64,000 nt of DNA from an uncultured Bifidobacteriaceae bacterium (GTDB lineage Bacteria; Actinomycetota; Acidimicrobiia; IMCC26256; PALSA-555): assembly GCA_964532485.1 (NCBI GenBank), contig CAZHKE010000001.1, forward strand, positions 68,358 through 132,357, given 5' to 3'. The position numbers were made by a program, and so were the translations under genes. A model generated the notes under the pieces. That model was not told where the DNA came from. It did not search any database and worked only from the letters and a program-made list of their open reading frames with translations. Positions within the stretch are counted from its first letter, which is position 1, and each line of letters starts with the position of its first letter. Positions 1 to 64,000 of the stretch are shown here, in pieces.

Positions 1-669
1 GCGCCACAGCACCCCCTTGGGCATCCCGGTCGTGCCCCCGGTGTAGAGGATGTAGAGATCGTCGGGCGAGCGGGGCGGGAAGCCGCGCTCGGGCGACGCG
101 GCGGCGAGGGCGTCCTCGTAGTCGATCGCGCCGAGCTGGGCGACGGCCTTCGCGACGGCTCCGCCCCGATCGGACGCAGACGCATCCCCGTCGTCGATGA
201 CCACGAAGTGCCGGAGCTTCGGGGCGTCGCCGCGCACCTCGGCGACCATCGGGGCGAACGTCCGCTCGAAGACGATCGCAACCGCGTCGGAGTTGTCGAG
301 CATGTAGCGCAGCTCGTCGGCGACGTACCGGTAGTTGACGTTGATGACCGAAGCCCGGGCCTTGTAGATGCCGAGCTCGGCCTCGATCCACTCGGCCCGG
401 TTCCACGAGAGCACCGCGACGTGGTCGCCGCTCGCGACGCCATGGTCGAGCAGATGGTGGCCGAGGCGGTTGGCTCGCTCGTCGAGCTGGCGGTACGTCC
501 ACCGGACGTCGGTCCCTCGAGCGTGGCCGTTCGCCGGAGCCGGGCACACGAGCGCCGTGCGGTCGGGGACGGTGTCGGCGACGATCTCGAAGAGGTCGGC
601 GAGGTTGAACGTCCGGGTGGAGGCCCGCTCCGGAGTCGGGTTGCCGGACACGGCCGGTGAGTAGAACAT
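1..669 (-). CDS. Acyl-CoA synthetase (AMP-dependent ligase, FadD-like), N-terminal 223 codons; the 3' end lies beyond the window start
   Basis: Own minus-strand translation from the ATG (complement of 667-669): MFYSPAVSGNPTPERASTRTFNLADLFEIV...DDLYILYTGGTTGMPKGVLWR. Carries the AMP-binding motif YTGGTTGxPKG and aligns with the paralog at 16473-18098. Missing from the ORF track because there is no stop codon inside the window. Confidence 0.8.
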   Translation of the reverse strand, partial: MFYSPAVSGNPTPERASTRTFNLADLFEIVADTVPDRTALVCPAPANGHARGTDVRWTYRQLDERANRLGHHLLDHGVASGDHVAVLSWNRAEWIEAELGIYKARASVINVNYRYVADELRYMLDNSDAVAIVFERTFAPMVAEVRGDAPKLRHFVVIDDGDASASDRGGAVAKAVAQLGAIDYEDALAAASPERGFPPRSPDDLYILYTGGTTGMPKGVLWR

Positions 670-758
670 GTTCTCGTCCGCTGCCGCCAGCCCGGCGGGC
701 GTCAGCTGCGGAGTGAGCGACCGCGGGCCGGGTATCCCGGTCCGCAGCGAAGGACGCA

Positions 759-1574
759 ATGGAGATGAGCGACACGGCGGGGTTGCTGGACGGACGGGTC
801 GCCGTCGTCTCGGGGATCGGCCCCGGGATGGGCCGGGCGATCGCGCTGGAGCTGGCCCGGGCCGGGGCCGACGTGGCGCTGGCCGCTCGCCGGGAGGTGT
901 CCATGGCACCCGTCGCCGAGGAGATCGCGGCGCTCGGGCGCCGGGTCGTCACGGTGGCGACAGACATCGCCGAGGCCGCGGCGTGCGCCCGACTCGCCGA
1001 GACCGCGGCCGCCGAGCTCGGGCAGGTCGACGTGCTCGTGAACAACGCGTTCGCCGAGGAGGACTGGCACGACCCGTTCGACGGGTTCGAACCGGAGCGC
1101 TGGCGCCGGCCGATCGACGTCAACGTGTTCGGCACGCTCCAACTCACGCAGGCGTGCGTGCCCCATCTTCGCAAGGCCGTCGCCGACCACGGCGACGCGT
1201 CCGTCGTGATGATCACGACGCTGTCGGTGCGCAACCCCATCCCGCTGCTGGCGGGCTACGCGGCGTCGAAGCGCGCGCTGACCACGGCCGCGCACGTGCT
1301 CGCGAAGGAGCTCGGCCCGTCGAAGGTGCGCGTCAACTGCGTCGCGCCCGGGCACATACGCGGTGGGTCGCTCGACGAGTACTTCGAGTGGATCGCCGAG
1401 CAGCGCCAGATCGCGCCCACCGAGGTCGCCGACGAGATCGCGGCGATGAACCCGCTGCACCACATCGCGTCACCGGAGGAGATCGCGCCCGCCGTCTTGT
1501 TCTTCGCGTCGCCACTGGCGCGGGTCGTCACGGGCCAGACGCTCGACGTGAACTGCGGCCGCACCATGAGCTGA
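759..1574 (+). CDS. Short-chain dehydrogenase/reductase (SDR)
   Basis: 271-aa ORF with VVSGIGPGMG nucleotide-binding motif, NNAF, catalytic GYAASKRAL (YxxxK) and C-terminal VTGQTLDVNCG. Tandem paralog of 1659-2438. Confidence 0.85.
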   Translation: MEMSDTAGLLDGRVAVVSGIGPGMGRAIALELARAGADVALAARREVSMAPVAEEIAALGRRVVTVATDIAEAAACARLAETAAAELGQVDVLVNNAFAEEDWHDPFDGFEPERWRRPIDVNVFGTLQLTQACVPHLRKAVADHGDASVVMITTLSVRNPIPLLAGYAASKRALTTAAHVLAKELGPSKVRVNCVAPGHIRGGSLDEYFEWIAEQRQIAPTEVADEIAAMNPLHHIASPEEIAPAVLFFASPLARVVTGQTLDVNCGRTMS

Positions 1575-1595
1575 ACGGAGGCGTACCCCATTTGA

Positions 1596-1633
1596 TGCGT
1601 CTCTCACCCCGAGATGCGCGGGTGAGAGACGCA
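1596..1633. repeat. Hairpin repeat, copy A (14-bp perfect inverted repeat, 10-nt loop)
   Basis: TGCGTCTCTCACCC-CGAGATGCGC-GGGTGAGAGACGCA lies in the 84-bp gap between two co-directional SDR genes. Related copies are at 10384-10421 and 54532-54569. Confidence 0.7.
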
Positions 1634-1658
1634 ACCAGAGGAAAGGGAGCACACGCGG

Positions 1659-2438
1659 ATGTTGCTGAAGGACAAGCGTTGCATCGTCTCGGGGATCGGG
1701 CCGGGGCTGGGAAAGGAGATCGCGCTGGCGTTCGCCCGCGAGGGCGCCGACGTCGCGCTCGGCGCCCGCACCGAGTCGTACCTCGAGGAGGTGCACGGCG
1801 AGATCGAGGCGCTCGGCCGGCGAGCCGTGCACGTGCGCACCGACATCACCGATCAGGCGCACTGTGACGCGCTCGTGCAGGCGACGGTGGACGCGTTCGG
1901 CGGCGTCGACGTGCTCGTGCACAACGCGTTCGCCCCCGACGTCTTCCAGCGCTTCGAGGACGTCGACCTCGCGGCATGGCGTCACATCATGGACGTGAAC
2001 CTCTTCGGGAGCCTCCAGCTCACGAAGTCGGTCATCCCGCAGATGAAGTCCCAGGGCGGCGGGTCGATCGTGTTCGTGAACTCGATGATCATCCGCAAGG
2101 TCCTGCCGCTCCAGGGTGGGTACGCCACGTCCAAGGGCGCGCTGATGACGGCTGCGCAGGTGCTCGCCAAGGAGCTCGGCCCCCACAAGATCCGCGTCAA
2201 CTCGATCGTGCCCGGTTGGATGTGGGGCCCGTCGGTCGAGGGCTACATGCAGATCCTCGCCTCGGGATCGGGCAAGACGCCCCAGGACCACTACGACGAG
2301 ATCGCGGCCGAGATCGCGCTCGGCGAGATCCCTCCCGACGACGACTGCGCGAACGCGGCCGTCTTCTTCGCGTCCGACCTGTCGTCGGTCATCACCGGCC
2401 AGGCGCTCGACGTGAACGGCGGCGAGGTGTTCCACTGA
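1659..2438 (+). CDS. Short-chain dehydrogenase/reductase (SDR)
   Basis: 259-aa ORF with IVSGIGPGLG, HNAF, GYATSKGAL (YxxxK) and ITGQALDVNGG. A purine-rich GGAAAGGGAG lies about 10 nt upstream of the ATG. Confidence 0.85.
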   Translation: MLLKDKRCIVSGIGPGLGKEIALAFAREGADVALGARTESYLEEVHGEIEALGRRAVHVRTDITDQAHCDALVQATVDAFGGVDVLVHNAFAPDVFQRFEDVDLAAWRHIMDVNLFGSLQLTKSVIPQMKSQGGGSIVFVNSMIIRKVLPLQGGYATSKGALMTAAQVLAKELGPHKIRVNSIVPGWMWGPSVEGYMQILASGSGKTPQDHYDEIAAEIALGEIPPDDDCANAAVFFASDLSSVITGQALDVNGGEVFH

Positions 2439-2518
2439 GCCGCGAACGCGCCGAGCGCGCGCTCGACGCGGCGGCGACGGACCTCGGCACCGCGCTCGGT
2501 GTCGATGGGCCCGCGCTC

Positions 2519-3463
2519 GTGGGCGAGCGCGCCGAGATCCTCGGCATCGCGCCCGAGGGGACGGTGTCGGCGGGTGGCTCGTGCCGACTCCTGCCGTCGC
2601 GCGACGGGCGGTGGGCCGCGATCAACCTCTCCCGGCGCGGCGACGTCGAGCTCCTCGCGGCGTGGATGGAGCACGACTGGGACGGCCCCGCGTGGGACGC
2701 CGTGGCCCGGCACCTCGGGTCGGTCGATGCCGAGCCGGCGGTGGCGCGGGCCCAGCTGCTGGGGATCCCGGCCGCCGTGGCCGTCGCCGCGGGATCGGAG
2801 GCGACGCCGGTGCGCGTGAAGCGTGGTGGCCCGAGCGGGCGCGCTCGCGCCGATCGCCGGCCGGTCGTCCTCGACTGCTCGGCACTGTGGGCGGGACCGC
2901 TGTGCGCCCGCCTCCTCGGCGAGCGTGGCGCGCTGGTCCGCAAGGTGGAGCTCGCGGACCGGCCCGACGGCGCCCGCGCCGGCCCTCCGGAGTTCTGGCG
3001 CCGTCTCAACGGATCGAAGGAGGAGATCGCGGTCGAGCGGCACGAGCTGCCCCGTCTGGTCGAGGGTGCCGACGTCGTCGTGACGTCCGCCCGTCCACGG
3101 GCGATCGAGCAGCTCGGCCTCGACCTCGAGCATCGGGTTCGCGACGACGGGCTGGTGTGGGTCTCGATCACGGGCTACGGGTACCAAGGCACGTGGCGCG
3201 ACCGCGTCGCGTTCGGCGACGACGCCGCGGTGGCGGGCGGCCTCGCGGTCGCCGCCGGTGGCCCAGACGCGCCGGTCTTCGTCGGCGACGCGCCGGCCGA
3301 CCCGCTGGCGGGGCTGCACGGGGCACGGGCCGCGTCGTCGCTGCTCGACGAGGGTGTCGGCGCCACGATCGACGTGTCCTTGCGCGACGCGGTCGCGCAG
3401 GCCGTGGCGTCCGACGGGTACGGTGCACGGGTGCGGCCTGCACGTGTCCAGGAGGTGGCGTGA
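2519..3463 (+). CDS. Atypical family III CoA-transferase-like protein (CaiB/BaiF-like core); start uncertain
   Basis: C-terminal part of track ORF 1976-3463. VVLDCSALWAGPLCARLLGERGALVRKVE..RPDGAR and LVWVSITGYGYQG...FGDDAAVAGGL match the family III layout, but behind an extra N-terminal region of about 100 aa and without the usual long C-terminal part. GTG 2519 is the first canonical start after the upstream SDR stop. Confidence 0.55.
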   Translation: MGERAEILGIAPEGTVSAGGSCRLLPSRDGRWAAINLSRRGDVELLAAWMEHDWDGPAWDAVARHLGSVDAEPAVARAQLLGIPAAVAVAAGSEATPVRVKRGGPSGRARADRRPVVLDCSALWAGPLCARLLGERGALVRKVELADRPDGARAGPPEFWRRLNGSKEEIAVERHELPRLVEGADVVVTSARPRAIEQLGLDLEHRVRDDGLVWVSITGYGYQGTWRDRVAFGDDAAVAGGLAVAAGGPDAPVFVGDAPADPLAGLHGARAASSLLDEGVGATIDVSLRDAVAQAVASDGYGARVRPARVQEVA

Positions 3464-3957
3464 TGGCCCGGCTCGATCTTCCTGAAGGTGACCAGCCCGA
3501 GATCGTGCGGGTGTGGTCGCTGCGACCCGAGATGGGCGGCGCGGTCGCGCAGCTCTCGACGGCCGTGTACCAAGAGAGTCAGCTGCCCGCACGCGTGCGG
3601 GAGGCCGCCCGAATGCGCGTCGCCGAGATCAACGGCTGCGTCGTCTGCCAGGGCTGGCGGATCCCCGAGCTCGCCGAGCAAGGCGTCGACGAGGAGCTCT
3701 ACGCGCACGTCTCCGAGTGGCAGGACCACCCCCAGTACTCGGAGCAGGAGCGCCTGGCGATCGAGTACGCCGAGATGTTCTGCCTCGACCATCGCAACAT
3801 CGACGACGCGTTCTTCGCGCGGCTCAAGGAGCACTTCACCGACCCGGAGATCCTCGACCTCACGATCTGCATCGGCAACTGGGTCGCGTTCGGCCGCCTG
3901 ACGATGCTCCTCGACCTCGACGAAGCGTGCGAGGTGCGCCCGCGCGCGCAGGTCTGA
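3463..3957 (+). CDS. Carboxymuconolactone decarboxylase (AhpD-like) family protein
   Basis: MARLDLPEGDQPEIV...INGCVVCQGW (CxxC)...ERLAIEYAEMF; a 164-aa helical AhpD/CMD-type pattern. The ATG overlaps the upstream stop (TGATG). Confidence 0.65.
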   Translation: MARLDLPEGDQPEIVRVWSLRPEMGGAVAQLSTAVYQESQLPARVREAARMRVAEINGCVVCQGWRIPELAEQGVDEELYAHVSEWQDHPQYSEQERLAIEYAEMFCLDHRNIDDAFFARLKEHFTDPEILDLTICIGNWVAFGRLTMLLDLDEACEVRPRAQV

Positions 3958-3967
3958 GCGTGCGCGC

Positions 3968-5185
3968 GTGACGCAGGCGACCGCGCCTCCTGGCGCCGCG
4001 GGCCCCGACCTCTTCGACCTCGGGCTGTTCGCAGACGGGCCACCCCACGAGGTGTTCCGGCGCCTGCGCGCCGAGTCGCCCGTCTGCTTCCTCCCCGAGC
4101 CCGACGGGCCCGGGTACTGGGGCGTGTTCGGCTACGAGGACGTGTTCGAGGTGTCGCGCCACCCGCAGACGTTCGGCTCGCATCCGTCCACGTTCATCAG
4201 GGACAACCCCGACGGTGATGGCGGCGCGGGTGAGCTCATGCTCAACCAGGACCCCCCGCGCCACACGCAGCTGCGCAAGCTCGTCAACAAGGGCTTCACG
4301 CCTCGCCAGATCAACGCCCTCGAGCCGCGGATCCGCGAGATGGTCGTGCGGATCCTCGACGACGCCGCAGCGAGGGGGAGCTTCGACCTCGTGACCGACG
4401 TCGCGGTCGAGGTGCCGCTCCAGGTGATCGCCGAGCTCGTCGGCGTGCCGACGAAGGAGCGGCACACGGTCTTCGCGTGGACCGAGACCATGATGAGCCT
4501 GGACGACCCCGAGGTCGGCGCGACGATCGAGGATGCGCACCAGGCGATGAGCGAGATGTTCGCCTACGCGGATCGCCTCGCCGCCGAGCGCGCCGACGGC
4601 GACGGCTCCGACCTGCTGAGCGTCCTGCTCCGAGCCGAGGTGGACGGCGCGCGCCTCTCGGCGATGGACGTCGACCTGTTCTTCATGCTGCTCATGAACG
4701 CCGGCAGCGAGACGACCCGCAACCTCATCACCGGAGGGACCCTGGCGCTCTTCGAGCACCCCGAGGAGCGGGCGCGGCTGGCAGGCGATCCGGTGCTCCT
4801 CCCGACGGCGATCGAGGAGATGCTGCGCTGGGTCACACCCGTGATGCACTTCCGTCGCACCGCCCGTACCGACACCGAGCTGGGTGGGCAGCAGATCCGC
4901 GAGGGCGACAAGGTCGTGATGTGGTACTCCTCGGCCAACCGGGACGAGTCGCACTTCTCCGACGCCGATCGCTTCGACGTCGGGCGCACGCCGAACGAGC
5001 ACGTCGCCTTCGGTGCCGGGGGCCCGCACTTCTGCCTCGGCGCGAGCCTCGCTCGGCTCGAGGCGCGGGTGATGTTCGAGGAGCTGCTCGCACGGATGCC
5101 GGGGCTCGCCCCCGACGGTCCCGTCAAGCGCCTGGGCTCGAACTTCATCAACGGCATCAAGTCGCTGCCCGTCCGCACCACCTGA
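3968..5185 (+). CDS. Cytochrome P450 monooxygenase
   Basis: 405 aa with I-helix MNAGSETT, ExxR (EEMLRW) and heme-thiolate loop FGAGGPHFCLGASLARLE. GTG start. Confidence 0.9.
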   Translation: MTQATAPPGAAGPDLFDLGLFADGPPHEVFRRLRAESPVCFLPEPDGPGYWGVFGYEDVFEVSRHPQTFGSHPSTFIRDNPDGDGGAGELMLNQDPPRHTQLRKLVNKGFTPRQINALEPRIREMVVRILDDAAARGSFDLVTDVAVEVPLQVIAELVGVPTKERHTVFAWTETMMSLDDPEVGATIEDAHQAMSEMFAYADRLAAERADGDGSDLLSVLLRAEVDGARLSAMDVDLFFMLLMNAGSETTRNLITGGTLALFEHPEERARLAGDPVLLPTAIEEMLRWVTPVMHFRRTARTDTELGGQQIREGDKVVMWYSSANRDESHFSDADRFDVGRTPNEHVAFGAGGPHFCLGASLARLEARVMFEELLARMPGLAPDGPVKRLGSNFINGIKSLPVRTT

Positions 5186-5194
5186 GGCCGCGGC

Positions 5195-5881
5195 GTGCAC
5201 CGTCCGCTCGATGGCAAGCGCGTCGTCGTGACGGGCACCGAGCGCGACTTCGGTCGTGAGCTGCTCGACGGTGTCCTCGGTGGCGGGCCGTCCCACGCCA
5301 GTGGCATCGCGACCAGCGCACTCGAGACTCGGGCGCAGGTCGACGTCCAGCTCGCCGCCGCGGCCGAGCGCGCCCGTGGCCCGGTCGACGTCGTCGTCCA
5401 TGTCGCGATGCCCGAGGTCGCCTTCGAGGCGATCGACTTCGCCGAGGTCGACGACGCGCGCTGGGAAGCGGTGTGGGAGGGCACGATGCGCCCGACGCTG
5501 TTCGTGCTGCAGGCGGCGTTTCGCGAGATGCAGGGTCGAGGCGGCAGCATCGTGCTCGTCACGCCGACGGTCTCGATGTCGGGTGCGGAGCGGCTCGTGC
5601 CGTACACGGTGGCCGTCGAGGGCCAGCGGCTGCTCGCGAAGTCGGCGGCGCGGCAGTGGGGACCTGACGGCATCCGCGTGAACTGCGTCGCGCCCGCGCC
5701 GGAGCACTCCGCCGTCGGTGTCGAGTCGACGGCGGTGTCGCTCGCGCCGCCCGCGCTGGGCGGGCCCGGTGACGTGGTTGCCGACATCGCACCGGTCGTC
5801 GTGTGGCTCGCCAGCGACGCGGCTCACTTCGTGACCGGCGTGACGGTCTGCGCCGACGGCGGCGTCTGGATGGCACCGTGA
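5195..5881 (+). CDS. Degenerate SDR-like protein (probable non-catalytic subunit)
   Basis: 228 aa with SDR fold signatures (VVVTGTERDFG, IRVNCVAP, VTGVTVCADGG). The Gly motif is degraded and the YxxxK Lys is replaced (PYTVAVEG). Its stop overlaps the next SDR start (GTGA). Confidence 0.65.
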   Translation: MHRPLDGKRVVVTGTERDFGRELLDGVLGGGPSHASGIATSALETRAQVDVQLAAAAERARGPVDVVVHVAMPEVAFEAIDFAEVDDARWEAVWEGTMRPTLFVLQAAFREMQGRGGSIVLVTPTVSMSGAERLVPYTVAVEGQRLLAKSAARQWGPDGIRVNCVAPAPEHSAVGVESTAVSLAPPALGGPGDVVADIAPVVVWLASDAAHFVTGVTVCADGGVWMAP

Positions 5882-6675
5882 GCTCGCCTGGTTCTGGTTC
5901 GGGTTCGGGCGGAGACCGTCTCGCGGGCCGAACCGTCGTCGTGACCGGGGCGGGCCAGGGGGTCGGCGAGGGGATCGCGAGGGCGTGCGCCGCCCAGGGG
6001 GCGAACGTCGTGATCGCGGCCCGGCGCGCCGAGACGGGTGAGCCGGTCGCGGCGTCGATCCGTGAGCGCGGCGACGAGGCGGTGTGCATCGTCACCGACG
6101 TCACGAGCCGCGACTCGATGACGGCGTGCGTCGCCGAGACCATCGAACGCTACGGCGGCCTCGAGGTCATGGTGCACAACGCATACCGGGGCGCGGCGCC
6201 GCACCGGCTGGAGGAGCTCGACGTCGAGCTGTGGGACCGGAACTCGCGCACGGCGGTCTGGGGCTCGTACTACAGCGCGGTGCTGGCGTTCCCTCACCTG
6301 CGCGATGCGGGCGCGCGGGGTCGTCTCATCCTCATCACGTCGCCGTCGGGCGTGGAGGGCAGCGTCAACATCCCGATCTACTCGCCGGTCAAGGCGGCGC
6401 AGCGCGCCATGGCCAAGAGCCTGTCGCGGGAGTGGGGGCCGCTCGGGATCACCGTCAACTGCATCGCGCCCGTCGCCGCGAGCCCCGCGCTCATGGGCGC
6501 GTTCGAGCAGAACCCCGTCCTCGAGGAGCGTGTGACGGCACGCACCTCTCTGCGGCGAATCGGCGACCTCGAGCACGACATCGGCCCCGTCGCCGTGTTC
6601 CTCGCGAGTGGCGACGGCGGCTACGTCACCGGCCAGACGATCGTCTGCGACGGTGGCAGCTTCATGGGCCTGTGA
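5878..6675 (+). CDS. Short-chain dehydrogenase/reductase (SDR)
   Basis: In frame with track ORF 5803-6675. GTG 5878 overlaps the upstream stop. Motifs VVVTGAGQGVGEG, HNAY, IYSPVKAAQ (YxxxK), VTGQTIVCDGG. Confidence 0.8.
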   Translation: MSSPGSGSGSGGDRLAGRTVVVTGAGQGVGEGIARACAAQGANVVIAARRAETGEPVAASIRERGDEAVCIVTDVTSRDSMTACVAETIERYGGLEVMVHNAYRGAAPHRLEELDVELWDRNSRTAVWGSYYSAVLAFPHLRDAGARGRLILITSPSGVEGSVNIPIYSPVKAAQRAMAKSLSREWGPLGITVNCIAPVAASPALMGAFEQNPVLEERVTARTSLRRIGDLEHDIGPVAVFLASGDGGYVTGQTIVCDGGSFMGL

Positions 6676-6696
6676 CGGCGCCGGCGCGCTCGGGGG

Positions 6697-8130
6697 TCAG
6701 CGCCGGCCGAGCTCCTCACGGACGGTGCGCCGCAGGATCTTGCCGGTCGCGGTCTGGGGCAGCTCGTCTCGGATGGCGATGGTCTCGGGCGTCTTGAGGC
6801 CGCCGAGGTGCTCGTGCACGTGCGCGCGCAGCTCCGCCTCGTCGGTCGCCGCGCCGGCGCGCAGCGACACCATCGCGACGATGCGCTCGCCCCACTCCTC
6901 GTCCGGCACACCTACGACGGCCGCGGCCCCCACGGCGCGGTGGTGCAGCAGCACGTCCTCGACCTCCGCCGGCGCCACGTTCTCCCCGCCACGGATGATC
7001 GTGTCGTCGCCCCGTCCCTCGACGTAGAGGTAGCCCTCGCCGTCGATGCGACCCTGGTCGCCGGTGTGCAGCCAGCCGTCGCCGTCGCGGTGCGAGCCGC
7101 CGCCCACGTAGCGGCCCGAGACCTGGGCGCCGCGCACGCAGATCTCGCCGATCGAGCCGTCGGTGACCTCGCCGCCGTCGGCGCCGACGATCCGCACCTC
7201 GATGCCGGGGACGGGCCGCCCGACCGACCCCAGCCGGGCACGCGCGGCCGGGTCGTCGCTCGCGGCCGCGGTCCGGTGATCGTCGGGCCCGAGGACGCAG
7301 ACGGTGCTGCTCGTCTCCGTCAGCCCGTACGCGTTCACGAAGCCCGCGTCGGGCAGGAGGTCGAGCGCACGTGCGAGCACGGGCGCGGGCATGCGCGCCC
7401 CGCCGTACACGAGGTGTCGCAGCGTCGACGGGCAGAGGCTCGAATCGGCCTCGAGCGCGTGCACGATGCGCGCCAGCATCGTCGGCACGACGAACGCATG
7501 CGTGACCTGCTCGCGGTTCGCGGTCTCGAGCCAGGCCTCGGGCGTGAATCGCGGCAGCGGCACGATGCGGCGTCCCGCGTACGTCGAGCTCAGCACCGCG
7601 GTGACGCCCGCGATGTGGAACGGCGGGACCGACAGCAGCACGGCCTCGTCGTCGCCGGCCGACGCGAACTCGACGGTGTTGATCTGGTACGCGAGGAGCT
7701 GATCGTGCTCGAGCACGGCAGCCTTCGGCTCCGCCGACGTGCCGCTCGTGAACAGGAGCACGGCCGGGCGCTCGGGCTCGTCGGGGTACGTCTGATCACC
7801 GGCGCCTGTCATCGCGATCCACGACTCGTCGGCGACCACCACCGGCTCGAGCCGGTGCAGCAGCGCGTCGCGAGCCTCGGCGGGCAGCCGGTAGTTGATC
7901 GGCGCGTACGACACGCCCGCCCATGCGGCGCCGAACACGACGGCCGGGACGAGCGGCGACGTCTCGCTGACCAGCGCGACGTCGTCGGCATCGGCGCGGG
8001 CCAGGTGCGCGCCGATCGCGACCGCGCGCTGGCGCAGGTCGGCATACGTCAACCCGCCGTCACGTGGCCCGATGGCGACGCGGTCGCCGAAGCCGTCCGC
8101 GGCGATCTCCAGCAGCATGGCGATGTTCAC
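6697..8130 (-). CDS. Acyl-CoA synthetase / AMP-dependent ligase
   Basis: 477 aa with LLFTSGTSAEPKAAV AMP-binding motif, GYGLTETSS-like LTETSS, and C-terminal GKILRR. The GTG start overlaps the upstream crotonase stop. Confidence 0.85.
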   Translation of the reverse strand: MNIAMLLEIAADGFGDRVAIGPRDGGLTYADLRQRAVAIGAHLARADADDVALVSETSPLVPAVVFGAAWAGVSYAPINYRLPAEARDALLHRLEPVVVADESWIAMTGAGDQTYPDEPERPAVLLFTSGTSAEPKAAVLEHDQLLAYQINTVEFASAGDDEAVLLSVPPFHIAGVTAVLSSTYAGRRIVPLPRFTPEAWLETANREQVTHAFVVPTMLARIVHALEADSSLCPSTLRHLVYGGARMPAPVLARALDLLPDAGFVNAYGLTETSSTVCVLGPDDHRTAAASDDPAARARLGSVGRPVPGIEVRIVGADGGEVTDGSIGEICVRGAQVSGRYVGGGSHRDGDGWLHTGDQGRIDGEGYLYVEGRGDDTIIRGGENVAPAEVEDVLLHHRAVGAAAVVGVPDEEWGERIVAMVSLRAGAATDEAELRAHVHEHLGGLKTPETIAIRDELPQTATGKILRRTVREELGRR

Positions 8131-9167
8131 GTCAGCGACTCCGCGATCTCGAAGGCCCGTGCACGCAGACGATCGTGAGACACGATCTCGTCGACGAGAC
8201 CCCAGTCGCGCGCCTGGTCGACGCCGATCGTACCGTCGCGCAGCAGCAGCGAGAGGACTGCGCGGCGCCCGGCACGGCGAGCGATCGACACGGTCCCGCC
8301 CGCTCCCGGCACGAGGCCGATCGCCTGTTCGGGCAGCCCGATGCGGGTGTCGTCGCTCGCGAGCACGTGATCGGCGAACGCCGCGAGCTCGATGCCCGCG
8401 CCCAGACAGGTCCCGTGGACGGCGACGACGAGTCGCTCGTGCAGCGCGGCGAACCGCCCGGCCGGTGAGCGCAGCAGGCGGACCATGTGGGCGGTCGCCG
8501 GGTCGGGGAACGTCCCGAACTCGTCGAGGTCGCCCCCCGACGAGAACGACGGCCCGTCGCCGCGCACGACGATGCCACCCGAGCTCCAGGTGGCGTCCGC
8601 CAGCGCGGCGTCGAGCGCATCGCGCATCGCGGCGTCGAGGGCGTTGTGGCGGCCCGGGCGCGTCAGCACGATCTCGGTCACGTCGCCGACCGACTCGACG
8701 CGGACTCGCGCGAGATCGGCGTCGTCGGCGGGGCGAGCAGGGGTCGCGTCGCGCCAGGCGCGGAACTCCGGACCCGCCTGCAGCACGGAGTAGACCGCAG
8801 ACTCGGCGTTGAGGCCGTCATCGACGTCGGTGCGCGGTGCCCGTAGCAGCAACGCTGCGCTGACGGCCGCGAGTGGCGCCCGCGCGAACGCGTCCTCGAC
8901 GGCGCGCACGTCGTCGTCGGTCGCGACGACATCGAACGAGCCCTCGATCTCCTCGGGTGGTGAGATCGCGACCGTCAGCGCCGGCACCGCGCGCAGGACG
9001 GCGCGCGACGACGGAGGGACCGACTCGGGCCAGGCGCCCTCGAACCGGACGCACGCTCCCGGCGCCAGTGCGTCACGCAACATGGCGTCGAGCGCGACGC
9101 CCCCGGCCGCGAGGCCGGTGGCATCGACCCGAACGACCGTCGCGTGGGTGGCGGCGGCGCCCTCCAT
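8127..9167 (-). CDS. Enoyl-CoA hydratase/isomerase family protein with an N-terminal degenerate crotonase-like extension
   Basis: 346 aa. The C-terminal roughly 190 aa is crotonase-like (VLTRPGRHNALD, GDGPSFSSGGDL, GTCLGAGIELAAFAD, GLVPGAGGT). The N-terminal roughly 150 aa ends in a crotonase C-terminal-like segment (GLNAESAVYSVLQAGPEFRAW) but has no oxyanion-hole motifs. Confidence 0.75.
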   Translation of the reverse strand: MEGAAATHATVVRVDATGLAAGGVALDAMLRDALAPGACVRFEGAWPESVPPSSRAVLRAVPALTVAISPPEEIEGSFDVVATDDDVRAVEDAFARAPLAAVSAALLLRAPRTDVDDGLNAESAVYSVLQAGPEFRAWRDATPARPADDADLARVRVESVGDVTEIVLTRPGRHNALDAAMRDALDAALADATWSSGGIVVRGDGPSFSSGGDLDEFGTFPDPATAHMVRLLRSPAGRFAALHERLVVAVHGTCLGAGIELAAFADHVLASDDTRIGLPEQAIGLVPGAGGTVSIARRAGRRAVLSLLLRDGTIGVDQARDWGLVDEIVSHDRLRARAFEIAESLT

Positions 9168-9185
9168 CCCTGCCTGGTGCGTGGT

Positions 9186-9329
9186 TCAGTCCGACGACGG
9201 GAGCGGCTTGGCCTGGGCGACCTCCATCGCCTGGCCGTGGCACGAGACCTCGCCGTCGCCCGGCTTCGTGACGAGGACCGTGGCCTCGCACACGCTGCAC
9301 TGGTAGCGCTTGCCCAGCAGGTTCGCCAT
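9186..9329 (-). CDS. 47-aa desulforedoxin-like / zinc-ribbon mini-protein (CxxC...CH variant)
   Basis: Own translation: MANLLGKRYQCSVCEATVLVTKPGDGEVSCHGQAMEVAQAKPLPSSD. AGGA lies 9-12 nt upstream of the ATG. Paralog of the ORF immediately upstream. Below the track length cut-off. Confidence 0.55.
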   Translation of the reverse strand: MANLLGKRYQCSVCEATVLVTKPGDGEVSCHGQAMEVAQAKPLPSSD

Positions 9330-9338
9330 GCGTGCGTC

Positions 9339-9464
9339 CTAGGAGCTCTTGGCGGTCATCGGCTCGTCGCAGCAGACGATCACCTCGTCGGTGCCCTTCA
9401 CGACGATGATCTCGGTCCCGCACTTCGAGCAGCGCAGGCGCGTTCCCACGGCCGTCGGTGCCAT
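9339..9464 (-). CDS. 41-aa desulforedoxin-like mini-protein (CxxCG...VCC.EPM)
   Basis: Own translation: MAPTAVGTRLRCSKCGTEIIVVKGTDEVIVCCDEPMTAKSS. Cys spacing matches the desulforedoxin / desulfoferrodoxin N-terminal domain as I recall it. No strong SD. Confidence 0.55.
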   Translation of the reverse strand: MAPTAVGTRLRCSKCGTEIIVVKGTDEVIVCCDEPMTAKSS

Positions 9465-9483
9465 GCGGTCAGACTATCGCCGC

Positions 9484-10371
9484 ATGTCTTCCGGACCTGA
9501 AGCCCGATCCGACGGGCCCGACCCGGACGTCGCGCCGGACATCGACGTCCCGGCCCTCACCGACATCCGGTTCGAGGTCCGGGACCACGTCGCCGTCGTG
9601 ACCCTCGACCGGCCCGACCAGCGGAACGCGTTCACGGGGGCGATGGGCGACAGCCTGGGCCGGTTGCACGCGCACTGCGACACCGACGACGACATCCGCG
9701 TGGTCGTGGTGACCGGCGCGGGTGACGCGTTCTGCGCCGGGGCCGACCTCACGCCCGGGGGCGCGACGTTCGCGGCTCCGGGCGAGCGGGCTGGAGGCGC
9801 CGAGGCGTTCACGTCGTCGCCGATCCGGCCGACCGCGTGGCAGATCCGCAAGCCCGTGCTCGCGGCGATGAACGGGCACGCGATCGGCATCGGCATGACG
9901 CTCGCCATGCACTGCGACGTCCGCTTCATGGCGACCGGCGCGAAGTACGGCTTCGTCCACAACCGGCGCGGCGTCCTGCCCGACGCGCACTCGCACTGGA
10001 CGGTGCCGCGGGCGGTCGGGTTCGCGCGAGCCGCCGACCTGCTGCTGTCAGGCAGGCACTTCACCGCCGAGGAGGCGTTCGCCATGGGCCTCGCGGCGCG
10101 TGCGCTCCCCGCCGACGAGGTGCTGCCGGCCACGCTCGAGTACGCCCGCGACCTCGCCGTCAACACCGCACCGCTGTCGATCGCGCTGTCGAAGCGGCTG
10201 CTCTGGCACCAGCCCACGCTGGACGCCGACGAGTGCGACCGGCTCGAGACCGCGTACCACCGCGTCGTCATGGGTCGCGACGACGCCCGTGAAGGCGTGC
10301 TGGCGTTCCTCGAGCGCCGCGACCCCGAATGGTCGCTGAGCCCGACCCGCGACTGGCCCGAGGAGCCTTGA
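9484..10371 (+). CDS. Enoyl-CoA hydratase/isomerase (crotonase)
   Basis: In frame with track ORF 9349-10371. ATG 9484 (MSSGPEARSD...) avoids overlap with the divergent mini-ORFs. Motifs VVTLDRPDQRNAF, VVVVTGAGDAFCAGADL, MNGHAIGIGMTLAMHCD. Confidence 0.85.
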   Translation: MSSGPEARSDGPDPDVAPDIDVPALTDIRFEVRDHVAVVTLDRPDQRNAFTGAMGDSLGRLHAHCDTDDDIRVVVVTGAGDAFCAGADLTPGGATFAAPGERAGGAEAFTSSPIRPTAWQIRKPVLAAMNGHAIGIGMTLAMHCDVRFMATGAKYGFVHNRRGVLPDAHSHWTVPRAVGFARAADLLLSGRHFTAEEAFAMGLAARALPADEVLPATLEYARDLAVNTAPLSIALSKRLLWHQPTLDADECDRLETAYHRVVMGRDDAREGVLAFLERRDPEWSLSPTRDWPEEP

Positions 10372-10383
10372 CTCGCTCTCTGA

Positions 10384-10421
10384 TGCGTCCCTCACCCTCG
10401 AATGCGCGGGTGCGGGACGCA
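10384..10421. repeat. Hairpin repeat, copy B
   Basis: TGCGTCCCTCACCC-TCGAATGCGC-GGGTGCGGGACGCA (13/14 stem). Shares the GA...ACC flanks and loop consensus of copy A. Lies between convergent genes. Confidence 0.65.
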
Positions 10422-10435
10422 ACCATGGGTCCGGC

Positions 10436-11548
10436 TCAGGCCCAGGGGACACCCTCGCCGGGGGACTCGAGGCCGAGCATGTCGGCGAGGACGCGGGTGA
10501 CGGCGTTGTTCTCGGCCATGTCGGTGTCGGGGGGCATGAGCTCGAAGTCGACGAGCAGGTGCTTGAGCCGCATCATCACGACGGCGAACCGCAGGCCGCC
10601 GAAGATCTCGTAGAGCTCCAGATCGCGGGCGGCCCGGCCGCTGGTCTGCTCGTAGCGATCGACCATCTCCTCACGAGTCGGGAAGCCAACCAGGCGCGGC
10701 GCGGGCATGCCCTCGTGGAAGTGACGGTCGAGGAACAGCCACCATCCGAGGTCCATCATCGGATCGGCGAGGGTCACCATCTCCCAGTCGACGACGGCGC
10801 GCACGTGGTGGTCGGGACCGAAGAGCTGGTTGTTGATCCGCGCGTCACCCCAGCACAGCCCGATCTCGGGGTCCTCGGCCGGCGCGTTCTCGCGCACCCA
10901 CTCGAGCGCGGCCTTCGCGATCCGAGGTGGCTCCGATCCCGGGTCGGCCCACTCGTACGACGCCTCGTAGTACCGCAGCTGTTGCTCGAAACCGAGCTTC
11001 CCGTACTGCGGCTTGTCGAGGAACTCGAAGCCGAGTGCCCGCCAGTCGACGGCGTGCACGGCCGCGAGCGCATCGAGCCCGCTCTCGACGAGCGTCCTCC
11101 GGTCGGCGGGCGTCGTCTCCTCGAAGAACCAGCCGCCGAGGGTGTAGGGCGGTGTGTCGGTCGGCGCCCGCCCGTCGACCTTGTCCATCACGAAGAACGG
11201 CGCGCCGAGGTGCTCGTCGCTCTCCTCGAACCACCGCATGGTGGGAACGGGAACGTCCGTCTTCGCCCCGAGCGTCTCCAGCACCCGGTACTGCGACTCG
11301 AAGTCGGCTTCCAGGAAGACCGTGTGCTGGGTCGGCTTCACGCGCAGCACGAGGCCCTCGGTGCGCCGGGTGCCCGCGGCGTCGGTGCAGCGGGCGTCGA
11401 ACAGCAGGGTCTCGTTGGAGAAGCCGGTGAACGCGGGGCCGGAGAGCTCGCCGACCTCCACGTCCCTCACATCGGGCAGCCGCTCCGCCAGCCAGCTCGC
11501 GATGATGCCGCGGGTCTTCTCGAGATCGCGCTGCTCGGGGATCGGCAC
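10436..11548 (-). CDS. Phosphotransferase (APH/choline-kinase-like) family protein
   Basis: 370 aa with FFVMDKVDG, catalytic-loop-like LCWGDARINNQLF, and VVDWEM. Confidence 0.75.
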   Translation of the reverse strand: MPIPEQRDLEKTRGIIASWLAERLPDVRDVEVGELSGPAFTGFSNETLLFDARCTDAAGTRRTEGLVLRVKPTQHTVFLEADFESQYRVLETLGAKTDVPVPTMRWFEESDEHLGAPFFVMDKVDGRAPTDTPPYTLGGWFFEETTPADRRTLVESGLDALAAVHAVDWRALGFEFLDKPQYGKLGFEQQLRYYEASYEWADPGSEPPRIAKAALEWVRENAPAEDPEIGLCWGDARINNQLFGPDHHVRAVVDWEMVTLADPMMDLGWWLFLDRHFHEGMPAPRLVGFPTREEMVDRYEQTSGRAARDLELYEIFGGLRFAVVMMRLKHLLVDFELMPPDTDMAENNAVTRVLADMLGLESPGEGVPWA

Positions 11549-11609
11549 GGTCTCGCTCCCTCTCCGCTCTTGGCGCCTGCGGCGCCGGGATGCTCGGCCA
11601 CGGCTCGCT

Positions 11610-11632
11610 GCGGCGCAGGGTACCTGCGCCGC
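11610..11632 (-). terminator. Stem-loop downstream of the racemase gene (possible factor-independent terminator without a U-tail)
   Basis: GCGGCGCAGG-GTA-CCTGCGCCGC: 10-bp perfect GC-rich stem with a 3-nt loop, in the 103-bp gap after the stop at 11652. Confidence 0.4.
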
Positions 11633-11651
11633 GGGCGCTCGCCTCTGGCTC

Positions 11652-12802
11652 CTAGATCACGACACCCATGGCGACGAGGCCAGCCACCTCGTCGCGCGAC
11701 AGGCCCCACGCCTCGAGGACGTGCGTCTCGCGTTCGCCGGCGTGCTCGGGCGGTGCCGGGTCGGCCAACGGCGTGCCCGAGAAGCGCGGCGCGGGCGCGG
11801 GTTGAGGAACGCCCCGGATCTCACGGAACGTCGCGCGCGCCCGATTGTGCGGGTGCGATGGCGCCTCGACCGGGTCGAGGACCGGTGCCACGCACGCGTC
11901 GAAGTCGGCGAAGTGCTGCTCCCACTCGTCGCGGGTTCGCGTCCGGATCACCGTGGCGAACCGCTCGCGCAGCTCGGGCCATCCGTCACGGTCGTGCTGC
12001 TCGGGGAGGTCCTCGCCCGCGAGCTCGAGCCCTTCGAGGAGCTGCGCGTAGAACTGCGGCTCGATCGCGCCGACGGCGAGCCACCGGCCGTCGCTGGTCT
12101 CGTAGCTGTCGTACCAGGGCGAGCCCGTGTCGAGCATGTTCGTGCCCCGCGGTCCCCAGAACCCCGACGCGCGCGCCGCGTAGAACGGGGTCAGCATCAC
12201 CGCCGCGCCGTCGACCATCGCCGCGTCGACGACCTGCCCCTGACCGGTGTGCTCGCGCGCGAGGAGCGCCGCGACGATTCCGTACGCGAGCAGCATCCCG
12301 CCGCCCGCGAAGTCGGCGAGCACGTTGATCGGTGGCGTCGGCGGTGCGCCCGCGCGGCCGAGCGGCTCCAGTGCCCCGGCGATCGCGAGGTAGTCGAGAT
12401 CGTGGCCGGCCCTGTCGGCGAGCGGGCCGTCCTGGCCGTACCCGGTCAGTCGCCCGTACACCAGGCGCGGGTTGCGGCCGCGCGCGACGTCGGGGCCGAT
12501 GCCGAGGCGCTCCGCGACTCCCGGGCGGAACACCTCGAACACGGCGTCGGCTGCATCGGTGAGGCGCAGGAACGTCTCGACGCCGCTCGGTGCCTTGAGG
12601 TCGAGCCCGATCGCGGCCTTCGATCGGTACATCGCGTTCGTCGCCGGCGTGGAGGCGTCGATCGCGCGCACCGCGTCGACGCGGTCGACGCGCAGCACCT
12701 CGGCGCCGAGGTCGGCGAGCAGCATCCCGCAGAAGGGACCGGGCCCCAGCCCCAGGAGCTCGACGACCCGCACACCCTCGAGCGGCCCGCCTCGCCCGAG
12801 GC

Positions 12803-12806
<4 letters not shown>
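11652..12806 (-). CDS. mcr: Alpha-methylacyl-CoA racemase (family III CoA-transferase fold)
   Basis: 384 aa with GVRVVELLGLGPGPFCGMLLADLGAEVLRVDR, GQVVDAAMVDG, AVGAIEPQFYA, PAPRFS. These blocks match my recollection of M. tuberculosis Mcr (Rv1143). Confidence 0.8.
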
Positions 12807-14735
<1,929 letters not shown>

Positions 14736-14766
14736 CGGGGCCGGGGTTCCCTGTCGCGCGCCGGGT

Positions 14767-15705
14767 CTAGGACCGCGCGTCGAGGGCCCGCGTGAGGAAC
14801 GCGGCGATCTCGGCCATGGCCTCGTCCGCCGCGGGCGTAAGCGCGTCCATGCTCAGGAAGCCGTGGATCATCCCGGGGTATCGCAGCGAGGAGACGTCGA
14901 CGCCGGCGTCGCGCAGGGCCTGCGCATAGGCCTCGCCCTCGTCGCGCAAGACGTCGTACTCGGCGGTGATCACGAGCGCCGGCGGCGCCTCGGCGAGGTC
15001 GGTCGCGCGCAGGACCGACGCGTACGGATCTGCCGGGTCGCCGTCGGGCCCGAGGTACTGGGACCAGAACCAACGCATCTGGGAGGCGGTGAGGGGGAAC
15101 CGGTCGGCGATCTCGGCGAACGACTTCGTCGCGCACGCGGCATCGATCACCGGGTAGACGAGCGCCTGGGCCGCGAGGCCCGGCCCGCCGTTGCGCGCCG
15201 CGAGCGCGGTCGCGGCGGCCAGGTTGCCGCCCGAGCTGTCGCCGGCCACCGCGATGCGCTCGGGGTCGCCGGCGAACTCGGCGGCGTGGCCGGTGAGCCA
15301 GTGGGTGACCGCCATGCAGTCGTCGAGCGCGGCCGGAAAGCGGTGCTCGGGCGCGAGCCGGTAGTCGACGCTGACGACCACCGCCTTGGTCGCGTTGGCG
15401 AGTCGACGACAGACTCGGTCGTGGGTCTCGATGCTCATGAACACGAACCCACCACCGTGGAAGTACGCCACGACCGACGAGGTCTCCTCCGGGTCGGGGT
15501 CGTACACCCGCACGGGGATGTCGCCCGCCGGACCGGGGAGGTGACGGTCCTCGACCACCTCGACCGGCTCGGGCTCGCGTGCGCCGACGAAGCCGATGGC
15601 CAGTGCCTGCTCGCGCGCGACGTCGAGCGCGAGACTCTCGAGCGCGGGAGCGTCAGGCCTGGCCGTGGCGTCGAGGTGTGCCTGTATCTCGGGGGCGACG
15701 GGCAT
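14767..15705 (-). CDS. Alpha/beta-hydrolase esterase/lipase (hormone-sensitive-lipase family)
   Basis: 312 aa with YFHGGGFVF oxyanion motif, GDSSGGNL nucleophile elbow and C-terminal HGF. Confidence 0.85.
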   Translation of the reverse strand: MPVAPEIQAHLDATARPDAPALESLALDVAREQALAIGFVGAREPEPVEVVEDRHLPGPAGDIPVRVYDPDPEETSSVVAYFHGGGFVFMSIETHDRVCRRLANATKAVVVSVDYRLAPEHRFPAALDDCMAVTHWLTGHAAEFAGDPERIAVAGDSSGGNLAAATALAARNGGPGLAAQALVYPVIDAACATKSFAEIADRFPLTASQMRWFWSQYLGPDGDPADPYASVLRATDLAEAPPALVITAEYDVLRDEGEAYAQALRDAGVDVSSLRYPGMIHGFLSMDALTPAADEAMAEIAAFLTRALDARS

Positions 15706-15748
15706 GGGCGCAGAAGCCTTGCACGTCGCGCGGCGTCCGCCGCGGACC

Positions 15749-16462
15749 TCAGGCGGCTCCCGACCAGTGGCCCTCGAGCGCCGCGGCGGCCTCCGCGGGT
15801 CGCTCGACGATCGCCCAGTGACTCCCGTCGAGGAGCGCGACCCGCGCGCCGCTGATCTCGGCGAACCGGAGACCCGACGCCGGTGGGCCCACCGGGTCGT
15901 GCTCGCCCCAGAGCACGAGGCCCGGGAGCTCGACCGGTCCGGTCGGAGCCCAATCGCCCGGTAGGTCCGTCGCCGAGCGGTACAGCGCGAGGATGCAGCG
16001 CTTCATCGTCTCGTCGATCGCGGCGGCGGCGCCGTCAGCGTCCGGGTGCCCGACGTCCGCGAGGCCGGGCGCGATCGTCTCGCCGCTGAACGACTCCATG
16101 ATCTGCTCACCGACCTCGGGCGTCTGCCACTGAACGGCGAGGTCGTGCCACCTGAACCTGTCCGTGACCGCGCCGTTGCTCAACGTGAAGGTGCGCAGCA
16201 GATCGGGGCGCGTGAGCGCGACGCGCTGCGACAGCAGCGAGCCCCAGTCGTGGCCGACCAGATCGACGGGCTCCTCGATGCCGTCCACCTGAGCCACGAT
16301 CCAGTCGACGTACGCCTCCTTCGTCGCGGCGAAGCCCTCGGGCAGCGGCGCGCCGAAGCCGGGGAGTCGAAGCGTGATGACGTCGTCGCGCGAGAGCTCC
16401 GAGAGCAGCGGATCCCACATCCCGGCGGTGTCGGGGACGCCGTGGACGAAGACGGCAGGCAC
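15749..16462 (-). CDS. Alpha/beta hydrolase (epoxide-hydrolase / haloalkane-dehalogenase-like)
   Basis: In-frame GTG at 16462 gives MPAVFVHGVPDTAGMW...LVGHDWGSLL (GHDWG nucleophile motif). The longer track ORF (to 16648) would overlap the upstream ligase gene. Confidence 0.75.
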   Translation of the reverse strand: MPAVFVHGVPDTAGMWDPLLSELSRDDVITLRLPGFGAPLPEGFAATKEAYVDWIVAQVDGIEEPVDLVGHDWGSLLSQRVALTRPDLLRTFTLSNGAVTDRFRWHDLAVQWQTPEVGEQIMESFSGETIAPGLADVGHPDADGAAAAIDETMKRCILALYRSATDLPGDWAPTGPVELPGLVLWGEHDPVGPPASGLRFAEISGARVALLDGSHWAIVERPAEAAAALEGHWSGAA

Positions 16463-16472
16463 GGACGGAACG

Positions 16473-18098
16473 CTAGGTGCTCGCGGTCGCCGTGGTCGCG
16501 ACCTGCTGGGCCCACCGGTAGTCGGGCTTCCCCGACGGCGAGCGTTGGATCGACGCGACGAAGTGCAGCTCGCGCGGCACCTTGAAGCCGGCGATGACGC
16601 CGCGGCAATGCTCCTGGATCGACTCGAGCGTCGGCTCCGCCGACTCACGCGGCTGCACCACCGCGACGACGCGCTGACCCCAGCGGTTGTCCTTCACGCC
16701 CACGACGACGCAGTCGTACACGTCGGGATGCCCCTTGACCGCGCCCTCGACCTCCTCGGGAAAGATCTTCTCGCCGCCCGAGTTGATCGATACGGAGCCC
16801 CGGCCGAGCAGCGTGATCGTGCCGTCGGCGTCCATCGTCGCGGAGTCGCCGGGGATCGCGTAGCGCACACCTTGCCTGTCGGTCACGAACGTCTCGGCGG
16901 TCTTCGCGGGGTCCTTGTAGTACTCGAGGGGGATGTTCCCTCGACGCGCGACCCGGCCGATCACCTCGGAGCCGGCTTCGACGATCTCGAGGTTCTCGTC
17001 GAGGACGACCGTGTCGGCGATCGGGGTCACCGTCGGACCGCCCTTCATCGCCGTCTTCCCCTTCCGGACGAGCGTGTAGCCGTTGGACCCGCTCTCCGAG
17101 GCGCCGATCGCCTCGGAGAGGATCAGGTCGGGGAAGCGCTCGAGGAACTCGTCCTTCACGCTCGGAGAGAACAGCGCCGCGGTGCTCGAGAGCGACACCC
17201 ACGACGAGAGGTCGAGCGCCTGCACCTCGGGGTCGTCGAGTGCCTCCAGCAACGGGCGCGCCATGGCATCGCCCGTGATCATCATCGCGTGCACCCCTTC
17301 GGCGGCCACGAGCCTCCAGACCTCGACCGGATCGAACTTCGGGACGAGGCAGATCTTGTTCCCGATCAGCGCGCCGCCCATGACGCCCCACTGCGTCGCG
17401 CCGTGCATCAGCGGGGCGATCGGCAGCATCACGGCCTGCGTAGCGTTGGTGAGTCCCTTCTCGACCATCGCCTCGGGCCGGTCGACCTTCACGCCGGTCA
17501 CGACGTCGATCCCACCACCCAGGGCGAAGAACACGTCCTCTTGGCGCCAGACGACGCCCTTGGGCATGCCGGTCGTCCCCCCCGTGTAGAGGATGTAGCG
17601 GTCGTCGGGGGAGCGGGGCCCGAAGTCGCGCTCGGGGGACGCACCCGCGAGCGCGTCCTCATAGGCCACCGACCCCAGCTGCGAGACGTCGGCGCCGGAG
17701 CCGTCGTCGATCACGACCGAGTGGGTGAGCAGCGGGAGCCGGTCGAGGACGCCCTGCGCCCGGGGGCCGAACTCTCGCTGGTACACGAGCGCCTTCAGGT
17801 CGGCGTTGTCGAACAGGTACGCGAGCTCGTCCTCCACGTAGCGGTAGTTGATGTTGACCCACACGGCCCGCAGCTTGAAGACGGCCCAGAGGGTCTCGAC
17901 CCACTCGACGGAGTTGAGGGCGTAGATCCCCACGTGGTCACCGGGGCCGATGCCGTGCGCCGCCAGGTGGTGGGCGAGGCGGTTCGCCCGCTCTTCCATC
18001 TCCGCGTACGTGCGGCGCTTGCCGGCGCACACGAGGTACTCGCGGTCGCCGAAGTGATCGACCGAGTTCTCGAACATGTCCGCGAGGTTGAATTCCAT
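16473..18098 (-). CDS. Acyl-CoA synthetase (FadD-like)
   Basis: ATG at 18098 gives MEFNLADMFENSVDHFGDREYLV...YILYTGGTTGMPKGVVWRQEDV. 541 aa. The upstream part of track ORF 16473-18563 is Arg/Gly-rich junk overlapping the next gene. Confidence 0.85.
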   Translation of the reverse strand: MEFNLADMFENSVDHFGDREYLVCAGKRRTYAEMEERANRLAHHLAAHGIGPGDHVGIYALNSVEWVETLWAVFKLRAVWVNINYRYVEDELAYLFDNADLKALVYQREFGPRAQGVLDRLPLLTHSVVIDDGSGADVSQLGSVAYEDALAGASPERDFGPRSPDDRYILYTGGTTGMPKGVVWRQEDVFFALGGGIDVVTGVKVDRPEAMVEKGLTNATQAVMLPIAPLMHGATQWGVMGGALIGNKICLVPKFDPVEVWRLVAAEGVHAMMITGDAMARPLLEALDDPEVQALDLSSWVSLSSTAALFSPSVKDEFLERFPDLILSEAIGASESGSNGYTLVRKGKTAMKGGPTVTPIADTVVLDENLEIVEAGSEVIGRVARRGNIPLEYYKDPAKTAETFVTDRQGVRYAIPGDSATMDADGTITLLGRGSVSINSGGEKIFPEEVEGAVKGHPDVYDCVVVGVKDNRWGQRVVAVVQPRESAEPTLESIQEHCRGVIAGFKVPRELHFVASIQRSPSGKPDYRWAQQVATTATAST

Positions 18099-18118
18099 GG
18101 TCTTCGAACGGTAGCGGC

Positions 18119-19144
18119 TCAGGTGGTGAGGTCCGCGAGGACGCGCAGCGCCTGCTCGTCCTGGCCGCCGACGAGCAGCGTCGTGACGGGCGTCGCGCGC
18201 CAGGCCTCGAGCCGCTCGGCGATCCGCTCCTTCGGCCCGACGAGCGAGATCTCGTCGGCGAACGCCTCGGGGACGGCCATGATCGCCTCGTCGCGCTTGC
18301 CCGCGAAGAACAGGTCCTGGACCTTGAAGGCCTCGTCCTCGTACCCCATTCGGGCCATGAGCTCGGTGTGGAAGTTCTTGCTCCTCGCGCCCATGCCGCC
18401 GATGTAGAACCCGAGCGCGGCCTTCACCGGCCAGAGGGCGACGCTCACGTCGTCGGCAACGCTCACCGACACGTTCACCGCGATCTCGAAGCCGGGCTCG
18501 GCGTGCGCGATCTGCTCGTCGTAGACCTCGGGCCGGTACGGCGAGTAGTACAGGGGCACCCACCCGTCGGCGATCTCGGCCGCGAGCGCGACGTTCTTCG
18601 GGCCCTCGGCGCCGAGGTAGATCGGGATGTCGCTCCGCCGTGGGTGCGTGATCATCTTCAGCGGCTTCCCGAGGCCGAGCGCGTCGTCACCCGCGTAGGG
18701 GAGCGGGTAGTGGGGGCCGGCGCTCTCGACCGGCTCCTCCCGGGCGAGAGCGTCGCGGATGATCTGGACGTACTCGCGGGTGCGCGCGAGCGGCTTGCCG
18801 AAGGGCCGGCCGTACCAGCCCTCGACGACCTGGGGACCGCTGACACCGATGCCGAGGCACGCGCGCCCTTCGGACAGCCCGTCGAGCGTCATGGCGTGCA
18901 TCGCCATGGTCGTGGGTGACCGTGCCGACATCTGCGCGATGCCGGTGCAGAGCTTGAGACGCGACGTCGCGGCCGCGACCGCGGCGAGTGGCGAGAACGC
19001 GTCCGAGCTCCACGACTCGCCGGTCCAGATCGAGTCGAAGCCGAGATCCTCGGCGAGGGTGGCCGACTCGACGAGCTCGCGTGCCGAGCGCGGCTGCGCG
19101 GTCCAGTAGCCCATCTGCAGCCCGAGCTTGAGGTCCTGTGCCAC
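18119..19144 (-). CDS. LLM-class (luciferase-like) F420/flavin-dependent oxidoreductase
   Basis: 341 aa with LGFDSIWTGESW, LGIGVSGPQVVEGWYG, IPIYLGAEGPKN. GTG start. Confidence 0.8.
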   Translation of the reverse strand: MAQDLKLGLQMGYWTAQPRSARELVESATLAEDLGFDSIWTGESWSSDAFSPLAAVAAATSRLKLCTGIAQMSARSPTTMAMHAMTLDGLSEGRACLGIGVSGPQVVEGWYGRPFGKPLARTREYVQIIRDALAREEPVESAGPHYPLPYAGDDALGLGKPLKMITHPRRSDIPIYLGAEGPKNVALAAEIADGWVPLYYSPYRPEVYDEQIAHAEPGFEIAVNVSVSVADDVSVALWPVKAALGFYIGGMGARSKNFHTELMARMGYEDEAFKVQDLFFAGKRDEAIMAVPEAFADEISLVGPKERIAERLEAWRATPVTTLLVGGQDEQALRVLADLTT

Positions 19145-19171
19145 GGGGGTGACCGTACACGTGGCTCTCGG

Positions 19172-19210
19172 TGCGTATCTCGAGGTCGCAGAGCGACCTC
19201 GAGATACGCA
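19172..19210. repeat. 17-bp perfect inverted repeat hairpin (5-nt loop) abutting the acyl-CoA dehydrogenase stop
   Basis: TGCGTATCTCGAGGTCG-CAGAG-CGACCTCGAGATACGCA. The outer bases TGCGTnTCTC...GAGAnACGCA match the termini of hairpin repeats A-C. Confidence 0.6.
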
Positions 19211-20467
19211 TCAAGGGGAGGAGAACGGGACGTCGCGGTCGAGTCGGGGCTCGGCGGGGAGTCCGAGCGCGCGCTCGCCGATCATCGTGCGGTGGATCTC
19301 GTCGGTGCCGCCACCGATGCTCGCCCAGAACCGGTTGAGCAGGAGCGTCTGCCAGAACCCGCCGCGAACCGCGTCCGCACCGGTGAGCATCCCGGCCGCG
19401 CCCAGCAGCGCGAACGCCAGCTGGCCCTTGGCAGCGCGATCGAGCGACCAGAGGACCTTCAGGACCGAGCCGTCGATCGTCGGGCGCCGGCCGGCAAGCA
19501 GCTCGGACTGCACCCGGTCGCGCAACCAGCGCAGCGCGTGCTCGCGCGACCACACCTCGGCGAGGCGCTGTCGCGTCACCGGATCGCCCGCGCGGTCGCG
19601 CTCCTGCGCGAGCGCGATCAGCGCGGCCGCGTCCGATCCGACCGCGGCGGAGCTGCCGATGAGCGCGGACTCGTTCGCCAGCGTCGTGCGGGTCGGGCCC
19701 CAGCCGCGGTCGATCGCCCCGACGACGTTGGCGATCGGCACCCGCACGTCGGTGAGGAACACCTCGTTGAAGTGCGCGGCACCGGTGATCTGGCGCAGCG
19801 GCCGGACGTCGATGCCGGGCGTCGTCATGTCGACGATCAGGTAGGTGATGCCGCGGTGCTTGGGCGCGCTCGGCTCGGTGCGCACGAGCAGGATCGCGAG
19901 GTCGGCATGCCGTGCGCCCGAGGTCCAGACCTTCTGGCCGTTCACGACCAGCACGTCCCCACCGTCCGGGGAGGTGGCGCGCTGCGCGCCCGTCCGGAGG
20001 CTCGCGAGGTCGGAGCCCGCGCCGGGCTCGCTGAACAGCTGGCACCACACCTCGTCGCCGCGCAGCAACGGCCGGAGGTAGCGCGCGCACTGCGCCGGCG
20101 TGCCGTGTGCGAGCAGCGTGGGCCCCACGAGCGCGATCGTCGAGGCGAGGAAGCCCGACGACACGTCGAAGCGAGCCTGCTCCTGGTTGAACGCGACCGC
20201 CTCTGCGGGTGTGGCGCCGCGTCCGCCGTGCTCGACGGGCCAGGTGATGCCGGCCCAGCCGCCGTCGAAGAGCGTCCGCTGCCACGTCCGGCAGCGCTCG
20301 AAGTGCTCGGACTCCGCTTCCCAGCTCGCGTCGCGGGGACCGTTCGACCAGTCGCTCGCGCCGCGTCGCACCTGGGCGTGCTGGGCGAGCCAGGCCCGGG
20401 CCTCGGCCCGAAACGACGCCAGGTCGAGCGTCTCCGGCTCCGGTCGTGCGAGGTCGGCCGCCGCCAC
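19211..20467 (-). CDS. Acyl-CoA dehydrogenase
   Basis: 418 aa with typical ACAD blocks (WCQLFSEPGAGSDLASL, VVNGQKVWTSGA, ITYLIVDM, GGTDEIHRTMIGERALGLP). Confidence 0.85.
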   Translation of the reverse strand: MAAADLARPEPETLDLASFRAEARAWLAQHAQVRRGASDWSNGPRDASWEAESEHFERCRTWQRTLFDGGWAGITWPVEHGGRGATPAEAVAFNQEQARFDVSSGFLASTIALVGPTLLAHGTPAQCARYLRPLLRGDEVWCQLFSEPGAGSDLASLRTGAQRATSPDGGDVLVVNGQKVWTSGARHADLAILLVRTEPSAPKHRGITYLIVDMTTPGIDVRPLRQITGAAHFNEVFLTDVRVPIANVVGAIDRGWGPTRTTLANESALIGSSAAVGSDAAALIALAQERDRAGDPVTRQRLAEVWSREHALRWLRDRVQSELLAGRRPTIDGSVLKVLWSLDRAAKGQLAFALLGAAGMLTGADAVRGGFWQTLLLNRFWASIGGGTDEIHRTMIGERALGLPAEPRLDRDVPFSSP

Positions 20468-20489
20468 GGTCCGAACCCTAGGCGAGAAC

Positions 20490-20507
20490 TCTGGACAGCT
20501 GTCCAGA
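20490..20507. promoter_or_regulatory. 18-bp perfect palindrome TCTGGACAGCTGTCCAGA (candidate TetR-type operator)
   Basis: Lies in the 77-bp divergent region between the acyl-CoA dehydrogenase (-) and the Rieske / methyltransferase / TetR operon (+), 38 nt upstream of ATG 20545. Confidence 0.45.
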
Positions 20508-20544
20508 CTACGGTCTACGGTGCCAGCGAGCTCGGGGGGTCCCG

Positions 20545-21669
20545 ATGACCGACTTCAGCGCGGCGATGTCCGCGCGCATCACCGAGTTCGACGGTCGGAC
20601 GCCGCTCCAGGCGCTCGCCGAGGGCGGTGGCACGCACGAGACGAGGTTGACGTCGCTCGAGCGCTTCCCGTACTACCGATCGTTCCCGTTCGCGTGGTAC
20701 TTCGCCGCGTTCTCCGACCACGTCGGCGTCGGCGAGGTTCGCACCGCGCACTGGCTGGCGCGCGACCTCGTGATCTGGCGCGGCGAGGACGGCGCCGCGC
20801 ACGTGATGGAGGCGTACTGCCCGCACATGGGCGCGCATCTCGGGTACGGCGGGCGCGTCGAGGGCTCTCACCTCGTGTGCCCGTTCCACTGGTGGGAGTA
20901 CGACGGCGACGGCACCAACGTGCGCATCCCCTACGCCGACAAGCCCAACGGCAGGGCGCGGGTGCGCTCGTACCCCACCATCGACCGCAACGGGCTCATC
21001 ATGTTCTGGTACCACCCGGCTGGTGATCCGCCGGTGTGGGAGGTGCCGGAGATCCCCGAGCTCTCCGACCCGTGCTGGCGCGACGAGTTCCGCGCCGAGT
21101 GGGACGTGCGCTGCCCGTGGCAGGAGATGGCCGAGAACGGGCCCGACTACGTGCACCTCAAGACCGTGCACGGCGCCGCGTCGGTGCCCGAGGTCGAGAG
21201 CCTCACGTACGAGGGACCGTTCAGCCACCTCCGCTCGAAGGTCAGCTTCTCGACGCCGCGAGGTCCACAGGAGGGTCGCATCGACACGGACTCGTGGGGT
21301 CCCGGGTTCGCGATCGCACGCTTCTCGGGGATCACGCCGACGCTCTTCGTGAACCTCACGACCCCGATCGACTGGGAGATGACGCGCTCCATCAAGCTCT
21401 ACCGAGTCGAACGGCGCGGCGAGTCCGACGCGGACCGCTCGCGGGTGCAGCGCGTCGGCGAGGCGCTCGTGCGCGACCTCCGCAAGCAGATGGATGAGGA
21501 CGTCGTGATCTTCGACCACAAGATCTGGGTCGACCCGCCCGCGCTCGCCCCCGACGACGGCCCGATCATCCGGTTCCGGAAGTGGGCTGCTCAGTTCTAC
21601 GTCGAGGGCGATCCGCGCGCCGCGGACCGATGGGACGGCGACCGAAGTGGCCGGACGGTGCGCACGTGA
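20545..21669 (+). CDS. Rieske [2Fe-2S] monooxygenase, KshA-like oxygenase component
   Basis: 374 aa with Rieske ligands CPHMGAHL...CPFHWWEYDGDG. The C-terminal DEDVVIFDHKIW...DGPIIRFRKWAAQFYVEG resembles the KshA tail as I recall it. Confidence 0.75.
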   Translation: MTDFSAAMSARITEFDGRTPLQALAEGGGTHETRLTSLERFPYYRSFPFAWYFAAFSDHVGVGEVRTAHWLARDLVIWRGEDGAAHVMEAYCPHMGAHLGYGGRVEGSHLVCPFHWWEYDGDGTNVRIPYADKPNGRARVRSYPTIDRNGLIMFWYHPAGDPPVWEVPEIPELSDPCWRDEFRAEWDVRCPWQEMAENGPDYVHLKTVHGAASVPEVESLTYEGPFSHLRSKVSFSTPRGPQEGRIDTDSWGPGFAIARFSGITPTLFVNLTTPIDWEMTRSIKLYRVERRGESDADRSRVQRVGEALVRDLRKQMDEDVVIFDHKIWVDPPALAPDDGPIIRFRKWAAQFYVEGDPRAADRWDGDRSGRTVRT

Positions 21670-22478
21670 GTCACGGCGTCGATCTCGGTGCCGGCGACCA
21701 GGAGTACCGCATCGCCGACGACGACGAGACCGCGGCGCGCGAGCACGAGCGGCTCCGCATCCTCGGGCGGTGGCGCGACCCGTCGACGATCACCGCGCTC
21801 GAGGCCACCGGCGTCGGCCCCGGCTGGCGTTGCCTCGAGGTCGGTGCCGGCGCCGGGACGACGTCGGCGTGGATGGCAGCGCGCGTGGGTGAGACCGGCT
21901 CGGTGCTGTCGACCGACGTCGACCTGCGCTTCCACGGCCCCGCTGTCGGCAACACCGAGATCCGCGGCCACGACATCACGCGCGATCCGGTCCCGGAAGG
22001 CACGTTCGATCTCGTCCACGCCCGCGCGGTGCTCCAGCACGTCGCGGCTCGCGAGGCGGCGCTCGATCGAATGATCGCGGCGCTGAAGCCGGGCGGCTGG
22101 ATCGTCGTCGAGGAAGCCGACATGCGGGCCTTCGAAGCGCAGCCACTCCCCGAGCCGCTCGGCGCGCTGCACCGGATGATGGTCGCCGCCGCGGCGCAGC
22201 AGGTTTACCGGGAGCCCAACTTCGGGACCCGGCTGCTCCGCCTCTACCAGGAGCACGGTCTGGCCGAGGTGCACGCCCGGGGGGTCGTGGAGACGATGCG
22301 CGCGGGCGAGGACAGCGGGGAGTGGTGGTTCCTCGCGGTCGAGCACGTGCGTGATCGCATCGTCGATGCCGGCGTGATGTCGGGCGACGACTTCGATGCG
22401 GCGCTGGCGATCGCCCGCACGCCCGGCTTCCTGATGCTCGGGCCCACGTCGATCCAGGTCTCGGGCCGCAAGCCGTGA
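21666..22478 (+). CDS. Class I SAM-dependent methyltransferase
   Basis: GTG 21666 overlaps the Rieske stop (GTGA). Motif I CLEVGAGAGTTSAWMA, motif post-I STDVD, and LKPGGWIVVEE. Confidence 0.75.
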   Translation: MSHGVDLGAGDQEYRIADDDETAAREHERLRILGRWRDPSTITALEATGVGPGWRCLEVGAGAGTTSAWMAARVGETGSVLSTDVDLRFHGPAVGNTEIRGHDITRDPVPEGTFDLVHARAVLQHVAAREAALDRMIAALKPGGWIVVEEADMRAFEAQPLPEPLGALHRMMVAAAAQQVYREPNFGTRLLRLYQEHGLAEVHARGVVETMRAGEDSGEWWFLAVEHVRDRIVDAGVMSGDDFDAALAIARTPGFLMLGPTSIQVSGRKP

Positions 22479-23068
22479 CGTCGGCGCGAGTCGCGACTCG
22501 GCGGGCGCTCCGTGCCGACGCGGCGGCAACGCGGCGGCGCGTCATCGACGGCGCGGTGGAGCTGGCTCGCGAGCGGCCCTTGGCCGAGCTGACGATGCGG
22601 GACATCGCCCGCACGGCCGAGGTATCGGTCGCGACTGCCTACACCTACTTCTCGTCGAAGGAGCACGTCCTCGCCGAGGCGTACCTCGACGGCGTCGAGT
22701 CGCTCACCGAGAGCGTGCGCGCCCGACCGCCGTCTGGAGCAACCGCGGCCGAGCGGGTCGCGGCCGTGATGCGGCGTGCCATGCGGGGCGCGGCCTCGAC
22801 CGGCGACGTCGTGCAGGCTGCCGCGATCGCGCTGGCGTCGTCGGACCCCGCGGTCGCCCCGCTCCGGCCGCTCGCGGACGAGGCGTTCGAGGAGTGGTTC
22901 ACGATCGCCCTCCGCGGCGCGACGATCGCCGACCACGACGAGGTCGTGCAGCTGCTACAGCTCACGATGTTCGCGTCGTTCGTCGCGGTGGCCCACGGGC
23001 GGCTGTCGCTCACCGCGAGCGGCCGTCTCCTCGACCTCGCAGTGCGCCGCCTCGTCGTCGAGACCTGA
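22475..23068 (+). CDS. TetR-family transcriptional regulator
   Basis: 197 aa with HTH region LTMRDIARTAEVSVATAYTYFSSKEHVL. GTG overlaps the upstream stop. The HTH and the C-terminal RLLDLAVRRL loosely resemble KstR as I recall it. Confidence 0.85.
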   Translation: MTSARVATRRALRADAAATRRRVIDGAVELARERPLAELTMRDIARTAEVSVATAYTYFSSKEHVLAEAYLDGVESLTESVRARPPSGATAAERVAAVMRRAMRGAASTGDVVQAAAIALASSDPAVAPLRPLADEAFEEWFTIALRGATIADHDEVVQLLQLTMFASFVAVAHGRLSLTASGRLLDLAVRRLVVET

Positions 23069-23114
23069 CGTCGGCTGGCGCCACGGCGGGCGGGGCTGGT
23101 TGACTCCCCGCGCC

Positions 23115-24284
23115 ATGGACCGCACCCCCGTCATCGCCGGCATCGGCCTCTCCGACTACCCGAAGGCACCCCACCTCGACACCGTCCAGCACCATGTGCT
23201 GGCGATGCAGCGCGCGCTCGCCGACTGCGGGATCGAGAAGTCCGAGATCGACGGCTACATCAACGCCAGCTCCGGCGGGATGATGGTCGACGACCCGGTC
23301 ACGATGGCCGAGTACCTGCGCATCGACCACCGCTACATCGACGGGACGATGACCGGGGGATCGTCGTTCGAGTTCCACCTCCAGCATCTCGCAGCCGCGA
23401 TCCAGGAGGGGCTGTGCGACGTCGCGCTCGTCACGTACGGGTCCGACCAGCTCACGCGCATGGGGCGCAAGCTCGGGACCGGCGGCTTCCAGCGCGGCGG
23501 GCAGAAGGTCCCCGGCCCGGTCCAGTACGAGGTGCCCTACGGCGGCTCGCTGGTCGGGTCGTACGCGATGTACGCGACGCGGCACGCGCACGAGTTCGGC
23601 ACGACGTCGGAGCAGCTGGCCGAGATCGCAGTCGGCGTGCGCGAGTTCGCCGGACTCAACCCGAACGCGATCTACCGCGACCCGATCACGGTCGACGACG
23701 TCGTCAACAGCCGCATGATCGCCGACCCGCTGCACAAGCTCGACTGCTGCGCGATCACCGACGGCGGCGGCGCGCTCGTCGTGACCACCGCGGAGCGCGC
23801 CAAGGATCTGAAGCAGCCGCCCGTGTACGTGCTCGGCGCGGCAGGCGCGCAGACGCACTGGAACATCTCCCAGCAGACGGACTTCACGACGTCGGCGGGG
23901 GCGCTCGCCGGACCGATCGCGTTCGAGCGCGCGGGTGTCACGCACGACGACGTCGATCTGCTGATGTTCTACGACAGCTTCACGATCACCTGCCTGATCC
24001 TGCTCGAGAGCCTCGGCTTCGTCCCGCAGGGTGAGGGAGGCCCGTTCGTGGCCGAAGGCCACCTCAAGCGCGGCGGCAAGTGGCCGCTCAACACCGATGG
24101 CGGCGGGCTCTCGTCGTGCCACCCGGGCATGCGCGGGATCTTCTTGCTCATCGAGTCGGTGCGACAGCTGCGCGGTCAGGGTGGTGAAGCTCAGGTGCCC
24201 GGCTGCGAAGTCGCCCTCGCGGCCGGCTCGGGTGGATGGCTCAGCTGCATCGGCGTCGTGCTCACCGGCCGAGAGCACCCCTGA
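23115..24284 (+). CDS. Thiolase-like protein (SCP-x / Ltp-type, probable retro-aldolase or thiolase partner of DUF35)
   Basis: ATG 23115 gives MDRTPVIAGIGLSDYPKAP...CCAITDGGGALVV...NTDGGGLSSCHPGMRG. 389 aa. A DUF35 gene follows. Confidence 0.8.
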   Translation: MDRTPVIAGIGLSDYPKAPHLDTVQHHVLAMQRALADCGIEKSEIDGYINASSGGMMVDDPVTMAEYLRIDHRYIDGTMTGGSSFEFHLQHLAAAIQEGLCDVALVTYGSDQLTRMGRKLGTGGFQRGGQKVPGPVQYEVPYGGSLVGSYAMYATRHAHEFGTTSEQLAEIAVGVREFAGLNPNAIYRDPITVDDVVNSRMIADPLHKLDCCAITDGGGALVVTTAERAKDLKQPPVYVLGAAGAQTHWNISQQTDFTTSAGALAGPIAFERAGVTHDDVDLLMFYDSFTITCLILLESLGFVPQGEGGPFVAEGHLKRGGKWPLNTDGGGLSSCHPGMRGIFLLIESVRQLRGQGGEAQVPGCEVALAAGSGGWLSCIGVVLTGREHP

Positions 24285-24307
24285 GCACCCGCGAGGAGGC
24301 AGCGCCC

Positions 24308-24736
24308 GTGAGCGACAGCGAGATCGTCACCGTCGAGGAGTGGGAGAAGCCGCTCCCGCGGACGGACGCGATCAGCGCGCCGTACTGGGAGGCGGCCGCG
24401 CAGGGCCGGCTGCTGATCCAGGAGTGCGCGAGCTGCGGCAACCGCCAGTGGTACCCGCGGGCGATGTGCACGAAGTGTGGGGGGGACGTCACCTGGCTCG
24501 AGTGCTCGGGTCGCGGTGAGGTGTACACGTTCACGGTCATCCGGCAGATGGGCATGCGCCCCTTCCGCGACGAGCTGCCCTACGCGATCGCCATGGTCCG
24601 GCTCGAAGAGGGCCCGCTGATCTTCGGCAACGTCACCGACGTCGATCCCGACGACGTGCGCGTCGGGCTCCCGGTCGAGGTGTGGTTCACGAAGGTCGAC
24701 GACGAGATCGGTGTCCCCAGCTGGCGTCCGGCCTGA
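24308..24736 (+). CDS. DUF35 OB-fold / zinc-ribbon protein
   Basis: GTG 24308 is preceded by GAGGAGG. Zinc ribbon CASCGNRQWYPRAMCTKCGG, followed by an OB-fold-like segment GEVYTFTVI...AMVRLEEGP. Confidence 0.75.
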   Translation: MSDSEIVTVEEWEKPLPRTDAISAPYWEAAAQGRLLIQECASCGNRQWYPRAMCTKCGGDVTWLECSGRGEVYTFTVIRQMGMRPFRDELPYAIAMVRLEEGPLIFGNVTDVDPDDVRVGLPVEVWFTKVDDEIGVPSWRPA

Positions 24737-24813
24737 TCCTGCCGACCCGCCGAACCCGGGTAGCGTGAGCGCACCGCACCCGTCACTGCTCACTTCCTCC
24801 TTGGGGGCTCGCA

Positions 24814-25248
24814 ATGCGCAAGGCAGCCGCTCTGCTCGTCTCGACCGTCCTCGTCTCCGGCGTCGCGCTCGCTGCGGTCTCGCCAGCGGGCGCGTCCACG
24901 CCGGCCAAGACCAGCAAGTTCTGCAAGGCGGTGAAGAAGACCGACTACGAGAACCTCGGCAACCCGCTCTCGAAGAAGAGCTCGGCCAAGGTCGAGAAGC
25001 AGCTCAACCGCCTCGAGGACTCGGCGAAGGGGAAGAGGAAGAAGGCGATCGAGACGCTCAGCGATGCCTACGGCAAGATCGCCGACGGCGACAAGCTGAG
25101 CGAGGTCTACTCCGACGGTGACGTGATCTCGGCGCTCGGAACGTTCGGACTCGCGGTCGCGAAGTGCGCGTTCGCCGACCTGCCCGACATCACGCTGCCC
25201 GACAACGTCGATCTGCCCGACATCACGCTGCCCGACCTCGGGAGCTGA
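24814..25248 (+). CDS. Secreted Lys-rich protein of unknown function with a C-terminal DLPDITLPD tandem repeat
   Basis: 144 aa with Sec-type signal MRKAAALLVSTVLVSGVALAAVSPAGAS, two Cys, and noticeably more A/T-containing codons than neighbouring genes. Confidence 0.65.
   Translation: MRKAAALLVSTVLVSGVALAAVSPAGASTPAKTSKFCKAVKKTDYENLGNPLSKKSSAKVEKQLNRLEDSAKGKRKKAIETLSDAYGKIADGDKLSEVYSDGDVISALGTFGLAVAKCAFADLPDITLPDNVDLPDITLPDLGS
25177..25236 (+). repeat. Two 27-nt near-identical units (period 33 nt) inside the CDS
   Basis: GACCTGCCCGACATCACGCTGCCCGAC and GATCTGCCCGACATCACGCTGCCCGAC, each encoding DLPDITLPD. Confidence 0.8.
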
Positions 25249-25285
25249 GCGGCGAAGCGAGCGCGGCGGGGCGAGCGCGGCGGCA

Positions 25286-25942
25286 CTAGCGGGGACGCCC
25301 CGTTCGAGGCGCGACGAACACGATGTCGGCCTCGGCGAGACGCTCGCCGTCGCACGACGACGTGGCCCAGACGGAGATCTTGCGCCCCTCGACGCGGTCG
25401 ATGGCCGCCTCGTAGTCGATCTGCTTGCGCAGCGGCGTCGGGCGCAGCATCTTCACGGTGAGCGTGCCGGTGTAGCCGGCGATGCCCGACAACGTCTGTG
25501 CCGAGCCCATGAGGTCGTCGAACGCGGCGGCCACGAAGCCGCCGTGCACGTGCCCGGCCGGCCCTTCGTACGCAGGTGAGTAGGTCGCCCAGCCGACGGC
25601 ACGGTCGGCATGCAGCTCCCACTGGACCGGCGCGGCGAGCGGGTTCGAACGACCGCTGATCCCGCTGCGTTCGAGGAGCGCCCCGTCGTCACCTCCGGCC
25701 GAGCCGAGCCCGCCCCTCTCGTGCAGCGACGGCAGGCTCTCGAGCGCGTCGCTGACCGCGTCGACGCGTGCGGTGACGTCCTCGATGCCCGAGAGGTCGT
25801 CGCACGCCTCGACGTCGAGGTGCGCCGTGAGCTCGATCAACCGCTTCACGGATCGCACCAGCGCGTGCTTGGCGGCTCGCGGGCGATCCTCGACGGGATC
25901 GTGCCCGTCGTAGGTGGTGTGTGCGTCGGGGGGAAGGCTCAC
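25286..25942 (-). CDS. PaaI-type hotdog-fold thioesterase
   Basis: 218 aa with GPAGHVHGGFVAAAFDDLMG. Paralog of 12803-13468. Confidence 0.75.
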   Translation of the reverse strand: MSLPPDAHTTYDGHDPVEDRPRAAKHALVRSVKRLIELTAHLDVEACDDLSGIEDVTARVDAVSDALESLPSLHERGGLGSAGGDDGALLERSGISGRSNPLAAPVQWELHADRAVGWATYSPAYEGPAGHVHGGFVAAAFDDLMGSAQTLSGIAGYTGTLTVKMLRPTPLRKQIDYEAAIDRVEGRKISVWATSSCDGERLAEADIVFVAPRTGRPR

Positions 25943-25967
25943 GCCGGCGAGCCTACGGCCGACCCGG

Positions 25968-26294
25968 TCAGCCGGTTCGGTACACCTCGTCGTAGTTGCC
26001 CCACTCGATGTCGCCGTCGACGATCTTCCCGAGCTCTTCGGCCCAGTGCTTCGTCTCCTCGCGATCGTTGTTCTTCGTCGCCTCCTCGACAGCCGGCACG
26101 TCGGGATCGACGACGCCGAACTCGGCGATCATCAAGTAGTGGCCGGGGCGCTCACGATCCCGCAGGATGTGGGAGCCCATGTAGCCCATCACGTCTCCCT
26201 GAGCCTGGAGCCGGTCCCAGCCCGCCGCCAGCTCGACCAGCCGGTCCGGATCGGTGCACCGGAACGAGATCGTCTGGGTGAAGTTCAGGTTCAC
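25968..26294 (-). CDS. Small ferredoxin-fold (ABM-like) protein; function unknown
   Basis: 108 aa. The GTG overlaps the upstream stop (GTGA). The HYLMIAEF...W pattern is reminiscent of ABM / dimeric alpha-beta-barrel proteins. Weak call. Confidence 0.5.
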   Translation of the reverse strand: MNLNFTQTISFRCTDPDRLVELAAGWDRLQAQGDVMGYMGSHILRDRERPGHYLMIAEFGVVDPDVPAVEEATKNNDREETKHWAEELGKIVDGDIEWGNYDEVYRTG

Positions 26295-27391
26295 GGGCGC
26301 GCTCCCTGACGTTCCTCGGCGAACCGTCGTTGCATGTCGGACATCCCCTCCAGCTCGAACGCACCCGGCGACCCGAGGTCGAGCGCCGCTCGTGACTTCT
26401 CGGGCACGAAGAGGATCTCACGAACCTCGGGAACAGGCCGCTGCGCGAGCGCGTGGTAGTCGACGACGAAGAGGTCGGTCTGACAGCAGGTGCTCACCTG
26501 CTTCCCACGGCGGATCGCGTCGGCGATCCGCACGTGCATGCCGCCACCCTGCGCGTGGTGCTCGCGCACGTCGCGGTCGAAGAAGCCGGTGCCGGAGATG
26601 TATCCGGTCTCGAAGAGGCCGATGAGCGTGGCGAGCCACGCGAAGCCCTTCGGATCCGGGTCGGCCCGGCCGATGAAGGCGAACACCTCGATCTCCCCTC
26701 GCAGGTTCGTGCCGTAGTCGGCGAGCACGTGCACGAAGTCGTGTTGCGCGAGGTACTCGGGCGCGCCGCCGGCTGCACCGGGGAGGACGAAGCCGCGCCC
26801 GTCGTACATCTCGACGACGCTGCGCCCCAGCGAGCCCTCGGGGAGCTCGCGGAAGGCCTGCCAGCGCGCCTCGAGCTCCGGGTCGACCTTCGCGGGATCC
26901 AACGCGCCCGTCTCGACATGGCGCGTGGCGACGCCGGCGTCGCCCGTGTCACGCACGTGCTCCTCGAATCCGCTGCGCTGGAGGTCCATCCAGGCCAGGC
27001 CGTAGGCGCCCTGGGCGTAGCGTCGAGCGACCCGCACGAAGTCGTCCCGGATGTCGAGCGCCTGCGCGTACTTCGCGACCCGCGCGGCGACGGCGACGGG
27101 GATCGGCCGCAGGATGAGCTCGGCCAGCACCATGTGGTGGACGATGCGCTGACGGTGGTGCTGGTCGCGATGGGCCAGCGCTTCGGCGAGCCCCTCGGGC
27201 GCGAGCGGCTCGAGCGAGTGGTAGTCGACCTCGAAGCCGGTCAGGGAGCTCGCGATCGCGCCGAGCAAGAGCGCCTGGACCTCGGTCAGGCCCTCCTCGG
27301 GAGCCACCGCGGTGGCGATGCCTCGGGCCGTGAGCATCACCTCGTCGAGCTCGAGCCCCTCGGGCTGATCCGGACCGATCATCGGTGCCAT
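26291..27391 (-). CDS. Two-domain protein of unknown function carrying a Coq4-type HDxxH-x11-E motif
   Basis: 366 aa. Residues 217-233 read HDFVHVLADYGTNLRGE (nt 26693-26743). The surrounding GEIEVFAFIG also fits the Coq4 family pattern as I recall it. Confidence 0.6.
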   Translation of the reverse strand: MAPMIGPDQPEGLELDEVMLTARGIATAVAPEEGLTEVQALLLGAIASSLTGFEVDYHSLEPLAPEGLAEALAHRDQHHRQRIVHHMVLAELILRPIPVAVAARVAKYAQALDIRDDFVRVARRYAQGAYGLAWMDLQRSGFEEHVRDTGDAGVATRHVETGALDPAKVDPELEARWQAFRELPEGSLGRSVVEMYDGRGFVLPGAAGGAPEYLAQHDFVHVLADYGTNLRGEIEVFAFIGRADPDPKGFAWLATLIGLFETGYISGTGFFDRDVREHHAQGGGMHVRIADAIRRGKQVSTCCQTDLFVVDYHALAQRPVPEVREILFVPEKSRAALDLGSPGAFELEGMSDMQRRFAEERQGARP

Positions 27392-27431
27392 CTTCGCGCT
27401 TCGCGTCGGCGACGGGCGCTCGCTCGTCCGG

Positions 27432-28061
27432 TCAGGACGTCCGGACCCAGGTGTCGCGCGACAGGATCCGCCAGCCGGCTCCCCGGTCGAGGAACCGCGC
27501 CACGTCGGCGGCGACGACGCGCCGACCCTCGTCGCTGTCGTAGAAGCGTTCGCGGAGGTCGGCTACGGAGCGGAACCGCATCTCGGCGACCCCGTCGACT
27601 TCGGGTGCCTCGGCGGTCAGCGGCTCGAGCACGACGTTCTGCGCGTAGTGCCAGAAGGCGGGGTGGTGCCGGCGCACGATCGGCGTGTGGTGCTCGGTCC
27701 AATGGGCTGCCATCTGGGCGCGGGTGAGCGACGGCAGGCGGCGCAGGAACACGAGGCGGCAGAGCCCGGGAGGCTGGTCACCGTCGGACGGGCGCAGGCC
27801 GGCGTCGATCTGCACGTGCTCGTCGACGCGGTAGGCGTCCACGCGCCCGCCGAGCGCCCAGCCCCCGATCGTTGCCGCATCGGGCTCCTCGTCGCACCAC
27901 GCGACCACCACCGCGTGCAGGCCGTCGGGCTGCTCGGCCGGCTCGTCGGGGTGCGGACGGTGCACGACGATCCGCGACGCAGGGAGCGCGCGCAACGCGT
28001 CGAGGTCCGGGTCGGCGCCGAGAACCACGCCCACCACCTTGATGCTCTCGCCCGCCGTCAC
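27432..28061 (-). CDS. EthD-domain protein
   Basis: 209 aa. The C-terminal half LTRAQMAAHWTEHHTPIVRRHHP...YAQN...DSDEGRRVVAADVARF is typical of EthD. Confidence 0.6.
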   Translation of the reverse strand: MTAGESIKVVGVVLGADPDLDALRALPASRIVVHRPHPDEPAEQPDGLHAVVVAWCDEEPDAATIGGWALGGRVDAYRVDEHVQIDAGLRPSDGDQPPGLCRLVFLRRLPSLTRAQMAAHWTEHHTPIVRRHHPAFWHYAQNVVLEPLTAEAPEVDGVAEMRFRSVADLRERFYDSDEGRRVVAADVARFLDRGAGWRILSRDTWVRTS

Positions 28062-28786
28062 GTGTCGTATCGCGGCGACGGGACGTCCTCGACCCCGTTG
28101 CGGTGCGAGATCAGCTGGACGCGCCCGGAGTCATCGCGCTCGAGCAGCGCGGCGACCGCGTCGGCGACCGTCTCGGGTGCCAGGAACGTCGCACCACGGT
28201 CGACCCCCTGCTGCAGCCGCGCTCCGGCGACCATCGGCGTGTCGATGCCCGAAGGGCAGATCGCGTGCAGCCGCACCCCCTGCCGAGCGAGCTGCGGGGC
28301 GACGCTGCGCACGAAGCCGACGACGCCGTGCTTGGTCGCGGCGTAGATGGGATCGCCGCCGTAGGGGATCAGCCCGGCCAGCGACGCGGTGACCACGATC
28401 GCGCCGCCGCCGCGCTCGATCATCACCGGGGCGAGCGCGTGCACGCCGAGCACGATGCCGTCGAGGTTGACGCCCACCAGCGCGCGATAGCGCGCAACCG
28501 GCGTCTCGAGGAACGGCACGCTGTCGGTCGATGCGAGGATCCCCGCGTTGAGGTGGACGAGGTCGACCCCCGTGCCAGCCCGCACGTCGTCGGCGAGGAT
28601 CGACCATCCAGCCGCGTCCGAGACGTCGAGGTGCACGTAGCGACCGCCGACATCGGTCGCTACCCGTCGTCCGTTGTCGTCGTCGTTGTCGACGACGACG
28701 ACCGACGCGCCGTCACGGGCGAGCCGACGCGCGCTCGCGGCGCCGACTCCGGAGGCGGCGCCGGTCACGACCGCCACGGGGCTCAC
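28058..28786 (-). CDS. Short-chain dehydrogenase/reductase (SDR)
   Basis: In-frame GTG 28786 gives MSPVAVVTGAASGVGAA..., NAGI, IYAATKHGV (YxxxK). The longer track ORF would overlap the upstream gene. Confidence 0.8.
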   Translation of the reverse strand: MSPVAVVTGAASGVGAASARRLARDGASVVVVDNDDDNGRRVATDVGGRYVHLDVSDAAGWSILADDVRAGTGVDLVHLNAGILASTDSVPFLETPVARYRALVGVNLDGIVLGVHALAPVMIERGGGAIVVTASLAGLIPYGGDPIYAATKHGVVGFVRSVAPQLARQGVRLHAICPSGIDTPMVAGARLQQGVDRGATFLAPETVADAVAALLERDDSGRVQLISHRNGVEDVPSPRYDT

Positions 28787-28868
28787 CGCTCGGGCCGGTT
28801 CCGTGAGAGGTGCGCGCCGTCGTCGGCCAGGAGCGTCTGGCCGGTCACGCCGCGCCCGAGGTCGATCG
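28783..28868 (-). pseudogene. Possible 3'-terminal remnant of an SDR gene
   Basis: Own translation of the 82-bp gap: IDLGRGVTGQTLLADDGAHLSRNRPER*. It resembles the conserved SDR C-terminus (..ITGQTL.VDGG..). Its TGA overlaps the next SDR GTG as GTGA. It is in a different frame from the Zn-ADH gene that ends at 28869. Confidence 0.35.
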
Positions 28869-29837
28869 TCACGGCTCGACCACGACCTTGATCGCGCCCG
28901 CAGCACGGTCGCCGGCGACGCGGAACGCCTCGGCGGCGGCATCGAGTGGGAAGCGATGGGTGATCAGCGTCCCGGCGATCAGGCGGTCGGACGCCAGGAG
29001 CATCGCCGCGTCGCCGAGGTCGGTGCCGTGCTCGTGCGCGCCGTACGTGAACGACCACTGGAAGCCCAGCTCCTTCATCAGGGCGGGCACGCTCGGGATG
29101 GCCACCGGAGACCAGTGGGTGCTGAGGAACACGACGCGCCCGCCGGGACGGCACAGGCGCACCGCGGTCTCGAGCGCCGACTCCGTGCCCGCGCACTCGA
29201 AGACGACGTCGTACTCACCGTCGGCCGGCACGGCGCCGAGCCGCTCACCCGCGATTCGCTGGGACTCGTGTCGCGCGACGAGTCCGACCTCGGCGGCCGA
29301 GCCGCGCGCGGCTGCGATCGTCGCGAGACCGATCCCGCCGGCACCGATCACGGCGACGCGCTCACCGCCCGAGAGCCCCGCGAGGCGCACCGCGTGCGTC
29401 GCGACGCCGAGGGGTTCGACGAGGCAGGCGGTCGCGGGCGTGAGGCCCTCGGGCAGGGGCACGATCGATGCCGGGTCCACGGCCACCGCGTCGGCCATGC
29501 CGCCGTCGGTGGAGACGCCGTGGATGCGCTGTGAGCCGGTGCGGCAGCGGTAGCCGTACCCGGCGCTGCACTGGTCGCACGTGCCGCACGGCCGGTTGGG
29601 GTCGACTGCGACCGCCGTCCCGTCGTCGAGCAGGCCCGCGAACTCGTGTCCGAGGATCTGGGGGAGCGGCCCGTACTCGATCAGGTGCAGGTCGGAGCCG
29701 CAGATGCTCGCCGACTGCACCCGCACGATGACCTGCTCACCATCGGCTGGCGGATCCGGGACGTCGACGACTTCGATCCCGCGCTCGGCGCTGCGGACGC
29801 CGCGCATCTCACGCGGGTTTGCGTCGAAGAACCACAC
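28869..29837 (-). CDS. Zinc-dependent alcohol dehydrogenase (MDR family)
   Basis: 322 aa with ICGSDLH, GHEFAG, structural-zinc CGTCDQCSAG..C and Rossmann VIGAGGIG. Confidence 0.85.
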   Translation of the reverse strand: MWFFDANPREMRGVRSAERGIEVVDVPDPPADGEQVIVRVQSASICGSDLHLIEYGPLPQILGHEFAGLLDDGTAVAVDPNRPCGTCDQCSAGYGYRCRTGSQRIHGVSTDGGMADAVAVDPASIVPLPEGLTPATACLVEPLGVATHAVRLAGLSGGERVAVIGAGGIGLATIAAARGSAAEVGLVARHESQRIAGERLGAVPADGEYDVVFECAGTESALETAVRLCRPGGRVVFLSTHWSPVAIPSVPALMKELGFQWSFTYGAHEHGTDLGDAAMLLASDRLIAGTLITHRFPLDAAAEAFRVAGDRAAGAIKVVVEP

Positions 29838-29867
29838 CTGACGTGGGTCTGCGACGCAAGAGTGTCA

Positions 29868-31271
29868 TCAGCCGCCGGTGAGCTCGGTGGGCTCGATGCC
29901 GAGGTAGCGCTCGAGGTTGCGGTGGAGGCTCTCGATGCGCATCTCCTCGCGCGACAGCGTGAGGTGGGTGAACCCGGGCTGGTGGAGCCCTCGCTGCGCT
30001 CGCTGGAGGTTCTCGACGTCCTGGTTGAACACGACGCCGAGGTCCGCGGTCTCGGCGTCCATGGTCACGTCGACCGGTCGGTCGCGGGGCGCATCCCGTG
30101 GGACACGCGAGAAGTAGAGGAGATCCATCAGGCAGTCGTCGGGTGTCGCGCCGGGACGCATCCGGAGCAGGGCGAGGCTCTCGGCCAGGAACACCGGTGA
30201 GATGTTGGGGAAGCAGTTGTACTGGTGGAGGTCGGTGACCTGCTCGTCGGTGAAGTCGTCGAGGTCGACGCCCAGCTCGACGGCGCGCTCGCGGATGAGC
30301 CGCGCCAGCAGGGTGCGCATCGACTCGCCGGGCTCGCGCTCGGGCACCGGTCCCGGGTCGCCGCCGCTCGGTCGACCCACGCGCTCGCCCTGCGTCGCGC
30401 AGAACGACTCCCAGATCTGTTGATCGGACGCTCCGTCGCGCAGGCGCGGGCTCGGGATCCCGTAGGGCTGGTTGAGCCGGCCGTGCCGCTCCCACACCTC
30501 CTGCGGACCGTTCACGTCGTCGGTCGACGGGATCATCTGCCGGTGGATGCCCTGCACGTGGTACGTCTCGCTGAACGCGTCGATGCCCGTCTTCCAGTTG
30601 CACGCCAGCGGCACGGTCACGATGGCGCGGCACGCGAACTCGTCGGTGCGCAGCCACGCCGTCTCGGCGGGCACGGGAGCAAGGAAGTCGCCGAGGGGCT
30701 CGGCGTCGAGGTCGAGGTTCACGAAGACCATCGGGCCCCAGGTGTCGACCTGCACCGCGCGCAGTGCGTAGTCGTCGTTCTCGATGACGCCGAAGCCCTT
30801 GCGCGACGGGACCTCGCGGAGCCGGCCGCCGAGATCCCAGCACCAGCGGTGGTACACGCAGCGGATCTCGGTGCGACCGGTGCCGGCGCCGTTGCACAGC
30901 TCGTTGCCGCGGTGCAAGCACACGTTCTGGAACGCCCGTAGCTCGCCGTCGTCGCCCCGCACGATCAGCACCGACAGCGGCCCGCACGTGTACTCGAACC
31001 AGTCGCCGGGGTCGCGCACGTGGTCGACGCTGCACGCCACCTGCCAGACGTGGGGCCAGAGGTGCTCGGTCTCGAGCGCGGCCCACTCGGGGGACGTGTA
31101 GCGCGACGCCGGCACGAGCACGGGCCTGCGCCGGTCGCTCACCGTCCCGATCGTGGAGCCGACCGGTGCCTCCTCCGTCACCTCGCCCGCGTAGGCAGGG
31201 CCGCCCGGTCGGGCATCTCGGATCCTGACCTCGCGGGTCCGGGGCGCCGGGGCCTGGGTCACGGGGTGCAC
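29868..31271 (-). CDS. Rieske [2Fe-2S] oxygenase, alpha-subunit-like
   Basis: 467 aa with CLHRGNEL...CVYHRWCWDLGG. The catalytic domain contains H..H-type motifs (YHVQGIH). GTG start at 31271; exact start uncertain. Confidence 0.8.
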   Translation of the reverse strand: MHPVTQAPAPRTREVRIRDARPGGPAYAGEVTEEAPVGSTIGTVSDRRRPVLVPASRYTSPEWAALETEHLWPHVWQVACSVDHVRDPGDWFEYTCGPLSVLIVRGDDGELRAFQNVCLHRGNELCNGAGTGRTEIRCVYHRWCWDLGGRLREVPSRKGFGVIENDDYALRAVQVDTWGPMVFVNLDLDAEPLGDFLAPVPAETAWLRTDEFACRAIVTVPLACNWKTGIDAFSETYHVQGIHRQMIPSTDDVNGPQEVWERHGRLNQPYGIPSPRLRDGASDQQIWESFCATQGERVGRPSGGDPGPVPEREPGESMRTLLARLIRERAVELGVDLDDFTDEQVTDLHQYNCFPNISPVFLAESLALLRMRPGATPDDCLMDLLYFSRVPRDAPRDRPVDVTMDAETADLGVVFNQDVENLQRAQRGLHQPGFTHLTLSREEMRIESLHRNLERYLGIEPTELTGG

Positions 31272-31285
31272 CCTACGGCGACATC

Positions 31286-31298
31286 TGACGCCTCGTCA
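31286..31298. promoter_or_regulatory. Candidate operator TGACG-CCT-CGTCA
   Basis: Full 15-bp palindrome CTGACGcctCGTCAG, 15 nt upstream of the Rieske GTG (minus strand), in the 133-bp divergent region. Confidence 0.4.
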
Positions 31299-31302
31299 GG
31301 CT

Positions 31303-31316
31303 TGAAACACGTTCCA
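31303..31316. promoter_or_regulatory. KstR-type box TGAAACACGTTCCA
   Basis: Fits the published KstR consensus TnnAACnnGTTnnA at all 8 specified positions. Lies 4 nt from the TGACG palindrome and 89 nt upstream of binding-protein gene 31405. Confidence 0.45.
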
Positions 31317-31404
31317 GTCGCGGTCAGAATCCCCCGGCCTGGGCCTACAGTCCGGGCTCGGCACGATTCCGGACCCGGACGGGGCCGGTGACAAGGGGGG
31401 AAGG

Positions 31405-32733
31405 GTGAGACGGACTCGCTGGGTGGCGCTCCTCGCCACGACGGTCCTCGCGCTGTCGGCGACGACCGCGATCGCAAGCGCGCAGGGCGGAGACGAGAAG
31501 CCCGAGGCCACCGAGGTCGGGATCACCGACGACGAGATCCGCGTCGCCGTCATCGCCGACGTCGAGAACTCGCTCGCACCGGGCCTGTTCCAGGGTGCGC
31601 CCACCGGCGTCGAGGGCTGGGCCAAGAACGTCAACAAGAACGGCGGGCTGGCGGGCCGCAAGGTGGTCGTCGACTTCATCGACTCGCACCTCTCGGCCGA
31701 CGACTCCCGCAACGCCTTCATCAAGGCGTGCTCGGAGGACTTCGCTGTCGTCGGTGCCGCGGCGCTGTTCCTCAACAACGTCGACGACATCGAGGCGTGC
31801 GTCGACCAGGCCGGGAACCCGACGGGTCTGCCGGACATCGCGGTCGTGACGACCGAGGTCGTGCAGCAGTGCTCGCCGACGACGTTCGGCATCAACCCGC
31901 CGACGATCGTGTGTGACACCAAGGACGAGCACCCGCAGACGTACCAGGCCAACGCCGGGCGCGCGTACTACTACCAGAAGAAGTTCGGGAAGGACCTCCA
32001 CGGCCCGTTCCTCTTCTCGGCCGACATCAAGGCGGCGAACAACGCCAACCGGGCCTCGATGACGCCGATGCAGGAGGTCGGGATCCAGGCCGACGAGGAG
32101 CTGGACATCGGTGCGACCGCTCCGCAGAGCGAGTACACCCCGGTCGTCCAGACGATGAAGGACAACGGCTCGAACTACGCCCAGAGCGGTCTGTCGTTCA
32201 ACTCGACGGTCGCGCTGCGCAAGGAGGCCAAGCTCCAGGGCCTCACCGACCCCGACATCATCTGGGACTGCACCCTCCAGTGCTACGACCAGGCGCTGCT
32301 CGAGCAGGGCGGATCCGACGTCGAGGACCAGTACGTCTCGCTCCTCTTCCTCCCGTTCGAGGAGGCCAGCTCGAACAAGGAGCTCAAGACCTTCCTCAAG
32401 ACGGTGGGCAAGGACGAGGCCGACGGCTTCGGTGCCCAGGCGTGGGCGTCGGGGGTGCTGTTCCAGCAGGCCGTCGAGAAGATCGCCGACGCGCAGGGCG
32501 TGAACGGCATCAACCGCCAGGCGCTGTTCGACGAGCTGAACAAGGTGACGGCGTTCGACGCCAACGGGATGATCGGCACGGTCAACGTCGCCGAGCGCGT
32601 CCCGACGCCGTGCTACGCGCTGGTGCAGGTCGAGAACGGCGAGTTCGTGCGGGTGACCCCGACGAAGAAGGGCACGTTCAACTGCGACAAGAAGAACCTG
32701 CAGCAGGTCGAGCTCGACCTCCTCACGGGCTGA
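31405..32733 (+). CDS. ABC transporter substrate-binding protein (LivJ / Peripla_BP_6-like)
   Basis: 442 aa with signal MRRTRWVALLATTVLALSATTAIASAQ, and GITDDEIRVAVIADV...NKNGGLAGRKVVVDFIDSH typical of branched-chain/aromatic-acid-type binding proteins. Confidence 0.8.
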   Translation: MRRTRWVALLATTVLALSATTAIASAQGGDEKPEATEVGITDDEIRVAVIADVENSLAPGLFQGAPTGVEGWAKNVNKNGGLAGRKVVVDFIDSHLSADDSRNAFIKACSEDFAVVGAAALFLNNVDDIEACVDQAGNPTGLPDIAVVTTEVVQQCSPTTFGINPPTIVCDTKDEHPQTYQANAGRAYYYQKKFGKDLHGPFLFSADIKAANNANRASMTPMQEVGIQADEELDIGATAPQSEYTPVVQTMKDNGSNYAQSGLSFNSTVALRKEAKLQGLTDPDIIWDCTLQCYDQALLEQGGSDVEDQYVSLLFLPFEEASSNKELKTFLKTVGKDEADGFGAQAWASGVLFQQAVEKIADAQGVNGINRQALFDELNKVTAFDANGMIGTVNVAERVPTPCYALVQVENGEFVRVTPTKKGTFNCDKKNLQQVELDLLTG

Positions 32734-32749
32734 GCGACGAGCCGGAGCG

Positions 32750-32784
32750 ACGAGGTGCCGTGGCCGTCGGCCGCGGCACCTCGT
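32750..32784 (+). terminator. GC-rich stem-loop after the first binding-protein gene
   Basis: ACGAGGTGCCG...CGGCACCTCGT: 11-bp stem with a 13-nt loop, 17 nt after the stop. No U-tract. Confidence 0.4.
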
Positions 32785-32820
32785 TCGTGTCGGGCCCTGG
32801 GAGATCGGGGTGGGGGCGCT

Positions 32821-32834
32821 TGAAACGTGTTCCA
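32821..32834. promoter_or_regulatory. KstR-type box TGAAACGTGTTCCA
   Basis: Second perfect fit to TnnAACnnGTTnnA, 26 nt upstream of ATG 32860. Shares the extended context GCTTGAAAC..GTTCCA with the box at 31303. Confidence 0.45.
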
Positions 32835-32859
32835 TCCGACGACAGGATGAGCCGACACG

Positions 32860-34218
32860 ATGATGGGGGGACCGGTGGGACACAGGCGCGCTCGGACGAC
32901 GACGATGCTCGTGGCGGCGCTGGTGGCGATCGCATCGATCGGCACGACGGCGATCGCCTCGGCCCAGGACGGCGGCGGTGAGTCGCTCGAGGCCACCGAC
33001 ATCGGGATCACCCCCGACGAGATCAGGATCGCGGTGCTCGCCGACGTCGAGAACCAGCTCCAGCCCGGCCTCTTCCAGGGGACACCGGACGCGATGGCCG
33101 GCTTCGAGAAGTACATCAACAAGACCGGTGGCCTGGCGGGGCGCAAGCTCGTCGTCGACTTCATCGACACGCACCTGTCGGCCGACGACACTCGCAACGG
33201 GATCGTCGAGGCGTGTGAGAACGACTTCGCGCTGGTCAGCACCACGTCGCTGTTCGTGAACAACGTCGACGACATGCTCAACTGCGTGGACTCCGCGGGA
33301 GCCGCGATCGGCCTGCCCGACTTCCCCGTGCTGACGACCGAGCCGGTGCACCAGTGCTCGCCGGTGTCGCACCCGATCAACCCGCCGACGCTCGACTGCG
33401 CAACCATCGACCAGCACCCGCAGACGTACCGGGCGAACACCGGCCCGACCGGGTACTACCTCAAGCAGCACGACGACGACCTGAGCGGAGTGTTCCTCTA
33501 CCCCTCCGACCTCAAGTCGGCCAAGGACTCCCAGGTGCCGATCTTCAAGGCCCAGGAGGAGAAGGGCATCGAGCTCGACGCCGAGTACGACGTGTCGGCG
33601 CGCGCGCAGCAGAGCGCCTACACGCCGATCGCGCAGCAGATCAAGGCCGACGGCTCCACGTACGCCCGCAGCGGCCTGGCGTTCAGCTCGACGGTGTCCT
33701 TGCGCAAGGAGTCGAAGCTCCAGGGCGTCGACAGCGTCGAGGTCTGGGACTGCTCGGTGCAGTGCTACAACACCCAGCTCCTGGAGCAGGGTGGATCCGA
33801 CGTCGAGGACCAGTACGTGTACCTGACCCTCGTCCCGTTCTTCAACGAGGCCAAGGCGAACAAGATGACGAGCAACTTCGTCAAGTACACCGGGAAGGAC
33901 AAGGTCGACGGCTTCGGCGCGCAGGCGTGGGCGGCGGGCGTGTACTTCCGGGATGCGGTGAGCTCCGTCGTCGACGAGGGAGGCAACAACGCGTTGACCC
34001 GCGAGGCACTCCTCGATGCCGCGGACAACGTCAACGGCTTCACCGCCGACGGGATGATCGGCAAGACCGACGTGGGCGACCGCGTGCCGTCGCCGTGCTT
34101 CGCGCTGCTCCAGGTGCGCAACGGCGACTTCGAGCGCGTCTACCCGAAGAAGGCGGCGTCCTTCGACTGCAAGAAGAGCAACCTGGTCACGCTCGACCTC
34201 GATCTGATCACCGGCTAG
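32860..34218 (+). CDS. ABC transporter substrate-binding protein (LivJ-like), tandem paralog
   Basis: 452 aa, collinear with 31405-32733 (GITPDEIRIAVLADV...NKTGGLAGRKLVVDFIDTH...). Confidence 0.8.
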   Translation: MMGGPVGHRRARTTTMLVAALVAIASIGTTAIASAQDGGGESLEATDIGITPDEIRIAVLADVENQLQPGLFQGTPDAMAGFEKYINKTGGLAGRKLVVDFIDTHLSADDTRNGIVEACENDFALVSTTSLFVNNVDDMLNCVDSAGAAIGLPDFPVLTTEPVHQCSPVSHPINPPTLDCATIDQHPQTYRANTGPTGYYLKQHDDDLSGVFLYPSDLKSAKDSQVPIFKAQEEKGIELDAEYDVSARAQQSAYTPIAQQIKADGSTYARSGLAFSSTVSLRKESKLQGVDSVEVWDCSVQCYNTQLLEQGGSDVEDQYVYLTLVPFFNEAKANKMTSNFVKYTGKDKVDGFGAQAWAAGVYFRDAVSSVVDEGGNNALTREALLDAADNVNGFTADGMIGKTDVGDRVPSPCFALLQVRNGDFERVYPKKAASFDCKKSNLVTLDLDLITG

Positions 34219-34252
34219 CCGCGAGCGGGGCGACAAGAAGGGGAATCACGAC

Positions 34253-36427
34253 GTGGCGACCGTGACCGAGCGGCTGCGGGGGCGACAGCACCGGTCGACG
34301 CTGGTCGCGGCGTTGGTCGTCGCGATCTTCGTCGGCTTCATCGTCCAGGAGTCATGGGCGGGGCGGGAGGTCACCGGCGACTCGCTGCTCTTCTTCGTCA
34401 TCGTCGGCATCACGCTCGGCTCGATCTACGCGGTCGCGGCGGCCGGTCTGGTCGTCACGTACACGACCTCGGGCATCTTCAACTTCGCGCAGGGCGCGAT
34501 GGGGATGTTCCTCGCGTTCATCTACTGGGAGCTCAAGGTCAACGCGGGCATCCAAACGATGGTCGCGCTGATCCTCACCGTGCTCGTGGCCGCGCCACTC
34601 ATGGGCGCGGTGATCGAACGCGTCTTCATGCGCCGGCTCACGACCGCGCCCCTGGTCTCGCAGCTCGTGGTGACGATCGGCTTGATGCTCTTCCTCATCG
34701 GGCTCGCGGCGACGTTCTGGGACCCCGGGGAGACCCGCTCGGTCGGGACGTTCTTCGGCAGCGACGGCTTCAACATCGGTCAGACGTTCCTCCCGTGGTA
34801 CCGGCTCATCACGATCGTGGCCGGGCTGCTGCTCGCGCTGGGGATCCGGTTGCTGCTCTACCGGACGCGTCTCGGCGTCGCGATGCGGGCCGTCGTCGAC
34901 AACCGTGAGCTCGCGGCGCTCAACGGCGCACGCCCGGGCCTCACGTCCCAGTTCTCGTGGGCGCTCGGCACGGCGATGGCGGCCCTGGCGGGCATCTTCC
35001 TCGCCGAGGAGCTGTCGACGCTGTCGATCGAGACGCTCACGCTGCTGATCATCGACGCCTTCGCGGCGGCGATCATCGGACGTCTCAAGAGCCTCCCGAT
35101 GACCTACGTCGGCGGGATGATCATCGGGCTCTCGCTGTCGTTCCAGGCCAACTTCCTCACGTGGTCCGGCCGTTGGAGCCCCGCCGGTCAGGCCATCCCG
35201 ACGATCATCCTCTTCCTCGCGCTGCTGTTCCTGCCCCAGGCGCGCATCGAAGGACGGCGCATCGGGCGCGTGATCGCGCCCCGACTGCCGACGATCAGAC
35301 GCGCGCTGTTCGGCTTCGCGTTGCTGCTCGTCGGGATCTTCCTGCTCATCGGGTTGATCTCGCGTCCCGACGTGCGAATGGTCGGCCTCGCGATGGTGAC
35401 GGCCTTCATCATGCTGTCGCTCGTCCCGCTGATCGGCTGGTCGGGGCAGGTGTCGCTCGCGCAGGTCACGTTCGTCGGCATCGGTGCGTGGGCGGCCGTC
35501 GAGTTCGCCAACGGTGGTGGTCAGGTCTTCGGACTCGAGATCTTCAGTGCCGGCAGCCCGTGGCTGCTCCTCGTCGGTGCGATCGTCGCCGTGCCGATCG
35601 GGGTCCTGATGGCGCTCCCCGCCTTGCGGTTGCAGGGTCTGTACCTCGCGCTCGCGACCCTCGCGTTCGCGCGCCTCGCGGAGTTCGTCATCTTCGACCA
35701 ACCCGAGGTGTTCGGCGGCGCCGGGCGGCGGCTCGCCGACCTCGAGGCGTTCGGGCAGAACATCACCGAGCCGTTCGGCGTCCTCGGTCTCGACTTCCCC
35801 CAGGACGCAGGCTTCGTGCTGTTCATCACCGTCATGTTCTGCCTCTTCGGCTTCATGATCGTCCTCATGCGTCGCGGCGCGTTCGGCCGCCGCCTGATGG
35901 CGATGAAGGACAGTCCGGCGGCGTGCGCCACGCTCGGCGTGAACCTGCTCACCACGAAGGTCGCGGTGTTCGCGCTCTCGGCCGCGATCGCGGGGTTCGG
36001 CGGCGCCATGCTCGGCATGCTGCGCGGGTCGGCATCGACGGCGAACTTTCAGGTGCTCCAGGGCCTGCCGTACGTCATCCTCGTCGTCATCGGCGGCGCG
36101 TCGGTCGTCAGCGGTGCCCTCCTCGGTGGCTTCCTGTTCCAGCTGCCGGTGTTCCTCGTCGACCGCCTCAGCACCTGGGAGGTCACAGTGCCGCTCGCGG
36201 GCACGTTCAAGCCGTTCGTCATCTGGAACCGGATCGCCACCGGTCTGCTCGGTGTCGCGCTCGGCCGCCGCCCCGAGGGGATCGTGCCGGAGGTCAGCAG
36301 CGAGCTGGACGAGAAGCGACGGAATCGCAAGCGGGGCGCCGTGTCGTCGGGCGCCGCCGGCGGCAGCGGGCCGCCATCGTCGTCCGAGCCGGCGCCGGCG
36401 GAGCCGGTCCCGACGCCGGGGGGCTGA
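34253..36427 (+). CDS. Fused ABC permease (LivH-like plus LivM-like domains)
   Basis: 724 aa, highly hydrophobic throughout. The N-terminal half looks LivH-like (GIFNFAQGAMGMF) and the C-terminal half LivM-like (GWSGQVSLAQVTFVGIGAW). Confidence 0.8.
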   Translation: MATVTERLRGRQHRSTLVAALVVAIFVGFIVQESWAGREVTGDSLLFFVIVGITLGSIYAVAAAGLVVTYTTSGIFNFAQGAMGMFLAFIYWELKVNAGIQTMVALILTVLVAAPLMGAVIERVFMRRLTTAPLVSQLVVTIGLMLFLIGLAATFWDPGETRSVGTFFGSDGFNIGQTFLPWYRLITIVAGLLLALGIRLLLYRTRLGVAMRAVVDNRELAALNGARPGLTSQFSWALGTAMAALAGIFLAEELSTLSIETLTLLIIDAFAAAIIGRLKSLPMTYVGGMIIGLSLSFQANFLTWSGRWSPAGQAIPTIILFLALLFLPQARIEGRRIGRVIAPRLPTIRRALFGFALLLVGIFLLIGLISRPDVRMVGLAMVTAFIMLSLVPLIGWSGQVSLAQVTFVGIGAWAAVEFANGGGQVFGLEIFSAGSPWLLLVGAIVAVPIGVLMALPALRLQGLYLALATLAFARLAEFVIFDQPEVFGGAGRRLADLEAFGQNITEPFGVLGLDFPQDAGFVLFITVMFCLFGFMIVLMRRGAFGRRLMAMKDSPAACATLGVNLLTTKVAVFALSAAIAGFGGAMLGMLRGSASTANFQVLQGLPYVILVVIGGASVVSGALLGGFLFQLPVFLVDRLSTWEVTVPLAGTFKPFVIWNRIATGLLGVALGRRPEGIVPEVSSELDEKRRNRKRGAVSSGAAGGSGPPSSSEPAPAEPVPTPGG

Positions 36428-36428
36428 C

Positions 36429-38024
36429 ATGGCGCTGCTCGAGGTCCACGAGGTCGGCGTCCGCTTCGGGGGTCTCCAGGCGCTCGACGCGGTCACGGTC
36501 GGCGTCGACGAGAACCGCGTCACGGGGCTGATCGGCCCGAACGGTGCCGGGAAGACCACGCTGTTCAACGTCATCACGGGACTGCAGCCGCCCACGGCCG
36601 GAAGGGTCGTGATCGGCGGCGAGGACATCACGCTCGCGAAGGCCCACGTTCGGGCCCGCAAGGGCATCGGCCGCACGTTCCAGCGACTCGAGACGTTCGG
36701 GACGCTCACCGCGCGCGAGAACGTGCTCGTCGGTGCCGAGATGCGACGCGGCTGGTCGCGGGAGAAGTTCGACGTTCGCCAGCTCGCCGACGAGCTCATC
36801 GACAAGGTCGGCTTGCGTGACGTCGCCGACGAGAAGGTCGACAAGCTCGCGACCGGCACGGCGCGACTCGTCGAGGTGGCGCGTGCCCTTGCGAGCAAGC
36901 CGCGCGTGCTGCTGCTCGACGAGCCGTCGGCCGGTCTCAACGAGAACGAGACCGGCGCGCTCGGTGCACTGCTCCGTGAGCTGAGCGCCGACGGGCTCGC
37001 GGTGCTGCTCGTGGAGCACGACATGAGCTTCGTCATGGGTGCGTGCGACCACATCCACGTGCTCGACTTCGGGCGGCTCATCGCCGAGGGCTCGCCGACC
37101 GAGATCCAGGCCAACCCCGACGTGCGCGCGGCCTACCTCGGCTCGAAGGACCACAGCGGCGCACAGGGCGCGGGAAGGGCCGAGGAGGCGGCCAAGGCCG
37201 CCGGCGCGGAGCCGGAGCTCCCCATCGTGACGTTGCCCGGCTCCACCAAGTCCGACTCCGGCGAGGACGGCTCGGGCAAGCCCGACGTTGGCGAGAAGCC
37301 GGCCGCGCCCGCACCGGGGAGCGCCGACGCGCTCGCGTTCCGCGACGTGAGCGCCGCGTACGGGATCATCGACGTGCTCCACGACGTCGACCTCACGCTG
37401 CCCTCGGGCAGCGTGTTCGCGCTCTTGGGACCGAACGGCGCCGGGAAGTCGACGACGCTCAAGGTCGCGAGTGGTCTCATCAAGCCGACCAGTGGCTCGG
37501 TGCACCTGCTGGGCGAGGAGGTCACCGGCACTCACGCCGACGCGATGGCGCGTCGGGGCGTGTGCCTGGTGCCGGAAGGGCGGGGGATCTTCCCGAACCT
37601 GACGGTCACCGAGAACCTCCGCATGGCGACCTACAGCGGCACGCCGTTCAAGACGGTGGCCGAGCGTTCGTTCGAGCGGTTCCCGCGGCTGAAGGAGCGA
37701 CGCAAGCAGGTCGCGGGCACGTTGTCGGGCGGCGAGCAGCAGATGCTCTCGATGGCGCGCGCGCTCGCGACCGACCCGAAGGTGCTGCTGCTCGACGAGC
37801 TCTCGATGGGGCTCGCACCCTTGATCGTGGAGGAGCTCTACGAGGTCGTGAAGCGCATCGCCGAGGGCCACGTGTCGATCCTCATCGTGGAGCAGTTCGC
37901 GCACGAGGTGCTCGGTGTCGCCGAGACCGCGGCGATCATGCTGCACGGCCGGATCGAGTTCGTCGGTAAGCCGACGGAGGTCGGCGAAGCCCTCGACCGC
38001 GCCTACCTCGGCGGAGCCGTTTGA
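36429..38024 (+). CDS. Fused ABC ATPase (LivG-like plus LivF-like domains joined by a low-complexity linker)
   Basis: ATG 36429 lies 2 nt after the permease stop. Two Walker A motifs (GPNGAGKTT, GPNGAGKST), LLLDEPSAGL, LSGGEQQML, LLLDELSMGL. The linker of roughly 75 aa is rich in A/G/E/K/P. Confidence 0.85.
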   Translation: MALLEVHEVGVRFGGLQALDAVTVGVDENRVTGLIGPNGAGKTTLFNVITGLQPPTAGRVVIGGEDITLAKAHVRARKGIGRTFQRLETFGTLTARENVLVGAEMRRGWSREKFDVRQLADELIDKVGLRDVADEKVDKLATGTARLVEVARALASKPRVLLLDEPSAGLNENETGALGALLRELSADGLAVLLVEHDMSFVMGACDHIHVLDFGRLIAEGSPTEIQANPDVRAAYLGSKDHSGAQGAGRAEEAAKAAGAEPELPIVTLPGSTKSDSGEDGSGKPDVGEKPAAPAPGSADALAFRDVSAAYGIIDVLHDVDLTLPSGSVFALLGPNGAGKSTTLKVASGLIKPTSGSVHLLGEEVTGTHADAMARRGVCLVPEGRGIFPNLTVTENLRMATYSGTPFKTVAERSFERFPRLKERRKQVAGTLSGGEQQMLSMARALATDPKVLLLDELSMGLAPLIVEELYEVVKRIAEGHVSILIVEQFAHEVLGVAETAAIMLHGRIEFVGKPTEVGEALDRAYLGGAV

Positions 38025-39331
38025 CGCTGCGGCGCGCGCCGCAGCACGACGACCGTGGCATAGGCAGCGCAGACCGACGCGCCGATCCCGACCGCGAGCG
38101 GCGCGCCGCCGACGTCGGCGACGGTGCCCATCCAGATGCCGCCGAACGGGATCAAGCCGGCCCAGGTCACCGTGAAGAGCCCCATGACCCGACCGCGCTT
38201 GTCGTCATCGGCGAGGTGCTGGAGCAGCGTGTTGAGCGAGGTCGTCGTCGAGAAGTAGCAGAAGCCGACGATCGTGAGCAGGGCCAGCGACAGCGTCCAC
38301 GACTCCGAGAGCGCGAACGCGAGCGCCGCGATGCCGTACACGAGGATGTACGTCGCCGCGACCCGCAGCGTCGGTACGTTCCGCCGGAACGCCGTCGACA
38401 GCGCTCCGATGACCGCGCCGACCCCCGACGCGATCACGAGGTACGTGAAGTCGTCGCGGGGATGGCCGAGCACGTCGGTCGTGAACACCGGGTAGAGCGC
38501 CACCTGCGCCACGCCGAAGATCGAGAAGACGCCCATCGTCACGAGCGCGGCGACCGCCGGGGGCCGCGAGCGCGCGTGGCGGAGCCCCTCCTTCCACCGC
38601 TCCCAGCTGCTGCCGCCCTCCGAGGTGTCGAGATGGCTGCGCAGCCGGACGGGTATCAGCGTCACGAGCATGAGCACGTTGCTCGCGGCGTAGATGGCGA
38701 ATGCCCAGCCGGCGCCCCAAGCGGCGAGGATCGGCGCGGCGAGCGCGGGGCCGGCGATGCGCGAGATGTTGGTTCCCGCGCTCTCGATGGAGATCGCGCT
38801 CGTGAGATCCGACGTCGGCACGGAGTTGGCCGTCGCGGCCTGCTGGGCGGGCGCCATGAACGCGAACAGCGTGCCGATGCCGAAGCCGAAGGCTGCGAGC
38901 ATCGCCGCGCTCTCGATGTCGGCGAGCACGAGCACGGCGACGATCGAGGCGAGCAGGCCAACGAGCGCCCGCGTCGCGATCAGCATGTGCTTGCGGTCGA
39001 CGCGGTCGGCGACCACGCCCGCCGCGGGCGCGAACACGAGCATCGGCAAGAACGTCGTGAAGAAGAGCAGCCCGAGCCAGAGCGACGAGCTGTCGGTGAC
39101 GCGTGCCATCTCCGACTGGAGTGAGATGTGGCTGATCCAGAACCCGAGATCGCCGATGGCATAGGCCGAGAACAGGAGTCGGAACTCGCGTCGGCGCAGC
39201 GCGCGGAACGGGTCCCTTCCGGCCCGGACGACGGGCTCCCCGATGCTCGGGCCGGGCAGGCCGAGCTCGTCCTCCGCCAGGGGAGGGATCGTCACGACCG
39301 AGACATCAGGGCGCGTAGGTGCCGTCGTCAC
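38003..39331 (-). CDS. MFS transporter
   Basis: 442 aa with about 12 hydrophobic segments and the motif VADRVDRKHMLI. An alternative GTG start at 39295 would remove the 26-nt overlap with the upstream SDR. The 3' end overlaps the ABC ATPase stop by 22 nt (convergent). Confidence 0.75.
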   Translation of the reverse strand: MTTAPTRPDVSVVTIPPLAEDELGLPGPSIGEPVVRAGRDPFRALRRREFRLLFSAYAIGDLGFWISHISLQSEMARVTDSSSLWLGLLFFTTFLPMLVFAPAAGVVADRVDRKHMLIATRALVGLLASIVAVLVLADIESAAMLAAFGFGIGTLFAFMAPAQQAATANSVPTSDLTSAISIESAGTNISRIAGPALAAPILAAWGAGWAFAIYAASNVLMLVTLIPVRLRSHLDTSEGGSSWERWKEGLRHARSRPPAVAALVTMGVFSIFGVAQVALYPVFTTDVLGHPRDDFTYLVIASGVGAVIGALSTAFRRNVPTLRVAATYILVYGIAALAFALSESWTLSLALLTIVGFCYFSTTTSLNTLLQHLADDDKRGRVMGLFTVTWAGLIPFGGIWMGTVADVGGAPLAVGIGASVCAAYATVVVLRRAPQRQTAPPR

Positions 39332-40109
39332 GGCGCACCCAGCCGGACGCGGCGTGGCTGCCGCCGTCGACGTGCACGACGGTGCCGGTGACGAAGCGCG
39401 AGAGCTCGCTCGCCAGGAACACGACAGGCCCGGCGCAGTCGTCGATCTCGCCCCAGCCGAGGGGCACCTTCGCGCCGTAGGCCTCGCGCACGCCCTGCGT
39501 CGACGCCTCCGCGAGGTCCTCGTCGCCGGGGGTGGGGATGGCGTCAGGCGCGATCACGTTGACGCGGATCCCTCGTGGCGCGAGCTCGAGCGCCAGCGTC
39601 TTGGTGAGGCTCTCGACTGCTGCCTTCATCGCCGCGTACACGCCGAACCCGGGGGCGGCCCGCGATGCCTCGATCGACGTGACGTTGATGATCGAGGCAC
39701 CTTCAGCCATGAGGGGTGTGCACGCGCGCACGAAGTTGGTGACGCTGGTGAAGTTCTCGTCCACGAGCGACCGCTGGCCCTTCAGGTTCGTGTCGACGAA
39801 CGCGGCGTAGAAGCCGCCGCCGGCGTTGTTGACGAGCACGTCGAGGTGGTCGAACGTGCCACCGAGCTCCGCGACCCAGGAGTCAACGGCTTCGGTGTCG
39901 CGCACGTCGAGGAGTCCGGTGGCGCACCGGCGACCGAGCGCCTCTACCTGCGCCGCGGTGTCACGCATGCCGTCCTCGTTGCGGTCGCAGATGGCGAGGT
40001 CGGCGCCGAACCCCGCGAGCGCGAGTGCCGCGCCGGCGCCGATGCCCTGGGCGGCACCCGTGACGAGCGCGACCCTGCCGTCCAGCGAGGCGGCGTCCCG
40101 ACCGATCAC
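39306..40109 (-). CDS. Short-chain dehydrogenase/reductase (SDR)
   Basis: 267 aa with ALVTGAAQGIGAG, NNAGG, VYAAMKAAV (YxxxK), VTGTVVHVDGG. Confidence 0.85.
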   Translation of the reverse strand: MIGRDAASLDGRVALVTGAAQGIGAGAALALAGFGADLAICDRNEDGMRDTAAQVEALGRRCATGLLDVRDTEAVDSWVAELGGTFDHLDVLVNNAGGGFYAAFVDTNLKGQRSLVDENFTSVTNFVRACTPLMAEGASIINVTSIEASRAAPGFGVYAAMKAAVESLTKTLALELAPRGIRVNVIAPDAIPTPGDEDLAEASTQGVREAYGAKVPLGWGEIDDCAGPVVFLASELSRFVTGTVVHVDGGSHAASGWVRRDDGTYAP

Positions 40110-40144
40110 GCGCCAACCCTAGGTGTCTCGTACGCTCCCGGACG

Positions 40145-40465
40145 ATGTACCTCAAGGTGGATCTCGCCGAGGAGCCGCCCGTCGTGACGCTCGAGGAGCC
40201 CGACGCCACCGAGAGCTTCCAGGTCACGGTCGTGGGCGGTGACAGCTGGGCACTGCTCTTCGGCGCGCTCGTCGACGCGGCGGCCGGCAGGCTGGAAGGG
40301 GACGACGCGTGGATCGCGGTGGACGCGGTCCGCCGGATGGCGAAGGGTCGGGTCGGTCCGGGGTGGGACGGTGAGCTCGACGCGATGCTCGCCTACGCGC
40401 GCACCAAGGAATGGCTCGATCCCACCGGCAACGCCATCCGCGCCCACGTCGAGTGGGCGCGCTGA
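40145..40465 (+). CDS. Hypothetical protein
   Basis: 106-aa ORF with coding-like composition in an otherwise unoccupied gap, followed by the hairpin GCGGTCG-C-CGACCGC (40475-40489). No family recognised. Confidence 0.5.
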   Translation: MYLKVDLAEEPPVVTLEEPDATESFQVTVVGGDSWALLFGALVDAAAGRLEGDDAWIAVDAVRRMAKGRVGPGWDGELDAMLAYARTKEWLDPTGNAIRAHVEWAR

Positions 40466-40514
40466 GCCACCGCTGCGGTCGCCGACCGCGCCGACTCACC
40501 GGAGCGGCGGGGCG

Positions 40515-41729
40515 TCAGGTCGCCGTGGCCCAGTAGCCGGCGAGCTTGGCGGCGGCGGCGAGGTAGAGGCGCGTGCGAGCGCGGTCGGCGGCCGCGGCGT
40601 CGAGGCACGCGAGCGTGTACTTCGCGTAGTGGGCGTCGCCGTGCACCGCGGCGCGGGTGACGAGCTCGGTGACGACGCGGCCCGCCATCGGCCCCGGCGC
40701 GTGCCACGCGGCCGCCGCAGCCAGGTCGGGACCACCTTCGATCGCCTGCGACAGGTCGACGCCGGGGTCAGGTGGCGGTGCCTCGACCAGCGGTCGCTGC
40801 GCGAGTGCGGCGCGGAAGCCGACGACGTGGGTCGACGCCACCGCGAGCGCCGTGCGCGCGTCGAGCGCGTCGGCGATGCCCAGCACCGCCTGGGGCATCG
40901 TCATGCAGTGCGTCCAGCCGTACGGCACGAAGTCGCGTGGCTCCGTCAGCATCGACCACGCCGCGGCGCGCAGCAAGACCCGGGTGCCGGCTGCGCCGTC
41001 GACGCCGCCGGTCGGCTCGGTGAGCAGGTCGGCGGCGACGCCGCTGCGCTCGACCTGCGACATGACGGGGTAGATGAACTCGCTCCCGGGGGCGCCCAGG
41101 CGCGGTGTGGCCGCGATCGCGTCCCACAGCGCGCTCGGCGAGAGGCGCCGCCGCCGCACCTTCCGCTCGTGCCACGTCAGGCGCCACTCCGGCTGGCGGG
41201 CGAGCTCACGGGCCAGTGGTCGAACCAGCTCGACGGGCAGCTCGCCGCGGGGTGCGACCCGAGGCAGCTGGTAGAGGAAGATCGGTGCGTGGGCGGCAGC
41301 GGAGAGCCGCGCCACGAGGGGCTCGGCCAGCAGCGAGCGCAGCTCCGCCGCCGTGGCGATCCGCGCGAACGCCGACGCCGTCGCGTCGACCTCGTCGAGA
41401 TCACCCGCGTCGAGCGCCGCCGCCAGTGTGGTTGCGGCTTCGGCGGGCGAGTCGTAGCGACGCCGTGCGGGTTCGGGGACGGCTGCGCCGAACGAGGCGT
41501 ACCTGGTCGCGATGTCGCGGATGCGGCCGCGCGCCGCGTCGCGGTGCGTCGCGGGGACACGCGGGAGGAGGGCGGTGCGCGCCGCGAGCTCGAGCGGCGC
41601 GTGCAGCACGAACGAGTCGGCCGGGTCCTCGCGGGGGTGGCGGACCTCGTCGGCCACCGCGTCCACGAGGTCGGCGTCGGAGGACTCGTCGAGGGTCGGA
41701 TGCACCTCGGGGTCGGCCATCGACGGCAA
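40515..41729 (-). CDS. Hypothetical protein (404 aa), last gene of the esterase-to-M24 operon
   Basis: Long ORF with normal amino-acid composition (HAPLELAAR, YGWTHCMTMPQAVLG, HYAKYTLACLD). No family confidently recognised. Confidence 0.6.
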   Translation of the reverse strand: MPSMADPEVHPTLDESSDADLVDAVADEVRHPREDPADSFVLHAPLELAARTALLPRVPATHRDAARGRIRDIATRYASFGAAVPEPARRRYDSPAEAATTLAAALDAGDLDEVDATASAFARIATAAELRSLLAEPLVARLSAAAHAPIFLYQLPRVAPRGELPVELVRPLARELARQPEWRLTWHERKVRRRRLSPSALWDAIAATPRLGAPGSEFIYPVMSQVERSGVAADLLTEPTGGVDGAAGTRVLLRAAAWSMLTEPRDFVPYGWTHCMTMPQAVLGIADALDARTALAVASTHVVGFRAALAQRPLVEAPPPDPGVDLSQAIEGGPDLAAAAAWHAPGPMAGRVVTELVTRAAVHGDAHYAKYTLACLDAAAADRARTRLYLAAAAKLAGYWATAT

Positions 41730-41773
41730 CGTACGACTTCAACCTGACTCGAGGTCAAGCGGCTTCGAGCACC

Positions 41774-42751
41774 TCAGGTCGACAAGCGCTGCGGCCCCTC
41801 CGCTCTCAGGAGCACGACGGCTCCGTCCAGGACTCCGTCGTCGAGCACCTCGACGGCGACGGTCATGCCCGCGAGGAGCACACCGTCGGCCCCGAGCTCC
41901 TCGTGACCGAGACCCGTCCCCTCGACTCCGATGCCGGCGGAGCGGAGGTCGCCGACGCGCGCCCCGACGCGGCACCGGGCGACGGCGTCGTCGAGCCCGG
42001 GCGCACGCACCGGGTCGCCGTCACACACGAGCGTGCGGGTGACGAGCCCCTCGAACCCGTCGAGCATGACCCCGGCTCGCACGTGGATGCGGTCACCGTC
42101 GCGCACGGCCCTGTCGGTCACGAACGTCCGGGGCGGCGCGCCCGCCTCGGCGACGCAGAACGTGCCCTCGAACGCGGGGGCGGTGAGGCGCGTGCGGGTC
42201 ATGTGCTCCTCGAAGCGGGCCTTCAGGTCGATCTCGCGCACGCCGGCACGCAGCTCGCCTGCGGTCTGCGTGAGCGCGTCCTCCGCCGCGCGCACTGCGG
42301 CACCGATCGCGTCGACCTCGTCGGGTTCCTTCACCCGTCGCAGCTCGCGCAGCAGCGCCTCGGCGTCGACGAGCGCGGCGTCGGGGAGGGTCGCGCCGAG
42401 GAGCTGCTCGAAGAGCGGGGTCATCCCGTCGACGCCGATCAACGTCGCGCCGGCGACGCCCCGGATCGCGGCCAGCGCGTCGAGGATGTTCATCGGGTTC
42501 CACGAGATCGGGAAGAGGTGGTCGGCGCCGATGTCGGGAGGGAGCCCGTCGTCGGTGATCGAGAGGAGATGCACCTCGCCGGTCGCGGCAGGCAGCACGC
42601 ATCCCGGTGCGAACGGCCGCGTGCCCGCGAGCCAGAGACGGTCGGCGCCCGACACGTAGCGCGCGTTCGCCTCGCGACCGAGGACCAGCACGTCGATGCC
42701 CGCATCGTTCATGCGGTCGACGACGCGCGCTCGTCGCGCTGCCGTCGTCAT
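41774..42751 (-). CDS. M24 (creatinase/prolidase)-fold protein lacking the metal ligands
   Basis: ATG 42751 overlaps the upstream stop (ATGA). Creatinase-N-like start RVVDRMNDAGIDVLVL. The pita-bread region GDRIHVRAGVMLDGFEGLVTRT has R and L where the two Asp ligands are expected. Confidence 0.65.
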   Translation of the reverse strand: MTTAARRARVVDRMNDAGIDVLVLGREANARYVSGADRLWLAGTRPFAPGCVLPAATGEVHLLSITDDGLPPDIGADHLFPISWNPMNILDALAAIRGVAGATLIGVDGMTPLFEQLLGATLPDAALVDAEALLRELRRVKEPDEVDAIGAAVRAAEDALTQTAGELRAGVREIDLKARFEEHMTRTRLTAPAFEGTFCVAEAGAPPRTFVTDRAVRDGDRIHVRAGVMLDGFEGLVTRTLVCDGDPVRAPGLDDAVARCRVGARVGDLRSAGIGVEGTGLGHEELGADGVLLAGMTVAVEVLDDGVLDGAVVLLRAEGPQRLST

Positions 42752-43956
42752 TCCCAGCCGTCCCACGTCAGCTGCGACAGCGAGCGCCAGCCGTCGTCGG
42801 TCACGGTGACGATCTGCTCGGCGCGAAACCCGCGGTGCCCGTCGTCCCAGGCGACCGGTTCGAGGACGAGGACCATCCCGGTCTCGAGCACGACGCTCTC
42901 GTCGAACGCGTCGCCGAGGTCGGTCCCGACGAACGGCGGCTCGGCGCTCTCGGTGCCGGTGCCGTGGGCAAGGTAGAGGTGGGGGAGCCAGGGACGCGTG
43001 CCGCCGGCGGCCTCCATGGCCGCCGCCGTCAGGTCGCGGGCGGTGGCGCCGGGCCGCGTCTCGTCGAGCGTGGCGTCGACGACCTCACGCCAGCGACGGC
43101 ACTGCTCCCGTAGTCCGGCGTCGGGCTCGGCGTCGACCACCCACGTGTGCCCGTAGTCGGACATGTAGCCCTCGTACGCGAGGCCGTTGTCGACCCAGAT
43201 CACGTCGCCGCGCTCGAAAGGCCGGTCGGTGGTGACCGTCGGGAACACGAGGTCGCCGGTGACGCTCGTGGGGCCGTCCGCGATCGACGCCGGCATCACC
43301 TGCCAGATCGGATCGACGTTGTTGGCGCTCGCGCCCAGCTCGAAGGCATGGCGGAGGAACGCGCCGGTGAGCTCGGTGCCCCGCGTCCCCTCGGTGACCG
43401 TCGGCGCGAGCGCGGCGATCGCCTCCTCGTTGATCGCCTGCGCACGCCGGATGCACACCAGCTCGTCGGCCGTCTTGCATGCCTTCGCCGCGCCGATCGC
43501 CGGGCCACCGTCGGTGTAGGGCCGCGCGCGCGCTCGCAGCTCGGCGCGCAGCGGCATCGTGAGCTCGTCGACCGCGAGCGAGGCGTCGCCGGTGACGACG
43601 CCGTCCACCACGTCGAGCAGCGCGCCGGCGTCGGCGTCGAGGTCGAGCGCGAGGCCGTGGTGCACGTGGTCGCGCGGCAGGTCCGTTGGCGCACCCTCGG
43701 GAAACCACGTCCAGAGGTGCGGTTGCGCACCGTCACCGGTGACCAGCGCGACCGACCGCCGGTGGATCGCCCGCGCTTGGTCGGCCGCCGGGACCCGCGC
43801 GCCCGTCGCGTAGCCGACGTTCGACTGCCCGAGCAGCACCAGCGCCTCGATCCCGGCGTCGGCCATCCCGTCGACGAGGCGGGCGTGGCGCTCTCGCCGC
43901 ATCCGGGCAAGGTCGGGTGCGACCTCGTCGACCGCCTCGGCCGGGGGTTCGGGCAC
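42748..43956 (-). CDS. M24 family metallopeptidase / creatinase-prolidase-like hydrolase
   Basis: 402 aa with GDVIWVDNGLAYEGYMSDYGHTW (both Asp present), LAHGTG (His), LEP and AEQIVTVT (Glu ligands). Confidence 0.75.
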   Translation of the reverse strand: MPEPPAEAVDEVAPDLARMRRERHARLVDGMADAGIEALVLLGQSNVGYATGARVPAADQARAIHRRSVALVTGDGAQPHLWTWFPEGAPTDLPRDHVHHGLALDLDADAGALLDVVDGVVTGDASLAVDELTMPLRAELRARARPYTDGGPAIGAAKACKTADELVCIRRAQAINEEAIAALAPTVTEGTRGTELTGAFLRHAFELGASANNVDPIWQVMPASIADGPTSVTGDLVFPTVTTDRPFERGDVIWVDNGLAYEGYMSDYGHTWVVDAEPDAGLREQCRRWREVVDATLDETRPGATARDLTAAAMEAAGGTRPWLPHLYLAHGTGTESAEPPFVGTDLGDAFDESVVLETGMVLVLEPVAWDDGHRGFRAEQIVTVTDDGWRSLSQLTWDGWE

Positions 43957-43958
43957 CG

Positions 43959-45176
43959 TCAGAGCGCCAGGTCGTACAGGGCGACGGCGTTCTCACCCAG
44001 GATCTTGCGCCGCGCGCCCTCGTCGAGGGGCGCGAGGTGCTCGCGCAGCTCGTCGACCACGCCCGCGTGGTACTCGGGGTGCGGGTAGTCGGTCGCCCAC
44101 AGCAGCCGATCGGCGCCGAGGAAGTCCGCGCACGCCGCCAGGTTCCACTCCTCGGCCTCGAAGCAGACCCAGCACTGGCGCTTGAAGTACTCGCTCGGGA
44201 GCAGCGACAGCCTGCGCCGCTCGAGCGGGAACGCCTCGACCTGCTCGTCCATGCGCTCGAGCTGCGTCGGCACCCACCCCCCGCCCGACTCCAGGAACAC
44301 CAGCTTGAGGTCGGGGAAGCGCTCGCAGACGCCGCCCATGAGCAGCCGGCCCATCGTCACGATCATGTCGACGGCGTTGCCGACGGCCTGCCCGAGCGCC
44401 GAGCCACCGTGCAGCTCGTCCGTCGCCATGTTCGTGACCGACATGTTCTCCGACTCGGCGACGAGCCCGAACTTCCGGCATGCCCCCGGCGTGTCGACGT
44501 GCACGCCGGGGTGGAACGCCACGGGCACGGCCAGCTCCTGCATCGCGGCCCAGAACGGGTCGTACGCCCGATGATGCAGGGGCAGCTCGCGTCCGTCACC
44601 GTCCGTGAGGTACGACGACGGGCGGAGGAAGACGGCGACGAGGCCCCGCTCGCCGCACGCGCGCTGCGCCTCGGTGATCGCGCGGTCGACGTCCTGGAGC
44701 GGCACGGCGGCGACGCCGAACAGGCGCGTCGGATGCGGCGCGCAGAAGTCGGCAACCCAGTCGTTGTACGCGCGCTGGCAGTCGGCGACGAAGTCGATGT
44801 CGTGCAGCGCCGGGATCGGGTCGCACGGGCCGAAGAACATGCCCTGCGACGGGTACACGACGGCGGCGTCGATCCTGTCGGCATCGAGGTCGGCGACGCG
44901 CGCGTCGGGGTCGTGACCGCCCGGGACACGTAGCGATGCCATGAGGTCGTAGAGCTGCTGGGGCGTCAGTCCGACCGCGGCGGCCATCTGGTCGTGCAGC
45001 TCGCGGCCGCCACCGCGGACGACCCCACCCGTCCAGATGGTCTCGTAGCACTCGTCCTCGGTGACCTTGCGGGGGATCCAGTCGCCCCAGCGGTCGGCGT
45101 CCATCCGCGCCGACCAGCAGTCCTCGGGCTCCATGACGTGCCCGTCCGCGTCGACGACCAGCCCCGCGTCACCCAT
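43959..45176 (-). CDS. Amidohydrolase_2 (ACMSD-type TIM-barrel metal hydrolase/decarboxylase) family protein
   Basis: 405 aa with VVDADGHVMEP at the N-terminus, FHPG, and LWATDYPHPE near the C-terminus. Confidence 0.8.
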   Translation of the reverse strand: MGDAGLVVDADGHVMEPEDCWSARMDADRWGDWIPRKVTEDECYETIWTGGVVRGGGRELHDQMAAAVGLTPQQLYDLMASLRVPGGHDPDARVADLDADRIDAAVVYPSQGMFFGPCDPIPALHDIDFVADCQRAYNDWVADFCAPHPTRLFGVAAVPLQDVDRAITEAQRACGERGLVAVFLRPSSYLTDGDGRELPLHHRAYDPFWAAMQELAVPVAFHPGVHVDTPGACRKFGLVAESENMSVTNMATDELHGGSALGQAVGNAVDMIVTMGRLLMGGVCERFPDLKLVFLESGGGWVPTQLERMDEQVEAFPLERRRLSLLPSEYFKRQCWVCFEAEEWNLAACADFLGADRLLWATDYPHPEYHAGVVDELREHLAPLDEGARRKILGENAVALYDLAL

Positions 45177-45179
45177 GAG

Positions 45180-46127
45180 TCAGCGCTGCAGGTGCGGGGC
45201 GACGTCGCGGTGGAAGGCGTCCAGCTGGTCGAGGAGCTCCTGGAGCGACCGGTTGCGGAAGCGCACCTGGAGGTGGCTGACGCCCATCGACCCGAACTCG
45301 TTGAGCTTCTCGGCGATCATGTCGGATGAGCCCGCGAGCGTCTGGTCGCCCACGTCCCACCCAGGGTCGCCGACATAGAGGAACTCGGTGATCGTGCCCA
45401 GGTCGATGGGCTCGTCGCCGACGGCGCGCTTGCGCTCCTCGAGCAAGAACGCGATCTGATCGGGCATCTCGTCGCGGGGGGTGCCCTGGGGGAGCCACCC
45501 GTCGCCCTTGACCGCGGCGCGCCGCAGCGCTGCCTTCGACGAGCCGCCGACCCAGATCGGCAGGTGTGCCTGCACCGGGCGCGGTGCCACCCCCGCGTCC
45601 TTGATGTGCCCGTACCGCGGCGAGTCGATGTCGGGGTACTCGTCGGTGAGCGCGGCGCGGACCACGTCGATGGCGTCGTCGGTCACTCGGCCTCGTTCGG
45701 CGAAGTCGAAGCCCAACAGCGCGAACTCGCCCTCGAGGTGCCCGGCGCCGACGCCGAGGATGGCACGCCCGCCCGACAGCTCGTCGAGGGTCATGAACGA
45801 CTTCGCGGTGTGCAGCGGGTGGCGGTAGCTCATCACGTACACGTGCGACAGGACGCGCACGTTCTCGGTGAGCGCTGCGATCCACGCGAGCGTCGCGACC
45901 GTGTCGAACCACGTGGTCCGCATGTGCGCGTCGAGCGGCTTCGGCACTGCGAGGTGGTCGCACACCGCCACGTAGAAGAAGCCGGTCTCGTCGGCCTTTT
46001 GCACGAGCTGACGCAGCTCGTCCGCGCCGGCGTCGGCCTCCCAGTCCTCGACGAACGTCTTCGACTTCGCCTGGATCTGGAGCTGCATCCCGTAGACGAG
46101 CCGATCCGACGGGACGATCGTCGTCAT
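45180..46127 (-). CDS. LLM-class (luciferase-like) F420/flavin-dependent oxidoreductase
   Basis: ATG 46127 (ATGA overlap with the esterase stop) gives MTTIVPSDRLVYGMQLQIQ...LGVGAGHLEGEF...PIWVGGSS. Confidence 0.75.
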   Translation of the reverse strand: MTTIVPSDRLVYGMQLQIQAKSKTFVEDWEADAGADELRQLVQKADETGFFYVAVCDHLAVPKPLDAHMRTTWFDTVATLAWIAALTENVRVLSHVYVMSYRHPLHTAKSFMTLDELSGGRAILGVGAGHLEGEFALLGFDFAERGRVTDDAIDVVRAALTDEYPDIDSPRYGHIKDAGVAPRPVQAHLPIWVGGSSKAALRRAAVKGDGWLPQGTPRDEMPDQIAFLLEERKRAVGDEPIDLGTITEFLYVGDPGWDVGDQTLAGSSDMIAEKLNEFGSMGVSHLQVRFRNRSLQELLDQLDAFHRDVAPHLQR

Positions 46128-47101
46128 CGCTCGCGCCCCTGGCCCGAGAGGTGCGCGCGCATCGCGTCGAAGGCGACGCGCTGGGCGTGCTTGGCGCCAT
46201 CGAGCGCGGCGTCCATGTTGAAGAACCCGTGGAACATCCCCGGCGCTCGGTACAGGACGACCGGGACGCCGGCCTCGGCCAGGAGCGCGCCATAGTGCTC
46301 GGCCTCGTCGCGCAGCGGGTCCATCTCCGCGGTGACGATGCACGTGGGGGGCAGACCCTCGAGCGACTCGGCGAGGTGCGGCGACACGTCCGGGTGCTCG
46401 CCCGCCTCCTCGTGGGGGAGGTACTGCTCCCGGTACCACTCCATCTGCGCGGTCGTCAGGAAGTAGCCGGTCGCATTCTCGGTCTTGGACCGGTGCTCGC
46501 TGCGTGTCCCCGACGAGTCGATCACCGGGTAGATCAGGAGCTGGAACGCCAGGGATGGGCCGCCGCGATCGCGAGCTCGCTGAGCCACGACCGCGGTGAG
46601 GTTCCCGCCCGCGCTGTCGCCCGCGACGGTGAGCCGCTCCGGGTCGATGCCCAGCTCGTCGACGTGCTCGGCCGTCCAGGACAGCGCCGCCCAGGCGTCG
46701 TCGGCGGCCGCGGGGTACTTGTGCTCCGGGGCGAGCCGGTAGTCGACCGACACGACGACGGCGCCGAGCTCGTTGGCGATCCGGCGGCACGCGTTGTCGT
46801 GGCTGTCGAGCCCGCAGATCACCCAGCCCCCACCGTGGAGGTACACGACACCCGGCTTCGGGCCGGCGTCGGGCGCCGCGGCTTCGCCGCGCGCGGGGTG
46901 GTAGATCCGGACGGGGATGTCGCCCGCGGGTCCGGGGATCGAGCGGTCCTCGACCGAGCCCATCTCCTCGGTGGGGTCGATCTTCGGCATGGCGTCGGAC
47001 TGGGCGCGCACCTCGGCCGCGTCCGTGCCGGGCCCGCTGATGCGCGGGAAGACCGACTCCATCAGCTCGATGATCGGTTCGGCCGCAGGATCCAGGGGCA
47101 C
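46124..47101 (-). CDS. Alpha/beta-hydrolase esterase/lipase (HSL family)
   Basis: In-frame GTG 47101 gives MPLDPAAEPIIELM...; YLHGGGWVI oxyanion motif, GDSAGGNL, HGF. The longer track ORF would overlap the divergent ligase gene. Confidence 0.8.
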   Translation of the reverse strand: MPLDPAAEPIIELMESVFPRISGPGTDAAEVRAQSDAMPKIDPTEEMGSVEDRSIPGPAGDIPVRIYHPARGEAAAPDAGPKPGVVYLHGGGWVICGLDSHDNACRRIANELGAVVVSVDYRLAPEHKYPAAADDAWAALSWTAEHVDELGIDPERLTVAGDSAGGNLTAVVAQRARDRGGPSLAFQLLIYPVIDSSGTRSEHRSKTENATGYFLTTAQMEWYREQYLPHEEAGEHPDVSPHLAESLEGLPPTCIVTAEMDPLRDEAEHYGALLAEAGVPVVLYRAPGMFHGFFNMDAALDGAKHAQRVAFDAMRAHLSGQGRER

Positions 47102-47125
47102 GGCGCGGGAGGCTAGCGGGGCACC

Positions 47126-47138
47126 TGACGGGGCGTCA
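47126..47138. promoter_or_regulatory. Candidate operator TGACG-GGG-CGTCA
   Basis: Full 17-bp palindrome CCTGACGgggCGTCAGG in the 44-bp divergent gap, 8 nt before the ligase GTG 47146 and 25 nt before the esterase GTG 47101. Confidence 0.45.
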
Positions 47139-47145
47139 GGAGTCA

Positions 47146-48762
47146 GTGGGCCTCGGTAGCCTCCCGGCCGTGGGCTCCGATCTTGCCGGGCTGACGATCC
47201 CGGGTCTCGTGCGGCGTGGGGCACGCGAGTTCGGCGACCGCGAGGCGCTGGTCGACGAGGACGGCGCGGTCCGCCTCGACTTCGGGGGCCTCGAGGAGGC
47301 CATGGTCGCCTCCACGCGGGCCGCGATCGCTGCCGGGCTCCAACCCGGCGACCGCGCCTCGATCTGGGCGCCCAACATGCACCAGTGGATCCGAGCCGCG
47401 CTCGGCATCCTCGGTGCGGGTGGAGTGCTGGTACCGCTCAACACCCGCTTCAAGGGTGCCGAGGCCGCGTACGTCCTCGGCAAGTCGCGCGCTCGCATGC
47501 TGTTCACCGTCACCGACTTCCTCGACACCGACTACGTCGCGATGCTGCGGGCGGCCGAAGCCGATCTCCCCGGCCTCGAGCAGATCGTCGTGCTGCGCGG
47601 CGACGCTCCCGAGGGGACGATCGGCTGGGACGACCACGTGGCCGGCGGCGAGACCGTGTCGGAGCCCGACGCGAGCGCGCGCATCGAGGCGGTGAGCCCG
47701 GACACGCTGTCCGACCTGATCTTCACGTCGGGCACGACCGGCAGTCCCAAGGGCGTCATGGTCACGCACGGCCAGTCGGTGCGCGTCTACGAGGCCTGGA
47801 CCGACGTCATCGGTCTGCGCGAGGGCGACCGCTACCTCATCGTCAACCCGTTCTTCCACGCCTTCGGGTACAAGGCCGGGTGGATGTCGTGCATCCTGCG
47901 CGGCGCCACGATCGTGCCGTTCGCGGTGTTCGACGTGCCGAGCGTGCTCGAGATGGTGGCCACGGAGCGCATCACGGTGCTGCCCGGGCCGCCGACGCTG
48001 CTCCAGGGCATCCTCGACTTCCCCGACCGCGACCGCTACGACCTCTCGTCCCTTCGGCTCACGGTGACCGGCGCCGCGGCCGTCCCCGTGACGCTCGTCG
48101 AGCGCCTGCGCGACGAGATGACGTTCGAGACGATCATCACCGGATACGGGCTCACCGAGTCGACCGGCACCACCGCGATGTGCCGCCACGACGACGATCC
48201 CGAGACGATCGCGCAGTGGTCGGGCCGGGCCATCCCCGACACCGAGCTGCGCGTCGTCGACGACGACGGCGCCGAGGTGCCGCGTGGCGAGCCGGGGGAG
48301 GTCGTGACCCGCGGCTACCACGTGATGCAGGGCTACTTCGACGAGCCCGAGGAGACAGCCGCGACGATCGACGCGGACGGGTGGTTGCACACCGGCGACA
48401 TCGGCGTGATGGACGAGCGCGGCTACGTGCGCATCACGGACCGCAAGAAGGACATGTTCATCGTCGGGGGCTTCAACGCCTACCCGGCCGAGATCGAGAG
48501 CCTCCTGCTCGGCAACGACCAGCTCAGCCAGGCCGCGGTCGTCGGCGTCCCCGACGACCGCATGGGCGAGGTCGGCGTCGCGTTCGTCGTGCCCCGCCCC
48601 GGCGCCACCGTCGACCCCGCCGACGTCGTCGCCTGGGCACGCGAGCACATGGCCAACTACAAGGTGCCCCGCCTGGTCGAGGTCGTCGACGAGCTGCCCC
48701 TCAACGCCAGTGGCAAGGTGCTCAAGTACGAGCTGCGCGAGCGGGCGGCTGCGCTCAGCTGA
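47146..48762 (+). CDS. Acyl-CoA synthetase (FadD-like)
   Basis: 538 aa with IFTSGTTGSPKGVMVTH, GYGLTESTG, and C-terminal GKVLKYELR. Confidence 0.85.
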   Translation: MGLGSLPAVGSDLAGLTIPGLVRRGAREFGDREALVDEDGAVRLDFGGLEEAMVASTRAAIAAGLQPGDRASIWAPNMHQWIRAALGILGAGGVLVPLNTRFKGAEAAYVLGKSRARMLFTVTDFLDTDYVAMLRAAEADLPGLEQIVVLRGDAPEGTIGWDDHVAGGETVSEPDASARIEAVSPDTLSDLIFTSGTTGSPKGVMVTHGQSVRVYEAWTDVIGLREGDRYLIVNPFFHAFGYKAGWMSCILRGATIVPFAVFDVPSVLEMVATERITVLPGPPTLLQGILDFPDRDRYDLSSLRLTVTGAAAVPVTLVERLRDEMTFETIITGYGLTESTGTTAMCRHDDDPETIAQWSGRAIPDTELRVVDDDGAEVPRGEPGEVVTRGYHVMQGYFDEPEETAATIDADGWLHTGDIGVMDERGYVRITDRKKDMFIVGGFNAYPAEIESLLLGNDQLSQAAVVGVPDDRMGEVGVAFVVPRPGATVDPADVVAWAREHMANYKVPRLVEVVDELPLNASGKVLKYELRERAAALS

Positions 48763-48809
48763 CCGTGATCTGGGTCGAGGGGTCGCCGTCGCGGGGCGTG
48801 CCGTCGGCG
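48756..48809. repeat. 54-bp direct repeat, copy 1
   Basis: CAGCTGACCGTGATCTGGGTCGAGGGGTCGCCGTCGCGGGGCGTGCCGTCGGCG, identical to 49840-49893. Contains the ligase stop codon. Confidence 0.85.
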
Positions 48810-48879
48810 CGGCTAGGTTCGCGCGGAACCAGCGGTGCGGAGCCGCGGCGGCCTCGGTCGCCGCGAGCAGGGAGCGGAC

Positions 48880-49788
48880 ATGTCGTCACGGTTTCGGACG
48901 AGCCTCGCGGCCGGCGCGATCGCCGCGCTCGCGATCGGCCTGAGCGCGGTGCCCGGAAGTGCTGGCCTGGAAGCTCCACCGCCGCCCCCGCCACCACCAC
49001 CCCCCCCGCCGACCGTCGTGGCGGTCAGTGGTCACGCCACCGGCATGTTCGCCGAGACCCAGGATCAGACGAACGGCGCCGACCTGGGGGCACTGCTCGA
49101 GGCGATCCAGGCGGGTGACGCGGCCGCGATCGACGCCGCGCTCGCCGACGCCGGGATCACCGGGGACGGCGTGGACGCCCAGGTCGTGCAGACCTCCACC
49201 GCGGGCCCGGCCCCGACCGTGACGCTGCCGCCCGAGGGCGGCGGGCCCTTCACCGACTCGCTGGCCTCGCTGGCGCTCTCGGGACTCAACACCGATCCCG
49301 TGGCCGGCGCCCTCGACGTGAGCACGGCGGGCGCGTTGGGCCGAACGGGGTACGCGGCGAGCACGGCGAGCATCGCCGACGTCAACCCCGACCGGTTGGA
49401 GGACCTCCTCCTCGTGGCGGAGCTCGTCGAGGTGGACTGTCGGTCCGATCTGCCCGGCGGGCCTGTCGGCTCGACGCGTGTGGTCGAAGGCGAGACGTTC
49501 GAGGGGCCGATCCCCGAGCTGCCCGATCCCAACAGCGTGCTGGTCGACTTCGACGAGTCGATCCCGGTGGGCGGTGGCGAGATCCACCAGGTGGCCCGGA
49601 TCGTGGCGAACGAGCAGACCGTCGGCGCCAACGACATCACCGTCGTCGGTCTCCGGGCCGAGCTCCTGATCGAGTTCATCCCGGCGGACGGGCCGACGCA
49701 GTTCGGCAGCTCGCTGGACATGGTCGTGGGCGAGGTCTCGTGCGGCATCGTTCCAGGCGCCGAGCTGGCCCCCACCTTCACCGGCTGA
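48880..49788 (+). CDS. Secreted protein of unknown function with a poly-proline tract
   Basis: ATG 48880 gives MSSRFRTSLAAGAIAALAIGLSAVPGSAG (signal), followed by 12 consecutive Pro. No family recognised. Confidence 0.6.
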   Translation: MSSRFRTSLAAGAIAALAIGLSAVPGSAGLEAPPPPPPPPPPPPTVVAVSGHATGMFAETQDQTNGADLGALLEAIQAGDAAAIDAALADAGITGDGVDAQVVQTSTAGPAPTVTLPPEGGGPFTDSLASLALSGLNTDPVAGALDVSTAGALGRTGYAASTASIADVNPDRLEDLLLVAELVEVDCRSDLPGGPVGSTRVVEGETFEGPIPELPDPNSVLVDFDESIPVGGGEIHQVARIVANEQTVGANDITVVGLRAELLIEFIPADGPTQFGSSLDMVVGEVSCGIVPGAELAPTFTG

Positions 49789-49826
49789 CGCCGGGTGTGC
49801 TCGGCACGCGCTTCAGGCGATCGTGA

Positions 49827-51116
49827 TCAGGCGCTTGACCAGCTGACCGTGATCTGGGTCGAGGGGTCGCCGTCGCGGGGCGTGCCGTCGGCGTCGTAGC
49901 TCCAGGGCTGGTACACGCCCTCGGTGGGCTCGAACCTGCCGAAGTGGTCGAACGTCGACGACGCGCCGCGCCAGTGGATCGTCTCGCCGGCCACGAGCAG
50001 GTCGCGACACGCCGCGAACGTGTTGCAGTCGTTCGCGCCCTTCAGGTTCGATGCGAACACCTTCGCCATGCGCTTCGGGTCGTCGGACTTCGCCGTGACC
50101 GCGGCGAGCGCGGTCAGGATCGTGCAGTCGTAGGAGTGCGCCGAGAACACCGGGTCGATGCCCGCGACCGCGAGCGCGTCGTGGAACGGGCTCGTGATGC
50201 CGGCCGGCGCAGCAGCAGGTGCGGTGCCCGAGAGCCCTGCGACCACGACCGGGTTCTGCGGGTCGACGAGCTCGGCGAAGCGCGCCGAGTACAGCGCGTC
50301 GCTGCCGTAGGTCGCCAGCTCCTGGGGCCCGGCGCCCTCGCCGACCAGCGCCCGGACCACCGCGGCGCCGTCGTCGAGCTGCCCGATGACCGCGACGGCC
50401 TGCGGCGTCGCGTCGAGTGCCTGCTGCACCTCCGCGGTCAGGTCGGTGCTGTCGGGGTCGTACCGCACCACGACGGGGACCTTGGCGCCGCCCTCGCGCA
50501 GCGACCGCACGAGCGAGCCGGCGAGCGAGCTGCCGAAGCGATCGTCCCGAGCGACGACCGCGACCCGGCGGTGGCCCGCGGCCAGGATCTGCTCGGCGAG
50601 CGCCCGGCCCTGCAGGCGATCGGGCGGTGCGGTGCGGAAGTACAGCCCACCCGAGCGGCGCGGCCCTTGCTTGGTCAGCGCCTCGGCGCTGTTGGTCCCC
50701 GAGCACACGAGCGCGCGGTCCTTGGTGGTGTCGAGGATCGCGAGCGCGGTGCTCGAGGACGCCGGGCCGACGATCGCGTCGGCTCCGTTCTCGAGCATCA
50801 TCGCGACGGTCTGGCGGGCGGTGCCGGCGTCGGTCCCCTCGTCACCGGGGGCGAACAGGGCCGGCTGCCCGTTCACGCCGCCGGCCGAGTTGATCTCCTC
50901 GACGGCGAGCTGTACCGGCACCCGCAGCGAGTCCAGGATCGGGGCGAGCTCGCCGGTCTCGGGTGCAAGGTGGCCGATCACGAGCGCGCCGTCGGCGTTG
51001 CCCCGGGTGGGTCCGGCGCTCGCAGGGAGCGCGCCCGAGAGGAGCAGCGCCGACGCCCCGCACACAGCGGCGAGGGTCGCCACCGCGACCAGACGCCGCG
51101 GCGGGCTGCGGTGCAT
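49827..51116 (-). CDS. Orphan ABC substrate-binding protein (LivJ-like)
   Basis: In-frame ATG 51116 gives MHRSPPRRLVAVATLAAVCGASALLLSG...; LVIGHLAPETGELA, EINSAGGVNGQP. No permease or ATPase gene is adjacent. Confidence 0.75.
   Translation of the reverse strand: MHRSPPRRLVAVATLAAVCGASALLLSGALPASAGPTRGNADGALVIGHLAPETGELAPILDSLRVPVQLAVEEINSAGGVNGQPALFAPGDEGTDAGTARQTVAMMLENGADAIVGPASSSTALAILDTTKDRALVCSGTNSAEALTKQGPRRSGGLYFRTAPPDRLQGRALAEQILAAGHRRVAVVARDDRFGSSLAGSLVRSLREGGAKVPVVVRYDPDSTDLTAEVQQALDATPQAVAVIGQLDDGAAVVRALVGEGAGPQELATYGSDALYSARFAELVDPQNPVVVAGLSGTAPAAAPAGITSPFHDALAVAGIDPVFSAHSYDCTILTALAAVTAKSDDPKRMAKVFASNLKGANDCNTFAACRDLLVAGETIHWRGASSTFDHFGRFEPTEGVYQPWSYDADGTPRDGDPSTQITVSWSSA
49840..49893. 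repeat. 54-bp direct repeat, copy 2 (inside the 3' end of the binding-protein gene)
   Basis: Identical to 48756-48809. On the minus strand it encodes ..ADGTPRDGDPSTQITVSW of the 49827-51116 product. Confidence 0.85.
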
Positions 51117-51229
51117 GATCACGTGACCCCTCGGGTGCGACACGACGGCGCCGACGACCCTACCGGTCGGCAGCCGCGGCATCTCCTCGGGCTTGTCGGG
51201 GCCCGTTCGCGGCATGGGAGACTCGTCGC

Positions 51230-52963
51230 ATGCTCGATCTGCTGATCCGGGGCGCGAACGTCGTCGACGGCACGGGCGCTCCGGCGCGGCGGCGAGACGT
51301 GGGCGTACGGGACGGTCGGGTCGTCGTCGTCGGGGAGACCGACGAGGCCGCGACGACCGAGATCGACGCCGACGGGCTCGTCCTCACGCCGGGGTTCGTC
51401 GACCCCCACACCCACTACGACGCGCAGCTGTTCTGGGACCCGGGCGCGCTCTCGTCGAGCCTGCACGGTGTCACCAGCGTCGTGGGCGGCAACTGCGGGT
51501 TCACGCTCGCGCCCCTCACCGATGACGACGGCGCCGACTACCTGCGCCGCATGATGGTGAAGGTCGAGGGCATGCCTCTCGCCGCACTCGAGCAGGGCGT
51601 GCCCTGGAGCTGGCAGACCTTCCCGCAGTACCTCGACGCGCTCGAGGGCAACATCGGCGTGAACGCCGCGTTCCTCGTCGGCCACTGCGCGCTCCGCCGT
51701 GCGGTGATGGGGCCGGCGGCGACAGGTCACGAGGCATCCGGAGAGCAGATCGAGGCGATGACCCGGCTGCTCCACGACGCGCTCGGCGCCGGCGGGCTGG
51801 GCTTCTCGACGACCCTGTCGTTCACGCACTCCGACGGCGAGGGCGAGCCGGTGCCGTCGCGCTGGGCGTCGCGCGACGAGGTGCTCGCGCTGTGCGGCGC
51901 CGTGCGCGACCACGAGGGCACGACCCTCGAGTACGTGACCGACGGGTGCCTGCGCGGGTTCCGGCCCGACGAGGTCGAGCTGATGGGCGACATGACGCTC
52001 GCGGCGCGACGCCCGCTCAACTGGAACGTGCTGACGATCGACTCGAAGGAGCCGGAGCGCTACCGCGAGCAGCTCGCGGCCAACGAGGCGGCGGCGGCGC
52101 GGGGTGGGCGGTCGGTCGCGCTGACGATGCCCGTGCTCGTCGAGATGAACATGAGCTTCCTCAGCTACTGCGCGCTGTTCATGCTGCCCGACTGGTCGGA
52201 GGTCATGAGCCTGCCCGTGCCGGAGCGCATGGCGAAGCTGCGCGACCCGATCGTCCGCGAGCACATGGTCGAGCGCGCCGCGTCGCCCGACGCGGGAGTC
52301 TTCGCGCGCCTCACCGACTGGGGTCGCTACATGGTCGGTGACACGTTCTCGGAGGCCAACGAGGGCTTGAAGAACCGGCGCATCGAGGATCTCGCGAAGG
52401 AGCGCGGCCGGGCGCCCTTCGACACGCTCGTCGACGTCGTGCTCGAGGACGACCTGCGCACGATCCTGTGGCCGCTCCCGTCCGACAGCGACCCGGCGTC
52501 GTGGGAGCTGCGCAAGGAGGCGTGGGCGCGCGACGACGTGATGCTCGGCGGGTCCGATGCCGGCGCGCACCTCGACCGCATGTGCGGAGCGCCCTACACC
52601 ACGCGGTTCTTGGCCGACTGCCTGCGGGGCCGGCAGCTCGTGCCGCTCGAGCGGGCGGTGCAGATGATCACGCAGGCGCCGGCCTCGTTGTTCGGGCTGC
52701 GCGACCGCGGGGTGGTCGCCGCGGGCGCCCACGCCGATCTCGTGCTGCTCGACCCCGACGCCGTCGACATGGAGGACGTGAGCCTCGTCAACGACCTGCC
52801 CGGCGGCACGGCGCGGCTGTTCGCCGCCGCGCGGGGCATCTCGCGCGTCTTCGTGAACGGGCGAGAGATCGTCCGCGACGGTGACGCCACCGGCGACCTC
52901 CCGGGCACCGTCCTGCGATCGGGACGGGACACGAGCACCGTCGGGATCCCCGCCGGCGCCTGA
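51230..52963 (+). CDS. D-aminoacylase-like (N-acyl-D-amino-acid deacylase family) amidohydrolase
   Basis: 577 aa with MLDLLIRGANVVDGTG, PGFVDPHTHYD, GVTSVVGGNCG, and C-terminal GDLPGTVLR. Confidence 0.8.
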   Translation: MLDLLIRGANVVDGTGAPARRRDVGVRDGRVVVVGETDEAATTEIDADGLVLTPGFVDPHTHYDAQLFWDPGALSSSLHGVTSVVGGNCGFTLAPLTDDDGADYLRRMMVKVEGMPLAALEQGVPWSWQTFPQYLDALEGNIGVNAAFLVGHCALRRAVMGPAATGHEASGEQIEAMTRLLHDALGAGGLGFSTTLSFTHSDGEGEPVPSRWASRDEVLALCGAVRDHEGTTLEYVTDGCLRGFRPDEVELMGDMTLAARRPLNWNVLTIDSKEPERYREQLAANEAAAARGGRSVALTMPVLVEMNMSFLSYCALFMLPDWSEVMSLPVPERMAKLRDPIVREHMVERAASPDAGVFARLTDWGRYMVGDTFSEANEGLKNRRIEDLAKERGRAPFDTLVDVVLEDDLRTILWPLPSDSDPASWELRKEAWARDDVMLGGSDAGAHLDRMCGAPYTTRFLADCLRGRQLVPLERAVQMITQAPASLFGLRDRGVVAAGAHADLVLLDPDAVDMEDVSLVNDLPGGTARLFAAARGISRVFVNGREIVRDGDATGDLPGTVLRSGRDTSTVGIPAGA

Positions 52964-53045
52964 GCGAAGGGCGAGCGAACGGCGACAGGGCGTGCATCCT
53001 CGCCTGCAGAGAGCGAGCCGATCGTGAGGTACGTTCCCGTCTCGC

Positions 53046-54518
53046 ATGCCCACACTGACGGGAACCCCCTATCGCAACCTGATCGGCGGCTCGTGGGTCG
53101 ACGGGGGCGCCGGCGCCTACGGCATCGTGAACCCGGCCACCGAGACGGTCATCGACGAGGCGCCCGAGTCGTCGGTCGCAGACGCCGAGGCCGCGGCGCG
53201 AGCGGCGAGGGACGCGCTCCCGGCGTGGAAGCGCACGTCGCCCGAGGAGCGGGCGAACCTGCTCTCGCAGCTCGCGGTCGAGGTGCGCGCGCGCAACGAC
53301 GCGCTGCTGCCGCTGATCATGGCCGAGACGGGCGCGACGCTGAAGGTGGGGTCGTCGCTCCAGGTTCCGCAAGCCGTCGCGCGGTTCGAGCGCTACGCGA
53401 AGGGAGCGCTGCAAGACATCAGCGAGGCACTGCCGCCGTCGATCATGCCCACGACGCCCCTCGCGGCCGGCGGCGTGATCGGTGGGCAGGTGCTCCGTCA
53501 GCCGGTCGGTGTCGTGGCGTGCATCTCGCCGTACAACTTCCCGCTCGTCAACATGGCGGGGAAGGTCGGGCCGGCGCTGGCAACCGGCAACACGATCGTG
53601 ATGAAGCCCGCGCCCCAGGACCCGCTCGCGATCATCGAGTTCGCGCAGATCTGCGAGTCGGTCGGCTTCCCGCCGGGCGTCGTCAACGTCATCACCGGGT
53701 CGGCGCCGGAGGTGGGGGAGGTACTCGTCCGGTCGAAGGACGTCGACATGATCTCGTTCACGGGATCGACGGCCGTGGGCGCGCGCATCTTCGAGGCGGG
53801 CGGCGCGACGATGAAGCGGCTGCTGCTCGAGCTGGGCGGCAAGGGCGCGTGCATCGTGTGCGAGGACGCCGACATCGGGAAGGCCGTCGCCGGCCTGGCC
53901 AGCGTGTGGGGCTTCCACTCGGGGCAGATCTGCACCGCGCCGACGCGGGCGATCGTGCACCGCAAGGTCTACGACGCGCTGATCGGTGCGCTGCAGGGCG
54001 CGGCACCCACGCTGAAGCTCGGGCCCCCCGAAGCCGAGGACACCGTCGTCGGGCCGGTCATCTCGGGTCAGCATCGCGACCGCATCGCCGGATACGTCCA
54101 GTCCGGCGCCGACGAAGGGGCCGAGCTCCTCGTCGACGGGCGCGACCCTGACGGCATCGACACGGGCTTCTACGTCGGACCGACGCTGCTCGCGAGCTGC
54201 ACCAACGACATGACCGCGGTGCGCGAGGAGATCTTCGGCCCGGTCATCGTGGTCGTGCCCTACGACGACGACGACGAGGCGATCGCGATCGCCAACGATT
54301 CTGACTACGGGCTCTACGACTACGTCTTCTCCGAGGACACCGCGAAGGCGTACGGCATCGGCCAGCAGCTCGAGTGCGGGCACGTCGGCATCAACACCGC
54401 CCAGCGCAACCACGAGGCCCCGTTCGGCGGCTTCAAGATGAGCGGCGTCGGCCGCGACGGCGGCGACTACGGCCTCTATGCCTACACCGAGATCCAGAGC
54501 ATCATCTGGCCCGGGTGA
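53046..54518 (+). CDS. NAD(P)-dependent aldehyde dehydrogenase
   Basis: 490 aa with FTGSTAVG, LELGGKGA, catalytic Cys in GQICTAPTR, and PFGGFKMSG. Confidence 0.9.
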   Translation: MPTLTGTPYRNLIGGSWVDGGAGAYGIVNPATETVIDEAPESSVADAEAAARAARDALPAWKRTSPEERANLLSQLAVEVRARNDALLPLIMAETGATLKVGSSLQVPQAVARFERYAKGALQDISEALPPSIMPTTPLAAGGVIGGQVLRQPVGVVACISPYNFPLVNMAGKVGPALATGNTIVMKPAPQDPLAIIEFAQICESVGFPPGVVNVITGSAPEVGEVLVRSKDVDMISFTGSTAVGARIFEAGGATMKRLLLELGGKGACIVCEDADIGKAVAGLASVWGFHSGQICTAPTRAIVHRKVYDALIGALQGAAPTLKLGPPEAEDTVVGPVISGQHRDRIAGYVQSGADEGAELLVDGRDPDGIDTGFYVGPTLLASCTNDMTAVREEIFGPVIVVVPYDDDDEAIAIANDSDYGLYDYVFSEDTAKAYGIGQQLECGHVGINTAQRNHEAPFGGFKMSGVGRDGGDYGLYAYTEIQSIIWPG

Positions 54519-54531
54519 CCCGCTCTTTGGT

Positions 54532-54569
54532 TGCGTCCGTCACCCGCGCATTCCGGGGTGAGAGACGCA
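54532..54569. repeat. Hairpin repeat, copy C (inverted orientation)
   Basis: TGCGTCCGTCACCC-GCGCATTCCG-GGGTGAGAGACGCA. The reverse complement aligns with copies A/B, including the loop CGGAATGCGC and the ACC flank. Stem 12/14. Confidence 0.65.
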
Positions 54570-54585
54570 GGTCGGGAGGAACTGC

Positions 54586-55701
54586 ATGAAAGCGCTGGTG
54601 TACGACGGGGAGAAGGCGGCGATCCGCGGCGACGTCGACGTGCGCCCGCCCGGGCCTACCGAGGTCGAGGTGCGGGTCACCAACGCCGGGCTGTGCCACA
54701 GCGACCTGAGCGTCCTCGACGGGACGATCCCGTGGCCGCCCCCGGCCGTGCTCGGCCACGAGGGCGCGGGCGTGGTCGACGCCGTCGGCGAGGCCGTCAC
54801 CAACGTCGCGCCGGGTGACCACGTGGTGCTGCACACACTGGCGTTCTGCGGCGCGTGCAAGTGGTGCGAGACCGGCCGCCCCGCCTACTGCCGCAAGAGC
54901 ATCGCCAACGCGAGCCAGCCCTTCACCGTCGCCGGCGAAGCGGCGTGGAACTTCGCCGCCACCTCGTGCCTGTCGGAGCACACGGTCGTGCAGTCCGTGC
55001 AGTGCGTCAAGATCGACCCCGACATCGACCTGTCCGTCGCCTGCCTCATCGGCTGCGGTGTGCTGACGGGCATCGGCTCGGTGTGGAACCGCACCGAGCT
55101 CGGCCTCGGCGACACGTGCGTCGTGTTCGGCGTCGGCGGCGTGGGCCTCAACGTGATCCAGGCCGCGAAGGTGAAGGGGGCGGCGCGGATCATCGCGGTC
55201 GACACGGTGGCCGACAAGGAGCGGGCGGCCCGCGCGTTCGGTGCCACCGACTTCATCGTGGCAGGTGACGGCGTCGACGTCGTCGCGCAGGTGCGGGAGT
55301 GGTTCCCCACCGAGATCGCCAACGTCGTCGGCTCGTTCGGCGAGGGTGGCGTCGACTACGCGTTCGACTGCGTCGGCCACCCGGCGATCCTCGGCCAGTG
55401 CCTCGAGATGCTCGACTGGGGCGGCCACGCCGTCGCCGTCGGTGTGCCCGCCCCGACGGCGACCGTCGACGCCCGCATCACGAACTTCACCCACGTCGAG
55501 CGCACGCTCACCGGCTCGCGCGCCGGCTCGCACCGACCGCACTGGGACATCCCGCTCATCGTCGACGCGTACCAGCGGGGGCTCATCAAGCTCGACGAGC
55601 TGGTCAGCGAACGCTACGCCTTCGACGACTGGGAGAGCGCCGTGCATGACCTGCACGAGGGCAAGCTCGCACGCGGGGTGCTGGACATCTCGACGCCGTG
55701 A
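54586..55701 (+). CDS. Zinc-dependent alcohol dehydrogenase (class III-like MDR)
   Basis: 371 aa with GLCHSDL, GHEGAGVV, CGACKWCETG, GVGGVGL. Confidence 0.9.
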   Translation: MKALVYDGEKAAIRGDVDVRPPGPTEVEVRVTNAGLCHSDLSVLDGTIPWPPPAVLGHEGAGVVDAVGEAVTNVAPGDHVVLHTLAFCGACKWCETGRPAYCRKSIANASQPFTVAGEAAWNFAATSCLSEHTVVQSVQCVKIDPDIDLSVACLIGCGVLTGIGSVWNRTELGLGDTCVVFGVGGVGLNVIQAAKVKGAARIIAVDTVADKERAARAFGATDFIVAGDGVDVVAQVREWFPTEIANVVGSFGEGGVDYAFDCVGHPAILGQCLEMLDWGGHAVAVGVPAPTATVDARITNFTHVERTLTGSRAGSHRPHWDIPLIVDAYQRGLIKLDELVSERYAFDDWESAVHDLHEGKLARGVLDISTP

Positions 55702-56450
55702 GCGCGACCGACCCCGTCGCCATCGAGCGACGGTTCCGTGGCCCCGACGACTCGGGACAGGGCGGCTACACGTGCGGCCTCGTGGCCGCGGTCCTGGGCA
55801 ACCCGGCCGAGGTGCGCCTGCGGCGCCCGCCCCCGCTCGAGCGCTCCCTCACGAGGGTGCGCACCGCTGAGGGCGTGGAGCTGCGCGACGGCGAAGACGT
55901 CGTCGCCGAGGGACGGCCGATCGGCGCGCTCGAGGTCGAGCTGCCGCCGCGGGTCGGGGACGACGGGGCCGACGCCGGCACGGTCGGCGGCCTCGAGTGG
56001 GCGACGACGCCGGGCGCGCACCCGTTCCCCCGGTGCTTCGGCTGTGGGCCCGAACGCGAACCCGGCGACGCGCTGCGGATCTTCGCGGGCCCGGTCCCCG
56101 GGCGCGACGGCGTGTACGCGGCGACCTGGACGCCCGACGCGTCCCTCGGGTCCGATGACGACGGTGGCGCGGTGGACGAGGTGTTCGTGTGGGCGGCACT
56201 CGACTGCCCGACGTCCGCGCCCGTGGTCCCGACCCTCGCCGACGGTCAGGCCGTCGTCCTCGGCACGATGGCCGCGGAGATCAGGGTCCGCCCGCGCGTC
56301 GGCACGCGGCACGTGATCATGAGCTGGCTGGCCGAGCGCACCGACCGGGTCGCGCAGGCCATCGCGGTGCTCCACGCGGGCGACGAGCCGATCGCCGTCG
56401 CGCGGGGAACGTGGGTGCACGTCGATCGAGAGCGCTTCGGAGGGGGATGA
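55698..56450 (+). CDS. Hotdog-fold thioesterase-like protein
   Basis: 250 aa. GTG overlaps the ADH stop. CFGCGPE...GDALRI and the double-hotdog-like layout recall PaaI/FcoT-type proteins. Moderate call. Confidence 0.6.
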   Translation: MSATDPVAIERRFRGPDDSGQGGYTCGLVAAVLGNPAEVRLRRPPPLERSLTRVRTAEGVELRDGEDVVAEGRPIGALEVELPPRVGDDGADAGTVGGLEWATTPGAHPFPRCFGCGPEREPGDALRIFAGPVPGRDGVYAATWTPDASLGSDDDGGAVDEVFVWAALDCPTSAPVVPTLADGQAVVLGTMAAEIRVRPRVGTRHVIMSWLAERTDRVAQAIAVLHAGDEPIAVARGTWVHVDRERFGGG

Positions 56451-56451
56451 G

Positions 56452-57378
56452 ATGGGACTGCCCGAGGACGTGAAGGAGCTCGGCGCGAAGGTCCGCAACT
56501 GGGGCCGGTGGGGCGACGACGACGAGCTCGGCACGCTCAACCTGATCACCGACGACGTGGTGCGGTCAGCGGCCCAGGAGATCAAGAGCGGTCGGCGGCT
56601 CGCGCTCGGGATCCCGATGGACGAGCAGGGCCCACAGACCGGCGCGATCCCGGGCCGCGACAACCCGGTGCACGAGATGATCATGGTCGACACGCCGCTC
56701 ACGGGTGACCCGTCGCAGTTCACGACGAGCGACGACAAGATCGCGATGGGGTTGCAGTCGGCGACGCACTGGGACGCGCTCGCGCACGTCAGCTACGAGG
56801 GCAAGCTCTACAACGGCGTCGACTCGAGCGTCATCACCGAGGCCGGCGCGGCGAGGATGGGCATCGACAAGGTGCGCACCATCGTCGGGCGCGGCGTGCT
56901 GCTGGACGTGCCGAAGGCGATGGGCGTCGACCGCGTCGAAGGCGGGCAGGCGCTCACCGCAGCCGACCTCGACGCCGCCTGCGAGGCGGGCAGGGTCGAC
57001 GTGCGGGCGGGCGACATCGTGCTGCTGCGGACCGGCCACATCAAGTGGTTCCTCGAGGGCGACCGCGAGCGCTACGGCGTCCCCGCACCGGGACCGTCGC
57101 TGCAGACGGTGGAGTGGTTCCGCTCGCACGACGTGGCCGCGGTGGCGACCGACAACATCACGTTCGAGGTGTACCCGTGCGAGCGCGAGGACGCGATGCT
57201 GCCCGTGCACCTCCTCCACCTCGTCGACATGGGCATGACCCAGGGCCAGAACTGGAACCTCGAGGACCTGGCCGAGGCGTGCGCCGACGACGGTCGCTAC
57301 TCGTTCTTCCTCGACGCGTCCCCGATGCCGGTGACCGGTGCCGTCGGCAGCCCGGTCAACCCGATCGTCGTCAAGTAG
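56452..57378 (+). CDS. Putative cyclase (kynurenine-formamidase-like) family protein
   Basis: 308 aa with NWGRWGDDDELGTLN, ATHWDALAHV, GVLLDV, GDIVLLRTG. Confidence 0.75.
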   Translation: MGLPEDVKELGAKVRNWGRWGDDDELGTLNLITDDVVRSAAQEIKSGRRLALGIPMDEQGPQTGAIPGRDNPVHEMIMVDTPLTGDPSQFTTSDDKIAMGLQSATHWDALAHVSYEGKLYNGVDSSVITEAGAARMGIDKVRTIVGRGVLLDVPKAMGVDRVEGGQALTAADLDAACEAGRVDVRAGDIVLLRTGHIKWFLEGDRERYGVPAPGPSLQTVEWFRSHDVAAVATDNITFEVYPCEREDAMLPVHLLHLVDMGMTQGQNWNLEDLAEACADDGRYSFFLDASPMPVTGAVGSPVNPIVVK

Positions 57379-57485
57379 CGGGGTGGGGGGCGCCGGCCCG
57401 ATCGCGCGCCGCCTCGCGCTCGTCACCGGCGCGTCGTCATCTCGGGGACGGCGGTCCAGAGGGTCGGGGATAGGGTCCTCACTCG

Positions 57486-58238
57486 ATGAGTCGCTTCGAC
57501 GATCGCGTGGTGGTCGTGACGGGTGCCGCATCGGGCATCGGTCGCGCGACGGCAGCCCGATTCGGCGACGAGGGCGGAGTCGTCGCCTGCCTCGACATCG
57601 ACGAGAGCGGCGCGTCGGCCACCGCGCAGGCGATCACCGAGGCGGGCGGACGCGCCCGGGGCTGGCAGCTCGACGTCACCGATGCCGACGCTGTCGATCA
57701 GGCGATCGCCGTGATCGTCGAGACCCTCGGCCCGCCGAGGATCTGCTGCAACATCGCGGGCATCGGCACGTTCGCGCGCAGCGAGGACCAACCCGTGGAC
57801 CAGTTCGAGCACATCCTCGCGGTCAACGTCGTCGGCACGTTCGCCGTCTCGCGTGCGTGCCTGCCGCACCTGCTCGAGCAGCACGGCTGCATCGTCAACA
57901 TCTCGTCGAGCGCAGGGATCTTCGGCCAGCCGTACAGCGCGGCGTACTGCGCGTCGAAGGGCGCGGTCTCACTGATGACGAAGGCGATGGCCGTCGAGTA
58001 CAACCGTCGGGGTGTACGGGTGAACGCCGTCGCGCCCGCCGGCATCGACACGCCGATCACGAGGGACTTCGGCTTCGTCGAGGGCAGTGACGTCAAGGAG
58101 TACCTCAAGATGATGCCACCGACGGGGAAGATGGGCACCCCGGAGATGGTGGCGTCGACGATCGCGTACCTGGCCTCCGAGGAAGCCGGCTACATCACCG
58201 GCGTGATCCTGCCGATCGACATGGGCGTCACCGCGTGA
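57486..58238 (+). CDS. Short-chain dehydrogenase/reductase (SDR)
   Basis: 250 aa with VVVTGAASGIGRA, YCASKGAV (YxxxK), ITGVILPIDMG. Confidence 0.85.
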   Translation: MSRFDDRVVVVTGAASGIGRATAARFGDEGGVVACLDIDESGASATAQAITEAGGRARGWQLDVTDADAVDQAIAVIVETLGPPRICCNIAGIGTFARSEDQPVDQFEHILAVNVVGTFAVSRACLPHLLEQHGCIVNISSSAGIFGQPYSAAYCASKGAVSLMTKAMAVEYNRRGVRVNAVAPAGIDTPITRDFGFVEGSDVKEYLKMMPPTGKMGTPEMVASTIAYLASEEAGYITGVILPIDMGVTA

Positions 58239-58287
58239 CGGTGCGCCCCGACATCTTGGGCGTCACCGCGTGACGGTGCGCCCCGAC
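58223..58287. repeat. Tandem duplication: two identical 30-bp units, period 35 bp
   Basis: GGGCGTCACCGCGTGACGGTGCGCCCCGAC at 58223-58252 and 58258-58287. Unit 1 includes the SDR stop codon. Each unit contains the palindrome CGTCAC-CGC-GTGACG. Confidence 0.85.
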
Positions 58288-58304
58288 CTCCCGGGAGTGA
58301 CGGC

Positions 58305-58823
58305 ATGAGCGAGAGCGACCCGAAGCAGCCGTTCGGACAGGGCGTCAAGCAGCGCGACCTCATCAAGATGACGCCCGAGGAGGTCGACGACTTCCTCCAC
58401 GGCTGGCACACGATGAGCTGCGCGACGTACAACCACGACGGGACGATCCATCTGGTCGCGATGTGGTACGGCTTCCTCGAGGGCGCGCCTGCGCTGGAGA
58501 CGAAGGCGAAGAGCCAGAAGGTGCAGAACCTTCGCCGCGACCCTCGCATCACGTGTCTGATCGAAGAGGGCGATTCCTACGACCAGCTGCGTGGCGTCGA
58601 GCTGGTCGGCACCGCGGAGATCATCGAGGACTACGACCGAGTCTTCGAGATGGGCAAGAGCCTCGTCGCTCGCACCGCCGGCCAGGAGTACACCGACGAC
58701 ATGAAGTCGATGGTCGACGTGATGATCAACAAGCGCGTCTGCGTGAAGATCGACGTCGAACGGTACGTCTCGTGGGACCACCGCAAGCTGGGCTTGCCGG
58801 AGATGCCCAAGCCGCCGTCGTAG
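58305..58823 (+). CDS. PPOX-class (pyridoxamine 5'-phosphate oxidase-like, probably F420/FMN-binding) protein
   Basis: 172 aa with MTPEEVDDFLHGWHTMSCATYNHDGTIHLVAMWY...KVQNLRRDPRIT, typical of the split-barrel family. Confidence 0.7.
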   Translation: MSESDPKQPFGQGVKQRDLIKMTPEEVDDFLHGWHTMSCATYNHDGTIHLVAMWYGFLEGAPALETKAKSQKVQNLRRDPRITCLIEEGDSYDQLRGVELVGTAEIIEDYDRVFEMGKSLVARTAGQEYTDDMKSMVDVMINKRVCVKIDVERYVSWDHRKLGLPEMPKPPS

Positions 58824-58840
58824 GGCGGCCGACCTGATCG

Positions 58841-60553
58841 TCAGCCGGCCGTGACCGTCTCGGTGTCGCGGCCGCTGCGCAGCACGGTCCCGGGGAGCGC
58901 CCCGGTGAGCTCTCCGTCACGCACGATCTCGGTGCCGTTCACGATGACGTGCTTGACCCCCTCGGCGTCGCCGTAGAGGCGGCCCGCCCCGGCGGGCAGG
59001 TCGTCGCGCCACACGATCGGTCCGGGCGCGACGGTGTCGGGGTCGAACACGACGAGGTCGGCGTGCCAGCCCTCGGCGATCCGGCCGCGATCGGTGATGC
59101 CGTAGAGCCGGGCCTGTCGGTCGGTCAGGAGCGACACCGCCTCCTCGAGCGGCATGAGCTGGTGCTCGCGGCACGCGCGCAACATGGCGGTCGAGTAGTT
59201 GAACGTCGACAGCATGTCGAGGTGCGCGCCGGCGTCGGACGCGCCGACGACGGCACGCGGGTCGCGCCAGACGTCGCGGCGCAGCTCCCAGCTGTCGATG
59301 TCGTTGCCCGCGACGGGAGGGCAGAGGACGGTGGCGAGGCCGTCGGCGACGACGATGTCACACAACGTGTCGAACGGCTCCTGGCCGCGCTCGGCCGCGA
59401 TCTCACCGACGGTCCGACCGGCGCACCCCGCGTTCTCAGGCGCGAACGTCTGGTTGATCTCCATGTTCGCCCAGTTCGCGAGCCCGCGGAGGAGACCCGC
59501 CTCGGGTGACGCCGCGCCTTCGGCGAGCCGCGCGCGCTCGGCCGGGTCGGACAGCGCCTCGAGCTTCTCCGTCGGCGCCAATGCCATGGTCTTCGCCCAG
59601 CCGGGCAGCGCGTCGAGCACGAACCCCGACCGAAAGCTCAGGAACGTCTTCATCGTGTCGGGCACCGTCAGCGCCAGCACCTTGCCGCCGCGCGCGGCCG
59701 CGTAGTCGCCCGCCTTCAGCGCCTCCCACGCGTAGTCGGCGCGAGCAGAGGTCGGCACGAGCACGTTCCAGTTCAGCGGCCGGTCCGCGGCCTTCGACAT
59801 GTCGGCCATCAGCTGGAGGTGCTCCTCCTCGAAGCCGCCGACGGACGGGATGAACTCGAGCGTGGTGCCCTCGTGTGTGCCCGTCGTCTCGCAGAGTGCG
59901 ATCAGCTCCTCCTTGGTTGCCGCGCGCGACGGCACGGGATCGCCGTCGGCATCGTTGTGCGTGCGCGCCCAGGACGACGAGAAGCCCAGGCCGCCGGCCG
60001 CGAGCGAGTCGGCGAGCAGCGCCCGCATCGACTGGATCTGATCCTCGCTCGCCGGCTTGCCGACCGCGTCGTCACCCATCACGCAGCGGCGGATCGCCGA
60101 GTGGCCGACGAGGAAGCCCGCGTTCACCGCGGTCTTGCCGTCGATCTTGTCGAGGTAGTCGCCGAAGCTGTGCCAGTCGTACGAGACACCCTCGAGCAGC
60201 GAGTCGAGGGGCATGCCCTCGACGCGGGCGAGCATGCGGGTGAGGTAGTCGGTCTCGGTCGGCTCGATCGGCGCGATCGTGAACCCACAGTTGCCGCCGA
60301 CGATCGTGGTGACGCCGTGGAGCGGCGACGGCGTGACCGCGGGATCCCAGAGCACCTGGGCGTCGTAGTGCGTGTGGATGTCGATGAACCCCGGTGCCAC
60401 GACCATGCCGTGAGCGGCGATGACGGTCGTCGCGTCGTCGGTGATGTCGCCGATCGCGACGACACGTCCGCCTCGCACGCCGACGTCGGCCCGCCGGCGC
60501 GGTGCGCCCGTCCCGTCGACGACGTCGGCTCCGCGGATGATCAAGTCGAGCAT
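58841..60553 (-). CDS. D-aminoacylase-like amidohydrolase (paralog of 51230-52963)
   Basis: In-frame ATG 60553 gives MLDLIIRGADVVDGTG...PGFIDIHTHYD...GVTTIVGGNCG. The upstream part of track ORF 58841-60862 is not protein-like. Confidence 0.8.
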   Translation of the reverse strand: MLDLIIRGADVVDGTGAPRRRADVGVRGGRVVAIGDITDDATTVIAAHGMVVAPGFIDIHTHYDAQVLWDPAVTPSPLHGVTTIVGGNCGFTIAPIEPTETDYLTRMLARVEGMPLDSLLEGVSYDWHSFGDYLDKIDGKTAVNAGFLVGHSAIRRCVMGDDAVGKPASEDQIQSMRALLADSLAAGGLGFSSSWARTHNDADGDPVPSRAATKEELIALCETTGTHEGTTLEFIPSVGGFEEEHLQLMADMSKAADRPLNWNVLVPTSARADYAWEALKAGDYAAARGGKVLALTVPDTMKTFLSFRSGFVLDALPGWAKTMALAPTEKLEALSDPAERARLAEGAASPEAGLLRGLANWANMEINQTFAPENAGCAGRTVGEIAAERGQEPFDTLCDIVVADGLATVLCPPVAGNDIDSWELRRDVWRDPRAVVGASDAGAHLDMLSTFNYSTAMLRACREHQLMPLEEAVSLLTDRQARLYGITDRGRIAEGWHADLVVFDPDTVAPGPIVWRDDLPAGAGRLYGDAEGVKHVIVNGTEIVRDGELTGALPGTVLRSGRDTETVTAG

Positions 60554-60602
60554 CGGACGTCCCCCTTCGCGAATCGCCTGCTCAGGGTAGCGTCGCCGAC
60601 AC

Positions 60603-61367
60603 ATGACCACGATCGCGGTGACGGGCTCGGCCGGCGGCATCGGCGGGGCGATCCGCGCCCGGATCGAGGCCGCGGGCCACGACGTCGTCGGCGTCGACGT
60701 GCGCGATGCCGACGTCATCGCCGATCTGTCGACCGCCGCCGGGCGCACTGCGGCGTGCGACGCGATCGTTGCCGAGACCGCCGGGGTGCTCGACGGCTTG
60801 GTGGTCGCGGCGGGCATCGGTGGCAGCACGGAAGCGCCGTCGTCGATGGTGGCGCGGATCAACTACTTCGGTGCCGTCGGCCTGTTGGAAGGGCTGCGCG
60901 AGCCGCTGGCGGCCGGACAGCTCGAGGCCGCGGTGGCGATCGCGTCGAACTCGGCGACGGCCATGCCGGTCGAGGACCCGACGTTGGTCGACGAGTGCCT
61001 GACCGGCGACGAAGAGGCCGCGGCGAAGACGGCTGAAGGCATGGACGGTGAGGCCGTCTACGCCTTCGCCAAGCTCGCGCTGGCGCGCAAGGTGCGGCGG
61101 CTCGCGGTCGAGTGGGCGCCTGGCATCCGCGTGAACGCGGTCGCGCCGGGTCCGGTGCTCACGCCGCTGACCCGCGCCGCGCTGGACCACCCGGTGACGG
61201 GGGACCTGATCCGCGCGTTCCCGATCCCGATGGACCGCTGGGGCGAGCAGACCGAGATCGCCGAGGCGGTGTGGTTCCTGCTCTCGTCCCAGTCGGCGTG
61301 GACGACCGGCACCGTGCTCTTCGTCGACGGTGGCACCGACGCTCTCCTCAACCCCGACCGCCTCTAG
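60603..61367 (+). CDS. SDR resembling 3-alpha-hydroxysteroid dehydrogenase/carbonyl reductase
   Basis: 254 aa: MTTIAVTGSAGGIGGAIRARIEAAGHDVVGVDVRDADVIADLSTAAGR...YAFAKLAL...VDGGTDALLNPDRL. Closely parallels my recollection of the Comamonas testosteroni 3alpha-HSD/CR sequence. Confidence 0.7.
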   Translation: MTTIAVTGSAGGIGGAIRARIEAAGHDVVGVDVRDADVIADLSTAAGRTAACDAIVAETAGVLDGLVVAAGIGGSTEAPSSMVARINYFGAVGLLEGLREPLAAGQLEAAVAIASNSATAMPVEDPTLVDECLTGDEEAAAKTAEGMDGEAVYAFAKLALARKVRRLAVEWAPGIRVNAVAPGPVLTPLTRAALDHPVTGDLIRAFPIPMDRWGEQTEIAEAVWFLLSSQSAWTTGTVLFVDGGTDALLNPDRL

Positions 61368-61388
61368 GCGGGAAGGAGCGCACAGACC

Positions 61389-62348
61389 ATGACGACGCTG
61401 CACCTGACGGACGCCGACGAGGGGCGGCACCTCCCCGGCACGGAGCCGCTGTGGGGTGAGTCGTGGTACCACGACTGGGCCGCGTCGGACGGGAGCTACG
61501 GCGGCTACCTGCGCCTCGGGCTGTACCCGAACCAGCAGGTTGTGTGGTACTGGGTCGCGCTCGTGCGCGACGGCGAGCCTCTCGTGCTGCTGGTCGATCA
61601 CGCGGTGCCCGCGCCGCCGATGCCGGCCGACATGACGGCCGAGCCGGCGGTGAGCGTCGTGTCGGACGGGCTGCGCGCGACGTGGACACCCGTCGAGTCG
61701 CTGTGGAAGTACCGGATCACCACAGCAGGGACGGGCATCGCACTCACCGATCCCGCCGACGAGCTGCGGGGAACCGGTGGGGGCCCGGAGGTCCCGATCG
61801 GCCTCGACCTCACGTGGCAGGGCGTCGCGCCGACGTTCCCGTACGCGATGACGACGCGCTTCGAGCAGTCCGCGTGGGTGAGCGGTGAGGTGACGATCGG
61901 TGACGAGCGCATCGACGTGCACTGCCCGGGTCAGCGCGACCACTCCTGGGGCGTGCGCGACTGGTGGCTTTTCGGCTGGCAGTGGTGCTCGGGGCGGCTC
62001 GACGACGGCACGTGGTGGCACAGCGCGCGCTCGATCGTGCCGAAGGTCGACATCTTCCAGACGGGGTACCTCGTGCGCCCCGACATGTCGCTCGAGCCGG
62101 TCGACGCCGTCGGTGCCGACTACGAGCTCGACGACGAGATGCTGCCCGTGCGCGGCGAGCTCACCGTCGGCGACCTCGAGATGGGCTGGACGGCGGAGCT
62201 GCAGGCACCGGTCCTGCTCGTGTCACCCGAGGGCAAGCAGTCGCGCTTCCCGCGCTGCACCTGCCGGTTCGAGACTGCGGACGGCCGGACCGGGCGCGGC
62301 TGGCTCGAGTACAACTTCCCCGAAGGGGTACCGCACCTCAAGGGGTGA
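61389..62348 (+). CDS. Hypothetical beta-rich protein (GQRDHSWGVRDW motif)
   Basis: 319 aa with GGAAGGAG upstream of the ATG. Trp-rich, possibly AttH/CrtC-like lipocalin-type fold. Family not confidently recognised. Confidence 0.6.
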   Translation: MTTLHLTDADEGRHLPGTEPLWGESWYHDWAASDGSYGGYLRLGLYPNQQVVWYWVALVRDGEPLVLLVDHAVPAPPMPADMTAEPAVSVVSDGLRATWTPVESLWKYRITTAGTGIALTDPADELRGTGGGPEVPIGLDLTWQGVAPTFPYAMTTRFEQSAWVSGEVTIGDERIDVHCPGQRDHSWGVRDWWLFGWQWCSGRLDDGTWWHSARSIVPKVDIFQTGYLVRPDMSLEPVDAVGADYELDDEMLPVRGELTVGDLEMGWTAELQAPVLLVSPEGKQSRFPRCTCRFETADGRTGRGWLEYNFPEGVPHLKG

Positions 62349-62352
62349 CGCG

Positions 62353-63309
62353 TCAGTCGTCGGCGCGATCGGGGGGCTCGGGACCGGTGCGGGGGAGATC
62401 GAGGATCTTCGTCGCCTCGTCCGCGGCCGCGACCGGGCGTCCGACGTCCTCGCAGAGGGCGACACCGCGCTGCACGAGCTCTGCGTTCGTCGGCTGCTCG
62501 GGGCCCGCGTAGTCCTCGAGGCCCAGGTGCAGGTGCGCTCCCCGCTCGAGCGCGGCGCGCGCCAGCGGCCCGTCGAACACGTCGCCGCCGATCACCGCGA
62601 CCGACCACGGCAACGGACAGCTGTCGAGCAGCTCGCAGTAGGCGTCCAGCGCGGCCAGTGTCGGTGGCAGCCCGAACGCAGCGCCGCCGTGCTGCCCGAC
62701 GCTGGTCAGGTAGCCGGCGTCACCGCCGAAGTACAGCTTGATCATCGCGCCCTTCGGCAGACGGCCGGCGTGGTGCCATGCGAGCGCGGTGCGCAGCCAG
62801 CCCGGCTCGAAGATCGCCATCGACGGCCCGAGTCGCAGGCCCGAGCACACCGCCGCCTGGTGGCGGATGTCGCCGAACGAGTTCGCGTACACGAACCCGG
62901 GTGCCGCGGGCACACCGTCGTCGCCCATGCCACCGAGGTTCACCGATCCGGGATCGATGATCCCGATGCGCAGCCACCCGGTCGCGGCGAGCGGTGCCAT
63001 GTGTGCGTACGCGCCCTCCACGCCGGGTCCGAAGTTGGTGGTGGGGTAGAGCAGCGCGTCGGGACGCTCGTCGAACACCGGGCGCCAGCCCTCGAAGTAG
63101 CGGTCGGCGGCCTCCTGGCCCGAGACCGCGACGACATCGGCGTGGTTGTGGACGATCGCTGCGCCCGCGTCGATGCACGCGAGCGCGTCGGCGGCGATCT
63201 CCTCGGGCAGGCGCGGCGTGTTCGGGTTGCGCTCCTTGGTGGTCGTGCCGTTGATCGCGGCCTCGATGACCACCGGGCGCTGCGCCGACGCACCCTGCTG
63301 CTTGGCCAC
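62353..63309 (-). CDS. Beta-keto acid cleavage enzyme (BKACE / DUF849, 3-keto-5-aminohexanoate cleavage-like)
   Basis: 318 aa with VVIEAAINGTTTKERNPNTPRLPEEIAADALACIDAGAAIVHNH, typical of the BKACE N-terminus. Confidence 0.75.
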   Translation of the reverse strand: MAKQQGASAQRPVVIEAAINGTTTKERNPNTPRLPEEIAADALACIDAGAAIVHNHADVVAVSGQEAADRYFEGWRPVFDERPDALLYPTTNFGPGVEGAYAHMAPLAATGWLRIGIIDPGSVNLGGMGDDGVPAAPGFVYANSFGDIRHQAAVCSGLRLGPSMAIFEPGWLRTALAWHHAGRLPKGAMIKLYFGGDAGYLTSVGQHGGAAFGLPPTLAALDAYCELLDSCPLPWSVAVIGGDVFDGPLARAALERGAHLHLGLEDYAGPEQPTNAELVQRGVALCEDVGRPVAAADEATKILDLPRTGPEPPDRADD

Positions 63310-63368
63310 GCCGTGACCCTAGGGCCTGTTGCAGCGTCTCGCGGCCCACCGGTACGGTCGCCGCCGCC

Positions 63369-64000
63369 GTGCACATCGACCTGACCCCCGAGCAGCGCAC
63401 GCTCCAGCTCGAGCTGCGCGAGTACTTCGAGTCCCTGATGACGCCCGAGCGTCGGGCCGAGCTCAAGGGTGGCGAGGCCGGCGGCCAGGCCTACCGGGAC
63501 CTGGTCCGCCAGCTCGGCACCGACGGGAAGCTCGGCACCGGCTGGCCGAAGGAGTACGGCGGACAGGGCCGTACACCGCTCGAGCAGTACCTCTTCTACG
63601 ACGAAGCGAACCGGGCCGGCGTGCCGCTCCCGCTCGTCACGCTCAACACCGTCGGCCCGACGATCATGGTCTATGGGTCCGAGGAGCAGAAGGAGCGCTT
63701 CCTCCCGCAGATCCTGCGGGGAGAGGTGCACTTCGCGATCGGCTACAGCGAGCCGGGCGCAGGCACCGACCTCGCGTCGCTGAGCACGCGCGCGGTGCGC
63801 GACGGCGACGAGTACGTCATCAACGGGCAGAAGGTGTTCACGACGGGCGGGCACGACGCCGACTGGGTCTGGCTCGCGTGTCGCACCGATCCCGACGCGA
63901 AGAAGCACAAGGGCATCTCGATCATCCTCGTGCCGACCGACGTGCCCGGCTTCAAGCACACGCCGATCTGGGTGCTCGGCGGAGGCCACACCAACGCCAC
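63369..64000 (+). CDS. Acyl-CoA dehydrogenase, N-terminal part (continues beyond the window end)
   Basis: Own translation from GTG 63369: MHIDLTPEQRTLQLELREYFESLMTPE...GWPKEYGGQG...FAIGYSEPGAGTDLASLSTRAVRDGDEYVINGQKVFTTGGH. No stop inside the window, so it is absent from the track. Confidence 0.8.
   Translation, partial: MHIDLTPEQRTLQLELREYFESLMTPERRAELKGGEAGGQAYRDLVRQLGTDGKLGTGWPKEYGGQGRTPLEQYLFYDEANRAGVPLPLVTLNTVGPTIMVYGSEEQKERFLPQILRGEVHFAIGYSEPGAGTDLASLSTRAVRDGDEYVINGQKVFTTGGHDADWVWLACRTDPDAKKHKGISIILVPTDVPGFKHTPIWVLGGGHTNA

Follow-up and report, generated by a model that had tools for sequence, protein, structure and literature searches.

The question raised by this locus is what two very small genes, each encoding a protein with a predicted desulforedoxin-type fold, contribute at the head of an operon for a crotonase and an acyl-CoA ligase. 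They lie on the minus strand of the window (the whole stretch of DNA that was analysed, 64,000 nucleotides long), and the coordinates and sequences that the initial annotation had given for both proved exact to the base (Table 1). As it had described, the pair heads the crotonase/ligase operon, with 9 nt between ORF1 and ORF2, with the ORF2 stop codon 18 nt 5' of the gene for a 346-aa crotonase-containing protein, and with that gene overlapping the ligase gene by 4 nt. The pair had also been called invisible. Both ORFs are indeed shorter than the 60-aa default of the ORF list, but public gene callers already predict them, so the description is limited to the 60-aa track, and some public sources label the products 'desulfoferrodoxin-like iron-binding protein'. 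The same annotation overlooked an invariant C-terminal tail on ORF2, natural ORF1–ORF2 fusions, a leaderless promoter and the ligase as the most constant neighbour.

Table 1. Features of the window discussed in the text
Feature	Position	Strand	Description
P450	3968-5185		window oxygenase named in the electron-carrier reading
Acyl-CoA ligase	6697..8130	minus	477 aa, ANL family; AMP-binding and AMP-binding_C domains
Crotonase-containing protein	8127..9167	minus	346 aa; N-terminal domain (1-150) and crotonase core without the usual C-terminal helices; ECH_1
ORF2	9186..9329	minus	47 aa and stop, MANLLGKRYQCSVCEATVLVTKPGDGEVSCHGQAMEVAQAKPLPSSD; tailed desulforedoxin-fold mini-protein (predicted); ligands C11, C14, C30, H31
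ORF2 tail	9189..9209	minus	codons 41-47, K-P-L-P-S-S-D-COOH; nearly invariant among members seen
SD-like AGGA	9337..9340	minus	over the ORF1 stop codon, 8-11 nt 5' of the ORF2 ATG; putative translational coupling
ORF1	9339..9464	minus	41 aa and stop, MAPTAVGTRLRCSKCGTEIIVVKGTDEVIVCCDEPMTAKSS; tail-less desulforedoxin-fold mini-protein (predicted); ligands C12, C15, C31, C32
-10 hexamer TAGTCT	9471..9476	minus	-12 to -7 from the A of the ORF1 ATG; predicted leaderless transcript
Divergent full-length crotonase	9484..10371	plus	295 aa from ATG 9484; ECH_1, 164 bits; 19 nt from the ORF1 start codon
Rieske oxygenases (two)	20545-21669, 29868-31271		window oxygenases named in the electron-carrier reading

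ORF1 and ORF2 are real, strongly conserved genes. Stops or frameshifts in related genomes had been named as what would speak against them; both reading frames are unbroken in all 56 paired loci analysed, a set collected with a regular expression that included the ORF2 C-terminal tail, and the start codon of ORF1 is ATG at every one. The purifying selection that had been proposed as a check is seen in median dN/dS values of 0.29 for the ORF1 core and 0.22 for ORF2. Together with third-position GC contents (GC3) of 0.889 and 0.955, respectively, this conservation rules out a reading of the two as chance ORFs.

Judged by sequence, both peptides are genuine members of the Desulfoferrod_N family (PF06397), scoring 26.2 bits (ORF1) and 24.9 bits (ORF2) against a gathering cut-off of 23, while both stay below the cut-off of the NCBIfam model TIGR00319 (18–20 bits vs 36). 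The assignment of ORF1 to the desulforedoxin (Dx) or desulfoferrodoxin (Dfx) N-terminal type is upheld, Dfx and Dx being, for both peptides, the best solved relatives by profile, with the ligand cysteines aligned, and so is the description of ORF2 as a paralogue in which CH replaces CC (96% in a profile–profile comparison with hhalign). A relationship to rubredoxin, which had also been put up for checking, was not borne out, there being no rubredoxin family among the Pfam matches at E <= 1; the rubredoxin pattern of two CxxCG knuckles about 30 residues apart is absent, and the ligands of the second pair stand side by side (CC or CH) instead of as CxxC. When an AF2 model of a natural ORF1–ORF2 fusion was compared with solved structures by Foldseek, the sole matches with appreciable probability were 1DXG, 2JI2 and 1DFX, with E-values that are not significant; the best of them, 1DXG, gave a target TM of 0.79 and 36% identity at E = 3.6. 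MAFFT had stacked the ORF1 homologues on the ORF2 half, so that the alignment used for structure prediction informs the N-terminal half only, which probably limits the confidence of the model (pLDDT 68).

The ligand pattern is CxxC..CC in 48/48 distinct ORF1 sequences and CxxC..CH in 52/52 distinct ORF2 sequences from Acidimicrobiia-type loci, and 16 ORF1 homologues show CxxC..CC without exception. Because every one of the eight ligands is conserved without exception in the lineage to which the window belongs, the metal, which would be Zn or Fe, appears to matter there, and the Fe(Cys)4-type site of ORF1 may have a redox role; Cys3His sites such as that predicted for ORF2 are more typical of Zn. 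Binatia homologues have CC at the second ligand pair, the ORF1 cysteines are lost in Frankia, and in the fused members of cultured Rhodococcus, Sphingobium and Streptomyces the cysteine ligands are gone. The ligand-free members still carry GKRY, the TKAG-G strand, the tail and the synteny, and across the family as a whole the metal ligands are dispensable.

The family is found in at least 527 species genomes and falls into 947 clusters at 50% identity. It extends from Acidimicrobiia, Frankia, Rhodococcus and Streptomyces to Sphingobium, Binatia and proteobacteria, and is annotated solely as 'hypothetical' or 'desulfoferrodoxin-like'; for ORF2, more than 130 homologue clusters were found at 74–94% identity. 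Members occur in two layouts, as tandem pairs or as two-domain fusions in a single chain. A tandem pair is present at every actinobacterial locus whose upstream DNA is available, and in Binatia operons one tailed copy is paired with one tail-less copy. In-frame ORF1–ORF2 fusions occur naturally in P0017, P0018 and Frankia and also in the cultured genera named above, and many cluster representatives of 80–120 aa contain two stretches. Remote low-GC members have unrelated neighbourhoods or sit on short contigs. Two apparent fusions of a Dx domain to an enzyme, P0342 (352 aa) and P0369 (400 aa), proved to be frameshifted assemblies, and P0357 is an unrelated repeat protein. A search of the literature for desulforedoxin-type mini-proteins with CoA enzymes, for the tail motif, for Actinobacteria or Acidimicrobiia and for zinc heterodimers returned nothing relevant.

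How the pair is expressed can be predicted from two signals. In a cross-locus comparison, TANNNT stands at -12/-13 of ORF1 at 54/56 loci, against 0/1680 background positions, and this conserved -10 box places the predicted transcription start at the ORF1 ATG itself, giving a leaderless mRNA. The mycobacterial -10 element is YANNNT preceded by G, and 5'UTRs of 0–3 nt are translated efficiently (PMC8022548). The SD-like element before ORF2 suggests that its translation is coupled to that of ORF1; an SD-like 4-mer is found at -16 to -7 of ORF2 at 54 of the 56 loci (background 14%), and the gap between the two ORFs ranges from -11 to +16 nt across paired loci. A scan of 6400–10000 for a sigma-70 consensus and intrinsic terminators found neither, and an Rfam scan of 8900–9800 gave chance-level matches only.

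Downstream of the pair, the 346-aa protein matches positions 5–190 of the 251 in Pfam ECH_1 at residues 162–345, its AF2 model (pLDDT 94.7) matches crotonases across about 200 columns in Foldseek, and its catalytic residues E260 and E280 are invariant. Residues 1–150 had no match in profile or PDB sequence searches. That they are the displaced C-terminal helices of the crotonase, as in a circular permutation, was considered and rejected (0.2% probability in hhalign against a crotonase profile; nothing below E = 1 in a PDB profile search). The nearest solved relatives of the ligase are 8WEU and 8WEV, a feruloyl-CoA synthetase, at E = 2e-56 to 4e-56. On the plus strand, the N-terminal extension of ORF 9349–10371 was rightly suspected to be spurious: orthologues are called at 279–288 aa, and the ATG at 9484 leaves the same 19-nt divergent spacer as the gene calls in L001–L003 and the upstream sequences in L009 and L011. 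This divergent crotonase is present in most fusion-type loci.

Conservation in the family is highest in the tail at the C-terminus of the second protein, ...AKPLPSSD-COOH. In an alignment of 30 homologues the tail shows no variation at six of its seven positions, and S46, the seventh, is conserved to 90% or more. KPLPSSD or a one-position variant (the variants being those of P0128, L050/L054, Sphingobium, Streptomyces N50 and R. qingshengii) is found in Frankia, Rhodococcus, Binatia, proteobacteria, Sphingobium and Streptomyces, where the rest of the protein falls to 44–60% identity, in a retrieval that was partly biased to tail-bearing sequences by the presence of the tail in one of its two distant-homologue patterns. 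Remote low-GC members have a more variable tail. AF2 predicts the tail to be disordered (pLDDT < 50) in its model of P0018, a natural fusion.

Of the 54 full-length related loci, 40 hold a ligase and 20 a class-III CoA-transferase, and within 6 kb of the pair a P450 lies in 7 and a Rieske protein in 0. The gene directly after the pair is a crotonase at 33 loci, a ligase at 27 and a CoA-transferase at 3, and a ligase follows the crotonase in 16 of the 25 loci with room for one. Ligase orthologues (58–80% identity) come after the pair, directly or past the crotonase fusion, in most loci; many loci consist of the pair and a ligase alone, with no redox enzyme; and at the five annotated plasmid loci from cultured strains the tailed protein is in every case directly followed by either a CoA ligase or a CaiB/BaiF pair. 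The most constant neighbour is the ligase, not the crotonase fusion, and the constant partner in the wider sense is a carboxylate-activating enzyme (ANL ligase or class-III CoA-transferases), usually accompanied by crotonases. Amidohydrolases recur, as Amidohydro_3 directly downstream in Binataceae-type loci, as an amidohydrolase family gene in Sphingobium and as Amidohydro_2 in Frankia. TetR, GntR and MarR regulators lie near the pair in several loci, and the clusters that contain it are typical catabolic islands.

Because the family adjoins acyl-CoA-forming enzymes and not oxygenases, the pair is probably an enzyme partner rather than an electron carrier. More specifically, we tentatively propose, at a little less than an even chance, that it is a co-expressed, non-redox, two-module accessory or regulatory partner of the CoA-activating enzyme and that, in this lineage, its metal site is structural. 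The mRNA would start at the ORF1 ATG, ORF2 would be translated in a manner coupled to ORF1, and the two products would act together as a unit, which would take the form of a heterodimer here and of one chain with two domains in other lineages. The Cys4 site of ORF1 and the Cys3His site of ORF2 would be structural in this lineage and would not represent the conserved function of the family, nor would the unit carry electrons to oxygenases. Its function would be tied to the enzyme that converts a free carboxylic acid to a CoA thioester, which is an ANL ligase here and a class-III CoA-transferase in other loci, as well as to the crotonases encoded after it. We infer that the globular pair binds this enzyme, or an enzyme complex, and that the flexible, invariant ORF2 tail would reach into a site on the partner, the pair thus serving as a non-catalytic subunit that behaves towards its enzyme as MbtH-like proteins do towards adenylation domains. 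Counting against such a partnership are the strict ligand conservation in this lineage, the unrelated contexts of the remote low-GC members, the moderate confidence of the natural-fusion model, whose Foldseek E-values are not significant, and the retrieval bias towards tail-bearing sequences.

Two rival readings concern the metal site and the position of the pair in the operon. The initial annotation had suggested electron carriers, with desulforedoxin- or rubredoxin-type Fe centres serving the P450, the two Rieske oxygenases or another redox enzyme of the pathway. The Dx-type ligand pattern invariant in this lineage, the PF06397 membership, the P450 gene 3–4 kb away in the closest loci and the fact that no ferredoxin turned up in a motif scan of the window or among the ORFs examined, in a non-exhaustive scan for ferredoxins and reductases, would all fit, but the oxygenase counts given above, set against those for ligases and CoA-transferases, the many loci with no redox enzyme, and the synteny kept by several ligand-free lineages, as well as Frankia with its missing ORF1 cysteines, make this reading highly improbable. 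The Cys3His pattern of ORF2 is more typical of Zn sites, and the redox partners of actinobacterial P450s and of KshA are commonly encoded elsewhere in the genome. We consider it very unlikely, too, that the two are regulatory small proteins, that is, a metal- or redox-sensing switch, an anti-repressor or a leader-peptide-type attenuator acting on the expression or activity of the downstream operon. Their place as first genes on a leaderless mRNA, their cysteine-rich sequences, the regulators encoded near several loci and the diverse contexts of remote members are consistent with it; however, attenuator peptides are not conserved as folded domains, whereas this pair passes a Pfam domain model, is under purifying selection over its whole length and forms stable two-domain fusions. 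Neither a DNA- or RNA-binding signature nor an Rfam element was found, and the existence of ligand-free variants argues that the shared function is not the sensing of metal or redox state.

A further rival reading starts from the tail. That a docking tail should be unchanged whether the neighbouring enzyme has the fold of an ANL ligase, a class-III CoA-transferase or a crotonase is awkward for a simple subunit model and suits a substrate-like or carrier role better. The tailed protein would then be a covalent carrier or substrate of a LysW-like or RiPP-like kind, in which the ligase or CoA-transferase activates the C-terminal Asp of the tail, or loads an acyl or amino compound onto it, and the downstream enzymes process the tethered or CoA-activated group. 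We regard this as unlikely. In its favour, an exact C-terminus that is invariant across phyla while the body diverges is the pattern of LysW, ThiS/MoaD, Pup and ubiquitin tails; the tail is predicted to be disordered; the folded portion, like that of LysW, is a very small metal ribbon and gives weak LysW matches (Pfam E = 0.04, PDB E = 1.2); two non-homologous, isofunctional families of carboxylate-activating enzymes replace one another directly after the tailed gene; and amidohydrolases recur nearby. A peptide that ends in Asp amounts to a 2-amido-succinate, and by analogy the surrounding genes (for two CoA-transferases, an ACAD, a crotonase, two SDRs and a thiolase) recall a Bbs-type beta-oxidation of substituted succinates. 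On the other hand, we know of no ANL ligase or class-III CoA-transferase that acts on a protein C-terminus, the hallmarks of LysW are missing (the EDWGE motif and the ATP-grasp enzyme LysX), the crotonases, ACADs and thiolases look like ordinary small-molecule acyl-CoA enzymes with conserved catalytic glutamates, and the clusters look catabolic. Somewhat less likely still is a further form, in which the tailed mini-protein would represent a protein-based carrier or substrate of a new type. Its invariant C-terminal Asp would either be activated by the adjacent ANL ligase or class-III CoA-transferase or serve as the anchor of the pathway intermediate, and beta-oxidation-type enzymes (crotonase, ACAD, SDR, thiolase, amidohydrolase) would act on the protein-linked group, bringing LysW-like logic into acyl-CoA metabolism or a RiPP-like tailoring of the C-terminus.

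Each of the known systems that the pair recalls differs from it in several respects. Desulforedoxin of Desulfovibrio gigas (1DXG) and the N-terminal domain of desulfoferrodoxin belong to the same family, and their CxxC...CC spacing can be aligned position by position with the one found here. In Dx two 36-residue ribbons form a dimer, an arrangement that the tandem or fused pair parallels, but here a heterodimer of two diverged paralogues is predicted, one of them Cys3His, and the second adds an invariant seven-residue tail. Instead of sulfate reducers, the organisms that carry the pair are aerobic Actinomycetota, Binatia and proteobacteria; in place of oxygen-detoxification genes, those for CoA ligases, CoA-transferases and crotonases are linked to it; and whole lineages have lost the ligands. 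LysW and related amino-group carriers are likewise proteins of about 50 residues that combine a small metal ribbon with a flexible, strictly conserved acidic tail, in an operon with a carboxylate-activating enzyme; here, however, the tail is KPLPSSD, the neighbours are ANL ligases, CoA-transferases and crotonases instead of LysX, and the LysW-type model PF21344 is matched at 14 bits against a cut-off of 27. MbtH-like proteins, the partners of NRPS adenylation domains, are also small and non-catalytic, are encoded beside adenylate-forming enzymes and are sometimes fused or duplicated. Of the defining features of that family this adjacency alone is shared, with no PF03621 match at E <= 1, no relation in sequence or fold and no conserved Trp triad; FACL/MenE-like ligases, and in some cases CoA-transferases, take the place of the partner here, and nothing in MbtH corresponds to the invariant tail. 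DUF35 proteins (BbsA, the C-terminal domain of ChsH2, the archaeal thiolase/HMG-CoA synthase scaffold) are small zinc-ribbon-containing proteins found with acyl-CoA beta-oxidation-type enzymes, and the initial annotation had offered zinc-ribbon subunits of a hydratase/ligase complex, on the DUF35 model, as its other suggestion. A non-redox subunit of a CoA-enzyme complex is the direction that the evidence favours, while the DUF35 analogy does not hold: neither mini-ORF has a DUF35 match in Pfam, there is no OB fold, because 41 and 47 aa leave no room for one, the partner is not an SCP-x thiolase, and the Rhodococcus and Sphingobium loci themselves (L086, L087) encode DUF35 and thiolase pairs as separate genes.

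About 950 clusters in at least 527 species thus carry an uninformative annotation, and the name 'desulfoferrodoxin' wrongly suggests an oxygen-stress or redox role for proteins of a family with tight links to the first committed step in many catabolic routes through acyl-CoA. The coexistence of metal-containing and metal-free versions parallels the C+ and C- forms of ribosomal proteins. If the pair is an obligate partner of the ligase or transferase, this would explain failed expression of such enzymes alone, and the pair would be a missing component in models of steroid, alicyclic and aromatic acid degradation. Cultured carriers exist, which makes the question directly testable.

Both mini-ORFs, the tail-less ORF1 (41 aa) and ORF2 (47 aa, with a C-terminal tail), are real genes. 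Their coordinates and sequences in the initial annotation are exact, as are the spacings of 9 nt between them and 18 nt to the downstream 346-aa crotonase-fusion gene, and the 4-nt overlap of that gene with a 477-aa ANL-family acyl-CoA ligase. The two frames are intact in 56 loci (junctions of -11 to +16 nt) and under purifying selection, with a median dN/dS (Nei-Gojobori) of 0.22 for ORF2 and 0.29 for the ORF1 core, and their GC3 values (0.955 for ORF2, 0.889 for ORF1) are a coding signature of high-GC genomes. It was also correct that the plus-strand ORF 9349-10371 is over-extended at its N-terminus; this is a crotonase starting at ATG 9484, with orthologues called at 279-288 aa, and these lengths, together with a recurring 19-nt spacer, identify the overlap with ORF1 as an artefact of first-TTG choice. 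The description of the pair as invisible to the ORF track stands for the 60-aa track only, as public pipelines already call both genes. Word-indexed searches returned 16 clusters for ORF1 (61-98% identity) and more than 130 for ORF2 (74-94%), at least 527 genomes encode an ORF2 relative when each species is represented by a single genome, and an exhaustive HMMER search gave a family of 947 clusters at 50% identity, whose proteins are named in databases as 'hypothetical' or 'desulfoferrodoxin-like'.

The proposed desulforedoxin-type identity was borne out. With scores of 26.2 (ORF1) and 24.9 (ORF2), both proteins pass the curated Pfam cut-off of 23 bits for Desulfoferrod_N (PF06397) and share the sequence family, and probably the fold, of desulforedoxin, although both score below the stricter cut-off of NCBIfam TIGR00319. 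Desulfoferrodoxin and desulforedoxin are the best solved profile relatives (E about 0.004, ligand cysteines aligned), and alignment of the family profiles confirms that ORF2 is a paralogue of ORF1 (hhalign 96%, E = 3.5e-9). An AF2 model of a natural ORF1-ORF2 fusion shows a pair of small beta-ribbon domains (pLDDT 71-82), the linker and the C-terminal tail being disordered; in Foldseek only 1DXG (target TM 0.79, 36% identity), 2JI2 and 1DFX reach appreciable probability, and for a domain of this size their E-values fall short of significance. Wherever upstream DNA is present, the actinobacterial MAG loci all have ORF1 directly 5' of ORF2, in-frame fusions occur in database proteins P0017 and P0018 and in Frankia, and cultured Rhodococcus, Sphingobium and Streptomyces strains encode fused forms of 96-102 aa. 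Many representatives are of 80-120 aa with two matched stretches, the ORF2-type domain being at the extreme C-terminus, and in Binatia operons a 47-aa tailed copy accompanies a 39-aa tail-less one. Desulforedoxin is a homodimer, from which we would naturally infer a Dx-like heterodimer of ORF1 and ORF2. Two proteins of 350-400 aa (P0342, P0369), considered as fusions of ORF2 to a larger protein, were rejected as frameshifted reads from ORF2 into the crotonase-fusion gene.

Features of the locus and its surroundings, in window positions
Feature	Position	Strand	Remark
ORF1	9464..9339	-	41 aa
ORF2	9329..9186	-	47 aa
ORF2 tail K-P-L-P-S-S-D-COOH	9189-9209	-	homologue alignment
-10 hexamer TAGTCT	9476..9471	-	cross-locus TANNNT conservation
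Divergent spacer	9465-9483		19 nt, between ORF1 start 9464 (-) and crotonase start 9484 (+)
N-terminal domain, residues 1-150 of 346-aa protein	8718-9167	-	confidently folded, pLDDT above 94
P450	3968-5185
Tandem SDRs	5195-6675
APH-family kinase	10436-11548
Class-III CoA-transferase	11652-12806
4HBT thioesterase	12803-13468		N-terminus weakly RHA1_ro05818-like
Thiolase	13377-14735
Second AMP-binding ligase	16473-18563	-	called at 696 aa
ACAD	19211-20467
KshA-like Rieske protein (oxygenase)	20545-21669
EthD protein	27432-28061
Ring-hydroxylating alpha subunit (oxygenase)	29868-31271

Six of the seven tail residues never change across 30 aligned homologues, and the remaining one, S46, is conserved in at least 90%. 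The tail is identical or one position off in Frankia, Rhodococcus, Binatia, proteobacteria, Sphingobium and Streptomyces, where the body retains only 44-60% identity; GKRY and the TK-G-G strand are likewise kept, and remote low-GC members are more variable (KPIPGSD, KPISTSD). One retrieval pattern (that of the species-genome scan) and the locus regex included the tail, so that invariance among distant matches is partly by construction, but the tail is also near-unchanging among matches from the word-indexed search, the exhaustive HMMER search and one further search, which were not selected by it. Across several phyla, no other element of the family is as strongly conserved as AKPLPSSD-COOH, a feature absent from the initial annotation.

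The metal ligands behave differently across the family. Within the window's lineage, ORF1 has CxxC..CC in 48/48 distinct sequences and ORF2 has CxxC..CH in 52/52. The cysteines of the ORF1 half are lost in Frankia fusions, the tailed half lacks ligand cysteines in P0292, P0334 and P0356, and in five cultured strains and Streptomyces N50 the cysteines of the fused proteins number only 2-4 and form no CxxC..CC pattern. The tail persists in all of these members, as does an adjoining ligase or transferase wherever the context is known. Judged from these sequences, the metal is not the conserved function of the family and its ligands are dispensable across it.

A TANNNT hexamer starts 12-13 nt 5' of the ORF1 ATG in 54/56 loci (0/1,680 background positions in the same upstream regions), and the start codon is ATG in all 56, a geometry that places transcription start on the ORF1 start codon. 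Mycobacterial -10 elements read YANNNT, usually after a G, and in mycobacteria leaders of 0-3 nt are translated efficiently, 25-38% of primary TSSs being leaderless (PMC8022548). An SD-like GAGG, GGAG or AGGA lies at -16 to -7 of ORF2 in 54/56 loci against a 14% background, mostly within the final codons of ORF1, a position that indicates translational coupling of ORF2 to ORF1. Scans of the locus for Rfam families, sigma-70 consensus sites and intrinsic terminators were negative. The 19-nt spacer recurs in loci L001-L003 (gene calls) and in L009 and L011 (upstream sequences); both its length and its sequence (GCGGCGATAGTCTGACCGC) are shared by L001, L002/L011 and L009, with a GTG-type divergent start in L003/L019. 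With so short a distance between the two start codons, both promoters must overlap the neighbour's coding region. In loci with the pair and ligase only (L005, L012, L022, L026, L027, L030 and similar), a CGACTGGCC-like motif is conserved at about -45 to -35 from ORF1, 5' of the -10 box; it is a candidate -35 element or operator for a regulator.

At 81 non-redundant genome loci, a crotonase gene stands directly 3' of the tailed ORF in 33 (27 of them fusion-type), a ligase in 27, a class-III CoA-transferase in three and another gene in 13, with the contig ending in five. A ligase comes next in 16 of the 25 crotonase-first loci with room, and the other genes include a fragmentary ligase ORF and, in Binataceae-type loci, Amidohydro_3 followed by crotonase and ligase. 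In 5/5 annotated plasmid loci a fatty-acid-CoA ligase or CaiB/BaiF pair comes directly after the tailed protein; crotonase is next in that of Rhodococcus sp. BH4 and in that of R. qingshengii, where an SDR is present as well. DUF35 and thiolase pairs are separate genes in Rhodococcus and Sphingobium loci, and remote low-GC members have unrelated neighbourhoods. MAG contigs titled 'uncultured Bifidobacteriaceae' or 'Bifidobacterium breve' (L004, L009, L054, L056) carry a high-GC Acidimicrobiia-type operon with ORF2 identity of 74-91%; these labels are probably wrong, or the contigs mis-binned.

The window's gene content (1-64000) resembles an island for the catabolism of steroid, alicyclic or aromatic acids. 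Among solved structures the ligase is closest to 8WEU and 8WEV (E = 2e-56 to 4e-56; 8WEV is deposited as a feruloyl-CoA synthetase), then to MenE. The 346-aa protein, whose type follows the pair in about 27 loci, has an AF2 model of pLDDT 94.7; the last 200 residues form a canonical crotonase core in which neither catalytic glutamate varies and the C-terminal helices normally present are missing (ECH_1 positions 5-190 of 251), and its N-terminal 150 residues match no Pfam, PDB or crotonase profile. In the second AMP-binding ligase, about 160 residues precede the AMP-binding domain, either because the protein is extended at its N-terminus or because the ORF is called too long.

The analysis shows a two-module, co-expressed mini-protein whose invariant tail is predicted to be disordered and whose genes are linked to those of carboxylate-activating enzymes and crotonases. 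Our preferred reading, tentative and a little short of an even chance, is that the pair would serve a CoA-activating enzyme or complex as a non-redox accessory or regulatory partner, the ORF2 tail engaging a site on that partner and the metal being structural in the window's lineage. The main rival, in which the tail itself would be activated or loaded in a LysW-like manner, draws on the exchange of two unrelated, isofunctional enzyme families beside an unchanging tail ending in a dicarboxylic residue; we consider it unlikely. Amidohydrolases, which might matter if the tail carries a covalent modification, recur by the tailed mini-protein: Amidohydro_3 directly 3' in Binataceae-type loci (L073, L075, L078; about 6170-7930), an amidohydrolase family gene nearby in Sphingobium (L087, 9753-11030) and Amidohydro_2 in Frankia (L064, 9032-10204).

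A regulatory role is a weaker reading and decidedly improbable; a redox carrier is more improbable still. The initial annotation had suggested electron carriers for the P450 and Rieske oxygenases, a proposal that linkage does not support, with a P450 within 6 kb in only 7 of 54 full-length loci and a Rieske gene in none. No ferredoxin or reductase was recognised in a non-exhaustive scan of the window; oxygenase redox partners are commonly encoded elsewhere in the genome in Actinomycetota, and those of the window's P450 and Rieske oxygenases may be as well.

In the literature we found no description of the heterodimeric or two-domain organisation, the Cys3His paralogue, the invariant tail, the ligand-free lineages or the linkage to CoA ligases and transferases. 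The interest of the family lies in its breadth and in its direct testability in cultured strains.

Follow-up and report, generated by a model that had tools for sequence, protein, structure and literature searches.

A 17-bp perfect palindrome, CCTGACGgggCGTCAGG (47124-47140), lies between an esterase-headed operon and a divergently transcribed acyl-CoA ligase gene, raising the question whether it is a regulatory site at all and, if so, which protein would read it. An earlier note on this DNA had listed two further copies of its core, TGACG-N3-CGTCA, in divergent intergenic regions of catabolic operons, had considered such a recurrence improbable by chance, and had proposed an operator shared by several operon pairs. 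Here we follow up this proposal in the window (the whole 64-kb stretch of DNA analyzed), in the genome to which it belongs (G000, from an uncultured member of the Acidimicrobiia; assembly of 3.40 Mb, 70.6% GC) and in related genomes. Gene prediction relied on a codon-usage caller of our own that had been trained on the complete assembly; it yielded 3,142 genes, which cover 91% of the sequence.

Placement of the palindrome in the window and the genome

The palindrome and the cores at 31286-31298 and 13498-13510 are present as described, and with the core of the best copy (47126-47138) the window holds exactly three occurrences of TGACG-N3-CGTCA (Table 1). Dinucleotide-preserving shuffles gave a mean of 0.19 occurrences per window and in 0 of 100 cases reached three, in line with the earlier judgment that the recurrence is improbable by chance. 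Our own gene calls and Pfam assignments agree that all three copies, including the two additional ones, sit between divergent catabolic genes: site 2 is flanked by the Rieske oxygenase gene and a divergent solute-binding protein gene, and the thiolase gene begins 46 bp downstream of site 1. As a copy, site 1 holds for the core TGACG-N3-CGTCA, but not for the full 15-mer, from which it deviates by one mismatch in the right arm (CGTCAC).

Two details of the earlier description had to be revised. The gap between the esterase and ligase genes, given as 44 bp, amounts to 68 bp because the ligase most likely begins at GTG 47170 and not at 47146. This GTG shares the reading frame of the longer ORF that opens at 47146 and is the probable leaderless start, as alignments with orthologues set in only at residue 9-17 of that longer ORF. 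As for the single half-site at 29838-29843, it does exist, but lost its significance, CTGACG/CGTCAG being found 2,393 times in the genome, with 88% of these occurrences in coding DNA; we dropped it as a meaningful element.

Table 1. Coordinates of the palindromic sites, predicted promoter elements, flanking genes, candidate regulators and predicted regulon sites. Plain numbers are positions in the window; C numbers denote contigs of the genome under study (G000).
Feature	Position	Strand	Remarks
Site 3 (best copy)	47124..47140		CCTGACG-ggg-CGTCAGG; operator core 47125-47139
Site 2	31285..31299		CTGACG-cct-CGTCAG, perfect 15-mer
Site 1	13497..13511		CTGACG-gcc-CGTCAC, 1 mismatch to 15-mer
Esterase -10 TAGCCT	47110..47115	-	9 bp from operator core, 8 nt before leaderless GTG 47101
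Ligase -10 TAGCCT	47157..47162	+	17 bp after operator core, 7 nt before GTG 47170
Rieske -10 TAGGGT	31270..31275	-	9 bp from operator, 7 nt before leaderless GTG 31262
Thiolase -10-like TAAACT	13492..13497	+	last base 13497 is the operator's first base; sequence-inferred
Esterase/lipase (Abhydrolase_3)	46124..47101	-	heads operon; Pfam E 2.8e-82
LLM	45180-46127	-	second in esterase operon; Pfam E 1.6e-47
Amidohydro_2	43959-45176	-	third in esterase operon; Pfam E 4.2e-38
Acyl-CoA ligase (AMP-binding)	47170..48762	+	Pfam E 2.5e-84
Rieske ring-hydroxylating oxygenase alpha subunit	29868..31262	-	Pfam Rieske 4.5e-17, Ring_hydroxyl_A 1.9e-21
Zinc ADH	28869-29837		downstream of Rieske gene
Thiolase (acetyl-CoA acyltransferase type)	13557..14735	+	Thiolase_N 2.8e-55, Thiolase_C 1.3e-39
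4HBT-fold thioesterase	12803..13468	-	divergent from thiolase; Pfam 4HBT 8.2e-10
Family III CoA-transferase	11652-12806		after thioesterase; Pfam CoA_transf_3 1.8e-82
TetR-A (candidate regulator)	C57:15730-16428	-	232 aa, TetR_N + TetR_C_38; contig other than the window's
TetR-B	C88:7073-7771		paralogue, ~30% identical to TetR-A
Predicted regulon site	C1:81854		thioesterase, CoA-transferase / thiolase
Predicted regulon site	C1:99642		Rieske oxygenase, ADH / solute-binding protein
Predicted regulon site	C1:115482		esterase, LLM, amidohydrolase_2 / acyl-CoA ligase
Predicted regulon site	C1:137621		P450
Predicted regulon site	C6:22563		acyl-CoA dehydrogenase, CoA-transferase / glyoxalase-fold protein, amidohydrolase
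Predicted regulon site	C7:28267		arylsulfotransferase-like protein / ALDH, LLM
Predicted regulon site	C17:46725		ABC exporter
Predicted regulon site	C25:21256		amidohydrolase_3 / amidohydrolase_2
Predicted regulon site	C29:1752		SBP_bac_5 / acyl-CoA ligase
Predicted regulon site	C63:15068		among acyl-CoA dehydrogenase genes; neighbouring gene interrupted by N bases
Predicted regulon site	C57:16424		TetR-A's own promoter, degenerate site

In the whole genome, TGACG-N3-CGTCA occurs 11 times, a number not raised relative to the 4-18 occurrences obtained with spacers N0-N9, and 9 of the 11 copies are intergenic. For the perfect 15-mer CTGACG-N3-CGTCAG, the comparison of intergenic with coding DNA that the earlier note had proposed gave 8 of 9 copies in intergenic DNA, which makes up 9.2% of the genome (binomial P ~4e-8). 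The raw count alone thus resembles chance, but the placement does not. Even the sole perfect copy scored as coding (the one on contig C25) lies between divergent amidohydrolase genes, one of which was over-extended in gene calling. The opposite order of half-sites, CGTCA-Nx-TGACG, is intergenic in just 3 of 78 cases, and a variant with a 4-bp spacer, CTGAC(G/A)-N4-CGTCAG, in 7 of 15. A fourth N3 site on the window's contig is found ~5 kb past the window, ahead of a P450 gene. Judged by their placement, the sites are regulatory rather than compositional.

Conservation of the sites and promoter anatomy

CTGACG-N3/4-CGTCAG is found in 38 of 41 genomes of the same order, typically with 8-23 copies per genome (N3 and N4 taken together) versus 0-2 for the reversed control, and 44 of 45 such sites (N3 and N4) in four other families fall in intergenic DNA, where the distance to a start codon is usually 10-30 bp. 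Footprinting of orthologous promoters, likewise proposed in the earlier note, revealed that with at most one mismatch site 3 is kept in 13 of 28 esterase/ligase promoters, site 1 in 11 of 30 thiolase loci (all of them among the 24 close orthologues) and site 2 in 4 of 24 Rieske promoters, the latter belonging to the genome under study, two genomes of the same genus and one of another genus. The thiolase loci retain even the imperfect CGTCAC arm while their spacer varies (GCC, ACC, CGC, CCC, CCT). Invariant arms combined with a free spacer, as seen in the orthologous promoters, are characteristic of a DNA-binding protein that acts as a dimer; in its extended form the operator reads a-T/C-CTGACG-nnn-CGTCAG-A/G-t. 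Being almost exclusively intergenic, located on core promoters, conserved, and recurrent across the order, the repeated palindrome is by these comparative criteria a real and widely conserved operator, which bears out the earlier proposal of a regulator acting on several operon pairs.

The promoter elements considered here are -10 hexamers (TANNNT) and start codons as read from the sequence. The genome copies lie 1-17 bp upstream of TANNNT -10 boxes, and the catabolic genes are mostly leaderless. At the best copy, the ligase -10 box is located 16 bp past the end of the 17-bp palindrome, and in orthologues TAGCCT or TAGCGT is conserved on the ligase side 1-17 bp past the site. On the esterase side, the succession of operator, 7-9 bp, TANNNT, 6-9 nt, and start codon recurs in eight orthologous loci, and at the thiolase promoter TAAACT/TAGACT is retained in the two same-genus orthologues aligned. 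Among 68 sites examined, a leaderless-promoter signature (TANNNT with a start codon 5-9 nt further on) was recognizable for about one third, giving 20 site-direction pairs; in these 20 promoters the gap between site and -10 box was 9 bp in seven cases and 1-4 bp in another seven. A dyad of 15-19 bp that overlaps or adjoins predicted core promoter elements corresponds to what characterizes TetR operators. Its position is as would be expected for a repressor, and not for a class I or class II activator, since a bound protein would cover the spacer/-35 region or the -10 box.

TetR-A as candidate regulator

The genome under study has 33 TetR_N genes. No perfect N3 site has one of them as its directly divergent neighbour, so that the regulator could not be identified from this genome alone. 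When the 45 sites of the four other families were surveyed for genes pointing away from them, just two of these genes encoded transcription factors, orthologous TetR proteins of genomes G029 and G026, and each of the two has a perfect N3 site upstream. Their orthologue in the genome under study, 75% identical to the G029 protein and here termed TetR-A, is most likely the regulator: a TetR_C_38-type TetR encoded outside the window. TetR-A matches PF00440 (TetR_N) with 36.5 bits (cut-off 24) and PF19352 (TetR_C_38) with 94.9 bits, its AlphaFold model (pLDDT 87.5, pTM 0.80) has the nine-helix TetR fold, and TetR structures rank first in a fold search, so the protein combines the TetR_N HTH with the all-helical ligand domain that define the family. 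In an NCBIfam search no equivalog came near its cut-off for TetR-A, a PDB sequence search returned no close homologue (best E = 5.5e-6), and a full-text literature search on half-site strings found no paper describing the operator or its regulator. The recognition helix, PATFYQYF, is invariant in TetR-A orthologues with an overall identity of 43-73%, a parallel to the invariance of the operator arms.

The TetR-A promoter of the genome under study, TAACCTGACCgccCGTGAGC, carries a degenerate site, CTGACC-gcc-CGTGAG, which overlaps the -10 box TAACCT and the GTG start; one of its two mismatches is the G of this start codon. In the order, a site with no more than two mismatches, always of the N3 type, precedes TetR-A in 8 of 27 orthologue loci; the remaining 19 have no recognizable site upstream. 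Autoregulation of TetR-A is thus not universal, as most orthologues lack a recognizable upstream site. Perfect or one-mismatch N3 sites precede TetR-A in G029, G026, G039, G030, G031, G001, G114, G151, and G158, the last three being genomes of another family. Among 80 public homologue loci, 13 have an N3 site with at most one mismatch within 250 bp upstream, where ~0.1-0.2 would be expected.

The occurrence of TetR-A follows that of the sites. Within the order, an orthologue was found in 24 of the 27 genomes that have at least 8 sites, but in just 1 of the 12 that have at most 5. The class as a whole was sampled with 151 evenly drawn genomes, orthologues being defined by a profile E of 1e-65 or better. 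Every one of the 40 genomes with TetR-A has one or more perfect N3 sites, and 35 have at least three (median 6.5, maximum 26); of the 111 genomes without it none has more than two, and 86 have zero. The same split is seen inside families: TetR-A occurs in 2 of 18 genomes of family f27, these having 8 and 10 sites, and families f24 and f10, with TetR-A in 4 of 6 and 5 of 9 genomes, divide likewise by site count. In two fragmented genomes with 3-4 N3 sites (G005, G021), no TetR-A was found. The co-occurrence could partly stem from a shared catabolic gene island. It is strong but not conclusive support for TetR-A as the N3 regulator, because related genomes are not independent and TetR-A may travel with such an island.

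A related issue is the variant with the 4-bp spacer. Directly after the stop codon of the paralogue TetR-B, a site TTCCTGAC(G/A)CCAnCGTCAG is conserved; it is of the N4 type and, in most of the 22 closer orthologue loci (L071-L092), stands ahead of the following gene. A genome with TetR-A only (G037) has three N3 and no N4 sites, and the genomes with only a TetR-B-like protein have one N3 and seven N4 (G040), no N3 and five N4 (G023), or no N3 and three N4 sites (G028, G033). These numbers suggest that the paralogues share the half-site and differ in spacer preference. That TetR-A takes N3 and TetR-B N4 sites with the same CTGACG half-site, the spacer alone separating the targets of a network of 10-40 promoters, is a tentative idea that we put at somewhat below even chances. 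If true, this lipid/CoA-catabolic network of 10-40 promoters would be split between the two proteins, the network would be conserved through the class Acidimicrobiia, and its TetR-A/N3 half would reach Streptomyces as well as MAGs labelled Myxococcota and Gammaproteobacteria; a real N3/N4 split would be a clean case of spacer-length specificity and a natural model for the evolution of one-base-pair spacer selectivity in TetR dimers.

Taken together, we think it probable that CTGACG-N3-CGTCAG is the operator of the dimeric TetR-family repressor TetR-A. As the sites are on or just upstream of the -10 box, a TetR-A dimer would sit over the spacer/-35 region and deny RNA polymerase access; at the best copy (47124-47140), one dimer may block two back-to-back promoters at once. 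A catabolic intermediate, plausibly an acyl-CoA or lipid-like compound, would release TetR-A, a reasonable guess in view of the target genes and the fold neighbours of the protein. The predicted regulon of the genome under study comprises about 10 promoters, plus TetR-A's own via its degenerate site, and would include genes for thiolase, acyl-CoA ligases, acyl-CoA dehydrogenases, CoA-transferases, esterase, LLM, amidohydrolase, P450, Rieske oxygenase, ALDH, and transporters.

The operator may be genuine and yet be bound by another protein, be it TetR-B, a further paralogue encoded on contig C11 or some other factor, with TetR-A being merely a member of the regulon. This would accommodate the lack of an upstream site in most TetR-A orthologues and the CTGACG half-sites with 4-bp spacer that flank TetR-B genes, and the recognition helices of the paralogues are similar enough (TFYRYF versus TFYQYF) that they could bind the same half-sites. 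We nonetheless hold such a constellation to be unlikely: the spacing classes divide according to the regulator present, N3 sites in the genome with TetR-A only and mostly N4 sites in those with TetR-B only, more than two N3 sites were not encountered in any of the 111 class-wide genomes devoid of TetR-A, and the survey of 45 sites disclosed no further transcription factor adjoining them. The earlier note had proposed binding assays with the TetR protein encoded at 22475-23068, among other local regulators. In the 64-kb window no regulator gene other than this one was identified, and it belongs to the same catabolic island, but adjoins no site, and the promoter of its operon has no N3 site even when two mismatches are allowed. 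This TetR_C_20 protein is a weak KstR look-alike (53.3 bits with the KstR model, cut-off 280), and KstR-type boxes exist separately in the window; we therefore rejected it, regarding its role at the palindrome as highly improbable.

Explanations dispensing with a DNA-binding protein fare no better. GC-rich arms of 6-7 bp around a 3-nt loop could form a nucleic-acid hairpin acting as terminator or in RNA stability or processing, or the inverted repeat could be the core of a small repeat element; copies of TGACG...CGTCA with the remaining spacings are likewise somewhat more often intergenic than expected from the intergenic share of the genome (24% versus 9%). However, most sites would not be transcribed because they lie upstream of promoters, between divergent starts and ahead of leaderless -10 boxes. 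The arm sequence itself is invariant, with compensatory changes absent, and flanks beyond ~19 bp are unrelated, which makes a hairpin or repeat element very unlikely. That a codon-friendly pair of hexamers should recur by chance in a genome of 70.6% GC we consider hardly credible at all: CTG-ACG and CGT-CAG are favoured codons and the count of 11 does not exceed that of other spacings, yet the intergenic placement, the retention of sites in orthologous promoters and the excess over the reversed control across the order refute this reading.

Wider distribution and relation to known TetR regulons

Homologues of TetR-A with at least 40% identity are encoded in many Acidimicrobiia MAGs, in MAGs labelled Myxococcota/Deltaproteobacteria or Gammaproteobacteria, and in Streptomyces. 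Streptomyces sp. CA-294286 has 21 perfect N3 sites versus 0 in the control; of the 20 examined, 13 are intergenic, four sites are no further than 45 kb from the TetR-A homologue, and the site-bearing promoters include ones ahead of amidohydrolase_2, LLM and ALDH genes, as in the regulon predicted here. Since the same pair occurs in culturable Streptomyces, genetic and biochemical tests are possible. The Acidimicrobiia are an abundant, almost wholly uncultured class. For many of their otherwise unannotated catabolic operons, TetR-A would be a candidate master regulator with a testable operator, and a search for the motif is a simple means of mapping out the regulon in any genome of this group. 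The proposed regulator-operator pair is new, but would in kind be an ordinary TetR repressor-operator system.

The closest functional parallels are KstR (Rv3574) and KstR2 (Rv3557c) of Mycobacterium and Rhodococcus, likewise TetR-family repressors with short palindromic operators at many promoters of lipid/steroid CoA-dependent catabolism. There, too, operators and core promoters overlap, in many cases between divergent genes, and the regulon is conserved over a large actinobacterial clade. The operators are TnnAACnnGTTnnA for KstR and AnCAAGnnCTTGnT for KstR2. CTGACG-N3-CGTCAG is unrelated to these and has no half-site in common with that of KstR2, and two separate KstR-type boxes occur in the window: one at 31303-31316, just 4 bp away from site 2, the other at 32821-32834. 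In the NCBIfam search, TetR-A matched neither the KstR model NF033703, to which TetR-B reached 28.7 bits, nor any KstR2-type curated model, and its ligand domain, TetR_C_38, differs from that of KstR. The earlier statement that the motif is not a KstR or KstR2 operator is upheld on both counts, operator and protein.

By structure, the best match to the TetR-A model is EthR (Rv3855) of M. tuberculosis (Foldseek E 2e-6, target-normalised TM 0.82), also among the best PDB sequence matches, at only 21% identity. With 22.0 bits, TetR-A stays below the cut-off (27) of the EthR_C domain PF21313. Unlike the 15-bp dyad, which recurs at many promoters, the EthR target is a 55-bp stretch of a single promoter (ethA), which EthR binds cooperatively as an octamer. 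The next-best structural matches (target-normalised TM 0.64-0.73) are FasR and FadR (Bacillus subtilis YsiA, Thermus thermophilus TTHA0101). With these TetR-A has in common the TetR fold and a beta-oxidation-type regulon, at 15-20% identity; FadR and FasR bind acyl-CoA, and by analogy an acyl-CoA effector is plausible for TetR-A as well. NCBIfam gave no FadR or FasR match for TetR-A. The operators of FadR and FasR differ from CTGACG-N3-CGTCAG. As far as sequence comparison can tell, the system works like the TetR regulons of the KstR, KstR2 and FadR type and is a member of none of them, since its operator differs, the KstR-type boxes are separate and the curated models are unmatched.

Predicted operators and start codons in the window

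Two KstR-type boxes were found in the window, compared with 0.03 expected by chance. A gap of just 4 bp separates the first of them from N3 site 2 (a predicted CTGACG-N3-CGTCAG operator in the Rieske/solute-binding divergent region), so this one intergenic region would hold two different operators. The acyl-CoA ligase probably starts, leaderless, at GTG 47170 rather than GTG 47146; a TAGCCT -10 box ends 7 nt before the former codon. Judged from sequence, the esterase, Rieske and TetR-A genes look likewise leaderless, with TANNNT 6-9 nt ahead of the start codon (TetR-A being the candidate repressor for N3 sites).

Predicted features of the window and of the source genome (G000)
Feature	Position	Context
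KstR-type box TGAAACACGTTCCA	window 31303-31316	upstream of Peripla_BP_6 solute-binding gene
KstR-type box TGAAACGTGTTCCA	window 32821-32834	upstream of second, paralogous Peripla_BP_6 solute-binding gene
Acyl-CoA ligase start (probable)	window 47146-47172
TetR-B locus with spacer-4 variant	G000:C88:7073-7966, outside window	variant immediately 3' of TetR-B stop codon
Truncated TPP-enzyme-like gene, then SDR	G000:C57:16473-18217, outside window	divergent from TetR-A
Perfect N4 site (spacer 4)	C57:12501	between two divergent SDR genes, 4 kb from TetR-A locus

Other spacings of the half-sites

The spacer-4 variant TTCCTGAC(G/A)CCAnCGTCAG is conserved behind the gene of the paralogous TetR-B, where it precedes the next gene, encoding a secreted protein; of the 22 closer orthologue loci (L071-L092), most show this placement between stop codon and next gene. 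In genomes lacking TetR-A, N4 counts go with TetR-B. Across the whole source genome, when the spacer of a TGACG...CGTCA inverted repeat was neither 3 nor 4, the repeat was intergenic in 24% of cases (9% expected); since many of these repeats sit directly 3' of stop codons, they may represent terminator-like hairpins. With the arm order reversed, just 3 of 78 copies were intergenic.

TetR-A homologues in other records

Two public MAG records encode proteins close to the Acidimicrobiia TetR-A of the source genome, namely L131 (CAZCUD010000011.1; 81% identity), titled 'uncultured Bifidobacteriaceae bacterium' and representing the same stretch as relative G001:C11, and L135 (CAMDCC010000229.1; 71%), titled 'Bifidobacterium breve'; both taxonomic labels are probably wrong. 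The culturable Streptomyces sp. CA-294286 (L194/G176; chromosome 3.37-3.42 Mb) encodes a 40% identical homologue and carries 21 perfect N3 sites versus 0 for the control; four of the sites are no more than 45 kb from the homologue. Its N3-bearing promoters include those of amidohydrolase_2, LLM and ALDH genes. With both homologue and sites, this strain offers a tractable experimental host.
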